In this document: positions 1 to 64,000 of the stretch, piece by piece | Layout: each line of letters begins with the position of its first letter | How positions within the stretch are numbered: position 1 is the first letter of the stretch | Assembly: GCA_017654855.1 (NCBI GenBank) | Contig: CM030336.1 | Location: 496,001-560,000, forward strand | Source of the DNA: Podospora anserina | Lineage: Eukaryota | DNA length: 64,000 bases | Direction: 5' to 3' | The notes under the pieces: generated by a model | The model's database searches: none | What the model saw: only the letters and a program-made list of their open reading frames with translations | Told to the model about the DNA's origin: nothing | Translations under genes and position numbers: made by a program

Positions 1-326
1 AACACCCCAGTTGATCTAATAATCGTTCCCGTCACCCGCGTGTTAGTTACACTCTCATTTAATATGGGCCCATACCGAACACCTACAACCCGACCGAACC
101 CTACCGACTCCGCCTCACGTGATCTGCGCTCGCGGGGTGTAGGGGGTCCTATACCATGTCAGCGATAGTCTAATGCTTCTGACATAAGCGAGACTTCTTT
201 TTCACCTCCGAGCCCTCAGCCGGAAGCTCCTTCTAGAGACACATGTGAGCTAACGCCGTTTAGAGATCTACAGTAAAGACAAGAACTTACGAGCAAGTCC
301 TCAAGTCTAGCCTCTTGCGCAAGAGA

Positions 327-1223
327 TTAGAAAGGTCGTGACACATCTCTCTTTAAAAAAGGGATTGGAATCACCTTGGCTTTGCTCATTTTCTTCTCAT
401 GGGCCTGTAATATACTTAGCACGCCGGTCAAAGCTCGTATGATGTGAAGCTTCCATACCTCGGTGGCGTTCCACACAAGGCTACATACACAACGAAGTCT
501 AATCAGCAGCTTATATGCATGGCAGCGGGTTTCCATGATGATAACACATGCGATAATTTCCTCCTTTTTTTCCTGTTGCCGATATCAGCCTCGATAGAAA
601 ACGGTCTATTCAAACAGGGCAAAACCCACGGGAACGAGCTCGGAATAGTGCTAAAAAACGGTCAATTGATCTCTACAATGTTGGAGACATTGGAAAAGAT
701 CCCATATACAGAATTTGCATTGATTGAGCTGGACTGGGCAGATCCGTTCATACGTGAGAATGGCCATCAGCCACTCGTCCAGTCTTACAAAACCCCCATA
801 AAATCAAAGCTTACATTGGCCCGGCTCGTCAGTGAACTGTTAAAATAAAGTCAGCTCATGTAAATCCTCGCGTGTTCCATGGAATAAACATACCTCCATT
901 TTGCGCTGTTCGTTCTATATGGATTTTTAGCCAACCTATATCGCCGGAAATATGTCCAATGCTCGACACACCTTGATTTCAAGGACCAAGTTCTTCAAAG
1001 AACTCAAGTCAGTATGTCCATCCTAGCTTTATCCCAGCTTTTCTTCTCCATGCCGTTTGCTCACGACGATTTCCTCGTTCACCCGAGGGGTTTTTCTTTT
1101 TTGTTTTTTCCGTCGGTTTCTGCAGCGAGCGGTGTCAGAAGCACTTCAAAACGATCATCGCGTCGTTCGCAAGCGTGTAGGCGGTCATCCAAGCTTATCA
1201 AAATCCCATTTGGAAACGGCATG
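327..1223 (-). pseudogene. Possible decayed protein-coding gene of unknown family
   Basis: The minus strand has a well-formed intron (GTATGT...GCTGAC...AACAG, around 838-892). It is flanked by coding-like stretches broken by stops and frameshifts. No family recognised; boundaries approximate. Confidence 0.25.
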
Positions 1224-2338
1224 CCTGAATATTTCCGAACTGTAAGCGGGCATTAGCAACCATCCAAGCATGTCAAAATCTCATTCAAAGGCGCAACATA
1301 CTTGTGGATTTTGGGACTGTGGGCGAGTAAGAAAACATCCAAACATTGTAAAAACCAGTTGAAAAGCGCATACATGGCATCTACAAGCTTTTATGAATTC
1401 CGAAGTAATCAGAAAACGGCAAACATCGAAGATGCTGGGACAAGAAAAATATGTAAACATACCATGGGTTATGGTCGGGTTTTTTTTTTTGGTTTTTTTT
1501 CATATGTGTGTTTAGGGAAAAGAAGGGGGGAAATCGCGACTTGTTAGATTAAAGACCTCTGCTTCATGATGGGACAGTCTGTGCACACAGCTGGTTAGCA
1601 AAGTCATCAAGGTTGATGGAAAAGGGGGAAGGTGCGTTCGAGCTTTTCTTAATGAGTCTGTCTTGTTCCCCATCACACAACGCTTTTAACTGGATAAACA
1701 TACAAATCTACTGAGCTATTTGACCTGTCTTGTTAGAAGGTTACTGAATCTCATCATTCCTTTCCAGAGTTATGAAAAGACATGATGACAAGTCTTACAA
1801 AAGAAAGGCTGACCCCTTCATACAGAGACTGGGGTATATATATGTTTGTTGCTGACCGTGGTCTTGTCACACCTACACAACTCACAGTTATAAGAAGCCG
1901 TTAGTGAAAGCATAAGAAGATTGGGCACCCTGAAGATGGGAGTTCATTATACGGGGGTGGAAGGACTCCTCGTGGTAAGGAGTAAGGCATGATGAGCCGT
2001 ACATGACGGAGCTGATGACTGTTCACAAGGCCTGGAATTTCATTTGCATGACCTCCTACTCGCACGCCTCGTCACCAGAGATGACAGCAAACTACACTCT
2101 CCACACATATCAGCCACATACGACTGTTGTTCATAGGTTAGGTATAGCATCTCAACTGAGGACACATGCTATAACCCTTGTCACGTCACTTTCCCGACCG
2201 GCAGGAGGTCAAAAAGAAACCAGAACATTGCTACTTTGTAACTTTTAGAGTTGAGGTGATAGCAGCTATGTCAACCAAGAGCAAAAAAGCATCAAAAATA
2301 TCTGCCTTGCTCTTGAACCCAAGCTCAAGTGAACACGA

Positions 2339-2411
2339 CGATCCACCCAGGGCTCGAACCTGGAACCTCCTGATTCGTAGTCAGACGCGCTTCCAATTAC
2401 GCCAGCAGACC
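2339..2411 (-). tRNA. tRNA-Arg(ACG)
   Basis: Reverse complement GGTCTGCTGGCGTAATTGGAAGCGCGTCTGACT-ACG-AATCAGGAGGTTCCAGGTTCGAGCCCTGGGTGGATCG is 73 nt. It has an acceptor stem, D-loop, GTTCGA T-loop and anticodon at 2376-2378. Confidence 0.95.
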
Positions 2412-3744
2412 TTGCTGTGATGGTGTTTGCCTCCAGGATAGAGGCTTCAAGTTTGACATGCAGAATTTGTGCGTGGGTGTTCCTTGCCGATATCAACCCT
2501 GGAGCGAGTGGGGCCACCACCGAATCATGGGCTGGGGTTTCCAAGTAGGGAAAACCAGCCCAGATGACAGTAGCTTTCAGAGCTCAAGCAGTCAGGAAGA
2601 ATATCTTCTCGGCACGGGTTTGGCCTGGGTAGGAAGATATTTGGAGATAAGGGGCTGCCATCAACCCTAACCCCCAATTCCAAGCCGCACCCTCCACGTT
2701 GCACCCTCCACGATTCAGTTCTGGCAAAGATCGCCCAAACGCTATGTGTGACAGCAACGTCAAGATAAGGTTGCAGGTGTCAATGCCAATCAAGAAGGGT
2801 TACTGGTGTATTGGTGGTTGCATGGGAGGACGTCGTGCAGGCGATCTGTGTTCTGTTATCAGGTCCTTTCAGGGTAGTTGATGATGGGGACATCAGTGTG
2901 CCCGTAGCACCATGACCATCAGCACGGAGGAGTGGTTTCGTGGGATTTCTGGGGGAATGTTATCCACGCCTTGGGGAAGACAATGCTCGGAACCACCGGG
3001 TCTAGAATAACAACAAGACAAAAATAAAAGACGGCGGCAAACTGCGCCCTGCTTTGCCATGTGGTAAAATGACAAATGTCAAAGTCGGGACTCGTCGACA
3101 TGTTGACGGGAGTTCAGCAGAGCCCCACTGCGATGCTACAGTGGGTTCCGAGAGGAACGGGTGTTCCCGCCGCGGAGATGCAATTGTTACTGGCAACTGC
3201 TGACTCGGCCTTCCTGTTAGCAATAGTGAGCTGATCCAGCTGATCGAGCCTCAAATGTCCACACGAGGGATATTGCAGGAATTGCCCAGCCGGGAGAATT
3301 GTTTTGCAACTCGCAAGAAAAAAACGGTTGGAGTATCGGCCCTCGGAGATGCGCTTGTCAATGTCGATCGTACGGCACTCGGTATCGTACCACACCCCCT
3401 AGGCGAGACCAAGAAAGCTCTGCGCAATGGCTGGGAACGTGAAGGAAGGCAAGGGATTTCGGGCGGCAATGGGATGACAGAAAGGTAGAGAGAACAACAG
3501 GATGTAGAGAAGGATAAATACCCTTCCATGGTCCAAGGAAAACAATCTCAATATCCCAAACCATAAACTCTAGAGTGGACCAGAGTCGCAACGCATATCC
3601 CCAGATTTCCCCAGTTCCCCACTTGAGCCGACCGTTGGGAATCTGAGACGCTACACTTGTCAAGACTTTTAACTTCAGTCTCCCCTTCCAATAGCCACTC
3701 ATCAAGCTTTGCCAAGTCAGATAGGCCACTGGATATCCTTCATC

Positions 3745-5010
3745 ATGGCAGCCATCACCCCCGAGCAGATCGCCATTGTCAAGGCGACAGCGCCAGTCCT
3801 CAAAGAACACGGCGTAACCATCACCACCACCTTCTACAACAACCTCATCGGAGATGTTCCAGCACTTCACAACTTTTTCAGCACCACCAGCCAAACAACA
3901 GGTCGACAGCCACGAGCACTTGCCGGCGCTGTTCTGGCTTATGCGACGTATATCGACGACCTCCCCAAGCTGACACATGCCGTGGAACGCATCGCCCACA
4001 AGCATGTTTCCCTCCAAGTAACCCCTGAGCAATACGACATCGTCGGAAAGTACCTGATCCAAGCCATCGGTCAAGTCCTCGGTGACGCAGCCACCGCCGA
4101 CATCGTCGACGCCTGGATTGCCGCCTATGGTGTCCTTGCCCAGGTCTTCATCAACCGCGAAGGCGAGATGTACAAGTCGAACGCCGTCGACGGCTGGGTC
4201 GGCTGGCGCAAGTTCCGCATCACCCAGAAGGTACCAGAGAGCAGCACCATCACGAGCTTCTATCTCGCCCCCAGCGATGGGGCCACGCCACTACCCAAGT
4301 ACATGCCGGGTCAGTACGTCAGCTTGCAGGTGCCAGTGCCCGAGCTTGGGTACCTGCAGAGCAGACAGTACAGCCTGAGTGAAGCCCCGAGAAAGGGAGA
4401 GTACTACCGCATCAGCGTCAAGCGAGAGGAGGCCCTCGAGCCGAGCGCCCCTGCCCTTGTTTCCAACATGTTGCACGACCAGTACGCCGTGGGCGACGAG
4501 GTCGAGCTGTCGCATCCACAGGGCGAGTTCTTTGTGGACCCCCAGGACGCAAGCAAGGAGGGTGTCCCGGTCGTTTTGGTATCCGCCGGCGTTGGTGCGA
4601 CACCGCTCAAGGCCATCCTTGACAGCCTCGTGTCTGCGGGGTCCAAGAGACCAGCATCATGGATCCATTCATCACGATCGAGCGCGGCACAGCCGTTTGC
4701 TGACGATATCCGGCGTATCTGTCGCGAGAACGAGAACGTGTCGGCCAATGTGTTCCTGCGCACGCTTGGCCCTGAGGACCGCGCTGGGGTACACTACGAG
4801 TTTGGAGACATGCGGCTGGATCTGGCAAAGTTGGACAAGGAGCGCGGTTTGTTCCTGGGTGACTCTCGAGCCGAGTACTACATTTGTGGTCCCGAGGCAT
4901 TCATGATCGATGTTCGCCGCACATTGGTCGAGCAGGGTGTCGACAGGTCGAGGATATTCCTGGAGCTCTTTGCGACGGGTGATGTCAGCGACGAGGAAGC
5001 AAAATGGTGA
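3745..5010 (+). CDS. YHB1: Flavohemoglobin (nitric oxide dioxygenase)
   Basis: Intronless ORF from MAAITPEQ. Globin domain (ATAPVLKEHG, RIAHKHVSL, YDIVGKYL), FAD-binding domain (PGQYVS, RQYSLS) and NAD-binding domain (SAGVGATP, YICGPEAFM, ELF). Confidence 0.93.
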   Translation: MAAITPEQIAIVKATAPVLKEHGVTITTTFYNNLIGDVPALHNFFSTTSQTTGRQPRALAGAVLAYATYIDDLPKLTHAVERIAHKHVSLQVTPEQYDIVGKYLIQAIGQVLGDAATADIVDAWIAAYGVLAQVFINREGEMYKSNAVDGWVGWRKFRITQKVPESSTITSFYLAPSDGATPLPKYMPGQYVSLQVPVPELGYLQSRQYSLSEAPRKGEYYRISVKREEALEPSAPALVSNMLHDQYAVGDEVELSHPQGEFFVDPQDASKEGVPVVLVSAGVGATPLKAILDSLVSAGSKRPASWIHSSRSSAAQPFADDIRRICRENENVSANVFLRTLGPEDRAGVHYEFGDMRLDLAKLDKERGLFLGDSRAEYYICGPEAFMIDVRRTLVEQGVDRSRIFLELFATGDVSDEEAKW

Positions 5011-8000
5011 ACGATTGGGATGGGAATTAGGTAGAGCGTATTGTAGCATATGGAGTACTCACCTCGAGAATAAGAACATCTTCTGACACCTAGATTGGAT
5101 GCGCGTAGCCGTTGACAGGTTGATGGTTGATGCTAGACTCACACAACTTTCGAAGACGACATAGGTGTAGGTGACAACCTGGACCGTGGACGTGCTGAAG
5201 CAAGCCACGGCATGGTGCCCCTGCGTTGTAGGTGCTGAAGCCCCACTATAAATGGCGTTGGGGTGGCTGAGAGCCTCGGCAGCAGTGGCAATTTGGGCTT
5301 GGAGGCCCTCAACGATGTCTTCAACATCTCGTTGTTTCTGATACATTGCAGACCACGTCAGCTTCCACCTCCAATTCCACGGCATAAGACTCCCTGATTG
5401 CAAATCCAGAGTTTGAAGCCATACGACACAGTTCAGCTGCGCGTTATTTCCGCCCCTTTTTTGGTCGTGCTATGCTCGGCTCCTGTTTCCATCACACAGA
5501 AACCCAACTGAAGTTCCAGCATGCCAGAAGCCTCCTCGCCCAGCACCCCCGCTGTTGCTATACACGACGCCATTCATCGTTGCCTCGGAACCGCTATTTA
5601 ACCCGAGTAGTGAGGGGATTAGCATCTCTCACGGGATGTCTTGTGCCTCCTGACTCTCAGCTGTGAAAAACCGGGCCGAGTCTTGTCAGGAGGACTGTTC
5701 CCTGCAAACAGCCAGTGTTGAAGCTCTTGGAAGGTTGCGCGAGGAGTTGCTGGCTGAGACCTCGGTAGAAGCATGTCGAAGATGGCACTTTCTGATCTTG
5801 ACTGATCCTGGCAGACGTCAAGCTGAATGCTTTAAGGGTGAATCTGGAACCAGAATCCCTTTGCCCCCAGGTCACACAGCGTTGAGATTTGCGTGTAACA
5901 TTGCCAAGCTCCTTTGTGCGGGCCGAACCGAGCTGGCGGGTTCGATCGCCTCTGCAAGCCACGACATCCCTTTGTGTTCTTTGCTTCTGCCAGTTCATAG
6001 GCTTATGTGGGCTACTCATACCTCCAACCGAGTGCCCGGTGGACTGTGGTGTGGTCAATGGCCATAAGTCTTTTGATATCTGTATATTGTCCGAACTAAT
6101 AACGAACGTTTGTGGGGATGAGTCCCGAATCTCCGGTGTGTTTTTCTCGAACATATTACGGAGGACGCGTGGGATTTCTTCCGGCCGAAACGATTGAGCG
6201 TGCTTCAGTTGCAGCCCTGGCCGGAGCTTCATTCACGTAAGCGTCTTCCAGTACTGCTGATCCTTCACAACTAACCAGCCGTTATCCTGTCCCGCTCGTC
6301 CATCATGTCACCTTATCACAGCCGGCATCTTGATACGATGGCTCGAATGCTCAGATGCCAAGTTCGGTTGTATTTCGGCGGCCGGCTTCCCGGTCTTTGA
6401 CTGGTGACTGGTGACCCGGCGATCATGACTGCTAATTGGGGAGACCTAACGGATATAGCGATACACATTGACCTCACCAAGAGTTGGTTGGTGTTTTCCC
6501 GATCAGGTAATCCCGCGGCTGCTGTCAGGTACGATTGCGATCCGTGATCGACAAGGGGAGCTGGTCTTTCCCAGCAGCCTACCTTGGGTTGCCGTGCGCT
6601 GGAGGGCGTTGCGGTAGAACGTTGGGCCGTCCAAATCACCTCGGAGTCTCAAGCAGGTACAACGGCGGCCGATGACACAAGACGCCCCCTTGCCACTCGC
6701 ACAAACATGACGACGGGAGCAGCCCCTTCGCATCCTGGACATGGATTGTTAGAGATTAAGCCGTGCCTGATACCGTCCACAAGCAGCATTGCATGCCGTA
6801 TCTGGTACCACTCCCTGGCATGTGTCATGCGTCTCCGATGTTGCCTTGCTGCACCAGCTCGTGGCCCATCTTCGAGCTAAACCCCGCTGGGCCATCAGTC
6901 ATCGGCTTCATCCTTACACCACTCCCAGACAGGACCACAATGTCTGCCCCGAGTTCGTTTTGGGCTGTTGAATTCTGTATCTTCCTTGGCACGTGTACAC
7001 GATGTGGCACTCTGCGTCGATGCTTGGTTCCTGGACTGGATTGGATGGAGGTTCTGGAGGGCTCGCCTTCAGCCTTCCCAGACGAAAGGTCTCGCACACG
7101 GAAAGGGAACCTGGGTTCGACAAGGCACTGTGAGAGATGGATGCCTTGTTGCATTTAATTTCAGATGTCTCTCTCAGTTGGCAGCACCATGATGGAGACT
7201 TGTCCTAGGTAACACGGGGAAACCCAAAAGGCCATCCCCAAACCATGGTTCTCACAAGTAACCTTCTGTCCTTCCGTCGCGAGCATTGAGGTGGGATGCT
7301 CTTTGAGGAAAGACACAGACTGGCTCCATCGTTCCTGGGAAGCACCGGTCGCCGTCACGCCTTTTCGTCCTGCTGTTCGGCTTAGGCCAACTGACCGCTG
7401 CCAAGTATTTCACCTGCCCCTTCCACCAATCCCCCACACACTGTAGTTGTCCTTGTGGAGGTAGCTTGCGGTCGCCATCGTCATAGGTGGTGGTAAGGAG
7501 ATCATTCTGTCGTGTCAGCGGTCCTAGAAACCGCACTGTCATCATGGTAAGTCCTTTCCAAGTCTCCGATTGTATTCTACCAAAACCGAGGGCGATGCCG
7601 TTGATCGGCGATGGGTGTGGGTGGTGTGAGAAGAATCTGTAGCTGGGAAGCTGCGGGGCTCTGGCAAGGCTGCTCCTAGTTGAACCCATGGCAGTGTCCA
7701 ACCTTCCAGTTCCAGGTTGCTAGAAGAAGCCCATGGGTGGCCTGCTAGCGCCCATGTTTGGCCCAGTGTTCCCCATACATACGTTGGGTAGACACTCGAG
7801 CTTTTCCTTGTGTGCTAATCCTACCTACCAGGTATTTCTGGCAGGGTCTGGCTGTCCGGCGAGTTGCGCTCTTTGGGGCATCAGTGTAATCTGAACTTGT
7901 CTCCATTCACCTGATCCATTGCCACCACGAGAGAGATCGCAACTGTCACCAAGCATTCTAACATGGTACGGAGCCAAGGGCAGTGCGCATGCCCCCCTTC

Positions 8001-8538
8001 CTGGTGTCCACATAGGTAGTCAACCGCTCCAGTAGACCTAGCTTCGACCAAGAGCGTGCTTTCGGTTGCTTGTTGCTCCTGGGGGCCCGTTCAAATTTTT
8101 CCTTTTTTCCCCCCACCAGGCTATCGTTCTTTTCACCATTGCCGTCTCACTCCGATCTTGACCAACTGACTGTTAAAGCAATCCACCACCTACCTCCCAG
8201 GCTTTTGACAGCCCTTGATCCTGTTCCCAAGCAGCTATTCACTATCCTTGTTCGGCACCTACGACGACGTCTTTCTGCTTTACAGGCAAACAATTCACTT
8301 GCTCGGCCTCCTTTTTTCAGCGTTCTTTGCTGGACCAGCTCAATTTGTTTGGCGAGCCGCTGATCCACCTAGCTTACAGCACCATTTTTCTTTCATTGCT
8401 GTCTTTGATTGCGGTTTTTTTTTTAATCAGATTGTCGATACCCCCAGCAACCCGGTCCTTTGCCTCCTTTCAGTTCTTGTCTTTCCAACGATAATACGGT
8501 TTCAAGACTGTAAACCACTACGGGGCACCCCATCAAAA

Positions 8539-11500
8539 ATGCCGTCCTCGCCCTGTGGCGCTGAGCCCATCGCCATCATCGGCTCCGCGTGCCGGTTCCC
8601 GGGAGGCGCGAGCTCCCCCTCGCGCCTGTGGCAACTGCTCGCGAACCCGAGGGACCTCTCGGAGCGCGTGCCCGCGGGAAGATTCCATGTCGACGCCTTC
8701 TACCACCCAGATGGCGAGTTCCCCGGCACGACGAATTCTGCCCGTGGGTACTTCCTGGACCACGACCCCCGGCTGTTTGACGCCAGCTTCTTCAGCGTCA
8801 CGCCCAAGGAAGCCGAAGCAATCGACCCCCAGCAGCGGTTGCTTCTAGAAGTGGTGTACGAGGCCCTCGAGTCGGCCGGGTACTCTCTCCAGCAGCATGC
8901 GGGTGCCCGTGTTGGTGTGTTTGCCGGTGTGATGACGGCCGACTACGACACCCTCTCACAGAGGGACGAGCTCACCACAAGCCAGTACTATGCCACGGGC
9001 AATGCGCGGTCCATGGTCTCCAACCGGCTCTCGTACTTTTTCAACTTCAAAGGGCCCTCCATGACGATCGACACGGCCTGTTCATCCAGCCTGGTAGCCC
9101 TCCACCAAGCTGTCTTGAGTCTTCGGTCGGGCGATTGCGAAATGGCTTGCGTGGCTGGTGCCAACCTCATCCTGACCCCTGAGCAGTTCATCGTCGAGTC
9201 CAGCCTACACATGCTCAGTCCCTCCGGTCACTGCAACATGTTTGACGCCAATGCCGATGGCTATGCCCGCGGCGAAGGAATTGCGGCTATGTTTGTCCGT
9301 CCCCTGAGCAAAGCCCTGGCCAGTGGCGACCACATTCTCGCCGTTATTCGGGAAACCGGTGTCAATTCGGATGGCAGGACGACAGGGATCACGATGCCCA
9401 ACTGGGAAGCGCAAGCACAGCTTATTCAGGACACATATCGACGAGCCGGCCTAGATATCAACACCCTCGAGGACCGCTGTCAGTATTTTGAGTGTCATGG
9501 GGCTGGAACGGCTGCAGGTGACCCCAAGGAAGCCCGCGCCATCGAACATGCCTTCTTCTCGGGTGAGCTTCGAGCTGGGCCGTCAACTGACTTGATCCCG
9601 CCCGCGGAAAGGCCTCGGCTTCTGGTTGGCTCAGTGAAGACGGTCATTGGCCACACTGAGGGGTCGGCAGGTCTCGCAGGGTTATTCAAGGTTGTCGAGA
9701 GCATGCGACATGATACCATTCCTCCAAACCTACATCTAGATCGGTTGAACCCGCAAGTTGCCGAATATGCCAGCCACTTGGTCGTCCCAACAAGCCCCGT
9801 CCCATGGCCAGCGGTCCAGCCAGGACAACCGAAAAGAGCCAGCGTCAACTCGTTCGGTTTCGGCGGCACCAATGCCCATGCGATTGTTGAGCAGTACGTT
9901 CCAGCCATCCACGACGAGAACTTCGTGTCAAGTGCCCGCGTCCCTCGCCACATCCCCAACGGGTCAGTCGGGCCTAGAGTCAATCGCATTTGCCTCCCTT
10001 TGGTACTCTCTGCCAAATCGGAAAAGTCCCTGGTAGCTGTGGTGCAAGCCTATTACGATCACCTCCTCAAGAACCCCGGAGCCTCAACCGAAGAGCTGTC
10101 ATGGCACACCTACGCCCGCCGCACAGCTTTTGCTCACAGAGTGTCCTTTGCGGGTACAACAACGGAAAGGCTTCTTGGGAAGCTGGCGCGATTCCTGAAG
10201 ATACCAGACGCCCCGCCTGAGCCTCCTAGAAAGAAGCTGAAAACAACCGACAAACGAGAGACGCCGCCACCGGTTGCCACTATGTGTCGCGTGAAACCAG
10301 AACATCAGAAGCCCAAGTTGCTGGGGATCTTCACGGGCCAGGGAGCGCAATGGGCCACCATGTCTCGGGGTCTGCTTGTGACAAGCAAGGTGTATCGTGA
10401 TTCTATTCGACAGTTGGACGGGATTCTGCGGCAGTGCCCACATCCACCTCCCTGGAGCTTGGAACACGAGATATCGGCGGACGAGGGTCTTTCGAGGGTT
10501 CATAGGTCGACAATCTCGCAGCCTCTGTGTACCGCCATTCAGATTGCTTTAGGTAAGACACCTTGCCTGTGCATGGATTCTCTGTTCAGTTCTGAAGGGG
10601 CTGCCGGAGCTGCTTTGCTAACACTGCTCCCGAACAGTCGACTTGTTACACTCGATCGAGATTAGCTTCCACACAGTGGTCGGCCACTCGTCTGGGGAAA
10701 TCGGTGCTGCATATGCCGCCGGCCGGATCGGTGCCAGAGATGCTATTCTGATTGCTTACTACCGTGGAATGGACGTGAACCTCGCCTGCGGAGCCGGGGG
10801 CGTCAAAGGGGGGATGTTAGTTGCAGGCATGTCAATGGAGGAGGCCGCCGATTTCTGTTCTAGAAGAGAGTACAGCCCAGGACTCTGCATTGCCGCCAGC
10901 AACTCGCCCATGGTTGTCACGCTTTCAGGTGATCTTGACTTGATTCATGAGGCCTGCAAGTATCTTAAGGGCAAGAGGTTGCTAGCGCGGATACTCAACG
11001 TCGACACGGCTTACCATTCACCCCACATGGAGGTTCCGTCAATAAAGTATCTGGAAGCGATCAAATCGTGCAACATCTCACCGCGGGCTCAAAACAATGG
11101 AACCGCTTGGATTTCGACTGTGTCTGGCACTGGGGAGCCCAAGGCAGCGGATTTGAAGGACACCTACTGGCGCGACAACATGATGAAGCCGGTGCTGTTT
11201 TACGAGGCTATGAGTACCGCCTTGGACAAAAATGGACCGTTCGACGGAGTGATAGAGGTCGGGCCCCATTGCACTCTTAGGGGGCCAGTGTTTGAAGCAA
11301 TCCGAGAGAGCATGGGAACAGAAACAACTTTGCCGTATACTGGACTCCTCAACAGGGGGATGGACGACCGGGAGGCGTTTGGCGAGTTTCTCGGCTGGAT
11401 ATGGGCCCAGTTTGGGGTTTACAACTCTCACATTCGGCAATTCGTCGTGGGTTCCGTACAGCCCGAGCTGGTCAACACGCGGATTCAAGGTGCTCCCAGT

Positions 11501-14500
11501 TACCCATGGGACCATTCACAGATTCATTGGAGAGAGTCGAGACTATCTCGACAGTATCACTTCAGGTTGGCCATGCCTCACGAACTCCTCGGGGTACGCA
11601 CTCGAGACGATTCTCGGTACCTACTTCGATGGCGGAACATTCTGAAGTTTGAGAAGCTCACTTGGGCCAGGCACCATGCGTTCCAGGGTCAATCGGTACG
11701 TCACAGATCTAACTTCTACTGTCTTTGTAAAACTTGACCGTGTGCTAACAAGAATTGTTGACAGCTACTCCCCGCGTCAGCCTACGTCATCATGGCGGTT
11801 GATGCTGCCAAAGCCGCTGCGCCAGAGGTAGCAATTTCTATGATCGAGCTTCGCGATCTCAAGTTCTACAAAGGCATCACGTTTGATCCTAATTCGCCCG
11901 GGGTCGAAGTTCTCTCCTCTTTGGTCATTGAGAAAGAGACGCCAGACACATGGGAGGCTTCATTTCTGCTGACTTCAGCCGTTGCCGACGGCCGCACCGA
12001 TGTGAAAAAGAACTTTAGTTGCCGGGTCGCCATCACGTCTGGCGCACCACATCCCAATCTGTTGCCAACGCGGCCAGCGACGAGAGCGGAAACACTGAGC
12101 GCCAACCCCGAGGCTTTCTATGCCATGATGGCCGGGACAGGCTTGAGGTACACTGGCCCATTCCGAGGGCTACAAGCACTCGACCGTCGGTTTGATTTTG
12201 CGTCGGGTTCCCTGAGGAGAGTTCACCCTGACGACACTACAAGGCTTGGCCTCAGCCCCGCCACCTTGGACAGCTGTCTTCAAACAGCCTTTGTCACAAT
12301 GTCTTCGCCTGGCGACGGTGCCATCTGGACACCATTCTTGCCAGTGGAGATCGAGAGCATTCGCATGAACCTATCACTGTGCAATGCCCAAGAACGGAGC
12401 GACACGCTGGTGGTTGATGCGCATAAGACGCAGGCTACACCATGCACGAGGAGCGCCCCGGCCTCCTTCACTGCCGACATTGAGATATTTAATGATGAAG
12501 GCAAGCAGGAGATACAGATTGAGGGACTCAAAGTTGGGTCGTTTGGCCCTACCAATCCCGAGGATGACTACGAGCTGTACCTTACCACACAGCTGGACCT
12601 TGATCCCGAAGACGCTATCGTCTCCGCCACAGACGAAGACGTTCACCCCGCGAGCCCCATGCTTGCCGAGTCCTGCGAGCGCGTCGCTTCTTTTTACATC
12701 ACGGAACTGCCAGCCACTGCAGTGTGTCCAAGTCCGGGCTCGCACCTCGTTTCTGCGTCCATCGCCAGCCGAGCAGAGCTGCGCCGCGCCACAAGCACCT
12801 GGTCGGATGAGACAGAGGAGTCTCTTGATCGGTTCATTCTATCCTCGCCATACTATTCGGCTTTGAATTTGGTCCGCAGATTAGGCCGAAACGTTCCGGA
12901 TGTGATGGCTGGCATGCTTCCTACAGTGTTTGAAGAAGCTCGCCAGACGCATAACTTCCAGCGTCATATTTCGAGAGTGGTGAAGCAAATATCCCACAAG
13001 TATGCCTCGATGCACGTCTTGGGACTGACAGATGCTGAGCTTGGGTTGACGGAGCACGTGCTGGCTGGCTTGGGCACCTCCTTTGCATCCTACCGCATCG
13101 GCTCTCGGCCTGAGGAGAATCTCAACGATCGAATCCAGCTTTCCAAGTCTCTGAGCGAGAAGGTTATCACCGAAAAAGTCGATTTCACCACGGGTGTTCC
13201 AGCAAATGGCCAGCTCTACGACCTAGTTCTTCTGTCTACTTCTCTATTCGAGCCTCACAACACGGCCACTGTCCTCGGCCACGTTCGGAACATGATGCGG
13301 CCTGGAGGCTTCCTGATGCTCATTCAGATTACAAGGACCCCTCTCGAGGAACGTCTCCGTCGTACCATCAGCTGTGCACTCTCTCTGCAGTCGATGTCCC
13401 CAACACCGCCTGACTGGCCTGACCTCCTTGATCAGTGCGGATTTCAAAATTCCAGCGAGGACTCGGCCCAGAACTATGCCACTGGCTTTTCCCTGATTGT
13501 TCGTCAAGCGCAGTCTCTGGAGAAAGCGCTGCTGATGTATCCTCCCTCCGAGGACTCAGACCCGGAGCGTCTGATGAATAGACTCCTGATTGTTGGCGGC
13601 AAGCAGCTGTGGACATCATTCATCTCATCGCAAGTCACTGCAGCCCTGGCTTCGCATTGCGGGTTGATCACTACCGTTGCGTCCCTTGACGACTTGGCAC
13701 CCGGGCATGCTGCCAACTTTACAGCCGTCATCCTCCTCTGCGACCTGGATGAGCCCCTTCTGTTGAACATGAACGAGAAGCGGATGGAGGCCTTGAAGGA
13801 GCTACTCCGTCCAGAAATGGTGATCCTTTGGGTCACGGAAAGTGCCCGGACTACTACCCCTGGCAATTCGGCTTCTTTGGGCTTCACGCGCACCCTCGCT
13901 GCTGAGATCCCAGGATTGACCCTCCAAGTCCTTGACCTCGAGACTGTTAATACCGATCCCGCCGTCAAGGACGTCTCTGAGACCTTTTTTCGCCTTGCCA
14001 TGTACGCTAGGATTCAACACACAAGTGTCGAAAACCCTCTGTGGGTTCTGGAGCCAGAGATACACATCAAGGATGGTCGTCGCATGGTTCCCCGTGTTCG
14101 TCCGTGGAAGACAGGCAACAACCGCGCGAACGCCGGTCGGCGGATTGTCACAGCTCCTTGCAACACCTTGGAAAATGTGGTGGAAATTCTGCCAGGGCAT
14201 TCAGGAAACGGGCCATACAGGGCAGAGGAGTGGGGATTGGCGTCTGCGTCGGACCCTCCAGGAGAGCTCTTTGGTATTCAGGTCAACTACAGCACTGTCG
14301 GTGCGCTCAACACAGGGCTCAGTTCTTTCCCGTCGGCCTACGTCTGTCTTGGCCGCGATACGAGGACCCTCGCCACAACGGTTGCTTTGTCCAAAGTCAA
14401 TGCCTCCTACATCATGATGCCGACGAGATGGGGTACGGAGATTACGATCCCCAGTCTCAACGAGCCGGTCTTCTTTGGGCTTTTGGTCCGCTATTTCCTG

Positions 14501-16324
14501 GCGCTCAGCATTTCGTGGAAAGCCAGGGGACAGTCACTCTTGGTTATCGAACCTGACGAGCGGTTCCGGGAGTGCATCAAGGACGTCTGTGTCAAGCAGG
14601 GGATTTCGTTCCAGATATTCTCGACCGACGAGGAGCGCTGCAGGCGGGTACCAGAGATGACTTTTCTTCACCCGGCGCTTTCTCGACGCGAGATGAGGAA
14701 TTTGAACCTTCCGCAACGCGCCTTCGTTGTGGATATGCTCCCCAAGGGGAGCCGTCTCTCCGAGATGTTCAAAGCCACGGTGGATGAGCCCTCAGCGTAT
14801 CACCATCTCTCCTCGTTCGTGCGACCAGCGGCAGACTTGGAAGTCGATGGTGTCAATCCCGATGCTGGTGCATGCGTACACCTTGATAGAATTTGGGAGG
14901 GAGCTGTCACCTTGTCGCTTGCCAAGATGGAAACACTGGCCGATGATGCTGTCTCCCCTCTCCTCTCTGTACCGGCCTTGGTCGACTGTACAGAGCCGGT
15001 TGCGCCGTTTTCGGTCATTCACTGGAAGGCCGAGAGGGACATTCAACAGATCATCACCCCGCCTTATGGCCGTCAGCTGTTGAGTCCATCAAAGACCTAC
15101 CTTCTTGTTGGTCTGACAAGGGACTTTGGCCAGAGCCTCTGCACGCTCTTGGCTCAACAGGGGGCGCGCCACCTTGTCCTGGCGAGCCGGAACCCGCCCC
15201 GGCGGTCCCCAAGATGGGCAGAAGAGCTGACGAGAAAGGGCGTCCAACTCAGGTTTCAGACGCTGGATGTGACCAAGATGGAGCAAGTGACCGCCTTGAA
15301 GACCAAGATCGCACAGACCCTCAGATTCCCTCCCGTCGGGGGTGTTATCAACGGCGCCATGGTTCTCGACGACCGCGTCTTCTCTGAAATGTCCATCGAG
15401 TCCTTCCAGCGAGTCATGGCGCCCAAGACGATCGGTTCCAGCAATCTCGACGACGCGTTCTGCTCACCAGACATGGACTTTTTCATCATGACCTCGTCCT
15501 TCGCGGCCGTCGGCGGACATGCCGGCCAGTCTAACTATGCTGCGGCCAACATGTACATGAACGGCCTCGCCGCCTCGAGACGCCACCGCGGGTTTGTCGG
15601 TTCCATTCTCAACATTGGTGTCATTTACGGGCTGGGGTTCTTGCACCGCGAGAAGGAGAATCTCTACGAGGGTTTGGAGCGGGAGGGATACCCGCCTATT
15701 TCGGAACGGGATCTTCATCACATGTTTCTCGAGGCTATTGTTGCGGGAAAGCCGACAGAGGATCAGATCTACGACATCACTACCGGGTTGCGGCGGTTCC
15801 CGGTCGGGCGGCCTACCCTGCATTGGCACAGCGATCCGAGGTTTTGTCACTTTACTCGCGGCAGTGATGATCGGGACGAGGAAAGCGACGCTGGGTCTCA
15901 GCAGCTGAGCTTGAAAGAGCAGACTAGCCGCGGCGAGACGGAGGAGGATGTTGCCGAGATTCTCGTCCCGGCGTTTATCAAGAGATTACAGAATCAGCTC
16001 AAGCTGGCGGAGGGAACTGTGACAGCCGAGCAGAGCATTGTCGAGTTGGGTGTTGATTCACTGGCGGCAGTGGAGATTCGATCATGGGTCTGGAGGACGC
16101 TGGGCCATGATGTGGGGGTGATGAAGATTCTCAGCGGCATGACGATTAGTCAGTTGTGCAGGGAGATTGCAGCGGCCACCATGGCGGTTCGCGTGACGAC
16201 GCAGCAGAGTTTGGAGGCGACGGGAGTGCCTAGTGATGCCTCGGCGACGCCTCACACTACCTCTGTGGTTTCTGGTGCCGAGTTGGAGACGCATTCGGTG
16301 GCGACGACGGCAGCGGAGGAGTAG
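8539..16324 (+). CDS. Reducing iterative type I polyketide synthase, KS-AT-DH-(inactive cMT)-KR-ACP
   Basis: Exons 8539-10552, 10638-11695 and 11765-16324, with GT-AG introns that keep frame. KS: DTACSSS, ECHGAGT, KTVIGHTEG. AT: GHSSGE, TAYHS. DH: HHAFQGQSLLP. KR: GLTRDFG and GQSNYAAAN. ACP: LGVDSL. Confidence 0.93.
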
Positions 16325-17076
16325 ATGTTGAGTTTGGGTTCTTTGGTCGTCATGTTTGAGTTCAAGTATTGGAGTAGTGTAACAACAGAAGAGTGTGTAG
16401 TTTTCCGGTGTGTGTTGGGGGGGGGGATTGATTCTGCATATATATGACCAAAAGGAGGTTGGGACATTGGCTGGAAGGGTGTCTTTATTCGTTATACTGA
16501 AGGGATTGGATGCAAGTGATGTTTGGGTAGCGAATACAAAAAACATGGTATCCTGACTTGACTTCTCTGTGACATTGTGCGAGTCTCGGACTTGTATGTA
16601 TGTTGTAGAACATGACAGTCATCTCACGTGAGCGAGACTATACGATGTTTGATCCGAGAAAGGCCGTAAACCCGAGCAGTTGCATGTAGTGTATGGACTG
16701 TCGGATCAGGAACCCAATATCCGCGAGTGGCCTGGCCGGGTGTCGATCACCGGTGCCCGGAGCGGGGTCCTGGAACTTCAGGCTATGCAGCTGCGTTCCG
16801 GGGCACCTGTCGGGCCGCTGTGCAGCAGTTGTGCGCCTATTGGAGCTGCAGTGACGGTACCCAGGTATGCGAGGTGACGGGACGAGATGTGACAGTGGAC
16901 GAGCTGGAACGCGGGGGAGAAGGGAGGGGACGGGGAGGGGACGGGGAGGGGTCCGGTGGTCGGTGAGGGGGCTCCGTTTATAACATTCGCCTTTTGTTGG
17001 TCCCCCTTCCCACCACACGATCGCGCTAAACACCATCAACAACAGTACAAACCACCAGAGACAGAGCACATCAAAG

Positions 17077-18991
17077 ATGGCAACTCCAATCCCCTCCCAC
17101 CAACGCATCGTTCCCGGCAGCGTCAACCTCCCCCCTTACCCCTGGCCCGCCACCGCAAAAGACACAAGCGTCGACCCTGTTTCCATCGCCGAGTCTGTCA
17201 CTTCCAAGCTGAATGGCTCCCTCTCCTCGGGTGATTTCGCCTCAATCTCCGAGCTCTTCATCGACAACGGCTTCTGGCGCGATCACCTAGCCCTCTCCTG
17301 GACACCCCGCACGATCAAGACCTCTGCTGCCATAGCTGATTATCTTTCCTCATCTCCGACTAAGCTCAGTTCGGTACAGGTGGATTTGACGTCTGAGTTT
17401 CGGAAGCCGCAGATTGCGAGTTTCGCTCCGGGGGGCAGTCCGGATGTGAAGGGGATTGCGTTTTACATCAAGTGGGGGACTAGTCTTGGCACGGGAAGAG
17501 GGGTGGCGAGGCTTGTTCAGGAGGATGGAGAGTGGAAGATTTGGACCATGTTTACTTGTTTGGTGGAGTTGAAGGGGTGGGAGGAGAAGGTGGGGGCGAG
17601 GAGGGAGTTGGGCGTTGAGCATGGGAAACAAGAAGGGAGGAAGAACTGGAGGGAGAGGAGGGAGGGGGAGCAGGAGAAAGGGGAGGGGGAGGTGTTGGTT
17701 ATTGGTATGTTCATCACAGAGTGAGGAGAGGAATGATGACTAACGGTCGGTAGGAGCTGGGCAGTCAGGTCTGACGATTGCTGCGAGGTTGAAAATGTTG
17801 GGCGTGAAGACACTGGTCATTGATACGAATGAGAAGGTGGGCGACAACTGGCGGAAGAGATATCATCAGCTGGTGCTGCATGATCCAGTGTGGTACGACC
17901 ACATGCCGTATCTCCCCTTCCCTGAGCACTGGCCGGTTTTCACGCCAAAGGATAAACTGGCCGAGTGGTTTGAGTTTTATGCCAAGGCGCTCGAACTCAA
18001 CATCTGGACTTCTACCTCCCTTACATCTAGCAAATGGGATGAGGGCACCAAAACTTGGGAGGTAAAGGTGAACAAGGGGGGCAGAGAGGAGAGGGTTCTC
18101 AGGCCGAAACATATCGTTTTGTGTACGGGACACTCGGGCAAGAAGTTCATGCCTGATATCAAGGGGCTGAGCGAGGGGGTGTTTAAGGGGTTGGCGGTCC
18201 ACTCTGCTGATTTCGCCGGTGCGAAGCAGCAGCAAGAGGGGACTGAGAGAAAGAGAAAGGCGGTGGTGGTCGGGGCGTGTAATTCTGCTCACGATATCTG
18301 CCAGGATTACTACGAGAAGGGGTATGATGTCACCATGGTGCAGAGGTCGTCGACTTGTGTCGTGTCCAACAAGGCGGCTCTCAAGGTTTTGCTGGCGGTG
18401 CTGTACGAGGAGGGTGGACTGCCGGTCGAAGACAGCGACATCTGGCTTCATGGCTGGCCGAGTGAGGTTATGAAGAGCATACAGATCGATCTGGCCAGGA
18501 TTCAGCGGAAGATGGACGAGGATTTGTTGGAGGGGTTGGAAAAGGCCGGTTTCAGGACTGACAAGGGGGTGGATGAAGGGGGGTTGTTTATGAAGTATTT
18601 ACAACGGGGTGGGGGGTATTACATTGATGTGGGCATGTCGCAGCTGATTATTGATCGCAAGGTGAAAGTCAAGCAGGGGGAGGAGATTGAGGAGTTGGTG
18701 GAGAATGGGCTGAGGTTCAAGGATGGGGAGGTGCTGGAGGCGGATGAGATTGTGTTTGCTACTGGGTTCATGAATATGAGAACCCAGGCGAGGCATATTC
18801 TGGGAGATGAGGTTGCGGATAGGGTGGACGATGTTTGGGGATGGGATGAGGAGGGGGAGATGAGGGGGATCTGGAAGGGGAGCGGGCATCCGGGCTTTTG
18901 GTTCCATGGTGGCAATTTGGCCTTGACTAGATATTTCAGTAGGGTGACTGCGCTGCAGATCAAGGCGAGGCTGGAGGGATTGGGGGCCTAA
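17077..18991 (+). CDS. Flavin-containing monooxygenase (FMO/BVMO-like) with N-terminal extension
   Basis: Exons 17077-17704 and 17754-18991. Splicing restores the Rossmann motif VIGAGQSG. Also WRKRY...LHDP, the FMO fingerprint FKGLAVHSADF, a second Rossmann motif VVGACNSA, and FATGF. Confidence 0.9.
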
Positions 18992-19087
18992 GATTCAGTG
19001 GATATCTCGGCTGTGGGTTTACAAGACAGGCTTCAGGGGCGTCAACACCCAGCAATGTTGATTTCTTTTCCAACTCAAGAAAATCCT

Positions 19088-20416
19088 CTAGTTGTTCTTT
19101 GAACCCCCCCTCACACTATTCTCCAACCTGGCCATGGCTTCCTCATTCTGCTGCGTCAAATCCGCCTCGTTGGTGAACCGCCCAGCCTGTGTAAAAAAGA
19201 CCCTAGCCTTCTTCGGATCCTCATGGATATCCCTCTCGGCAAAGGCATAAGCGCGTCCAAGCATTCTCGCCACGTCAACAACATCCTGAGACCTCGGCCG
19301 CCTAACAGCATCATACGCGCCCAATGCCACCTCAATCTGGCTCGGCTGCTTCACCCTCTCAAACAAATGATCCAGCACCGCGGCATCCTCCAACGCCTGC
19401 GCAGCCCCATTCCCAGCAAACGGCAGACTAGCATGAGCGGCATCCCCCAGCATAGCCACCCTCCCCTTGAAGTACACCGGCGCGTTATCATGATCCCCCA
19501 CCGCCCAACTAGCCGACGTATCCTTGGCCACCAAATCGACAATGGCCCTCGCCTCTGGAGTGTAGTCTTTATACAGCCCGACATTTAGCTCTTTCTTTCT
19601 CCCCTTGTTATTATCCTTCCCAGGCCCGTCAACCTCCTTCTCGCCCAACGCCGCCCCCCTGACGGCAACCCCAGCGCTCAACCTCGTCCCCTTGTTCATC
19701 GGTATGCAATTCACATGCCCCCTCGGCCCAAGCAAAATCGGGACCGTCCTCGTAAACCTCTCCTCCACCCCGGCCTCGATCGCCTCCTCGGTGGTAACCA
19801 CCGTCCGATAGACCTGCCACCTGTCGTGATTAACCGGGTGTCTCGCCGGATGGTTCTCCCCAATGACATAACCCCTGACAACCGAACGTATCCCATCCGC
19901 CCCCAAAACACAATCCGCCTCCCCCTTTGTCCCATCCCCAAACTCAAACTTGACCTTCTCCTCCTCCGCCTCCTCCCAAATCTTTGTCAGTCTCTTCCCA
20001 AAGCTCACCTTCTCCCCCGGCACCAACCCAAGCAACCCAGCCAACAGATCCGCCCGACTGACGCTCTTTCGTCCTTTTGCCCTCCCCAACTCGGCGACCG
20101 GTTCTTGGTCAGCTCCCGTGTTGGCGTGAGGCCCACAAGCAAAAAAGATGTCAGTTGCCATTTCCGCTTCCGCGTCCTCACCGATGTTGATCGCCTTGTC
20201 GAGGTAAGCCTGGTGGACCTCCGGTCCGAGAAGCGCCATGGCCGCGAGGGCGTTGCGGTGGAGGGCCAGGCCGGCGCCGACGTCGGAATGGGCAGGGACG
20301 GCTTCGTAGACGTGGATGTCGAGGTGGGGTTTTTTGACGAGGGCGGCGGCGAGGGAGAGGCCGGCTATGCCGCCTCCCATTATGGCTATGGAGAGGGGGT
20401 GATGGGTGGAGCCCAT
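19088..20416 (-). CDS. FAD-dependent monooxygenase, salicylate hydroxylase-like
   Basis: ORF from MGSTHH. Motifs IMGGGIAGL, DVGAGL, GADGIRSVVR and LGDAAHASLPFAGNGAAQALED of group A flavoprotein hydroxylases. Confidence 0.9.
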   Translation of the reverse strand: MGSTHHPLSIAIMGGGIAGLSLAAALVKKPHLDIHVYEAVPAHSDVGAGLALHRNALAAMALLGPEVHQAYLDKAINIGEDAEAEMATDIFFACGPHANTGADQEPVAELGRAKGRKSVSRADLLAGLLGLVPGEKVSFGKRLTKIWEEAEEEKVKFEFGDGTKGEADCVLGADGIRSVVRGYVIGENHPARHPVNHDRWQVYRTVVTTEEAIEAGVEERFTRTVPILLGPRGHVNCIPMNKGTRLSAGVAVRGAALGEKEVDGPGKDNNKGRKKELNVGLYKDYTPEARAIVDLVAKDTSASWAVGDHDNAPVYFKGRVAMLGDAAHASLPFAGNGAAQALEDAAVLDHLFERVKQPSQIEVALGAYDAVRRPRSQDVVDVARMLGRAYAFAERDIHEDPKKARVFFTQAGRFTNEADLTQQNEEAMARLENSVRGGSKNN

Positions 20417-20900
20417 TTTGATGATGGTGGTGGTGGTTTGTTGTTGTGATGAGGGAAAGGAGAATAAAGCTGGCGAGTTTTCAAGGTGATGATGAGGGAT
20501 TGGAAAAGGGGGAAGAGAGTGGAAGGGCAAGCGTCACGTGTCAGAGACAAGAAGCGAGTGCCGTTGCCCCTTTTCCGCAACGGGCGCCGGGGGGGGGCAG
20601 AGTCATTCATTCACCTAGCGTTGCTCCGGGAGGAACGGAGGAAATGATGAGACCGAAAAGCGTGTTGATAAAAGCTACGGTGCTTCAGTAAGGCAGTCTC
20701 GTCTATCCAATCCGAATTCTAAATGCTGTCGTCATGTCGTGTCCAAAACCACATCATCTGTCTGCCAAATCGTGTCCGAAGAATGTTCGGTCAAATTTCC
20801 CCACAAGATCACACCAACCGAATCTCCCATCTCCAAGAGAAAACCCCCCTAACCTGATCATCAACCCCGGAAGCCACCGTGGCGGGGCCTCCGCCGCGAT

Positions 20901-22149
20901 TCAAGCGGTAAACTCATCCCCGGAGTTCTCCACCTTCTTCGGAACCATGGCCTTTCTGTAATCACCAAGTCAGCATTCTCCATCACTGCCACCGATCGTA
21001 GATGTTCAAGAACACTCACAAAACCTTATCCGCATCCTTCTCCTTAAACCTCACCTCAACCTCGGCATTCCCCACCAAAGCCTGCATCGAAACCTTCCTC
21101 TCCGTCGCCCCCCCACACCCAGGAGCCAAACCCCCCTTCTTCCGCGACGCCATCTGCCCCGGCTTCCCTAAAGGCGAGCCCCAAAAAGCATCATCCTCCT
21201 CCGCCCTCCTCCCCCTCCTCACAGGCGTAGGGGTAGGAAGAGCATCCTGAGCAGCAACAAACAACTCCGGCTTCTTGGGAGTGGTAGCGGCATCAATAAC
21301 ACTCTGATAAAACTCCTCGTCCTCACGAGACGGACCAGGGACGTGGTTGTTCTTGCTCCGCGCAGGCCATGGAGACGGAGACGCAGGACGGGGGGGAGGA
21401 GGGGAAGGAGGCGGCTTGTTGGCGTAGCGCTCCCGCTCCATCTCGCGCAATCTGATCGCCTTGGGATTTTCCTCCTCTGTATCCTCGACGACTTGGTCCT
21501 GCGCTGCGTCGTGGTAGACAGAGGCCGCGACCGGCTCGGACTTTGCGCCGAGGGGGGGGCTTGTGGACAAGGTGGTGGGGAGACGGATGGGCCATTTGCC
21601 GAGGGCGGCGAGGCCGTGGGGGACGGGCTGGGGAATCAGTGTGGCGCGGATGTAGTGGTAAAGAAGATCACGGTCTTCTTTGGGGAGGGCGGCGACGCGG
21701 GGCAGGTTGGCGGTTTGTGAACGGGCCTGGGTGAGGATGTACTTGATGGCATCCATGTGCTTCTTGTTAAAGCGGATGCGCCAGGCGATGCTGTTCTTCA
21801 AGCGGTCGGCCGTGTCGATGTCTTCGGGGTAGTTTTGGAAGGTGATCTCGATGAGGGTTCCGTTGCCGATGATGGAGTCGTCTTTGTCGACGTAGTGGTA
21901 GTACACTTGGCGGTTTAGGGAGGGGAGATCATCCTCCTGAAAGGAGATGGCGAGAAGGACGTGAGACTGGTCCTTCTCGAGGTTGCAGTAGACAGACAAA
22001 TGACCCTTGTTTGCACGGCGACAGAGGGTAGTGTCGGGGCGTTGCTGGCGGTGCCATTCGGATTGGGGGCCGACATGGATGAAGCTGACTGTGTTGGTGG
22101 GGAAGGATATGAGGTATGGAGGGATGAAGCTCCCAAGTGGTTGATCCAT
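20901..22149 (-). CDS. Hypothetical protein with a Pro-rich C-terminal half
   Basis: 377-aa ORF with gene-like codon bias. A terminal intron at 21019-20956 (GTGAGT...GCTGAC...ACAG) extends it to a TGA at 20901. The true start may lie further upstream. Confidence 0.6.
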
Positions 22150-22854
22150 GGTGAGAAGGGTGTGGTGTCCTTGCTGTGTGCAGATGAAGTGAAGGGTGCT
22201 GATGATGGAAGTGACAGATTAGCGTCTCGTTTAGTGGACGGAGAGGGGAGTCTTATACTTGAGAATTCTTCATCATCTTGCAAGTCTAACAGAGGTGGGT
22301 GTGGCCCATGACGGATATTGGCAAAGATAGAAAGCAGGGAGATCCGCAGCCATCCTTTGCTTTTAACCCACCACATCGTGGTACACCTCAGCGGATAGAA
22401 GCCTATCAATGGCGGAGTTGCAGGCGTATATTGCTAGACAGCTTTGTCGATGTCAAAGCAGGACAAACACCTGAACCTTTACGACTACTACAGAAAGGGT
22501 GTGGGACTTTAAACTCACTGACGTCATGTGGGATTTTCACTCACGACCATCACGTCGACCTGCCTTCACAAGACAAACGGAGTCTAAGAGTTCAAGAGGT
22601 ACAGTGAGCATCCACAAAAAGACAGCTGATTACTGAAAGAATTGGCTTCAAAGCATGTGGAAAGGTTGGGGAAAAGCCACAAAAGCAACTGGTGAAAACT
22701 TTGTGACCACATAAATGCAACTTTCTTTTTAGTTTTTTTAATGTTTTTTTTTAAATTTTTTTAATTTTTTTTTAAAAAAGAAAGGAAGCCCTCACACTCT
22801 TTTATTCTTCACTCATTCATTCTACCCAGCATCACACTGTCGAGTGCATGTACG

Positions 22855-23997
22855 ATGAGGTGGCTATCTTTCTTCACCGCGATGCTTGCATCACTCGCCC
22901 CCATCACCACCGCAGCACCCCGTCCCGCGGCCGCGTCCCACAACCTCGCACCCGCCCTCCTCCCACCAGACCAATCGGAAATCCCCAGACTGGTCCTCTA
23001 CTTCCAAACAACACACGACTCTCTAGGCCGCCCCATCTCCATGCTCCCCCTCGTAACAGTCAAACACATCGCCCTCACCCATCTAATCATCTGCTCCATC
23101 CACATGCACCAAAACGGCCACCTCCACCTCAACGACCACCTCCCCTCCCACCCCCGGTACAAAACCCTCTGGACCGAAGCCTCCATCATGAGATCCTCAG
23201 GCGTCAAGGTAATGGGCATGATCGGCGGCGCAGCCCCCGGCTCCTTTTCCCGCTCCACCCTCGACAGCCCCTCCGACGTCACCTTTGACCACTACTACCG
23301 CCAGCTCGCCTCCTTCATCAGGCGGTACAGCCTCCAAGGCTTGGACATCGACGTCGAGCAGCCCATGTCCCAGGGGGGGATCGCCCGGCTCATCCTCCGT
23401 CTGCGGTGGGACTTTGGCCCCGATTTCATCATCACCCTCGCCCCCGTCGCGAGCGGGCTCACCAACGAGTGGGGCGGGCTCAGCGGGTTCGACTATCGGG
23501 TTTTGGAACGGGATTATGGATCTCTTATCGATTTTTACAATGCTCAGTTCTACAATGGGTTCGGGTCGGTGCATTCGACGTCTCACTTTGAGAGGACGGT
23601 GGATGAGGGGTGGGATCCGGAGAAGATTGTCATCGGGCAGTTGACTGATCGGGGTGTGCATCAGCATGTTTCGCTGAACAGGACTGTTGTGCAGCTGAGG
23701 GGGAAGCTGGGAGTTATCGGGGGGATTATGGGGTGGGAGTACTTTAATGCTTTGCCGGGGGGGGCAGACGCGCCGTGGGAGTGGGCGCAGGTGATGACTC
23801 AAATCTTGAGGCCGGGTCTGGTTCCCGAGATGAAGATTGCAAAGGACGATGCGATCACGCTGATGGAGACGTGGGTAGAGAGTGCCTGGCCTGGGGCGGC
23901 GGTGATTTGTGCGAGTGTGGGAGGTGCTGGCAATGAGGCGTGCGTAGCCGACGCGGGTAGGCCGAATGTTGATTACATGGCCATGGTAAATGCTTAG
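22855..23997 (+). CDS. Secreted GH18 glycoside hydrolase, endo-beta-N-acetylglucosaminidase-like
   Basis: Signal peptide MRWLSFFTAMLASLAPITTA. Motifs RLVLYFQTTH, MIGGAAPGSF, catalytic LQGLDIDVE, YNAQFYNGFG and MGWEYFN. Confidence 0.85.
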   Translation: MRWLSFFTAMLASLAPITTAAPRPAAASHNLAPALLPPDQSEIPRLVLYFQTTHDSLGRPISMLPLVTVKHIALTHLIICSIHMHQNGHLHLNDHLPSHPRYKTLWTEASIMRSSGVKVMGMIGGAAPGSFSRSTLDSPSDVTFDHYYRQLASFIRRYSLQGLDIDVEQPMSQGGIARLILRLRWDFGPDFIITLAPVASGLTNEWGGLSGFDYRVLERDYGSLIDFYNAQFYNGFGSVHSTSHFERTVDEGWDPEKIVIGQLTDRGVHQHVSLNRTVVQLRGKLGVIGGIMGWEYFNALPGGADAPWEWAQVMTQILRPGLVPEMKIAKDDAITLMETWVESAWPGAAVICASVGGAGNEACVADAGRPNVDYMAMVNA

Positions 23998-24190
23998 CGG
24001 CTCGAGGGGAACCACATAGTATGTATGTTGTTTGTCCAGTAGTTTTTGTTTGCAGTAGTCAGTGTACTATCTTTTGATCCCAACACTCTCGTATCAATCA
24101 TAGGTCCAGTTCTCGATAAGGTCCACACCAGCAACCACCTCATCAACAGGATATGCTTCCGCCCTCCCCGGTCCAACACTACCTTCGCTG

Positions 24191-24622
24191 TTAACCCTTG
24201 CCCTTTCCCCCCTTTCCCTTCCCTCCCTTGCCCTTGCCCCCCTTTCCTTTGCCACCACCCTTCCCTTTGGCTCCCCCCTTTCCTTTCCCACCACCCTTTC
24301 CTTTCCCTCCACCTTTGCCCTTGCCAAGCTGACGAGGGTGAACAGCTTGACGACGTTAGCTAACCTGTACTTCTCGTGGAACAAGACAAAACATACCTCT
24401 ACCCACTAGGGACCCATGCTCGGTTTCATCCACAATCACATCAGCCGACAGAGTGTCGTCAACAGGGAGGACGACAGGCGGCGTTCCGGTCTCGTTGACC
24501 TCGGCGGGAGCAGCGTCTCGGAGCTGGAGCTCTTCTGATTGGGCTGGGATGCGGTGTCCAGTTGCGATGCTGGACAAAAGAAGGGCCACGAGCGCGGTGG
24601 AGAGGGATCTTGTGAGTTGCAT
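24191..24622 (-). CDS. Small secreted prepropeptide with a C-terminal Gly/Lys repeat (126 aa)
   Basis: Exon 1 is 24622-24397 and exon 2 is 24345-24191. The intron at 24396-24346 reads GTATGT...GCTAAC...AAG. The protein has a signal peptide, an acidic pro-region, then HPR-QL(GKGKGG)n...KGKG-stop. Confidence 0.8.
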
Positions 24623-24703
24623 TTTTTGTTGTGTGGGTTTTGATCTGAGGTGTCCTGCACCTGATATTGACAAACGATATGAACAAGAGATGATGGCCAG
24701 CAG

Positions 24704-25962
24704 TCAATGCCGTCGTAGAAGAGAACGAAGTGAGTGTGGTGAAGAAGCGAAAACGAAAACGAGAAGGCAAAACCAGACATGACCACCACTTATACCACCA
24801 CTGAAACCCTTTGCCTCCAATCCCAGGCATCTCCAGTCGAGCGGATCATCGCCTCCCCGGGTTTGTCCTCCGATCGTCAAGACCAATCGCTTGGCGACGT
24901 GGCGCTTCCCCGAACATCTTGACAGTTTGGTGGCGTCTTTCTTTTTCTTGTTTTGCAGGAGTCCATGTTTCGTCTTGTGGCTTTCGAGCGCGTCAATGAG
25001 TCGCGCAAAAATGCAGGGGGTCGGATGTCGGTCTGAGCCTGAAACTCCGTTTTTGGAGGTCTGTGAACTCAAAGTCGCTCTGCCATTTCCACCGATAGTA
25101 AGTAATAAATCTGCCGCGTCCACTTGTGGCTGGGTAATTTGTCGCGGGATAAACTTGGCAGAGAGCGTGTCAGAGAAATCGGTATGCATTCCATCATAGT
25201 CGTGTGGATCCTCTGGATCAAGATACACCACCCGAATCTCTTCCAGGTTGGTCATGCGTCTCAACACATTGTCCTCCAGCCCCTTGAACAGCTTCCAATG
25301 CCTGTCCAGCTCCTGTTCCAAGGGCAGAGTGGAGTGAGTCACTTGCGTATCCTTGCGAGTCTATCAACCTGATTGTCTACAACCCGGGTGCCTTTTGATG
25401 TGCAAATCGAAGGGCTTTGAGGTAAAATTCGCCACCTGACTCGTTTGCCCCCAGGAAGCCCCGTGGAAAGGCCCAAACAGTTCGTCCCAAAAATCGTAGT
25501 TTCCTGGATCATTGAGAGGGAGGTTTGTATGGGAAGTGGATGGCGATATGTTGTACAAATCTTGCATTGGGCCCAATCTGTCTGAAGAAGAGCTCGATTG
25601 CCGGAACGCGTATCTTCTAAAGGTTTATCCAACACCTTTCTTCGTCGGTAATATCGCTGAAACAGCACAGGACATCATGAAAGGCAAACTTGTTTTTCGA
25701 GTAGAAGGCCTGTGTGGCTGTGAAGTGGCGGCGCTTCGACTTTCAAAAGCTTTGTGGGTTTCTTGCGCCTGTGGACGGGTCGAAGCCGAGCAGAATCCTT
25801 CACAACCTCGCCAATGTACAGTGGACGGTGTATGATGAGGGGTTTGGAAAACATCATGAGCCGTATCTCGGCCGGGAGATGCAGCAAGCTCGTTGCGATG
25901 AAGATGATGAAGATGAAGAAGATGATGAAAAGGTTGAGCAAATGCTGGGAACAACACATCAA
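24704..25962 (-). pseudogene. Fragmented F-box-like hypothetical gene
   Basis: An F-box-like motif SLLHLPAEIRLMMF is followed by coding-like pieces in several frames with stops (e.g. LRRMTNLEEIRVVY). No clean splice model found. Confidence 0.3.
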
Positions 25963-27034
25963 GGTTCACGTGTTGGGCAAAACGCACGCTACGGCAACGT
26001 CACGTGATGTATTTGGGTCCCTTGATCATCCCACCTCAGTTTGGCGCGTGAAACACGAAAGTCGATGAACCACTCGTCGCTGGGCAACATGTGCCACAAA
26101 CTGTCGCCCCTGATGAAGAGGAGGTCGCGGCGCTCGCTGACGGTCTTGATCGTTCCCGGTTGCAAAAGCGCCTGACGCCGGTATTCCTTTCTGTAGCTAT
26201 ATACCTACAAACACGTGCTCCAGCCGGGTCATCTTGCTGAACAGTTCCTCGTCCAAACCTCTGAAAACCTCTGCGTGTCGGGCCAACTCGTCCTCGGTGC
26301 GGAGAGAGTAGGTTCCATCATGAAATCCTCCGAGTCGACTATATGGATTGTCCTGATTTCAGGGGGCAGCCTCATATGCCCCGTTGAAGGGTTTGGAGGT
26401 AATGCCTGCCACCTTTTTGGTTGCCTCCCATCCAAACTCGGTTGCGATTCTCCAGGTGGTGAGGAGGTCCGTGTGGGAAATGAAGGATGATGTAGTCTTG
26501 GGCAGCGGTGAGGCATGCCCAGAGCAGGACCGTGAGATTGGAGAGGAAGAGTTGGTTGTTCATCTTGATGGTGATCAGACGGCGCGAACAGTGTATGCCG
26601 AACGGCGTACCCTGTCCTGTTGAAGGTTGTGAGACAACTTGTGGAAACCCGTCAGTATCTGGCTGGCATCTTGAATGCTATTTTGGATCGTTCCCTTGTC
26701 AAGCAGGAGCTGAAGAGTCGTTACACGGAACTTGAGGAAGAAGCTCCTTACCCAGCAGGGTACGGGTGCCACGTGGAGACGGCACATCAAGATTCTCACT
26801 TTCGTATCTGCACCTGGTGATATGGACGACGGCTAGCCTCGCGGAGTGAAGGTGTTTAACCGCCAATGCCTTGAGCGAGCCATGTGTCTAGTAAATGTTG
26901 ATCAAATTGATCAGCAATGGCCAGAGAGACCAAAAAGGCACCGGCAGTAAAGGTATCTTTTCACACGAACGTCTCAAATTGAACACCCTGTGTTCTATCC
27001 CTAGGCACTATCTACACATCACGCCCTCCCAAAA

Positions 27035-29196
27035 TCAAACCTCCTCTCCATCCAACACCCTCGTAAAAATATCCAAATTCCCCTCATACACCACCCTGGG
27101 CTCATACACCGCAAACGTCACCCCCCTCCACCAATTCCCCGCCCCCCCAAACTCCTTCTCCCTCAACACCTCCAACCAGCAGTGCGCCACATCCTCGGGC
27201 GGGTTCTTGAAAACCCCACACCCCAACGCGCCCAAGATGATCCTCCTATGCCTGTACGCCGCCGCCAGCCTCAGCACAAGCCTCATCTTCTTCTTCGTCA
27301 TGTCCCTGTCAAAGTCCCTGGCAAAGTAGCTGAAAAACTCCGGTTCGCCAGGGGCGTGCTTGTCATACTTGATCTGCATCGTCGGGGGGGAGTGCACAGC
27401 TGCAACGCTAAAGACAGAGACCACCTTTGGGTCCGCTACCACGTCCCGGAGTGGGATCAGCCCGTGACCCCTTTCATCGGCCTCACGGATGACGAGAACG
27501 TAAGGCGAGTACAGCGCCGCGGCGGTGTACTTGTCCGGGCTGATGGGGTAGAGCTCCCTCTTCAGGCTCAGCGACAGACTAGACCGGTAGCAAATCGCCT
27601 CCTCCTGCGCCATGGCACCGTTCTCCCAACCCCCACCCGGTCGGCTGTCGTTCGCAAAGTTGATCACCGCCGGGAGGGGACTGTGAGCAGGACTGTCGTT
27701 CTCCGTTTTGAGCACGGCCATCTCCCGAATGGCAGCATCAAGAGTGTCCATATTCACAACTTTGATCTTGGCCTTTCGCGCAAAGTTCGGGCAGAGGTTG
27801 GGGTCAAGACGGGGAAACGACTCGAGAGTAAACTTGCGGGCTTTCGCCGCCTTTGTCATCAAGGATCCGTCAGCTTGGAGTCCCGTGAGATACTTGGGGA
27901 GGACGAGCTTGGTCTGGTCTGCGGCCGTGCGCAGCTGGTCACGGGTGCTCATCTTGCGTTCTGGCCAGGCGAGGAACGAGGGTGGCACGTGTGGCGATTT
28001 TATCGCTGTCGGTGCCGGGCTTGCCGGTACGGAGGGCGGGATAAGCCGTTCTAGTTGAAGGGGCGCTGGTACAGTCTGTCCTAGCCTCGTTGGCTTTGAG
28101 ACAGCCGTCGACGTTGGGCGCAGAATGGGATTTGATTTGGTTGCTGTGGCCAGTCATGTTAGTCGACACATGCACCACCTCAGAGTCTTGGGAACTTGCG
28201 CTTTTGGGTATTCGTTGAGATTGTCCTGCCCCCGTGTGTTATTGGGGGTTTTCCGAGAAAAGATGAAGTTGATGTGCTGGTTGCGACACCTCCCGACGGA
28301 CTCGCTCCTGGCTTCTCACCCGGTGGCTGCTTTCTGCTGGGCTTCAGAGGATCTTTTTCAAGATATGTCGTGGCCACAGGAACTCTGCTTGGTGTGCCTT
28401 GAACAGCCGGGCTACTCGCAATAGCATTCACCAAGCCGATAACTGCAGCTGCTGGATCGGGGGGCGGGCCTACAGTTGTTTGATTACTAGTAGGACGGTT
28501 CTTGAGGATTGGCTTGATCGGAGGCTTTGTCCGCGGACCCTGGTTACTAGAGCCACCTGGGGTGCTGACAGCGGTAGGGGGAACCGGCACCGGGTCTACA
28601 GTCGGGTGGGGCCAAGAGGTGGTCGGTGATGGTGGCCTAGGAGGGGATGGTGGCTTGACGGCAGGTGGTGGTCGAGTAGTAGTAATTGGGAGTGCTGGCT
28701 TAAGAGTCTGGAGTGTTGGCTTGACACTCTGGGGTGCTGGCTTGACGGTTTGGGGTGTTGGCTTGACAATCTGAGGTGTTGGCTTAGCAGTAAGAGGTTG
28801 TGGCTTGCTGTGCAACAAATTCGGATCTAGCACAGATGTGATGCGTTGGCTGGCAACAGCTTGCTCAGCAAGCAGTTCAGCCTTGGCTTTTGCTGCAGCT
28901 TCTTGCAGCCGCCTCAAACCAAGAGAAGGTGGGCCGATAGACTGCTGAACCGGGGGAGTCGGTCGGGCGGGAGCCGGTCGGGCGTTGAAGTTATTACGGA
29001 GTGGATGGGAAGGAGTTGAGGTTGCCGTTCCACCTGGCTGTTGCCTCTGAGTGTTTGGTGTTGCAGCGTGTTGTGCGTACAGAGTAGGTCGTGCTCCAAT
29101 CTTTACTGGGCTGTGAACCGGGGACGAAACAAATTCCGGGTTATACCACGAAGGTCTCCCCGTCGTGGGTTTGGTGGGTGATTTTTTAGGCCCCAT
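27035..29196 (-). CDS. Microbial-type PARG domain (DUF2263/TIGR02452-like) protein with a long Pro-rich N-terminus (~701 aa)
   Basis: Exon 1 (29196-28200) and exon 2 (28143-27035) join in frame across a 56-nt GC-AG intron (GCAAGT...ACTAAC...CACAG). C-terminal motifs NFANDSRPGGGWENGAMAQEEAICYRSSL and ILGALGCGVFKNPP. Confidence 0.85.
28701..28790 (-). repeat. 21-bp coding tandem repeat (KPTPQIV/KPTPQTV/KPAPQSV/KPTLQTL)
   Basis: Four to five heptad units; on the + strand they appear as recurring ...GGTGTTGGCTTGAC... Boundaries approximate. Confidence 0.7.
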
Positions 29197-31702
29197 TGTC
29201 GCGGCTGCCTAGTAAACCTAGCGTAGTGTCACAGTTGCTCACGTGATCCGTCCCTGACCGATTGAGAATACGGAGATGTTTTCCTGGGGCAATTCACTTG
29301 TAGCGATAAACTCAGTCTTGATGTTTTTCTTCTGAGCATGATGTCGCCGTCAACAAGTCATTAATTGTTTTATCGAGTACATGGAGACAAAGACCCGTCT
29401 CACAGAACCCTGCTCACACTCATCTTGCCTAATCCGATCTTGCAAGACAATGCAACAAAGAACTTTTCTGCCTACCGAAAGCGGACCATGAGGACGGCAA
29501 GCAATATATGCGTTGTCCTAGTAGAAAATAAGGTTCAATGGGCACTTGATGTTGAAAGGGATTGCCATTCTCACCAGACACTCGGCGCGTCTTGTACCCA
29601 ACGGCCACGTCGTGCCATGCCCGCAATACAGCAAAAGGCCAAGGTGAGTAAACTGTTGATGATTCTCACTAGAGGGATGGTGCGGGATGGTGCGGGATGC
29701 GACGCTCCAGAATTGACCCAGGTGGACAACTTCTGGTGCATAGGTGCGTGGTTCCCTGAGGTGTAAATGGTGTCAAAGAATCAGGTACTGGCCCATTGGA
29801 TACAAGGTCAGATGCGTCCCCAACCATCATCATACTTTGTTGTAGAATCCCCGACTCGGAGCTGAACCAGACGGTCCCCCCCAACATTGATAGACCGACA
29901 CATTTCTCTAGATCAATCCTCATCATGCATCATAGGGAGACCGCCAATGGGTCAACAGCAAAGATCTAGCGACTGGTATGTCGATGTCTGGTACCTCCCG
30001 CCGTCGGGCAGCTCGAGGCTGAGTGATCAGGTTCAACTCCGAAGTATCACGACGTTCACCATAGACAGAAGAAGGTGGAGGCAGCCGACCGCTGATTGAT
30101 AATGATGTTCGTTTGAACGAGTGGTCAGGTCGGAGATGACATATTGTACGGCTGCCTTGAATCGAGGGCGGCTGAGCCGGTTGGTGTAAGCTTCCGCCGT
30201 GATGTTGAGCATCGTGGTGCTTTTCGGGGGTGTTCTTTCCAGATGTGCCAGTCCAGGACTCGAAGATGCCCGATTCTGTTCCCTTCAAGTCGGTCTGCTT
30301 TTCGCAACAGTATTGGTGATATTGATATCATGGAGTATCGTACTCGTTCGTTGCTTGTACTGAACATCAGCTATATGCTACCGTCACAAAAGACACTTGT
30401 TTGAATGTATCACTGCCCATTTCTCTCTTGACTTCTGCATGCCGTCGAAAAAGACCAACTCCCCTACACCGAAGGCTGTCGAACACACCCCAAAACCACA
30501 TCATAGTCTTCGGGTCAGGCTTCTTCAACAGTCGTCCAAAGAGTCCGAGATCCGGCTGGGCTCCACCGCCGCCGCCATGAGAGACGACATTGACAAACGG
30601 GTAAACATCCACGGCATCCCACTGGACAACACCTCGCCTCGCTCCGTGTTTCTTCCCCCGCTGCAGGGACCACATGCACGGGCGAAGTCAATATGACAGC
30701 TGAGCGGCAACAAAACTGATCTCGTTAAAATGACAGATCGGGGAAGGCGGCTCAGCCCTCAGGTACCAACCCCTGCCCGTTGGCTTCAGCCCCTGAACCC
30801 CTAACACACCCCGCATCTTCAGCCAAAAGACCGCGTTGGCAGAAGACCATGTGGTGCCAAGTTGGACAGAAAAGCTTGGTTTGGATCAAGCACTGGAGCA
30901 ACCTTGGCCATCAAGATCATGATCGGCAATCCGTGCCAAATGCTCGGGTCCAAACGGTTTGTGGGCGATCAGGTTCCAGACCGCAAGACTGCAAGACTGC
31001 CAAGACTCTGACTCTTCACAACGGATTCGATAGATCGCGCCATGCGTTGAAGCGCTGATGAATTGTCGGAAAATTAACAGCGCCCACTGCCTTGACGTTC
31101 GTGCAGTTCTTCACCATGTCCGAAAAGGAAATTGCAAGTGAGGGTGAGCTCGCAGAAAACAGCAAAGCGTCAAGCCATGGTGCCGGGCCAGAACCAATGG
31201 CGACCTCGACGTCAGGGGAGAAGCGCAAAGCTCAGGTAGCGCCGTAGGGCTGTCAACAAACACCGACAACAGCCACGCTCAGAGCGGTCAGTACAGGGTT
31301 TAAGCCGTCTGGACCCCATCGCCAGCAAAACCTCGCTTTTGGCCAGTCTCTTTTCGGCATTCGAATAGCGGCGGTCCCTCTTTGGAAAGCTTCGAGGCTG
31401 AAATACCGACGCCATTGAACGCCATCATCAGTGTTGTCATCCAGGGGTCCCAGCATCATGACCTGGCAGGCTGACTTGGGACTGGCCAAGCCCGACGGTG
31501 GTGATGAGGCTTTGCAGAATGACCGCATCCAGATCAATATCGAGGAGCAGCGAGCAGAAGAAACTTGGGGATATAAGATGCCGTCTCCCTCGTCGATCTT
31601 CTGGTGTCTTTTCTTCCGCAGCAGCTCGCTCGACAACGCAGCAGTTCGTCCTTCGATCAACAGCTTCACTGCCTCTCGTTTGCAGCCAGCACCACCGCAA
31701 CC

Positions 31703-33012
31703 ATGAAGCTCAACGCGACCCTCTTTGGTCTCACCGGCCTTCTCGGCCTGGCATTGGCCGCCGTTCCGATTAAGAACGATGGCATCTCGGCCGACATTGT
31801 TGTGCCCGAAAAGTACATCGTCAAGTACAAGGCCGACGCCGACGCTGGAAGAAAGAAGAAGCACGAGTCCGACATCACCAACAAGGCCAAGAAGAAGAAC
31901 AAGAAGGGTGTTGTCGAGTCCATCAACATCGACGGCCTTTCGGGATACGTTGCCGAGATTCCCGACTCGGAACTCAAGGAGCTGAGGGATTCCGACTTGG
32001 TGAGTGGGCTCTGACCCAAGCTTGGGAAAGATCATGCTGACAACCGGCCCAGATCGAATACATCGAGAAGGACACCGTGATCCAGATCAACGCCGTCGCC
32101 GCCCCTCGGGTCGCCGCTGACCCTGTCGAAGAGAAGCACCAGCTTGCGAAGCGTGCCTATGTCACTCAACTCCACGCCGCTTGGGGCCTGGCTCGCATCT
32201 CGCGCCGTTCCACCTGGAACTCCGGCTACTACTACGACAACACCGCTGGCCAAGGTATCCGTGTCTATGTTCTTGACAGCGGCATCCGCACCACCCACGT
32301 CGAGTTCGAAGGACGCGCCGTCTGGGGCGCCAACTTCATCGCCGGATCCCCCAACACTGACGAGTACGGCCACGGCACCCACGTTGCTGGCACCATCGCT
32401 AGCAAAACCTATGGTGTTGCGAAGAAGGCCACCGTTGTCGCCGTCAAGGTCCTCGACAAGAACGGCTCCGGCACCATGTCCGGCCTGATCTCCGGCCTCA
32501 ACTGGGTTGTGAACAACGCCAAGGCCCGCGGCATCGCCAAGAAGGCCGTCATCAACATTTCTCTCGGTGGTGGCTACACTGCCTCCGTCAACGCTGCTGT
32601 CAAGGGTGCCACTGATGCTGGCCTCACCGTGGTTGTGTCTGCCGGCAACAGCAACGCCAACAGTGCCAACTATTCCCCTGCCTCGGCTCCCTCTGCCATC
32701 ACCGTCGGTGCCATTGACGGTACTGGATACCGCGCCTGGTTCTCCAACTGGGGTAACCTCGTCGACATCTTCGCCCCTGGTGTCTCCGTTCTCAGCGCCT
32801 ACCACACCAGCAACACTGCCACATGGTACATGGACGGCACCAGCATGGCTGCTCCCCACGTTGCCGGTCTCGCTGCTTACTTCATCGCCAAGGAGAACCT
32901 GTCGGGCTCCCCTGCTGTGACCAACCGAATTCTTGGTGCGGCTGTCACCGGTAGTATCGGGGACCCCAAGGGCAGCTGGAACCGCCGTGCTTACAACGCC
33001 GGTGGTGCCTAA
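31703..33012 (+). CDS. Secreted subtilisin-like serine protease (S8A, proteinase K type) with I9 propeptide
   Basis: Exons 31703-31999 and 32053-33012. Signal peptide, propeptide ending AKR, triad motifs VLDSG / HGTHVAG / GTSMAAP, and oxyanion motif SAGN. Confidence 0.93.
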
Positions 33013-33463
33013 GCATGAGCCGCTGGTCTTAGGTTGTTTCGTTTGCGTGTTTCTAGATTTTCTTCTATCGCCTAGTCATGACTTTGATGCGGGTTCTTTC
33101 GGGAGGATGGAGAAGAGGGAAGGATTGTTGTTGGTCGTCGCTCCTTCAGTGTCCGGTTTCCTGTAATTGTACTTGTTATCGTCGATAGAGTTATGGGAAT
33201 CGATTCTCCCGTGGTCAAACTCTCGTATTCCCGGTCTAGGCCCATCCTCGATGTAGTCGTAATGCCGTGCTTGGCCAGCTGCAAGGCGCAAGGTGGTAAT
33301 CTTGGCCACGCCTAAATGAACTTCATGCCGCCACGTTAGCAGGCCACACGGCAGAGCAATGTGTGGGGGTAACAAACCTCTTGGATTTGTCAACTGCCCT
33401 TCATCTCTGCCGCAACTTCTGGAAACGCCAAAGTCATCAGACTCTAGTCGACTTGCTGTGAAC

Positions 33464-34846
33464 ATGACCGCTACAGGGCCTTCTCCCGTCATTGCTGACC
33501 CCTCTCCGCTGGGTTCCCCTCTCCCCTTCGAGTTTTCTGGCCGGACAGCGCCTAACCGCTTTCTCAAGTCGGCCGCCACCGAAAAGGTAGCCACCTATGA
33601 CCCAAACGACAGGCTCTCCAACGGCATTCCCAACGATGAGCTGTTCCAGCTGTACGGTACCTGGGCGTCAGGCGGCTTCGGCACAATTGTAACCGGCAAC
33701 ATCCTCATCGACCCTGACCACCTCGAGGGCCCCGGTAACATGATCATCCCCGTCGACGCACCGCTTGACGGTCCCCGCTTCGAAGGATTCCGCCGTCTGG
33801 GATCTGTCGGAAGACAACATGGGTCTCTCTTTATCGGCCAAGTCAACCATCCCGGCCGCCAATGCGTCTACGCCCTGCAACCCAATCCCATCTCAGCCTC
33901 TGACGTTCAACTGCTCGTCGACATGTTTGGTGCAACCTTTGGCAAACCGCGTGCTGCCACCATCGAGGAGATCCAATCGACCGTGGCGGCCTTTGTCCAT
34001 GCGGCGGTGTATCTCGACAAAGCAGGCTGGGACGGAGTCCAGCTTCACGGTGCCCACGGGTACCTCATCGCACAATTCTTGTCCTTGACCACCAACCTCC
34101 GCACTGACGCTTATGGCGGGTCCCTTGCCAACCGGGCGAGGATCATCACCGAGATTGCCGCTGGCATCAGGGAGCAATGTCGAAAGGACTTTATTCTCGC
34201 CATCAAGATCAACAGCGTCGAGTTCCAAGCCGATGGGTTCACCGTTGAAGAGGCGTCCGAGCTGTGCGAGATCTTGGAGAAGGCAGGCTTCGACTTTGTG
34301 GAGCTCAGCGGCGGAACATACGAGGAAATGGCGCTGGCGCACAGGCGAGAGTCGACCAAAGCCAGGGAGGCATTCTTTTTGGATTTCGCAGAAAAGATTG
34401 CGCCGCGCCTGAACAAGACCAAGGTCTATGTGACTGGGGGTTTCAGGACTGCCAAGGGCATGGCGGACGCGCTGCAGAGTGTGGATGGTGTTGGAATGGT
34501 GAGGGCTGTTTGCAACAATCCGAATCTTCCGGCCGAGATACTGGAGGGCAAGAAGACAGCTGCGCCGGTGATTGCTGGGGGGGTGTATTTTGACGATTTT
34601 CTTCTGACGGGGGGCTTGGCGGGGCTGCAGATGCGACTGATGGGGCATTCGTTGCCTGTGCTCGATGTTGAGGATGACGCAGAGGTCGAAGAGTTCAAGA
34701 AGGCGCTGGAGTCGAATCTGAAGGGACTTGTGAAGGGAGGGTTGTTTGAGAATATGGACCTTGGGTTTCTAGGGGCGAGAGGACCTGATGTTGAGAGAAG
34801 AGTGCGAGATATTCAGGCTTCCAGGGCCACACTGCGCAAAGGATAG
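33464..34846 (+). CDS. NADH:flavin oxidoreductase / old yellow enzyme family
   Basis: Motifs APNRFLKSA, GQVNHPGRQ, GWDGVQLHGAHGYLIAQFLS, NLRTDAYGGSLANRAR and VELSGGTYE. Confidence 0.9.
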   Translation: MTATGPSPVIADPSPLGSPLPFEFSGRTAPNRFLKSAATEKVATYDPNDRLSNGIPNDELFQLYGTWASGGFGTIVTGNILIDPDHLEGPGNMIIPVDAPLDGPRFEGFRRLGSVGRQHGSLFIGQVNHPGRQCVYALQPNPISASDVQLLVDMFGATFGKPRAATIEEIQSTVAAFVHAAVYLDKAGWDGVQLHGAHGYLIAQFLSLTTNLRTDAYGGSLANRARIITEIAAGIREQCRKDFILAIKINSVEFQADGFTVEEASELCEILEKAGFDFVELSGGTYEEMALAHRRESTKAREAFFLDFAEKIAPRLNKTKVYVTGGFRTAKGMADALQSVDGVGMVRAVCNNPNLPAEILEGKKTAAPVIAGGVYFDDFLLTGGLAGLQMRLMGHSLPVLDVEDDAEVEEFKKALESNLKGLVKGGLFENMDLGFLGARGPDVERRVRDIQASRATLRKG

Positions 34847-36228
34847 TGGGGCTGGAAGTGTTTCTTCCCATCCCATGCCCAAGAAAGGGGTGATGCTTTG
34901 GGGTCATGCTTAACATATATGAGCCGCCCGGTGATATATTTCAGCAGTTTATATGCAAAATGGACAATTCGTTTGGCCATCGAGAGGCTCGTCACTACAT
35001 TGAATCTCGTGGGTTAGGGTTGCAGCAGGGCATTTGGAGACCCCACTGCAAGTCCAACGCGTCTCATATTTGGTGATCTATCTGTGCTGACGGAAAGCCA
35101 CCATGACCTCACATACACTGATTACATATACCACTTGAGGATGGGAAATGCCAGCCAAATGCCCTGTATCGTTCTAGATAACCTAGAATGGACTCCCTTT
35201 ACTCCCATCTCGCTCAATCCCCATTGCTATGCTCCTCCACGGATCGTTGAGCCCATCCAGTCCTAACCTGCGCTCTCCCCCACAGCCCCAACTGCGGCGG
35301 CGATGCATTACCGACCGCAATCACCTCATCTTCATCAATGTCGGTGGAGTGATTACCCAAAAGAACGCTGGGCGCTTTTCCGGTACCCAAATATTCGAAA
35401 GAATCTGCCGTCGATACAAGGCCCTTAGTACGCGCAAGACTCATCTCTGTAAAAGGTTTGGCTCGATTGATTGTCAGGACCCAGGGTGCTTTCCCCCATG
35501 GTGGATACCTTTCCTCTGTTGCCTGTTTCACCTCGGCCTGCCATGGGAGGTGCGGTTTGGTAAGACGCCCTACCACGACAAGTGCGATTTGATAAGAGCT
35601 CCCAAAGCCGTGGGTGGCAGCTATGGGTAGAACGACCATGAGTCCAGAAAGCATCAAACTCTGTCGTTAAAGGAGGATTGGTGAATCGAAATATCGCAAC
35701 CCTTCGGACACCCGTGTATTCCACTCAGGTCATCAACTTCGACAATCTGGACTTTCCAATGGCTACGACGAGGTGCTTGACAACACTACAATAACGTCCA
35801 TTGAACACCCTGCCCCCATTTGCAGCGAAACGACTCTCATATGTTGAAACGATAACGAAGCAAAATGATGGTCTGGGTGGGATTCTGACCCACGACTCTT
35901 GCGAGACCAAGAACGCTTGAATGACCTCAGAAGAAAATTCAAGCATCAATCCGAACCTGGAAACTTGGACCAGAAATCGGGGCCCCAAGAGGTCAAGCTC
36001 CACGAAACAAGCTTGCGCCACAAGGATATGCAGGCGCCTATAGCATATTGGCTATCTGCAATCATCCTTCAGCCGCTCAAGGTTAGCTGCTTTGGTATGC
36101 CGATGCTCGCCGCATTGATGCCTTGTCAGATCAATGTGACTCCTCACGAAGAGCAGTTGAGAGAAAAGCTTCAGTCTTCCTCGTCCTCGATTTATTCCCC
36201 ACAGCAAAGTTCTGTATCAGCAGGAAAC

Positions 36229-37275
36229 ATGGCCTACCAACAGCCTCAGTACACTTGCCCTGCACAGGGTGCTGCTGGCAGCAGCTACCAACTACCGCCA
36301 CCTCCTGTCCCGCCAGCATATATGGACAACAGCCCCCGCAACCAACCTACGGATATGATCAAGCCCAAACGCCGGTAGGATGTCAACCACCGCATCAACA
36401 ACAGCAAACATATCTACACCCACCATGGCTGGATTGGGTGCTCAAACCCGCCAGCAAAGAGACAAGACGGAAGGAGAAACCAAGATAATGGACACCAATG
36501 GCGGCTAGAAATGCAGACAGCTAGTTTTAATACACCAAAGAAATGACACATCGGACTTAGCACACCTTTGAAGCATGGCAAGCCCTCCCCCGGCAACACC
36601 ACTCATATCCAACTCCACCTCAGCAACAGTATCAACACCAGCCTCAAGTCCAACCTCTCCCTCACAATCCCTTTCCCCCCGGAACATACCCCCTCCGCAC
36701 GCTCCCCGGCCAACCCCTCTCAAAGCCAACCAAACTCCCCTTTCTCCCTCACCCTCTCCTGCCTCTTCTCCCCATCCCAACCCTGCTACACCCTAACCTA
36801 CAATCCCACCGCCTCCTGCTTCTCCCTCACTCGCGGCCCACCTTCCTCCCCCTCCCTACCCATCGCAACGGCCTCCTTCCCCACCCTCTCCCTCAAAGAA
36901 CCCCCCGCCTCCCTCGGTCCATACAACTATCTAGTCGACTCCAAATTCGTCTCCTTCTCCCTCCTCCCAGGCCAAAGGCTCATGTGGGCCATTTCAGGCT
37001 CTGGCCCCTCATCCGGCGCATTTGTCCCAACACCCGTGGGAAGGGAGCAGGACGTGATTGCGCAGTTTTTCGGGACCGACGCGGCGGGAAAGGTTGTGGT
37101 TTCGGGGGGAACGAAAAAGTATATCGAGGGGAGGATTGACTTGGTGAGGGGGTTGACGCAGGCTCAGATGGATGAGGTGGTGTTGATCTTGGGGGTTTGG
37201 GCTTTGAACGGAAGAGGAGGCAGGCGAGTGGTGGGAAGGCGGCGGAGGGGACGTGATGGAGGTCGGAGATTTTGA
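36229..37275 (+). pseudogene. Frameshifted gene with a Gln/Pro-rich N-terminus and a globular C-terminal part
   Basis: MAYQQPQY... continues in shifted frames (YGQQPPQPTYGYDQ; PPQQQYQHQPQ) with stops. It ends in a domain-like segment EGRIDLVRGLTQAQMDEVVL. Confidence 0.35.
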
Positions 37276-38179
37276 ATGGTGTTTTGAGTGCTTGATTGAG
37301 GGAGGGCCACGGATTGGAGGCGGTTGGGATCGGGTTGAGGGGGAGGATTTGTTGTCGGGGAGGGGGTTTGTTGTCGGGGAGGGGGTTTTAATCTGGAGGT
37401 TTCTTTGGTTAGCTGGTAGCTGTGGCTGCGGTGATGTCACTTTGTGTAATTCTTTCGATGACTCTCCACTAGGTGGTGCCGTGTTTTGCGTGTCTTTTTC
37501 TTCCCATGAATATCGCTAGAGCGAGCGGGTCGGTGATGACTTGTAAGTTGTCTGTGCTCGGTACAAGCTCAGACGTGCTTGATACAAACTCTGACACACC
37601 CGTCGTGAGCCCTGTGGAGGGCTATGTTGCTTGTCGGCACTAGAGTGCTGGGTGCAAGCTTAAAATAATTCCTGACGCCGTTGATGTTCGTAGCCGATCA
37701 TTCGGAGCATATGTGGCAAGAGATGGAGGGGAGCCCTTCATGTTGATCATGTCGAGAACAGGAAGGAAATATCAGGAGGGTACACGGATGTTTGATTGAG
37801 TCCCGGGGTTGGCGGCCCTGTGCCGGAGTACCTCAGCTGCTCCACCACCGATCTAGAGCCGTGTTAGCAATCTTTCTACAATTGCTGGCGCGCCACTCCT
37901 AGCAACAACTTTCCAATGGTGGTCTCGCCAAGAGTCATGATGATGTCGGCAGGCTTTGGCCCCCCGGCTTGGAAAAGCTCGATAACTCATAACCCGCATG
38001 ACGCTCGAATTCCTACCAAGGGTACGCTCATTGTTACTGGTACCTCGATCAAGAAACAACGATCTGACTTACCTGACGGTTCGCGGTCGCCCACAGTGCC
38101 AGACATGATGCAGCAGACACCTCGTGACATTTGTGATCTACCTTCCTTATCTTCAAAGACCCAATACGCATATATTTCA

Positions 38180-38368
38180 GGCCACTTTACTGAATTTAAA
38201 CGCTCATGGGTTGTTTTGAGAGGCGTACACACTCTTTCCAATGGTTTACTAATTATCTTTCCATGCCCAAGAACCATTTGGAAAGGCCCGTCAACCATCT
38301 TTAATGGCCTGTTGACTATCTTCAAATGCCTATTAACTCTCTTTGGAGACCTACTATGCATCTATTCT
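38180..38368. repeat. Degenerate 21-bp minisatellite, copy 1
   Basis: About nine 21-nt units. The best are GGCCCGTCAACCATCTTTAAT / GGCCTGTTGACTATCTTCAAA / TGCCTATTAACTCTCTTTGGA, starting at 38285. Confidence 0.6.
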
Positions 38369-38416
38369 TCATACCTAGTCCTTATCAAAACCCACATCAA
38401 GTACCTGGTCCGTCAC

Positions 38417-39145
38417 AATAACGCCATCCCTTTAACCGGAACCCGTCCCCAACCGGACTACTCTGTTGGTTTCAGAAGAGAGGCATTTACTGATGACCAG
38501 CTCGCCAAACTGTCGCCATTCATTGGCGACTTCATCGCCGGGGACCAGTCTTTCTTCATGGCCACGTACTATATGTAGTTCCTCTTCCTGGCCTGTGAGG
38601 TGAAGTGCAGCGCCGCGGCACTCGATGTTGCAGACCGGCAGAACGCCCACAGCATGACACGTGCAGTGCGGGCCATCGTCGAGCTCTTTCATGCTTTGAA
38701 TCGCGAGGATAAGGTCAACCCCCAGATTCTCGCCTTCTCCATCTCGCACGACCACCGGTCGGTACGGATCTACGGCCACTACCCGGTGATAGCTGGCAAT
38801 GATACCATATATTACCGCCATCCAATCCATACTTACTATTTTACAACACTCGACGGAAGGGACAAATGGACAGCTTACCAATTCACCAAGAATGTATACG
38901 ATACATGGATGCCCGCTCACTTCAAGAACATCTGCTCCGCCATTGATCAGTTACCCTCAAATTTGGACTTTGATGTCCCACCGCTTTCTGAGGCAACCTG
39001 ACTTTCCCAGGACTTGGGGAGCCTGATGCCTGTTGTGCAAGACAGCCGGACAAGCAAGGCTGAGCTGCATGCGGTCACTCCGGACACCTCATTCGCAGGG
39101 TCGGGGGTGGCAAAGAGGAGGAAGGGAGCATTACCCGCAAAGTGA
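38417..39145 (+). pseudogene. 5'-truncated pseudogene of a fungal PD-(D/E)xK-like family (DUF7924-like)
   Basis: Reads NNAIPLTGTRPQPDYSVGF...FLACEVKC...ADRQNAHSM...AFSISHDHRSVRIYGHY. In-frame stops at TAG 38576-38578 and TGA 38999-39001; no N-terminal part. Confidence 0.75.
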
Positions 39146-39566
39146 TTCCCTGACGGGTCATCCTCGCGTGCCATCTCTCCTATGCCCTGAGCTGCAGATG
39201 ACCTCTGGACGACGGGGTTAAGACGCATTCAGCGTGCCTCCACGCCTCCCACGGCCGATTTCCCCGTGTTCGGCTAAGAATGGCAGGCTGTCTCTTCGTA
39301 GCGGGCCTCCATTCCGCCAGCTACTCCACCGGGATCAAGGTTCTCAAGTTGATCCAAACCTTTCCACCCGTCATTAATATCGGACGCTGTCCCTGCTTGC
39401 CCATAACCCAGCCCCCAGCTGGGCGGGTGCAGCCCGAGTTATTTGGGGGGGTGTACTTCGATAAAGTTTCTTCTTTATACTACTATTAGTTATCCAAGAA
39501 CTCCGCGAGCCTCTTTGCAGAAATTCTTCTTGGGCCTCGATGCCCGCATCGTCATCTTCGGGCATA

Positions 39567-40114
39567 ATGCCACAACAACCCAGACTTCCCATGGAATCAA
39601 CAACAACGCTCGCACTGGACATAGCAGAGGGATCTCTCCTCAAGGATGGCTTCTTGGCTTTTGATGACCCACTGGTTGGGGAAGGTATCGCGGAGATGGA
39701 GAAGAGAGGCTTCCCATACTTCACGGACTACGGCTCGGATTTCTGCGAAGAGTTCGCCTTTGATGAGGTAAAGAGACACAGTCATTCCATCTCATGGTAG
39801 CTACCTAACAAGCTTTAGCGCATCCGATTCATCTTCGAAGCCTCCTTCGAAAAATGCAGCCTTGGTCATTGGCTAAGATATGGGGAATTTCCTGGAAATG
39901 TTGAATGCTTTAGGAGGGGCGGACCAAAGGCCGGTCGCTACGTTCTGATGGTTCATCTGTGGGCCAAAGGATCGCAAGTAGCATATTATGTCGGTTCGCA
40001 CCATCATAACATAACAACTTCGAGGGACAATCGGTCTTTATATGAGATACCGCTTTCTGAGCTTAATCGTGTCGGCTCTAAGCCTAAGCACAAAGAGTCC
40101 CCAGATAGTAGTTC
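39567..40114 (+). pseudogene. 3'-truncated hypothetical gene (LMVHLWAKGSQVAYYVGSH-containing)
   Basis: Exons 39567-39767 and 39819-40114 splice in frame. The next donor reads ATAAGT (G>A from GTAAGT) and no further exon is evident. Confidence 0.6.
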
Positions 40115-40680
40115 ATAAGTTACAGCTCTGTCTCGTGGTGTCGTATTCTTTCCAGTTGAGAGAAATTCCTGACTATGTTCGGACTTGCTTACACTAGTAG
40201 TCGGTCTCTAAAAGCTTTTTTGCCTCGTCTAAGAACGGTTAGCCCAAAATCAGGCTCGCTTCACCCTTGGCTCACCTTGAGCTCACCACCGCTTACCCTA
40301 TACTCGCCATTCTCCAAAATCAATAACTTTACGCGACGCTCTCATAGTCCAAATTTGGAGCCCCCTCTCTTACAGGGACGAATCTTCCGCCAGAACGGGG
40401 ACTAAGAAATGGGCTCGCCAGCGTATTTGCTTTTCATTTTAGGGGACTCTGGGTTGTGGTAGCCATTTTGACATAACAAAATCCATCACTCCCTACCTAC
40501 CTACTGCGCGAGTTTTTTTCTTCTAATTCTGGCTATATTAAGAGGCTATTCCATCCGTCCTACCACCTACTGTACGATTCTTCTCTCCCATCTCCCCGTG
40601 TCTATATTACTGCCGTAAAACCTTTCTTTCTATACTTAATCGTTATCGGCCTCACATTTTCGCTACACTAGCTCTCTACT

Positions 40681-40949
40681 ATGCCTTCTATAATGCCGAG
40701 AAAGAAGAGCCCTTAAAAGTTATTTCGCCGGGGAAAAGATAGGGGCTTAGAAAATTGTGCGGAGGAAATTGACGGCTCTGTAGTTTATAAAAGGTTTATA
40801 AATAAAGTTATGAAAGGTTATTAGCGTATACTTAATTTGTAGAATTAGTAAGGTCCTTATACTCCTACTAACTATCCGCTTTTAATATCCGTTTTAAATA
40901 TATATTAAAAACTATTCCTGTACTAGCCTTTATAATTTTAAGACTCTAA
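40681..40949 (+). mobile_element. RIP-mutated 5' remnant of a putative DUF3435 tyrosine recombinase (Starship captain)
   Basis: Translates MPRKKSP*KLFRRGKDRGLENCAEEIDGSVVYKRFINKVMKGY*RILNL*N, then an intron, then YIKNYSCTSLYNFKTL. Stops are explicable by C>T/G>A changes. It resembles captain N-termini as I recall them and is cut off by an LTR at 40950. Confidence 0.6.
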
Positions 40950-41387
40950 TGTCACAACCCTGGGATATAGACGAGAATAACGATTGGTTGTGGAACCACG
41001 GGAGCAGAGGCTAATCGGGAAAACACCCAGGAGAGCCAATCACAGGGAGGGACGGTGATTAGTGCGATCAGAGCACTAATCAGACTAAGCAGGCCAGGCC
41101 GGGGTGATTAGTGTGATCAGGACACTGATCAGGCTGAGCGTAAGTGATCAGTATACTCGGGACACTAATCAGAGGAATTACGGCTAGGAAAAGAAGTCTA
41201 TATATACGGAGGAACTGGCTGCTGTAGATAGACAGTTCCGCAGTATGCAATTCACAATTGTATTCACGGTATCTTGTGTTTACATTGAGACATCTTGTTG
41301 TGCACTGTTTAGCTGCACCGAACCAATTGTCAGAAGTTACCTTCAACCCGTATCCCTTTCAGAGGTTCTGTACAGGGGTTCGTCACA
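40950..41387 (+). mobile_element. Solo LTR (438 bp, TG...CA)
   Basis: Starts TGTCACAAC and ends GTTCGTCACA, with a central TATATATA box. Its 3' half is nearly identical to the inverted copy at 49647-49835. Flanks TCTAA / ATAAC are not a TSD. Confidence 0.85.
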
Positions 41388-41953
41388 ATAACCCCCGAAA
41401 AACTAATTTATAATTAACGTTTATTAAAATTTATATTAATAATTATTAAAATTTATATTAATAACTATTAAAATAATTCCTTAACTTTAATATTAATTAT
41501 AATAAATTAACTTATTAAAGGTATAACGGTTATAATACACTAGGTAGCTCTCCTTTATATAGAAATCTCTTCGCTCCGTAAAACTAATAAAGAACTAAGT
41601 AAACGCCGGAAAACTAAAACAACACATATAAGGCTTAGAGGGTCACTTACTATACAAAAGGCACAGGATCTACTGGATCAGAAGGCCGTAGATAAAGAGG
41701 GAGTGTAAGAAACGTAGCCGGATAGTAATAATGCAGGGGAGGCTCGTACGAAGGTTCAGTACTGTAGTGTATACGGTAAGCCTGGCCATAATGCACGCAC
41801 TTGCCAGGAGGCTGCAGAAGCATCTGATTCAGCTGTTTCTGATGTAATTATAGTTAATTCCTTGTGTTGATGTGGTGTAATTGAGGATAGTATTCGTAGG
41901 GTGGTAGAGAGTGCGCGACTCGCTTATATGCGGGACTCGCTTATAATGTACGT
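41388..41953 (+). mobile_element. RIP-degraded 3' remnant of a pogo/Fot1-like DNA transposon
   Basis: AT-rich. Decayed transposase C-terminus KRRKTK...GSLTIQKAQDLLDQK...CSVYGKPGHNARTC (zinc knuckle). Terminus ACTCGCTTATAATGTACGT followed by TA. Confidence 0.8.
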
Positions 41954-42079
41954 TAACACCTCTTGATGAAACGAGATACAACGTTACTTACTCCCCTGCA
42001 AGCTGAGACTTATCATGCCTGGGCCCCGAATCCATGATACATAGAAGTGAGGTTCAACTTGTAAGCAGCGTGCGGTCCA

Positions 42080-42202
42080 TAAGTGGGATGAGCCAATAGG
42101 ATGGCTCATTCTATCCCAGGCCAAAATAGCTTCAATCCATACCATTCCACGGTTCCATCTCACCCAGTGAGATGAGACGGTCTCATCTTATTGCCCACCC
42201 TG
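42080..42202. mobile_element. Possible hAT-like transposon terminus
   Basis: Ends ATTGCCCACCCTG (reverse complement CAGGGTGGGCAAT). Clustered subterminal palindromes CATCTCACCCAGTGAGATG and GATGAGACGGTCTCATC. It abuts a truncated gene. Confidence 0.35.
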
Positions 42203-42215
42203 GTAGGAAACACTG

Positions 42216-42668
42216 CTTGACACCAACGACCCCAACGACTACCCGAACCTCGCGGCCGAATTCACCGCCATCAGCCTCGGCCACATGGACCGCATCAAGA
42301 AGGAACTCGACATGAAGAGGAAGCCTGGAACCATACGCCGTCCACAGGGAGAATATTCTGGCAAGTACTGGAACGAGATCAAGAACTTCTGCATCAAGAT
42401 CATTGAGACGGACGGCAAGTTAGAGATGCGTTTCCAGGGGAGAGAGTCTGGGGCGTTTGAGCTTGCTCATTATGAGAATGATACGTTTACTTGGTGGATG
42501 CCGTATGATGAGATTGCTCGGCGGGGTCGGTATATTGGCGACTATGCTGCTTTGTATTACTTGATCAAGTTCTCGAGCTCAGCGGGGGGTGGAATTGACA
42601 CACTGGGATGGGCTTGGAACCTCAACTTGCCGGATGAGATTGCTACTTTTTCAGCGGAGGGGAAGTGA
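42216..42668 (+). pseudogene. C-terminal fragment of a beta-lactamase/peptidase S12-like gene (DUF3471-like domain)
   Basis: EYSGKYWN...LEMRFQGRESGAFELAHYENDTFTW matches the C-terminal domain style of fungal beta-lactamase-family proteins. The catalytic N-terminal domain is absent and replaced by transposon debris. Confidence 0.6.
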
Positions 42669-42935
42669 GGGTGGTTGGGTTGGTACACGTTTAGTAAGAT
42701 GGAGGGGGTGCGATTTTCATGTTGACTAAATCTTTGCTTTTCTCTTTAGGCTCGGGGGGGGAGCCAGAAGGATCTCAGGGGTGGATCTTGTTGAGTGTGT
42801 GAACCCAGAGAGTTAATTGAAGCATTGAATTAAACCGATCATATTCTGTGATAACGCAAAAGATGTGCGTAATGATTTCCAAGAACCGCGAGAGTGGATA
42901 GTAAGTAAGGTAGTAAAAGTGTTTCGAAAAGCCCC

Positions 42936-45029
42936 CTAATGCTCACAAAAGCTATACTCCTTCTCCCTCCACGTCGACTCGGCATTCTTTATAAACCCCG
43001 ACCTCTCCTTCATCAACTCCAGACGTTGCTCCTCGGCCTCCTTCCTGCTCATCGGCAACCCATCTCCCAACTCCTCCCGCACCATCTCCACCAGCTCAGG
43101 GGGCAGTTTCCACCCCGAAGCCACTTTACCGCTCGCCATAGCCGCGGCAAGTTCCTCCTTTGCCAATCCCCTCTCAAGCAAAATCTGGGCCATCTCCGCC
43201 GGGATCTTTCCCTCAGACCCAGAGTCAGCTGAGCCGGCCCGGCGGCGGAACGTCAGTTCAGCCCACCACTCAGCCTGCTGAGGCGGGACGTTGGCCGTGC
43301 TGATGATCCTCGTGAAGGGATCAACAAGCCAGAGGGCAATAAATCGCCTGTGCCCCGGTCTGGTCGAATCAGCGAGCTTGAACCCAGAGACCCGATGGTG
43401 GAACACGTTGGGGAAAGCAAGCATCCTCCCCTGAGGAGTGAGCACGCTGCCGTAGTGCTGAAGACAAGCCGAGCCGGAGCCAGAACCAAAAAACGCGCCG
43501 TAGACGCTCTGCATCCAGTGAAAGCCGTCTTGTCCAATGTTTTCAAACGGGCCCTCGTCTTGTAGGTAATCGTCTGTGCAGGTGCGGAACTCGAGCTGGC
43601 TCTCGGTGATGTTTTCCGAGTCGAGGTAGTACAGCGCGGTGCCGACAATGTGCTCGTTCATCATGCCCTCGACGTGCCAGCCGCCAGCTGGGAACTCTGG
43701 CTTCTCGGGAGTGAGCTCGATGGAGGCCATCTTGACGATGATCTGAAGACCGGTGTCTTTGAACTTGTGGCGGAGGGTTCTCTTTGGGGTGACGTCGTAC
43801 TTGACTTCGGGGATTTTGGACAAGGGCGGTGGCGGAGGGAAGACAGGCTCGCCTTTGTCCTCTTCGTCTTCGTCCTCTTCGTCTTCGTCGTTCTCCTCCT
43901 CCGCATCTTCCTCTTCCAAGCCCTCCTCGTCTGGATTGTGTATCTGCCAGTTTCCGACTCTCCCGACCCCCTTTTTGCTTTTATTGCTGGTCAAAGATTC
44001 CTTGGGCATCCAAAGCTCCTCATTTTCGTCATCAGGATTCTCAGGGATCATGCGAGGTTCCGTGCGGCCGGCGGCGATAGCCTTCCAACCACCATGGATC
44101 TGAGTCAGGCATTGGTCCCACATGGGCAGGGCCTTCTCAATCAGTTGTTCCAGGCTTCGGTATATGCCCTTGTACTTGACTGGGTGCAGGTTGTTGATAT
44201 AACTGGTGAATTTCACCCCCCCCTCTTCGGTGAACTTGACGTTTGCCGGTAGCCACTGGTAGTCGTCGGACCAATAGCTGTATTCAACGTTTTTCCCAAA
44301 CACAGACCTTCGAACGTTTGTCTGGGCACGGGTTTCGATCCACTTGGGGATAATAACACCCTTGCCAGCCCATTTATCAATGGCATCTTCCACTCCGACG
44401 ACTTCGTCCTCGAAGAAACGCGAACGGCCGTAGACCAAGGGATACATGGATGGGTGGACAAGATCCTGGACCGTTTCGTTCGTGTTAGGATGCCAGTCTG
44501 GATTCACCGCTTGATCGGCCTGTAGACGATCAAACCCCTCTTTCAGAGCAGCCTGAAGCTGAGGAGACACAAGAGTGTCCGACTTGACAGCCATGTAACT
44601 GGCATCGAGGGTGGGAACGAGGGATGTCCTCTTGAAGTATTCGGCTTTGTGGCGGAGCTCCTCGATGCAGTACTCGACCGAGGCATGGTCGAGAACGTTT
44701 TTGGCTCTTTTTGGGTACCAACTGTGGTCTCCCGATGGGTCGCGTTGGATGTGGTCGATGCGGTTCCAGAGGTCCTCCTCAGGCCAGGCCAGAGCCTCCT
44801 TGCGCCACTTGTCGGCGATGGCATCGTCAAAGACCTTGACGTGCCAATCAGGCTTGTCGGACAGGCGGTCCATGACTAGCATCATGGCCACCTCCCGGAC
44901 CGTGATGGGCGAGGATTTTTTCATGCAGTCTGGATGGATGCCCATGGGGTATTCGATGGCATTGTTGTCGGGGATGTGTCGCAAGTCTAGCTTCCAGCCA
45001 GGATAGCATTTTGCTTCCTTTTGTTCCAT
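42936..45029 (-). CDS. DUF4246-family protein (putative 2OG-Fe(II) oxygenase-like fold)
   Basis: Intronless ORF from MEQKEAK. Motifs DWHPN...QDLVHPSMYPLVYG, GGWHVEGMMNEHIVGTALYY and HHRVSGFKLAD..RPGHRRFIALWLVDP. Confidence 0.85.
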   Translation of the reverse strand: MEQKEAKCYPGWKLDLRHIPDNNAIEYPMGIHPDCMKKSSPITVREVAMMLVMDRLSDKPDWHVKVFDDAIADKWRKEALAWPEEDLWNRIDHIQRDPSGDHSWYPKRAKNVLDHASVEYCIEELRHKAEYFKRTSLVPTLDASYMAVKSDTLVSPQLQAALKEGFDRLQADQAVNPDWHPNTNETVQDLVHPSMYPLVYGRSRFFEDEVVGVEDAIDKWAGKGVIIPKWIETRAQTNVRRSVFGKNVEYSYWSDDYQWLPANVKFTEEGGVKFTSYINNLHPVKYKGIYRSLEQLIEKALPMWDQCLTQIHGGWKAIAAGRTEPRMIPENPDDENEELWMPKESLTSNKSKKGVGRVGNWQIHNPDEEGLEEEDAEEENDEDEEDEDEEDKGEPVFPPPPPLSKIPEVKYDVTPKRTLRHKFKDTGLQIIVKMASIELTPEKPEFPAGGWHVEGMMNEHIVGTALYYLDSENITESQLEFRTCTDDYLQDEGPFENIGQDGFHWMQSVYGAFFGSGSGSACLQHYGSVLTPQGRMLAFPNVFHHRVSGFKLADSTRPGHRRFIALWLVDPFTRIISTANVPPQQAEWWAELTFRRRAGSADSGSEGKIPAEMAQILLERGLAKEELAAAMASGKVASGWKLPPELVEMVREELGDGLPMSRKEAEEQRLELMKERSGFIKNAESTWREKEYSFCEH

Positions 45030-45748
45030 GTTGATGGCTGGTTTGTGGAATGGCTGGTTCGTGGAGGTAACGGCGTGATGCAGAATTGGCTGTCTAGAAG
45101 TCGGAGTGCTGAATGTCTTGACAGTCAGAAGTCGTCCAATATTTAACATGCTGACGGGGACGTGGTGTAGTTCTTGCTTCCCCTCATGATTGGATGGAGT
45201 TGTTGCTCTGCCTGAGGTTTGCCTGCTGGAGTGGGGATGATGCAGTGGTTAGCGCTGCTATGCCTGGCCTGCCTGGCTTGGCAGAATTGACAGGGGTCTT
45301 GACAACTGTTCGGAGAGTTCAATGCTGCCGCATCTGGAAATGGGTTCTTTTCTATACCCAAACGAGTCAAGGCCCGGTGACATGGTGTTGGAACAGAGTT
45401 GTTGATGTATTGAAGGAGAAAGTAGCTACTGAGTGCTACGGCAAGAGAAAAGAAACCAGCCCAGGTTGGCCCTGCTCGGCCAAATTCGGCAGCCAGAACA
45501 GCAAGTTCTGTACTCAATCTGTAATTCCCCAGTTTGTTGTCTTCCAGGAGGAACAAAGCTACCTATCTGCTCCACCGTATTATCAGTACCTATCGATTGT
45601 TGTTATCTTTGACGACGGGACGTCGGTGGATACCAGTCGTCAACCATGAAGTCTTTCTCATTGGTCATACCATTTATAGGTAGTGCTTGGCATCCGCTGC
45701 TCTCACCAAAACCTACGCGGGGCTGCCCACACACTTCAATGCCACATC

Positions 45749-46735
45749 ATGAAGTCCTCAATGGCGCCTGGAATTCTCATCACCTGCCTCGCAGGCACTG
45801 GCGCAGCAGCCGTGCTCCGCGTCTTGTACTGGGCATCGCAGTTCACCCTCTACCACTTCTGGCGACCTTCCAAACCCCTCGCGGCATACAAACGCGCCAG
45901 CGACGACAGCTACGCGCTCATCACCGGAGCCAGCGCCGGCATCGGTCTCTCCATCGCCCGCAACATTGTCAGACAAGGCTTCGGCGTCGTTCTCCTCGGC
46001 CATCTCCCGGACGAGCTCGAGTCGGCGGCCAAAAGTCTCAATTCCCCGCTTGTGCGAACTCTCGTCGTCAACGCCCGCACCGCGACCCCGGAGGAACTCG
46101 AGACGGCGGTCGAGTCAATCTCGGATCTCAACATCTCGATTCTCGTCAACAATGTCGGCGGTTTCCCCATGGCTGATCCGCCGTTGCGACCTCTTAGCAC
46201 CCTCAGCACGGCTGAAGTTGACGCCTACGTTGACTTAAACGCGCGGTTCATGGCGCGACTTACCAACCTCGTCCTGCCACTCCTTTCGTCAAGTTCTACA
46301 AGAGAGAAACATGAGCGGTCGCTGATATTGAACATCTCTTCGGCCGGGAGGGTTGGGATGCCTTGGATCGTCATGTACAGCGCCACCAAGGCGTTCAACT
46401 ACGCCTTCAGCATGGGACTGTCGCGGGAGTTGGAGGATGACTCGACTACGGCGCATATCGACTGCCTTGCTGTTACGCTTGGTGAGGTGCAGAGTCAGGC
46501 GAATGTGATGGCGGAGGGTGCGGTGACTGCTGAGAGGTTTGGGGGCTATGTTGTGGGGGGTATCGATGGGGCGGTGAAGCGGGGCTGGAGGGAGGTGAGG
46601 CCGTACTGGGGGCATGATCTCGCGCTTGGGTTGGCCGATCGGGTGTTGCCTGATGGGATGCTGACACATTTCGCGAGGGAGGAGCTGAGGTTGAAGAAGG
46701 AGAGGTGGGATGCGATTATGGCCAAGAGGCGCTGA
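45749..46735 (+). CDS. Short-chain dehydrogenase/reductase with N-terminal membrane anchor (17beta-HSD / ketoacyl reductase-like)
   Basis: Motifs ITGASAGIG, LVNNVGG, NISS and catalytic YSATK. Confidence 0.88.
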   Translation: MKSSMAPGILITCLAGTGAAAVLRVLYWASQFTLYHFWRPSKPLAAYKRASDDSYALITGASAGIGLSIARNIVRQGFGVVLLGHLPDELESAAKSLNSPLVRTLVVNARTATPEELETAVESISDLNISILVNNVGGFPMADPPLRPLSTLSTAEVDAYVDLNARFMARLTNLVLPLLSSSSTREKHERSLILNISSAGRVGMPWIVMYSATKAFNYAFSMGLSRELEDDSTTAHIDCLAVTLGEVQSQANVMAEGAVTAERFGGYVVGGIDGAVKRGWREVRPYWGHDLALGLADRVLPDGMLTHFAREELRLKKERWDAIMAKRR

Positions 46736-48660
46736 TTCGGGCGGTGATGGTGTGGAAACTGCGCTGTATTTACATCGTAGGCAGGTATTGAATTCTACAC
46801 ACTTACCAAAGAGATCACTCCAAGCCTGAAGCTTTCCAGTGATTACACTCCGCAGCTTGCCTTCACAGCATTTTGTAAGAAGGATTTGAAGTCTTGTTTA
46901 TATTGTTGATGCTAATGCTGTCTTGTAGGCTGATGATCATATCTGCCCACGCCTATCTGTCCCGCCCAAATACTCGAGTTCATCATCACTCGCACCTTCG
47001 AGCAAAAAGAAGTGGTCGGGTTGACGGTTCATGATCTACCTCGTGCAGTCCCGCACATGAGCCAGGCTATCAAACCTCTCGTCCGTGACGGCTCGAGTCT
47101 CCCAAATTCGCCAGTATTTCTGCCAGTAAAACAACCAGTGAACGACGTGCCATCTCCGAGACGCCCAGAAAGTGCCGTGTGTGCCTCCCAAGGCGGCGAC
47201 CTCCGCGAGAGTAAGAGAGGGACTGTTCCTTCTTTGTTAGCAAAGTATGGCCATGGGCCATGGGCGTTGGTGCCTGACGAGGATGCTATGACTAGGTACT
47301 AATTCTCAGCTTAGCAATGTGGGAATATAGTAATATGGGAATGTGCTAATGTGCCAATGTACTAATGTAACGAGCAAACTCACGCTATTTCTCTCGGTGA
47401 AGCGCATCAGGCCGTCAAGAGTAATGACCGGAAACTACTGCGATTTTTAAATCTCTGAGGAGAGCGTGAAAAGCGCGAGGACGATGGGTATCTGATGTGA
47501 GTACCTGTTTCTAACACCAGAAGGTAACTGATGATCGGTTGCACCTAACGCCTACCTCCCATGAAGCAACACTAGTAGCACCGAAGAAACTCGGATTTGC
47601 CCACACCGACACTGCTACGAAACATATCTACTCGGTTCTCGACCACCGTAAGATGCCATCGTCACATCTCGATACGCCGGCGACGTGGCAAACCTTAGGG
47701 TTCAGGCTGGAGAAAGGCAATACACAACTAGATCCTCTGTACGTGTATGGGCTTTCCTATCTTTCCCTTGCGCCTGCTAATTTTGAGACGGTCCCTTCAG
47801 CCACAGCATGCGTTGCCTTCGCTTCTTCAACCTACATACTACTCATGGCCATCTTCATGCTGCCCCCGTGGAAGCAACTGGATCACACTCTCCACAACAG
47901 GCGCGATTCCCAAGTTCAAATGGGTATTACCTGAGTTGCTGATTTATGAATTCTTTGCGTTGACAAGATATCTCAACGCTGTGTATCCAACAAGGTCAAA
48001 AGAGTTGGGTGGCTAGACTTACCAAACCAAGGATGGATCAACACCCCGAGGTTGTGCGCCCATTTACCTTAACCATCCAGTTCTCGGTATCCACCATTGA
48101 TCTAGCTAATGTCAGGGTTTGGACCACCCCAAAACCTTTTTGAAGAAGCGGTTTGGGGAGGATATCTGCTGGAAGGCATCGAATCTCACTGTCACTCCGT
48201 CATTTGGAGAATTGTTCGAGCTATGGAGGCGCAATATCGGGATTTTCCTCTTTTTGTTGGTGCCTACCGCGTGGTTAGCACGGTTACTGATAATCTACAT
48301 GCGTTTAGCATTCTCAATTCAACCTCACGTCGACATGACTAGGTATCGATATGAGATCTCGAGCTTCTCAATGTGGCGGAGCGGTGTCATGAAGTTTGTT
48401 CACCGCATCGTTGCCTTGCCGTCGCCATTCCCAGATTTTCCTAATCCGATGTAAACAGCAAGGCGGGGATCGGGTCAGGGGTTGAAGAACAGGCTCACGG
48501 TGGAAGTTCGGGCGTGAGGGGGTGAGGACATGGGTGGGGTGCTCGGACCCGCGCCATATGGATCTCATTGCGGGACGGAACAACTTTTGACGACCACCTC
48601 CCACAAAAAGAATAGTCCCATGAGCTCACTTCCCTCGTCTAAGTACATCAACCAATCAAA

Positions 48661-48731
48661 GCATTAGTGGTTTAGTGGTAAAATCCATCGTTGCCATCGA
48701 TGGGCCCCGTGTTCGATTCACGGCTGATGCA
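48661..48731 (+). tRNA. tRNA-Gly(GCC)
   Basis: GCATTAGTGGTTTAGTGGTAAAATCCATCGTT-GCC-ATCGATGGGCCCCGTGTTCGATTCACGGCTGATGCA forms a 71-nt cloverleaf, followed by a T-run terminator. Confidence 0.95.
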
Positions 48732-48869
48732 TCTTTTGATGGTTGGACATTGCACCTCCTTCTTGACCCGAGACTGGTTTAGTTTTTCAAGCATAGCGGT
48801 GATGGTTTCTTGCCATCGCGAGGTGCACTGGTGGGTCTTGGGAGTGATGTGAGGTGTGTGGGTATATGG

Positions 48870-49237
48870 TTATACGAGTAAATGTAAAAATATATTTTTG
48901 TATTAGTTTTTTAGTTTGTTTAAGAAATAATTTGTGGGATGGGTGAAGTGAGAATGTTAACTATAGTAGAGATTTGTTGTTATAAAGTGTTCGCCAAATA
49001 TATTTCTACAGGCAGGAATATATAGATGTTTATTTAGTTTGCTGTTAATTCCTGGATAAAGATTGGGCGTCTAAATGTCTTTGTGTAAGTTGTTTACAAG
49101 GAGGCATTAAAGCTAAATATAGAACTGTCTACTTCGCAATAGAAATGCGAGCCTAAAGTTCGGCGTATTCTTTTAAAAATCTCTATTTAATGTATTACAG
49201 TTTTATCTTTTTTAAGTTTAATTATCTAAAATCACTA
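48870..49237. repeat. AT-rich, probably RIP-degraded repeat remnant
   Basis: Abrupt rise in AT and TpA content next to transposon remnants; no ORF. Confidence 0.4.
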
Positions 49238-49646
49238 ACGTATTTGATAAGCGAGCGGATCGGACAAGCGAGTGGATCGATTTCTACTACCCTATTACAA
49301 CTATCCTCAATTGCAAAACAACAATACTACTAACCTACTACAATTACATCAGAAACAGCTGAATCAGACTCTTCTGCAACCTCCTGGCACGTACGGATAT
49401 TATAGCCAGGCTTGCCACACACACCACAGCGCCGAACCTTCGTATGAGGCCCCCTGCACTACCGCCATCCGGCTGTATTTTATCCACTACCTCCCCACCC
49501 ACGGCCTTCTGGTCTAGTAGATCCTGTGCATCTTACACAGTAAGTGATCCTCCAAACTATATACGTGTTCTTTTAGCTCTCCGGCGCTTACTTAAAGCCT
49601 CGTTAGCCTTACGGAGTGAAACGTTCTCTGCACGAAGGAGAGCCAC
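49238..49646 (-). mobile_element. 3' remnant of a pogo/Fot1-like DNA transposon
   Basis: Terminus TA|ACGTATTTGATAAGCGAG. The minus strand encodes a decayed transposase C-terminus (...AQDLLDQKAV...KVRRCGVCGKPG...), homologous to 41590-41870. Confidence 0.8.
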
Positions 49647-49983
49647 TGTGACGAACCCCTGTACAGAACCTCTGAAAGGGATACGGGTTGAAGGTAACTT
49701 CTGTCAATTGGTTCGGTGCAGCTAAACAGTGCACAACAAGATGTCTCAACGTAAAGACAAGATACCGTGAATACAATTGTGAATTGCATACTGCGGAACT
49801 GTCTATCTACACCAGCCAGTTCCTCCGTATATATAGAACTTGGGACCTTAAGGTGCTCGCCCTGCTACGGCCCCGATCACCCTTAGCACATTGCATCCTG
49901 CGATGTGCTCGTCGTGCTATGCCTCCGATCATCCTTAGCATCTTGCATCCTGCAGAGTGCTCGTGGGTCTTGGCGCCATAGCA
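49647..49983 (-). mobile_element. Solo LTR, same family as 40950-41387 but with a different 5' half
   Basis: 49647-49835 is the reverse complement of about 41198-41387. Beyond the TATA box the sequence is unrelated and ends ...CATAGCA (TG start on the minus strand). Flanks GAAAG / GTGGC are not a TSD. Confidence 0.8.
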
Positions 49984-50235
49984 CTTTCGGCACATCATCT
50001 TCCTTGAGGGTCGGGGAGAAAGGTTTCGCGTGAGGAGCAGAGTTATTCCGGAGGCTGAAGACGCAGAGAGGAGATTGTGAGCAAACACCGGAGGCGGTAC
50101 GATGGTGGGGACGTTCAAGTCGTACATTTTGTAGATACCAATCCCTTGGACGGAAACGATAATGCAGGTCCAGACGAAGCTCACCAAGGCCGCACCGTGA
50201 ACGATCATCGGCATTGGGTCATAGTGAGTAGTCAT
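49984..50235 (-). pseudogene. 5' fragment of a glucosylceramide synthase (ceramide glucosyltransferase)-like gene, truncated by an LTR
   Basis: Exons 50235-50126 and 50054-49984 give MTTHYDPMPMIVHGAALVSFVWTCIIVSVQGIGIYKILRNNSAPHAKPFSPTLKEDDVPK. This is a TM helix plus the stretch that precedes VTIIRPVKG in fungal GCS. The LTR starts right after. Confidence 0.6.
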
Positions 50236-50536
50236 CGAAGGGAGAGAACAGCAAGGCGCGTAGAAAATTAGGAAAAAGGGCAGTGATCGTGATCAGCAGC
50301 TCTGCTGACGGGAGATTTCGGCGACACAGGAATATAAAAACAGAGGCGCATGGCTGCAAGTTGCATGTCGGAACTCGGAAGCTAAGTCTTATGTGGGGCA
50401 TCATTGCCCTGTCTATTCAACCCTCGCACAGCAAAGAACAATTAAAACTCGCAATGTGATCAATCATTACAGGCATGGGCTCGGTAAAATGAGGGTATTT
50501 TGTGCATCTATGGAGGCGTCGGGGACATTTTCTGCA

Positions 50537-53500
50537 CTAACACCTCCAGTAGCAGTCCATCCGTCGGCTCTGTATGTAAGAATTTCGTCAGTCATCTGCC
50601 ATATCTTCTAGACAGTCTTCAAAGGGGGATTAACTTACCGGTTGAAGATGATTAATACCATCCCACGAGTTCTCATCCCATGCTCCTACCCGACAAAACG
50701 GCATTCTGCTTTCGTCCCTGTTCCCGCTCGACCAGTGCTGGTTGCCGGCTGTGAAGTAAAGATCAAACGACATGAACAGCCTCCTTCTCTCGAGGTTCTC
50801 GCCCGGTGCCGGCCTGTCCCTCTTGAAGTTCACAGCTCCCTTTTCCTTGCGAATATCAACCTGAAGATCCGTCGGGAATCTCGAGCTTGCCTTGTACCAC
50901 GTCATCGAGATGCCAAAGTCCGTATTTGCCGATTCGTAGTTCTGTCGTACTTCGTTGATATAAGAAGTGACTTCCATAAACATTGCGTTGGCGTTAGAGG
51001 TCCAGCTGAACCAGTGGTGCTGGGCGATGTGGATGCGACATGTGGCTGGCTGCGGCGCTGCTGTTGGGGTAGGTTGTGCCGTGGGAGTAGGGACTGCCGT
51101 TGTCGGCGCACAGATGGTGACGTCCTCGCAGGTCTCGCGACCACCACTTCCTACGCAGCGCCGCGTCGTCGTCTTGGGACAGTTACCGAGGTCTGGCGCT
51201 CCTGTCAATGTCGGCATCGGAGGCCTGGTGACCTTGTGCGCTGGGTCCTCCGGGTCGTGATAGTCGGGGGGTGGCCCGACCGGCGTCGGCGTGCAGTAGT
51301 AACCGGTGCATATCTTCCCGCACTGGCCGTCTCGTTTCCCAAGTCCAATGGGCTTGTTGCAAAGGGGTCCGGCAGGTCCGGGCTTGTGTTCGATAGGATC
51401 TCCGCTTGGCCCACCACCGCCACTGCCACCACCGCTGTCACCACCACCGCCGGGGGGGCTAAACAGCTTATCTGCGTCTGGTTTCTTGATGTCCTCAATC
51501 TTAGGGCAAACCTTGTCCAGCTGCGCATTACCACCTTGGCCCTTGGCCTCGGTGGTGTCAAGGAGGCAGTGGCCAAGGTTAAACACTTGACCATTCCACG
51601 CTGTGCTGACCAAGGTATCGATCTTGCCCACTGGAATCTTTGGCTTTGCAGGGTTCTTGTCGGGTTTTCCCATAGGGAGAGGCCGGGAAAGTATCTTGAT
51701 GAGGGCCTTGAGGCGTTTCGGATCCTTGAGGTCCTCCTTCCACTTTGACGGCAAAGAGCGGAGATTGGCAGCCATTGCTGCAACCAGGGGTGCCGCTGTT
51801 GGAGGGTTGAAAAGTCAGCTATCGTCCACAGACAGCAAATTGTCGTGGGAAACTTACCCATTGAGCTTCCGTCGTCCGTCGCGAAACCCTTTCCAGGAAC
51901 AGCGATGTAAGTCTTTTCACCTGGAGCATAAGTAACCCATCTACCGGCAGACTTTGCGTCAGTAATCATGGCCTGCAATATATTGAAAAGGAAGATCATG
52001 AGAGCTTACTGTTGGTAAGGGGCGAAGGTTGCTACACGCTGACTTTGCTGCACTGCGCCCACCGAAAGGACGTTGCTGAGGTAGTCGGCGCGAGAGACAT
52101 CGCCCCAACCGGCTGGGTAAGCATCAATGTTATCACCTCTCTCCTTGTAGGAATTGTGGATAGCGGCGACAACGAGCACGTTATACTGGCCGAGCTTCTT
52201 GATAATTTTGTCTGTGGTTGCGATGCACTGTCAGTATATGGTCGTTATTCTGCCACGTCCTTGGCAAACTCGGAGTTGACTCACATAGCATCCTGATCCT
52301 GGCCTCGCTGGCACCATCCGTGAACATGCCGCCAGAATAGTTGATGATGGCTCGGCCTTCCTTGTTGTTCGCAGAATCAAGAATGTCATCCATAACTCGT
52401 ATAAATGTCTCAAGCACGGCTGCTTCCTCGAAATGTCTGGTTTTTGCGCCTGAGTTGCCTGTGTAGGTGAATCCACTCCCTGGGTTGACTGGCAAGACCA
52501 TGGTGACCTCTCTGCCGGCCCCGAGGAGGTTTCCGAGAATCTTGGATGAGACAGCGGTTCCGTGCTTCCAATCGAAAGCGGAGACAGGCTTGGGTGTTTT
52601 CGCGTCGCCACCGTACGGCGACGAGTAAGGCCACCTGATCAAGCGCCCGCCTAACCCTTGGAACTCCTGTTCAAAAAGTCAGATCTATGCTGTTCAATGA
52701 CACCAAGCCAGGTGAAAGATGGGTAGACTTACTGCATGGCTGGTATCTATGTCCGACTCCATATTGTATATGTACTGCGTTGGGCCAGTGCCTTTGGGGT
52801 ACCAATATTTGTTGAACCATCTGTCGGGTTTCTTGGGGTCCTGCTTTCTTGCTGAGGTCCCAGACCTCCTCCATGACTGAAATCCTGTGTACAAGGGAGG
52901 TGCCGAAAGCTGAGAAAGCTCCCAATACTCCGCCGTTTCGTGTTCCCCATAGTCGTTCCTCTTACGAAGGACTCCAGAAATAGTCTCATTGAGGTCGCGA
53001 TGAATATCTGGTATCTCAGTTGAAGAGGTAAGGTTCCCAGGTGACTGATCTCGGGAGAAGTGCCGAGGAACAACTGCTGGGCCGCCACCACCGGACCCAG
53101 GGAACTTCCCCTGCCAGATATCGGTAACAGGCCGTGGCGTTTTAGCGTCCGCCAATGCCGTTTTGGCCTTAGCCTCTGCATTCATCTCAGAGAGGTAGTA
53201 TATGTCGTCAATCTGAAATCACACTTATTAGCTCCTGTCCTTGCGCTCGACTTTGATAAAAGTAAGAAAGATAATCGGAGGTAGCTGGCTGGCTGACTTA
53301 CACCGTAGGTCCCTTTGGCGCCACTAAGTGTGTCCAAGCTTGCACGGTCAAGCTGGACAACGTGGAAAAAGGCAGTAAACTTCGCCCTATCGGACTTGAT
53401 CTCTGTGTATGACCATGGCTGCTTCTTTGGGTTATTGTTGACGTCCCTGAGCCAGGTGCGGATGGCCTGGACATTTTCAGGGTTGTCAGGTATGATTAAG

Positions 53501-56500
53501 GCATCCCCAATTTGGCATGGGCTCTTCTTTTTGGCTCTAGCTTGCAGGAACGGTCGAGATCTCTCCTCGAGGGTACCAGCAGCTCCTTGAACTGGGGTTG
53601 GCGTTGCGACAACCTCGCGCTTTGCCACCGGGGTGACAGTGCAACCATCAAAAGTCTGGGTCGACGAATTGTCATCCTCCACCTCGCATCCGTAGATAGT
53701 AGCGCATGTCTCCTTCGTCGTAGACGAGGTCGTTCTGGTTGTGCCACCTTCCACAACGCCGGCGTACGAAGTCGTCATCTTGCAAAGCTCGGCGGTCTGG
53801 GTCTTGCAGTTGCTCGGCTTCTCGGGTGTGGGAATCGGGCCTCTGGTCGGTATTGTGATGGCTGGCCATTTTGGTAGACGTCCCTTGACCGTGATACCGG
53901 GAAGCTTTGGCCAGTCGATATTCGGGGGACCACTCCTATAGGGCCCGGGGGGCAGAGGAGGGAAAACCCAACCGAAGACCTTGAGTTCTGGCCAGTCGAT
54001 GCAAATGAAGAAGAACCAAGCCTTGCACGACAGGTACACACCCGCGGGCTCGTCATCGTCATCGTCGGAATCTTGAGGGTCGTCTTCTCTTGGCGGATCC
54101 GGCACTGGCGTGGTGATGGGCTGAATGATATTACCTGAGCCTGTAGGAAATGGCTTGATATCAGGAGCCTGTGTCCCCGTGAACAAAGTGCAGCCAATGA
54201 GAAGTGTGCTCTCAGGAGGTGCATCCATTGCCTTCGTTCCCGTAGGTGCGCACCCGCCCAAAGTTACTTGACCCTGGCAATTGTCAAGCGTCAAGATGGC
54301 GTGAAACTCATCAATCTCCAACACGCCACCCGGCGGGCAGTCCCAGACCATTGGAGGTCCAGATCCTAGAGGAGGTCGATCAATGATTGGATTTTGATCA
54401 TCAGATGGTAGGTCGCTGTTGTCTGGAATGTCGACTCCAGATGGGTCGTCAGGCAGCGGGCCATCTGTCACTGACGGCCAGGGCGGAAGAGTAATCCATC
54501 GCGAAGTTGGCGGTGCACCACCCCCTGGAGGCGTGACGACGACGGGAATAGGGGGGATATCAATACTTGGGTTGGCGTAGAAAGGGGGAATGCCACCGGC
54601 ACCACCGCCATTTGTTGGATTGGCGATGGTAATATTGACATTGGACATGGGCATCTCATTTGTCGTAATGTTGGGCGCATAGACGGTGATGGTCGTCGTT
54701 TCGACGACAAATGATGCACCCTGGCTGCGGCCCACCTCAATGGATGTTGTATAGGGTGGAATCGAGATTACCGTTGGTGCCGGGAGTGAGCTGGGTGGCA
54801 AGATAAGACGGCAAGGCGGCGTACAGTAGGCAGTCCTTTCGCGGTACACCTCGGTCCCCAGATAAACGACTTCGACATCGTCCTCGTCTAAACTGGCGTC
54901 GGGATACCACTCTTGCAGATCGACTGCCCAATCAGTGGTGCCCAGGAAATTGTACGAGTGGTAAAACTCGGTTCTCTTGTCCTTCATCTCGTCGTCCATC
55001 CAGGCCACCCATTCTGTGTTGTCATACACCATGATGTTGGAACCTTCTTTGTTGTAGCGCTTGTTGGCCCTGCCTTGAGCAATGATCTGGTTGATCTCGG
55101 CGTTTGAGATGTATCCAGCAGTGTCCGTACACCGACCTTTGGCAGCATGGGAGTTGCGGTTGTCGCCCGTGAACAGGCAGGACTCGCCGTCGCACCCAGC
55201 CTGGGCCATCTTGAAGGACCGTCCGTAACTGGAGACACCAACCAGGACCTTGTTGGAAGGGGCACCCGCCTTGGTAATCATGGAGAGCGCGTCCCTGGTC
55301 TCAGTCTCATTGACATGTGACCGCAAGCAATTGCCCGTCGGGCAGCCAGGCGAAGTCCACTTATTACCAGCATCCCACTGGCCGTGAAGATCATAGGTCA
55401 TAAAGACAATATAGTCGAGAGCTTGGGCCATTTGCTTGACAGGAAAGGAGCGGAGGTACCAGAACGACGCTGGTGCGGCGAACGAGACTGTCTTGGAATC
55501 GCCGACCTCGGCCTTGATGCTGGCCAAGAGTCTGTAGTAGTTGAGACCATTTACCGGATCATCAGCGGGAATGTCCGGGATGTCAGGGGCACCTGGATAT
55601 TCCCAGTCAAGGTCGATGCCGTCAAGGTTGTGCTCGTTGATGAAGGAGATGATGTTGCGCTTGAACAGGTCGCGGTTGGCTGGTTGGGCGGCCTCGCGGA
55701 GAATCATGAAGGTCTCTGGCAGAGCACTGAAGTCCCAGCCACCTAGAGATACAACCTTCTTGACGCCCTGAAGCTTCTTGAAACGTTCAAACTGCTTCTT
55801 GACTAACGGGTCCGTGATCTCGATCCGGAAATCGCCTCGCGTGACATTGGGAAAGGCAAAGTGAACGTGGGTGTAAGTGCTTGTGTCGATTTGGGTAGCA
55901 TCCATGTGCAGGCACTTGCGGCCGAAGTTCCAGCCCTCAAAATAGCCAAGCTTGATATGCTTTGCCGGCGCGGGGCCCTTGATGATGTCTCTGCCGCAGT
56001 TGCTGATGCATCCGTGCTGGCCAGGAGCTGCAGTACCGGGGGCACCAGTCTCGGACTTGGAAACGACACAGAAATCATCGGTCATACCGCATTGCCCCCA
56101 AATGTTGCAGCACACGTTGAGAGGGCACGGGTTCATCGTGCTGATGTTGGTCCCTAAGGGGGGCCGGACGGTGCCGTTCATGGTTGGTCCACAGATTGCG
56201 TTCTACCAAGCCGAAGCAGGTCAGTATAGGAAGTGGAAGAAGCAGTTTGCCTTGGGTTGACTTACAGGGACAATAGCAGGCATCGGCGCAGCTCCGTCGC
56301 TGACGCACATGTTGAAATCGGGATAAAGCAACTTGCAGCCATTCCAACCCCATGTGTTCTTGTTGAAGTTCTCCAGTTGGGTCACACTGAGCATGTTGCT
56401 TGCAGCAATCTTGGCGCAGTTGTCGTCCTTCTTGGTCCGATAGACGGCACAATAGCCATCGGCACCCTTCTTGGGCCTAAGGTCGGGAAGGTTGCCCCGG

Positions 56501-57895
56501 CTGCAGCACACATGCTGACCTTCGGACAGTTTGGAGCAAAGCCCGGACTGAGGATTCGCCTTGGTGAAGTCATCGCCAGTAATTCCCTGTACGTTGTATT
56601 GTCAGTCTCTCTTTTGTCCACGACGTGCGTAGGTCAAGCGGAAAGTAAGTTTAACTTACGCATTTGTTGGCCAATGAGCCACAGTCGTCGCCCAACACAA
56701 CCTGGCGCGTCTTACACGTGCCGTCAGAGTTTCCGGGGGGGAGGGTACTGGGGAGGGTGCCGGTGCTGCAGCAGACGCGCTCGCCCAGAACAAGTGAGTT
56801 GCAGAGGTTGGCGCGGTTGAAGTTCTGCAGTTGAGTCTGCGAGATGCCACATCTCTGGGCCACAGCCCAGCAACCCTCGCCGGCCTGGACGGTAGTGACC
56901 CTGCAATCAGCTCGGGGGCTGAGCCGGGCGAACCTGGCAAAAATATCTCCAGGCGCGGAATGGCGAGAGCTGGCGGTGCTGTTGGAGATGGTGTCGTTCT
57001 TGGACAACTCCTCCAAGGGAACAGGAACGCGCAGAGTGACCGGCATCCAGTCCTGGCCCGCACCCACCTGTGAGACACATTTGCCATCAGCCCATGTCTT
57101 GACCACCTCCTGGACGAAATCGAGATTCTTGGCGCTGCTGGCGACGATGCCAATGCTGTAATCGGCACCACGATCTTTGGCACCACACAACTGCACCACG
57201 GTGGTTCCTGAGACCGACTCGTTCTGAACATGCTCGAGGAATTGCTGAAGGACATCTGATGTGACACCGTGCTGGTGCACTTCAGCGCCGGCAAAAACAC
57301 CGATGACCGACGTCTGCGAGTAGCCAAAGGCCATGGCGTTGTTGGAGCATGACGGCTTCTGAGAGGCAAGATAGCTCTTGACCTGACGACCAGCTGATAG
57401 CAGATGGGTCGGCGAGAACTCGCCGTCTTTACCGGGCCGGTGAATGGAGATGGAGGCATCCTCCAGCACTTTGTTGGCGGTGGTACAGAGCGATGCCTTG
57501 GTCGAGTCTGGCACGAAAGCAACCCTCATGGACGGAGAAGTGTCGTAGTCTGCTGTGCAGGCCCTGATGACGGTGGGCATGTCCTTGACCTCGGCCATCT
57601 GGACAACCACATTGAGCAGCATGGTCTCCTTGCATGACGCCAACTGATCCGCCTCCGGGAACAGGAACCAGGGGCCCTCCCCGGCTTTGCTGCAAGAAAT
57701 GGGGCATGGCTTGAGGGCCTCAAGAGGCTGCGCCTGTACCGCAGAGAGCCATTTGTCGAGATCCTCGTCTGCTTCGGTGATGTCGACGAAAGAACTTGAG
57801 GATATAAAGGACTGGTCTGTGGCCACGAACCCGCCCGTTGCTCTCGCTGCCCCCGCTGCCCCCGAGGCTACGAGGGCGTAGAGATATGCCTTCAT
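50537..57895 (-). CDS. Giant secreted subgroup C (killer-toxin-like) chitinase fused to a subtilase-like domain: signal peptide-3xLysM-CBM18-GH18-linker-S8-Cys-rich C-terminus (~2264 aa)
   Basis: Nine exons: 57895-56660, 56586-56266, 56202-53302, 53212-52733, 52666-52285, 52211-52010, 51940-51858, 51795-50639, 50569-50537. All eight introns are GT-AG, 62-89 nt, with branch sites and matching phases; 6795 nt in total. CBM18: CPLNVCCNIWGQCG. GH18: SLGGW and DGIDLDWEYP. S8: HGTAVSS, IINYSGG, AAIHN, GSSMAAPLVA. Confidence 0.85.
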
Positions 57896-59965
57896 GATAA
57901 ACGACGAGATAACTGCGTGCAGCAGGTTCTCTCAGAGAGGAGATGTGATGGGAAAAAAGTGTGCCTTGCACCATCCAGGGTTGGATGACGATGCCAGACA
58001 GAATGACCTCGGGAGTAAGAGGTGAGTAAACAAAGAATGAGATACCAAATAGACAACAGACAGACTAGCTTGTAGATCATGGGTGAAGCAATATAAAAGG
58101 GAAAACGAGCATGATCTCTTTCAGCCTTGAGGGTACGTACCCAACTGAAAGCTGGCCACCGTCAGTTTACACTAGCACCGGCGATATAGACACCCCGGAA
58201 TTTGTGTTCTTGAAAATGATTGGTATATCGCAGCAACGGTTCCTAGTTAGACATGTACCTGTGTATCCATATGCGAGAATTTGAACGAGGAATTGGCCTC
58301 CGCACAAACATACCTTAGCTGGAATACTACAGTTCTTTTGCGCACATTTCCACCTTGCTCTTCGGATGATCAAAATGCAAGGGGTGACCCCTGAGTGCCG
58401 TTGTGAAGAACCATCATCATGGTTGATCTATCGACATGAGCCAAGTAGACACGCTAGTATCAAAGTGTGGTTAGGTAGGCTGCAAGGTACCAGACAAGGT
58501 GATAGAATGCAACCGGTACATCGCGCCCTCAAATTTACCGTTGGCTCTTCAAGTTGGGGATTTGTTAAGTAGCTAGGCTGTGACTGTTGGATGTTAGTGG
58601 TGGCATAATGCAACGTCGGACGGGCTAGAAACACAAAGCTGGGGATAATGCCTTACCTAGCGTGGGTTTCTCAGGTACTAAAGGGAACCGAAGGAGCACA
58701 AGTCCATGAGGTGGATCTAGTTGAAATCCATATTTTTATCGGATTGTGGGTATGCCAATCTCTTTGAGTGGCTTTCTCTGTAACTCCATCGGCGTGGAGC
58801 TCGGTCCACACTACATGAAGGTGTCGCATCCGCGGCAGATGCACCTTCGTTCACGGGTTTGGGTCGTTTGGATCAAGTGCAGCTCAAATCTTTGAAAATC
58901 AACTGTCAAGTCCCGGGTCTGGTGGCAGTCTGGATCTTGATCCATTGGCGACGCAAACGTTGCGGATGGTGGACTAGTATCACACATCTAATCGGATTAG
59001 ATGATCAACAAGAAAAAAGTCATGAAGGACTTGCATATGGTCTGAACCCTGCATATTCACATCTGAAGTCTTGATTCTCTATTTATGTGAAGACACCTTC
59101 CTGATTGGTCTCTAGGTGGAGTGGACGAGGCTCAGTTTTCAACTATTACTTTTTCTTCATCTTGTTGGTCGAAGCCTGCTGCTGTGCCCCTACCAAGCCA
59201 TATGATAAACGAGAAGATATACGCTGCGCCACCTCAATAGGTCGGTTTGTCGGCAGACTCAGCAGCCGTGCCGAAACAACCCAATTTTTTTTTGGCCTAC
59301 ACTACGACTCTGGCCTCGTCAGGCGTTGTGTCAGCATGCCACTGGGGATTTTACCACATGATGAAAATATCTTCTTAGCTGGCAGCATTTTCCCGGCGAT
59401 CACACTGTTGGCGGGAAGCTGAGGAAGTTCAGTACCCACTGTGTCCTCGTCCCGTCCACTGGGCATTGTCAACAGGGATCTAATCCGCCTTGAGACCAAC
59501 CAACCGGAAAGGAAACGGTTCACAGAACAGTAGATAGGTCTGGCAAATATTTCGTTCGGATCCGGCCGCTATGGTCGCATTGTCTCAAGTGATACACTGT
59601 TCTGTGCCTAATGTAACTTCAATCCCATGTCGCGATTATACAGTTACTATGTGGGTTCGTTAGGTATGGCTATGCATGGCTCTTGTTCCAATCGTCCTAT
59701 TAAGATTCGGTATGGAGTCATGTATATCCACTTGTAGCTCCATTGAGGGCCTAGCCTCGGCGGACTATGAATGGCTTCAAGGCTCAGTGCTCGGAACAAT
59801 GAGACTCTGCGCTGACATCCGGCCAGAAGAGAGCTTGTCCAGTCCTGCTGGTTTATATAATGAGCTGAAATCCTTCGGTATCTCGGACCTGAAGACTTGT
59901 CCACCAGGCTCTCTCTTCAATCCGAGTCCACCAGCCAACCGGGTCATCATCTCTACTCAGTCACC

Positions 59966-61353
59966 ATGCTGTCTTCTGCGTACGCTCTGGTTCTGGCCGC
60001 CGGCCTTGTCACGGCTGGGACTACTGGCAGACATGCATCTTTGTTGGAAGCACGCGATGGCCCATTGCCATCGCTGCCCTACGACCCCAAGACGTCGAGT
60101 TACTGCACCTGGTGGGCTGATGTCAGGTCGGCTACCACCTGCGACGCTATTGTCAGCGAGAACTTTATTTCCTTGGCTCAGTTTAGACAATGGGTAAGTC
60201 TTCTGAAGCAGCACTTTGGGCTGAGTTAGTCCCTTACTTGTTCGGAGACCTTTGCTGACTTGTTTGCTAGAATCCTTCCCTCTCTGCTACTTGCTCGGTA
60301 GAGGTCGGGAAGTCGTACTGTGTTGAGGCTTACGGCGAACCTGCGCCGGGTATCTCTTCGACCAAAGCGGCAACCACCACCACTCCGTCCTTATCTACCG
60401 TTGTTCCTCCAGTGACCACTACGACACCCGGAAACGGCATCACCACACCCACTCCCACCCAGGCCAGCATCGTCAACAACTGTGACGCCTTCCACTTTGT
60501 CACGGCCGGTCAAACGTGCGAGACGATTGCCTCTCTATACCGTATCTCCCAGGATCAGTTCAAGGCATGGAATCCCAATGTTGGCGCGTCATGCACCGGA
60601 CTCTGGGCCAATGCCTATGCTTGCGTGTCTATCATCGGCCATGAACCGTCGCCCACCACACCCGGGAATGGCATCGCCACCCCCACGCCTACTCAAGCCT
60701 CCATCGTGAACAACTGTGACGAGTTCTACTTCGTCGCAGTTGGTGACACCTGTGAGATCATTGCGGCAAAACATGGTATCACCCAGGCTCAGTTCCTCAG
60801 CTGGAATCCGAGCGTGGGCTCAACCTGCACTGGACTCTGGGCCAATGCCTACGCCTGCGTCTCCATCATCGGCCACACCCCGACTAAGCCGAGCACCACC
60901 ACCAGCGTCGGCAACGGTATTGCCACCCCGACGCCTATTCAGCCGAATATGGTGAAAAACTGTGACTCGTTCTACAAGATCAAGTCTGGAGACACGTGCG
61001 CCACCATCGCCGCCTCCAAAGGCGTCACCGTGGCGCAACTGACCACTTGGAACCCCTACGTCAAGTCCGACTGCACTCTCCTGTGGCTCGACTACTACGT
61101 TTGCATTTCCATTGTCGGACACACGCCCACGCCCGTCAACCCAGGCAATGGCATCCAGACACCCACCCCTTACCAGAGCGGTATGACCACCTCGTGCAAG
61201 ACTTTCCACTTCGTCCAGTCTGGTCAGACCTGCCAGACCATCACTCAACGCTACGGAATTACCCAGGCCAACTTTGTCAAATGGAACCCGGCAGTCAAAA
61301 ACGACTGCACTGGCATGTGGGCAAATGCCTATGTTTGCGTTGCTGTCCTCTGA
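59966..61353 (+). CDS. Secreted multi-LysM effector-like protein (5 LysM domains, ~436 aa)
   Basis: Exons 59966-60193 and 60271-61353. Signal peptide, then repeated C..F..V..G.TC..IA...I....F..WNP.V...CT.LW...YACV fungal LysM units separated by GNGI.TPTP.Q linkers. Confidence 0.92.
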
Positions 61354-61920
61354 ATAAGGGGCGCAGTCAAATGTTAGGATTGTAGCTATGTCTATCCACT
61401 GTTAAGAAAGCATCAATGGCATGTAGATGATCGGATGGATGAACAGAACCTTGATCCCATATGATGCTGTGCTTTGGTTGCGCGTGATTCTGTGTTTCGC
61501 ATGTACCGTGAATAGATCTCTTATGGAATGCCCTGTGAACCTGAAAATGAACATGTTCAAGTGATGTCGAGTTTGAAGTGGCACTTACAGCCGTGGTTCG
61601 CTCTCAAAAAGGGAGCGATGTCACGGCGGACGGCGACGCTTGATCAACCTGCCTAACTGAAGGTGGCTTGGCGCAGACGCTTGGGCCACCGCGTCGTTTT
61701 ACTGGCAAGGCATATCCGTATATAGTGGACGGCTTGCCCTTTCTCCAACACTGTTAACACGAACTCCACCACCAACCAACCATCCCTGGAACCACAATCC
61801 CAGATACCGCGCTCTCGATTTGTGGTAGGACTCTACAGTCCACAGTTTACCTTTTTTCAACGGACTCTCCAAAGTAAAGGGAGCCCTTTCTGTATCCACA
61901 AGCAACGCTCACAACCTACC

Positions 61921-63180
61921 ATGTCGGAAATGGCCAGCCCAGTGTCGTTAACCACCCTCTCAACCGAACTCCGCCACAAAGTCCTAGCCTCTGTGATTTG
62001 GACATCAACAGCAACGCTCTATAATCACCTCGACCTATTTTTCCAAGATCCTCGGGTCCGGCTCCGCGATGACTGGGACATTTGGGTACCAACCACACCA
62101 CCTCAACCACCCGCTCTGTCACTCCTCTTGACATGCCGGATCCTGCACTATGACGTCCAGTATCTATTGAATTCATCCACTGCCCAATCCCACCCCTATG
62201 AGATTGACGTCGTCTTCATTGCCAAATGCGGACTTTTCCCAACCTGGGTGTGTTGTCCACTCCCAAGCCAGATCAACCTCGACACTCTCCAGGCGTCATT
62301 CCGCATAATGGACGTGGAGGATATCGACGACGAGGTACCAGCAGGAAGGCAGGGGGAGTTCTTAAGCCGTTACCGCGGTGTATCGTCTGACTTCGATGCA
62401 GACAACTACCCAAATCCTCCTCCCGGCTCATGGAACTTCTATCGCCTGTTAGCGTCCTTCCTGGCCTTGGGGCCTCGGGGCCTGACCTCTCCCGCTTATC
62501 AAAGAGAAAATCGCGGCTGTCTTTCAAGAAGCAGATACTCACTCCAACATCTCATCATTAGCGTAACATCTAAGGAGGAAACTGAAATGGATGACGAAAG
62601 ACGGGAGCGAGCAAGTGGACCAAGGCGGTTCTTACTTGACCACAATTCCGACCTGCCTTACGGAGCCTCGAGAGAAGATGACGTTTTTCCAGGGCCGCCT
62701 GACAATTCTCCATACACATGGACAGGCCCCACCGAGTTGGAGACCGTTAGAGGGATGTATGGCCACGCGGGCCGTCTCACCCTCGGACACGCCGACCGCT
62801 ATGGCTTGTACCTTGCCAACACCCTCTGGGCCCTGCTTGACTTCAAGTGGCTCTCACGAGGCTTCGGTCTTATGGTGTACGAAAGCATCCTTGACGACAT
62901 TACCTTTTACGTCGACGGGGAGCCAAGACCTCACTTTGGCATGGACGACTTGCTTTCCCTGGAACCCCTAAAGCACCGCACCTTGACACCGGAGGTCGCA
63001 GCAGCCCTTCAAGTCTGGAAGGAGTGGGTAATGAAGTGGAGGAGTAAGCTACGGGAGCGTGGTATGTTGGATGAACCACGCCCGAGTTTTGCTTTTGTGA
63101 GATACTTGCCGGCATCGATGGCAGATCCTAATGAGTGCCCAGAGTCAGACTCGGATTCTATGTCCGGCTCAGACGTATAG
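61921..63180 (+). CDS. Hypothetical intracellular protein with an F-box-like N-terminus
   Basis: Intronless ORF of ~419 aa. Motifs SLTTLSTELRHKVL, ALSLLLTCRILHYDV and YEIDVVF...LFPTW. No signal peptide. Confidence 0.7.
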   Translation: MSEMASPVSLTTLSTELRHKVLASVIWTSTATLYNHLDLFFQDPRVRLRDDWDIWVPTTPPQPPALSLLLTCRILHYDVQYLLNSSTAQSHPYEIDVVFIAKCGLFPTWVCCPLPSQINLDTLQASFRIMDVEDIDDEVPAGRQGEFLSRYRGVSSDFDADNYPNPPPGSWNFYRLLASFLALGPRGLTSPAYQRENRGCLSRSRYSLQHLIISVTSKEETEMDDERRERASGPRRFLLDHNSDLPYGASREDDVFPGPPDNSPYTWTGPTELETVRGMYGHAGRLTLGHADRYGLYLANTLWALLDFKWLSRGFGLMVYESILDDITFYVDGEPRPHFGMDDLLSLEPLKHRTLTPEVAAALQVWKEWVMKWRSKLRERGMLDEPRPSFAFVRYLPASMADPNECPESDSDSMSGSDV

Positions 63181-63300
63181 TTTACATCTCTCGTAGCAAT
63201 GAAATGAACGGCCAAAAGAGCTGGTATTTAATCGTTTAAAGCCTATCACGATGTTTAAATACCTTCTATTATATTTCCGCTCGTTTTTCAGGTCTCCTAA

Positions 63301-63382
63301 GGCCTATCCACTATCTTCAAGTCGTATTAACTATCTTTGATGCTTGTTGACTATCTTTAAAGGCCTACTGAATATGTTTTAG
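63301..63382. repeat. Degenerate 20-21-bp minisatellite, copy 2
   Basis: Units GGCCTATCCACTATCTTCAA / GTCGTATTAACTATCTTTGA / TGCTTGTTGACTATCTTTAAA / GGCCTACTGAATATGTTTTAG share the consensus of 38285-38347. Confidence 0.6.
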
Positions 63383-63756
63383 GGCCCTTGCTTCGCTTGT
63401 TGTCACACGTCAACCACTCGCAGCCTGGAGCACAGCCAACAACACAGTGAACTGAAAGCTCTGAGCCAGTCGTTGGGAAGTGAAATAAGCAACAGGCTAC
63501 AGGCGGCAGCAGCAGAGGCATTGGCTCATGTATAAGCAGAGGGATGTGCTGGACTTGGCAGATACTTAAGGTCATCACAACACGGACCACAGTGAGAGAG
63601 ACAAATACATGAGCAGAAGAGCAACCAGACTGTCATTTCCAGTGAAATCCAATGCAGATTTCGGAAGACATACTGCCAAAAACTGAGGAAGATTTCTCTC
63701 CCTATCTTCTACATTCACACCCCTCAGTCTTGCAATGAACCTGAAGCATATAAGCG

Positions 63757-63838
63757 CCGATAGAAAATAAAAATCGAAAATAAAACGGGCGGTAAAAAAT
63801 GTAGGTACTCATCTATTTCACTCGCTTATAATGTATGT
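63757..63838 (-). mobile_element. Short terminal remnant of a pogo/Fot1-like transposon
   Basis: ACTCGCTTATAATGTATGT|TA matches the terminus at 41935-41955 (ACTCGCTTATAATGTACGT|TA) with one C>T change. Inner boundary approximate. Confidence 0.65.
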
Positions 63839-64000
63839 TACGTCGTAACGGTTTTTACTTAAGAGTAATAGTAATATTGTCCTTAGAATCATTGCTCGAG
63901 GCACCAACAATCAACATAAAGTCGCCTGGCTCGACGACATACTTTATCCTCGAATTCCACACCCTTAAATCCTACATCTTAACTTTAATGCTAACCCTTT

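Follow-up and report, generated by a model that had tools for sequence, protein, structure and literature searches.

Our preferred reading, to which we give about even chances, is that the stretch of Podospora anserina DNA analysed here (the window, 64,000 nucleotides) holds a single nuclear gene for a secreted polyprotein of about 245 kDa, which belongs to a Pezizomycotina family of which we found no description and which has a wall-directed, polymorphic-toxin-like build. The coding region lies on the minus strand at 50537-57895 (stop codon 50537-50539) and is made of nine exons and eight introns, encoding 2264 amino acids plus the stop. The plan of the family, as we reconstruct it, would include 1) a head for binding and cleaving a structural polymer of the fungal wall, with three LysM, a CBM18, and a GH18 in this gene and a GH55 in many relatives; 2) a conserved trunk marked by the aromatic motif WFF(F)xC; 3) a propeptide and a subtilase-like S8 domain, in most members; 4) a Cys-rich anchor; and 5) a Ser/Thr/Pro linker followed by a terminal domain, about 100-170 residues long, that is hypervariable. 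The domain order first read from the DNA was upheld. In other Pezizomycotina, the cassette formed by the trunk, the pro-S8 segment, and the Cys anchor stands behind heads that are either GH18 chitinases or GH55 beta-1,3-glucanases.

The stop-to-stop open reading frames of the minus strand break the gene into eight fragments. Splice-site scanning and translation show that the excision of eight GT..AG introns (56659-56587, 56265-56203, 53301-53213, 52732-52667, 52284-52212, 52009-51941, 51857-51796, and 50638-50570) leaves one stop-free frame of 2264 codons, from the ATG at 57895 to the stop ending at 50537. In each of the eight, the donor reads GTAAGT, GTGAGT, or GTAAGC, the branch site CTGAC or CTAAT, and the acceptor YAG. 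The exact CT..AC joints of the eight introns were found in transcript-like contigs of run X1, whose RNA origin is presumed from a tool's guess; those of introns 5-8 also occur in contigs of run X2 and that of intron 4 in run X3. Intron 3 (53213-53301, minus strand, 89 nt, GTAAGT..CTAAT..CAG) joins the chitinase half to the protease half, and the original prediction had singled it out for verification. Its joint, 53212/53302, is present in one contig of one run (X1, 56 letters on the shorter side, depth 4), and this contig overlaps the next one, which extends through introns 4 and 5, such that the joined form continues into spliced downstream exons. The orthologue of Sordaria macrospora (P0175, SMAC4_09600) is annotated as a single protein in which Pfam finds GH18 and Peptidase_S8, and it aligns in one HSP, collinear with residues 542-2264, at 82% identity. 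The protein P0005 of Cercophora samala is collinear with residues 947-2264 at 68% identity, across the junction of exons 3 and 4. The predicted single gene of 2264 residues with eight canonical introns was thus exact in its coordinates, and its joints recur in contigs and its unity in an orthologue. It is extremely improbable that two neighbouring genes, a chitinase and a protease, were falsely fused, or that the locus is a decaying pseudogene. Such accounts could invoke the chitinase frame, which ends 38 codons on when intron 3 is left unspliced, the single contig with the intron 3 joint, and several database models (P0006-P0008) that end at or before S8. Yet, the ends of the joint are exactly canonical and lead into spliced downstream exons, there are zero stops across 2264 codons, and independent annotations in Sordaria, Cercophora, Aspergillus, and Rhypophila run unbroken across the junction. 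As for P0007, it terminates at the acid motif of S8, which is the position of intron 4 in this gene, and resembles a truncated model.

The head starts with a predicted signal peptide (residues 1-19, MKAYLYALVASGAAGAARA; 57839-57895), proposed from the composition of the translation, which would direct the protein to secretion. It is followed by a Cys-containing domain of unassigned family (residues 20-330; 56906-57838) that has no Pfam match at E<=5 and is common to the GH18-headed relatives P0006-8, P0015, P0126, P0135, and P0142. The three LysM announced by the original prediction (residues 331-377, 393-441, and 458-508; 56299-56905) fared unequally: the first is recognised by Pfam (LysM, E 4e-6, in a scan of unspliced pieces), the third scores 18.1 bits, below threshold, and the second, which is split by intron 1, is indicated by internal-repeat similarity and by its likeness to a neighbouring LysM-only gene. 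The hevein-like chitin-binding module CBM18 (residues 523-589; 55993-56193) matches Chitin_bind_1 at E 2.9e-6, with 27.8 bits, exactly the cut-off. The GH18 chitinase domain (residues 596-946; 54922-55974) matches its Pfam profile (PF00704, E 1.1e-45, 157 bits for a cut-off of 29.6). The catalytic motif of GH18 is defined as DxxDxDxE, and residues 713-720, DGIDLDWE, conform to it, which bears out the claim of an intact motif.

The region behind the chitinase had been described as a long Pro/Thr/Cys linker. This description has to be abandoned, because the segment (residues 947-1381, about 435 residues; 53617-54921, minus strand) is a conserved domain that matches 220 proteins of our library at E<=1e-3 and stands behind both GH18 and GH55 heads. 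It starts with VEVVYLGTEVY, carries the aromatic motif CKAWFFFICIDW (residues 1245-1256) and CATIYGC (residues 1352-1358), and extends as far as the AKR dibasic site. Searches of Pfam, the PDB, and the Atlas gave no match for it. One part of it, trunkB, shares 86% identity with a GH55-headed protein of Cercophora, and, judged by sequence comparison, no other non-catalytic part of the protein is as well conserved as the trunk.

The segment after the trunk (residues 1382-1571, across intron 3; 52958-53616) is flanked by AKR/E and RKR/N and is propeptide-like, with a possible resemblance to I9 propeptides; Pfam gave no match for it. The subtilase-like S8 domain (residues 1572-1960, across introns 4-7; 51521-52957) was delimited by motif alignment. 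It is spread over five exons, and its best single piece reaches 16.6 bits for a Pfam cut-off of 21.8, the other pieces having no match; in the orthologue P0175, the S8 region of which is 86% identical to this one, the domain scores 57.2 bits, above threshold, and in P0005 it scores 51 bits (E 1.6e-13). The predicted subtilase therefore stands as regards its His, Asn, and Ser motifs, with H1681 (HGT), N1755 (NYSGG), and S1867 (GSSMAAP) in place and an orthologue above the Pfam threshold, whereas the complete Asp-His-Ser triad does not: E1638 (IYNMESD) occupies the canonical Asp column, and D1640 follows two residues later. Among 24 rows of the GH-headed type, this column has D in four and E in eight, nine have N or G and then E, three being missed by the pattern, and 21 of the 23 members positive for the S8 probe have HG[TS] and GxSxAxP at subtilase spacing. 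The domain may be a working protease, although with Glu in the place of the canonical catalytic Asp it may also be inactive or unusual. Furthermore, S8 is missing from P0034 and P0035, in which head, trunk, anchor, and tail are all present, and it is therefore dispensable to the family plan. The dibasic sites predicted between or within the modules were all four located (AKRE at residues 1379-1382, RKRN at 1569-1572, GKRD at 2021-2024, and FKRD at 2192-2195), and wide conservation was seen only for the one preceding the mature S8, as a dibasic site lies 47-63 residues upstream of the acid motif in 18 of 22 GH-headed members. A site after the trunk is found in 35 of 64, and the one before the anchor (GKR/D) is restricted to this clade.

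Behind S8, positions 51221-51520 encode a Gly-rich spacer, the clade-specific GKR/D site, and the conserved Cys anchor CGKICTGYYCTPTPVGPPPDYHDPEDP (residue 2027 onward). The anchor follows the family pattern CGxxCxG[FY][FYW]CxPxPxGxPPxYxDPxDP, which we found in 33 sequences, including this gene. Then come a Pro/Thr linker and a small 4-Cys module (CPKTTTRRCVGSGGRETCEDVTIC; 51041-51220), the latter present in two copies in P0005 and three in P0002, in a region that is 55% identical to the Sordaria orthologue. The terminal domain, which we call type A (residues 2121-2264, across intron 8; 50540-51040), reads CRIHI...FCRVGAWD...CYWRC, with four Cys and an internal FKR/D site, and has homologues in six relatives (P0005, P0170, P0171, P0172, P0003, and P0175). 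It diverges faster than the rest of the protein, being 69% identical to its Sordaria counterpart when the GH18, the trunk, and S8 are 86-92% identical. It had no match in Pfam, PDB, and Atlas searches, and two AF2 predictions of low confidence (pLDDT 47 and 42) failed to give a fold.

A survey of the C-terminal payloads, as the original prediction had proposed, shows that the same core bears unrelated tails, and that heads are swapped too. The library was clustered at 50% identity and many matches are fragments, so the following tallies are of representatives and not of genes. Among 52 proteins of at least 900 residues, 20 combine GH55 and trunk, with an S8 probe match in 15, and 15 combine GH18 and trunk, with an S8 probe match in six. 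The GH55 head of P0005 matches the beta-1,3-glucanase 5m5z at E 1e-177. The 31 members with at least 80 residues past the anchor have terminal domains that fall into 17 groups unlinked by BLAST, 11 of them singletons. Tail type A itself occurs behind the GH18 head of the Podospora anserina gene and the GH55 head of P0005. The tails of 13 relatives and of P0175 matched no Pfam family and no known toxin, the Pfam scans of tails gave no CBM or lectin family, and the PDB sequence search gave no match for any family tail examined; when fourteen full proteins and, in pieces, the Podospora anserina gene were scanned with Pfam, the only tail signal was a sub-threshold MU117 in P0041. The relatives belong mostly to saprotrophic or plant-associated Sordariomycetes and Eurotiomycetes, and the database models of several look truncated at introns. 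Those with GH55 heads (Cercophora samala P0005, Podospora conica P0001, and others in Colletotrichum, Xylaria, Hypoxylon, and Paracoccidioides) are unnamed database predictions, labelled as "pectate lyase superfamily / glucan 1,3-beta-glucosidase" hypothetical proteins with Peptidase_S8, on which we found no study. They share with the Podospora anserina protein the trunk, the propeptide, S8, and the anchor, and in P0005 also the tail type, and differ in that a beta-1,3-glucanase replaces LysM, CBM18, and GH18. The original prediction was aware of no characterised chitinase-subtilase fusion of this kind; our literature search likewise found none, nor any published description of the architecture of chitinase, trunk, S8, anchor, and tail.

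This organisation is reminiscent of the bacterial polymorphic toxins, including those of the S8-PTS, as outlined by Zhang et al. 2012 (PMC3482391), in its conserved N-terminal part for targeting and trafficking, its pre-toxin junction, its many unrelated and exchanged C-terminal domains, and the association of a subtilase with processing, since bacterial S8 peptidases are described as processing polymorphic toxins (PMC9424270; PMC13556192). The fungal family is distinct from them in being eukaryotic, in its probable export by the secretory pathway, in its wall-glycosidase heads, in having its peptidase in cis, which the S8-PTS is described as encoding in a separate gene, and in having tails without a known toxin fold and no demonstrated immunity gene. 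The idea of an antagonism polyprotein comparable to a polymorphic toxin is strengthened in one part, the exchangeable tails behind a conserved N-terminal part, and not in the other, the toxic or released tail, as no tail matched a known toxin fold or family and the flanks have no recognised gamma-toxin or immunity gene. Under our preferred reading, the polyprotein would enter the secretory pathway and be cleaved at dibasic sites by kexin and/or its own S8, the best-conserved site being just upstream of the mature S8. The head would dock the complex on the chitin of another fungus's wall and loosen this wall, and the part made of protease, anchor, and tail, initially restrained by the propeptide, would be released there, with the terminal domain acting as a variable effector.

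The same architecture could serve a multi-enzyme digesting fungal walls, in nutrition, mycoparasitism, or autolysis, in which a chitinase or glucanase and a protease work alongside each other on the chitin, glucan, and protein of the wall, and the tails are substrate-binding or lectin-like modules. In fungal glycoside hydrolases, carbohydrate-binding modules are attached as variable Cys-containing domains after Ser/Thr/Pro linkers. The tails of this family also follow linkers rich in Ser, Thr, and Pro, both types of heads are hydrolases of wall polymers, S8 retains its His, Asn, and Ser motifs, and no tail matches a toxin family. But CBM and lectin families are equally without a match among the tails, the heads already have LysM and CBM18, and 17 unrelated types of tails on one conserved core, with a Cys anchor and fast divergence, fit conflict proteins better than the binding of two invariant polymers; we regard such a digestive role as rather unlikely. 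The rapid divergence of the tail between close species is also what recognition loci show, and the mostly saprotrophic or plant-associated habits of the relatives fit with a self-directed protein for wall remodelling or recognition (e.g., in hyphal fusion, branching, or allorecognition), the tail of which would be a recognition tag and not a weapon. Such a role is improbable, given that Pfam finds no known het or allorecognition domain in the gene.

The chitinases associated with zymocin-like killer toxins provide the closest eukaryotic comparison. According to the main text of Heneghan, Salzberg, Wolfe (10.1101/2024.10.25.620242), C-II chitinases are told from C-I by their LysM, LysM-only genes adjoin C-II chitinase genes, some of which have no toxin neighbours, and toxin genes also adjoin other hydrolases (GH71, xylanase-like), a precedent for the exchange of heads; subtilisin, protease, peptidase, and GH55 have zero mentions in that main text. 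By domain content, the Podospora anserina protein would belong with C-II, since LysM and CBM18 stand N-terminal to GH18 in a very large protein with a predicted signal peptide, like the killer toxin-like chitinases of Pezizomycotina. A LysM-only gene is indeed divergently placed next to it (59864-61353, plus strand; Pfam LysM E 9.6e-29, four stretches), split into two ORFs, the first (59864-60229) with a hydrophobic leader at its N terminus and the second at 60271-61353, and the Podospora anserina gene further resembles members of C-II clusters in being nuclear and intron-bearing and in ending on a cysteine. It departs from them in the propeptide and S8, Cys anchor, and variable domain fused behind its chitinase, and in flanks without a recognised separate gamma-toxin or immunity gene. 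Compared by description (PMC3482391), it shares with the zymocin of Kluyveromyces lactis a chitin-binding chitinase precursor with dibasic sites, at which zymocin is processed, which carries a toxic subunit to another fungus in zymocin and may do so here, and the idea of a hydrophobic carrier part behind the chitinase. Zymocin, in contrast, is encoded without introns on a cytoplasmic linear plasmid, its toxin (the gamma anticodon nuclease) is a separate polypeptide, and, unlike its alpha/beta precursor, the Podospora anserina product is a single chain with an added protease domain.

Could the protein be a classical carrier of this type, in which chitinase and trunk bring a separately encoded small gamma-toxin held by a disulfide, with S8 and tail as accessories? 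The C-II pattern of LysM, CBM18, and GH18 with an adjoining LysM-only gene speaks for it, as does the terminal Cys (...CYWRC), such cysteines being reported as kept in 29 of 31 cluster chitinases adjoining a gamma-toxin gene (10.1101/2024.10.25.620242). Against it, this Cys is probably paired internally, because it lies in a 4-Cys tail domain, and neither 46.8-50.5 kb nor 57.9-59.9 kb showed any candidate for a small, leader-bearing secreted protein. The scan of both flanks gave only the LysM-only gene, a 484-residue ORF without Pfam match, and a small membrane ORF, and nothing in the window was recognised as resembling a gamma-toxin or immunity gene or as an orphan tail cassette. A gamma-toxin gene may have been overlooked, because zymocin-like toxins are described as too divergent for sequence search (10.1101/2024.10.25.620242). 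Even so, we deem the carrier role very improbable.

A bolder version of our preferred reading is somewhat less probable, and we advance it tentatively: a eukaryotic polymorphic toxin system in which filamentous ascomycetes would secrete carriers whose wall-targeting heads and toxic tips would be exchanged by recombination around the trunk, with a releasing subtilase in cis and a Cys anchor, and in which the tips would be new toxin folds with linked immunity genes, making of it a fused, protease-armed counterpart of zymocin. The ORF at 61726-63180 (plus strand) shows 32% identity (E 4e-16) with the stretch of P0003 lying immediately after the tail-A-like segment of that protein, an association seen at two loci only, and under this bolder version its family is a candidate partner of tail type A.

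If our preferred reading holds, killer-toxin-like chitinases would be only one face of a larger family of modular weapons in filamentous fungi. Its targeting enzymes, directed at the two main wall polymers, would be interchangeable, and its end domains, of at least 17 unrelated and uncharacterised kinds, would become testable candidates for new antifungal protein folds. This reading would explain the large size of the subgroup C chitinases, given as 150-250 kDa by ORF in PMC4392113, and provide a eukaryotic parallel to the bacterial polymorphic toxins, including their subtilase-based processing. Even if the tails are binding modules, the conserved trunk, the subtilase with Glu for Asp, and the swapping of GH18 and GH55 heads at about 70% identity would be new for the biology of fungal wall enzymes and for genome annotation.

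The chitinase gene on the minus strand (57895 to 50537) is one spliced gene, and its chitinase and protease halves belong together, as had been predicted. First, the ORF list holds eight consecutive minus-strand stop-to-stop pieces between 57931 and 50630, and a scan for fungal donor sites places eight donors (GTAAGT, GTGAGT or GTAAGC) exactly on the breaks of the gene's frame; downstream of each donor, within 58-89 nt, stand a branch site (CTGAC or CTAAT) and a YAG acceptor. Spliced translation yields a single frame of 2264 codons from the ATG at 57895 to the stop ending at 50537, with the same ends and length as in the original prediction. At intron 6, an AAG acceptor at 51952 was discarded: it breaks the frame, and the next AG, at 51941, keeps the frame and matches the contig joints. 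Second, each of the eight introns shows up as an exact joint, its ends reading CT..AC on the plus strand, in contigs of the public sequencing run X1; introns 5-8 are also joined in run X2 and intron 4 in run X3. The disputed junction of intron 3 (53301-53213), for which junction reads had been proposed as a check, is an exact joint (53212/53302) in one X1 contig with flanks of 328 nt and 56 nt, and the 56-nt side overlaps the next contig, which runs through introns 4 and 5. That X1 and the other three runs (X2-X4) are RNA is a guess, none of them being recorded as such; spliced transcripts are the simplest reading of the contigs over the gene, from which the eight introns are absent. Contig depth is greater toward the 3' end. 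Third, the Sordaria macrospora orthologue P0175 (SMAC4_09600, 1747 aa, "hypothetical protein", in the 90%-identity cluster around P0021) is 82% identical to model residues 542-2264 within one HSP, and its last residues are ...CYWTC. Pfam recognises GH18 (E 3.9e-45) and Peptidase_S8 (57.2 bits, cut-off 21.8) in this protein, whose model is probably cut short at its 5' end, because its N-terminus begins inside the CBM18. Fourth, P0005, a GH55-headed relative of 2304 aa from Cercophora samala, is 68% identical to the model over residues 947-2264, in a collinear alignment that crosses the exon 3/4 junction. Separately, one X3 contig departs from the window sequence at 56661, exactly at the intron 1 donor, and continues with 55 letters near, but not equal to, the start of exon 2; it could come from the spliced transcript of a paralogue or of a divergent allele.

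The head of the protein consists of chitin-binding and chitin-cutting modules. On unspliced pieces of the gene, Pfam finds GH18 (E 1e-45), with the predicted DxxDxDxE motif intact as DGIDLDWE at residues 713-720, Chitin_bind_1 at exactly its cut-off (27.8 bits), one LysM (E 4e-6) and a second LysM below threshold. The three LysM-like repeats, the number originally proposed, are also similar to one another and to a neighbouring LysM-only gene. Even at E<=5, Pfam matched nothing in residues 1-330, the trunk, the propeptide-like part or the tail, and scans at this threshold of exons 1, 4, 5 and 8 and the trunk returned LysM only, with Hce2 undetected in the N-terminal domain.

What had been taken for a long Pro/Thr/Cys linker turned out to be a conserved trunk (residues 947-1381). 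A query of residues 960-1486 against a representative library of 1.84 billion proteins gave 220 matches at E<=1e-3, falling to 126 at E<=1e-10 and to 19 at E<=1e-30, with many ORF fragments among them; the ESM Atlas gave no usable match for the trunk. We probed 52 proteins of at least 900 aa with segments of the gene model and of P0005. The trunk follows a GH55 head in 20 of them, 15 of which match the S8 probe, and a GH18 head in another 15, where the S8 probe matches six (from three Aspergillus species and Rhypophila, plus P0040 and P0046, the PDB sequence matches of the last being dominated by GH18). Word-index searches place such proteins in Podospora, Colletotrichum, Xylaria, Hypoxylon, Paracoccidioides and Paramyrothecium. 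In P0005, the GH55 head resembles beta-1,3-glucanases of solved structure (E 1e-177), and the point of exchange lies directly after the catalytic head (...DEDD/VEVVYLGTEVY in the gene, ...ASDD/IEVVYLGPEVY in P0005). Departures from this plan are of two kinds: the GH55 proteins P0034 and P0035 pass from trunk to anchor without S8, and the GH18 models P0006, P0007 and P0008 end before or within S8. The latter look like truncated annotations, because P0007 ends at the acid motif, which is the site of intron 4 in the gene. The core of the family is the conserved trunk, the propeptide-S8 unit and the anchor, on which heads directed at one or the other of the two main polymers of the fungal wall have been exchanged.

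The S8 domain of the gene is spread over five exons, so that its best Pfam piece is weak (16.6 bits). The predicted subtilase-like domain is supported by the orthologue P0175, which scores above the cut-off, and by the motifs KHGTAV (H1681), INYSGG (N1755) and GSSMAAP (S1867), which are in place when exon translations are aligned with relatives; it deviates at the canonical Asp column, which carries Glu (IYNMESD, E1638) with an Asp two residues on. This deviation is a trait of the family: in 24 aligned GH-headed-type rows, the acid column is D in four, E in eight and N/G followed by E in nine, three being missed by the pattern. The His and Ser motifs are both present in 21 of the 23 members positive for the S8 probe, the pattern missing P0018 and P0052. 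A second subfamily of nine proteins (P0062, P0064, P0073, P0076, P0086, P0092, P0097, P0124 and P0137) has the canonical acid motif VY[IL]xD[ST]G and shares only part of the trunk ("trunkB"). Pfam scans of six of them recognised no head, and three of the six (P0076, P0097 and P0137) have Peptidase_S8 at E<=0.001; they may represent further head types of the same system. A Pfam scan of P0154 gave no match at all.

Dibasic sites between and within the modules, part of the original prediction, are conserved to very different degrees. A [KR]R pair lies 47-63 residues ahead of the S8 acid motif in 18 of the 22 GH-headed members, about 10 residues before a conserved YWELSQ(L/I)S (RKR/N, residues 1569-1572, in the gene), which is the usual location of the junction between propeptide and mature protease. 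Another site falls within 110 residues after the CxxxxGC motif that ends the trunk in 35 of 64 proteins (AKR/E in the gene), and an FKR/D-type site inside the tail is kept in all homologues of this tail except P0003, which is gapped there. GKR/D, directly before the anchor, occurs in this gene's clade alone, which rules out the pre-anchor KR as a general release site.

The anchor, which begins at residue 2027 of the gene, is a Cys motif downstream of S8 (..I[TS]F.SG....PTC.....CG(G)xxCxG[FY][FYW]CxPxPxGxPPxYxDPxDP) found in 33 sequences including the gene. It is followed by stretches rich in Ser, Thr and Pro, in some members by small Cys modules, and then by a terminal domain. The predicted diversity of C-terminal domains on related proteins was found: with tails linked only by a BLAST HSP of E<=1e-3 and at least 50 aa reaching to within 60 aa of both C-termini, the terminal domains of the 31 members that extend 80 residues or more past the anchor fall into 17 groups, 11 of them singletons. 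The tail of the gene (residues 2121-2264, type A, CRIHI...FCRVGAWD...CYWRC) groups with P0005, P0170 and P0171, and other searches add P0172, P0003 and P0175; the same tail type therefore follows a chitinase in the gene and in Sordaria, and a glucanase in Cercophora. Against the Sordaria orthologue, identity is 92% in GH18, 89-91% in the trunk, 86% in S8, 84% in the anchor region, 55% in the linker and 69% in the tail, the last being the same as to the far more distant Cercophora tail. Tails are exchanged and diverge fast. No further copies of anchor or tail occur elsewhere in the window. We also observed a Cys-rich module (CDDKCKLDNGNPCNCNENGCD...SPxCC...C.W.WTGGGGG) that recurs after the anchor and ahead of several different types of tail (in P0005, P0003, P0013, P0016, P0017, P0019, P0020, P0052 and P0061); it is absent from the gene and matches no Pfam family.

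Searches for a tail fold gave little. Pfam matched no tail in 13 relatives, in P0175 or in exon 8 of the gene, its sole tail signal being a sub-threshold MU117 in P0041; the tail of the gene had no PDB sequence match at E<=10, and five GH55-headed relatives matched only GH55 and S8 entries there (for P0017, among the best 60 of 74 matches). In the ESM Atlas the best score for the tail was 0.81, and AlphaFold2 models reached a pLDDT of 47 from the single sequence and 42 from a six-sequence alignment, too poor for a fold. With no fold recognised in any tail and these values so low, the main alternative to a variable effector keeps some weight, although we consider it rather unlikely: a multi-enzyme that digests cell walls and uses its tails as binding modules.

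The flanks of the gene hold no small secreted gamma-toxin candidate of the kind that accompanies the chitinase precursor in zymocin, the Kluyveromyces lactis killer toxin. Directly downstream lies a minus-strand small ORF (49800-50235, about 95 aa, start at 50235) with one hydrophobic stretch, whose 71-nt intron (50055-50125) is a joint in one X1 contig. About 2 kb upstream, the divergent LysM-only gene (59864-61353, plus strand; Pfam LysM E 9.6e-29, four stretches) has a hydrophobic leader and probably one intron near 60230-60270. Beyond it, a plus-strand ORF (61726-63180, 484 aa stop to stop, first Met at about 61921) has no Pfam match and resembles residues 458-692 of P0003 (32% identity, E 4e-16), which directly follow a segment like tail A (292-451) in that chimeric-looking model. 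Given this similarity, the ORF may encode a linked partner of tail A, perhaps an immunity protein, which we offer as a lead and no more. Further off, an ordinary subtilase gene (32041-33012, plus strand; Peptidase_S8 E 8.5e-38), whose product shares only 23% identity with the S8 domain described here, adjoins an ORF for an Old Yellow Enzyme-type oxidoreductase (33320-34846). A DUF4246 protein (42936-45248, minus strand; E 1e-151) and a short-chain dehydrogenase (45680-46735, plus strand) are unremarkable neighbours that show no evident connection with the gene.

The function of the chitinase-S8 protein is one that we infer. It would be 1) secreted; 2) cut at the KR before S8, whether by kexin or autocatalytically, with further cuts possible at other dibasic sites; 3) held together for a time by the propeptide joining both halves; 4) anchored by its head on the chitin of a neighbouring fungus; and 5) relieved there of the protease-anchor-tail part, or of the tail alone, which would act as a variable effector. 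Its nearest functional parallels are the zymocin-type fungal toxins and the polymorphic toxins of bacteria. Subtilases are listed among the processing proteases of bacterial polymorphic toxins (PMC3482391), and an S8 peptidase has been shown to activate a diffusible bacterial toxin (PMC9424270, PMC13556192).

The gene and its relatives go by database names such as "hypothetical", "pectate lyase superfamily" and "glucan 1,3-beta-glucosidase". The original prediction knew of no characterised chitinase-subtilase fusion of this kind; likewise, neither a fusion of S8 with GH18 or GH55 nor the trunk or the anchor is described in the main texts of the openly accessible papers that we searched (among them papers from the group that reported zymocin-like clusters, papers on skin-associated fungal genomes and bacterial polymorphic toxins, a survey of fungal subtilases and a LysM review). 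The architecture and modularity of the family are solidly established and surprising, and we rate the gene as a killer-toxin-like chitinase combined with the logic of polymorphic toxins.
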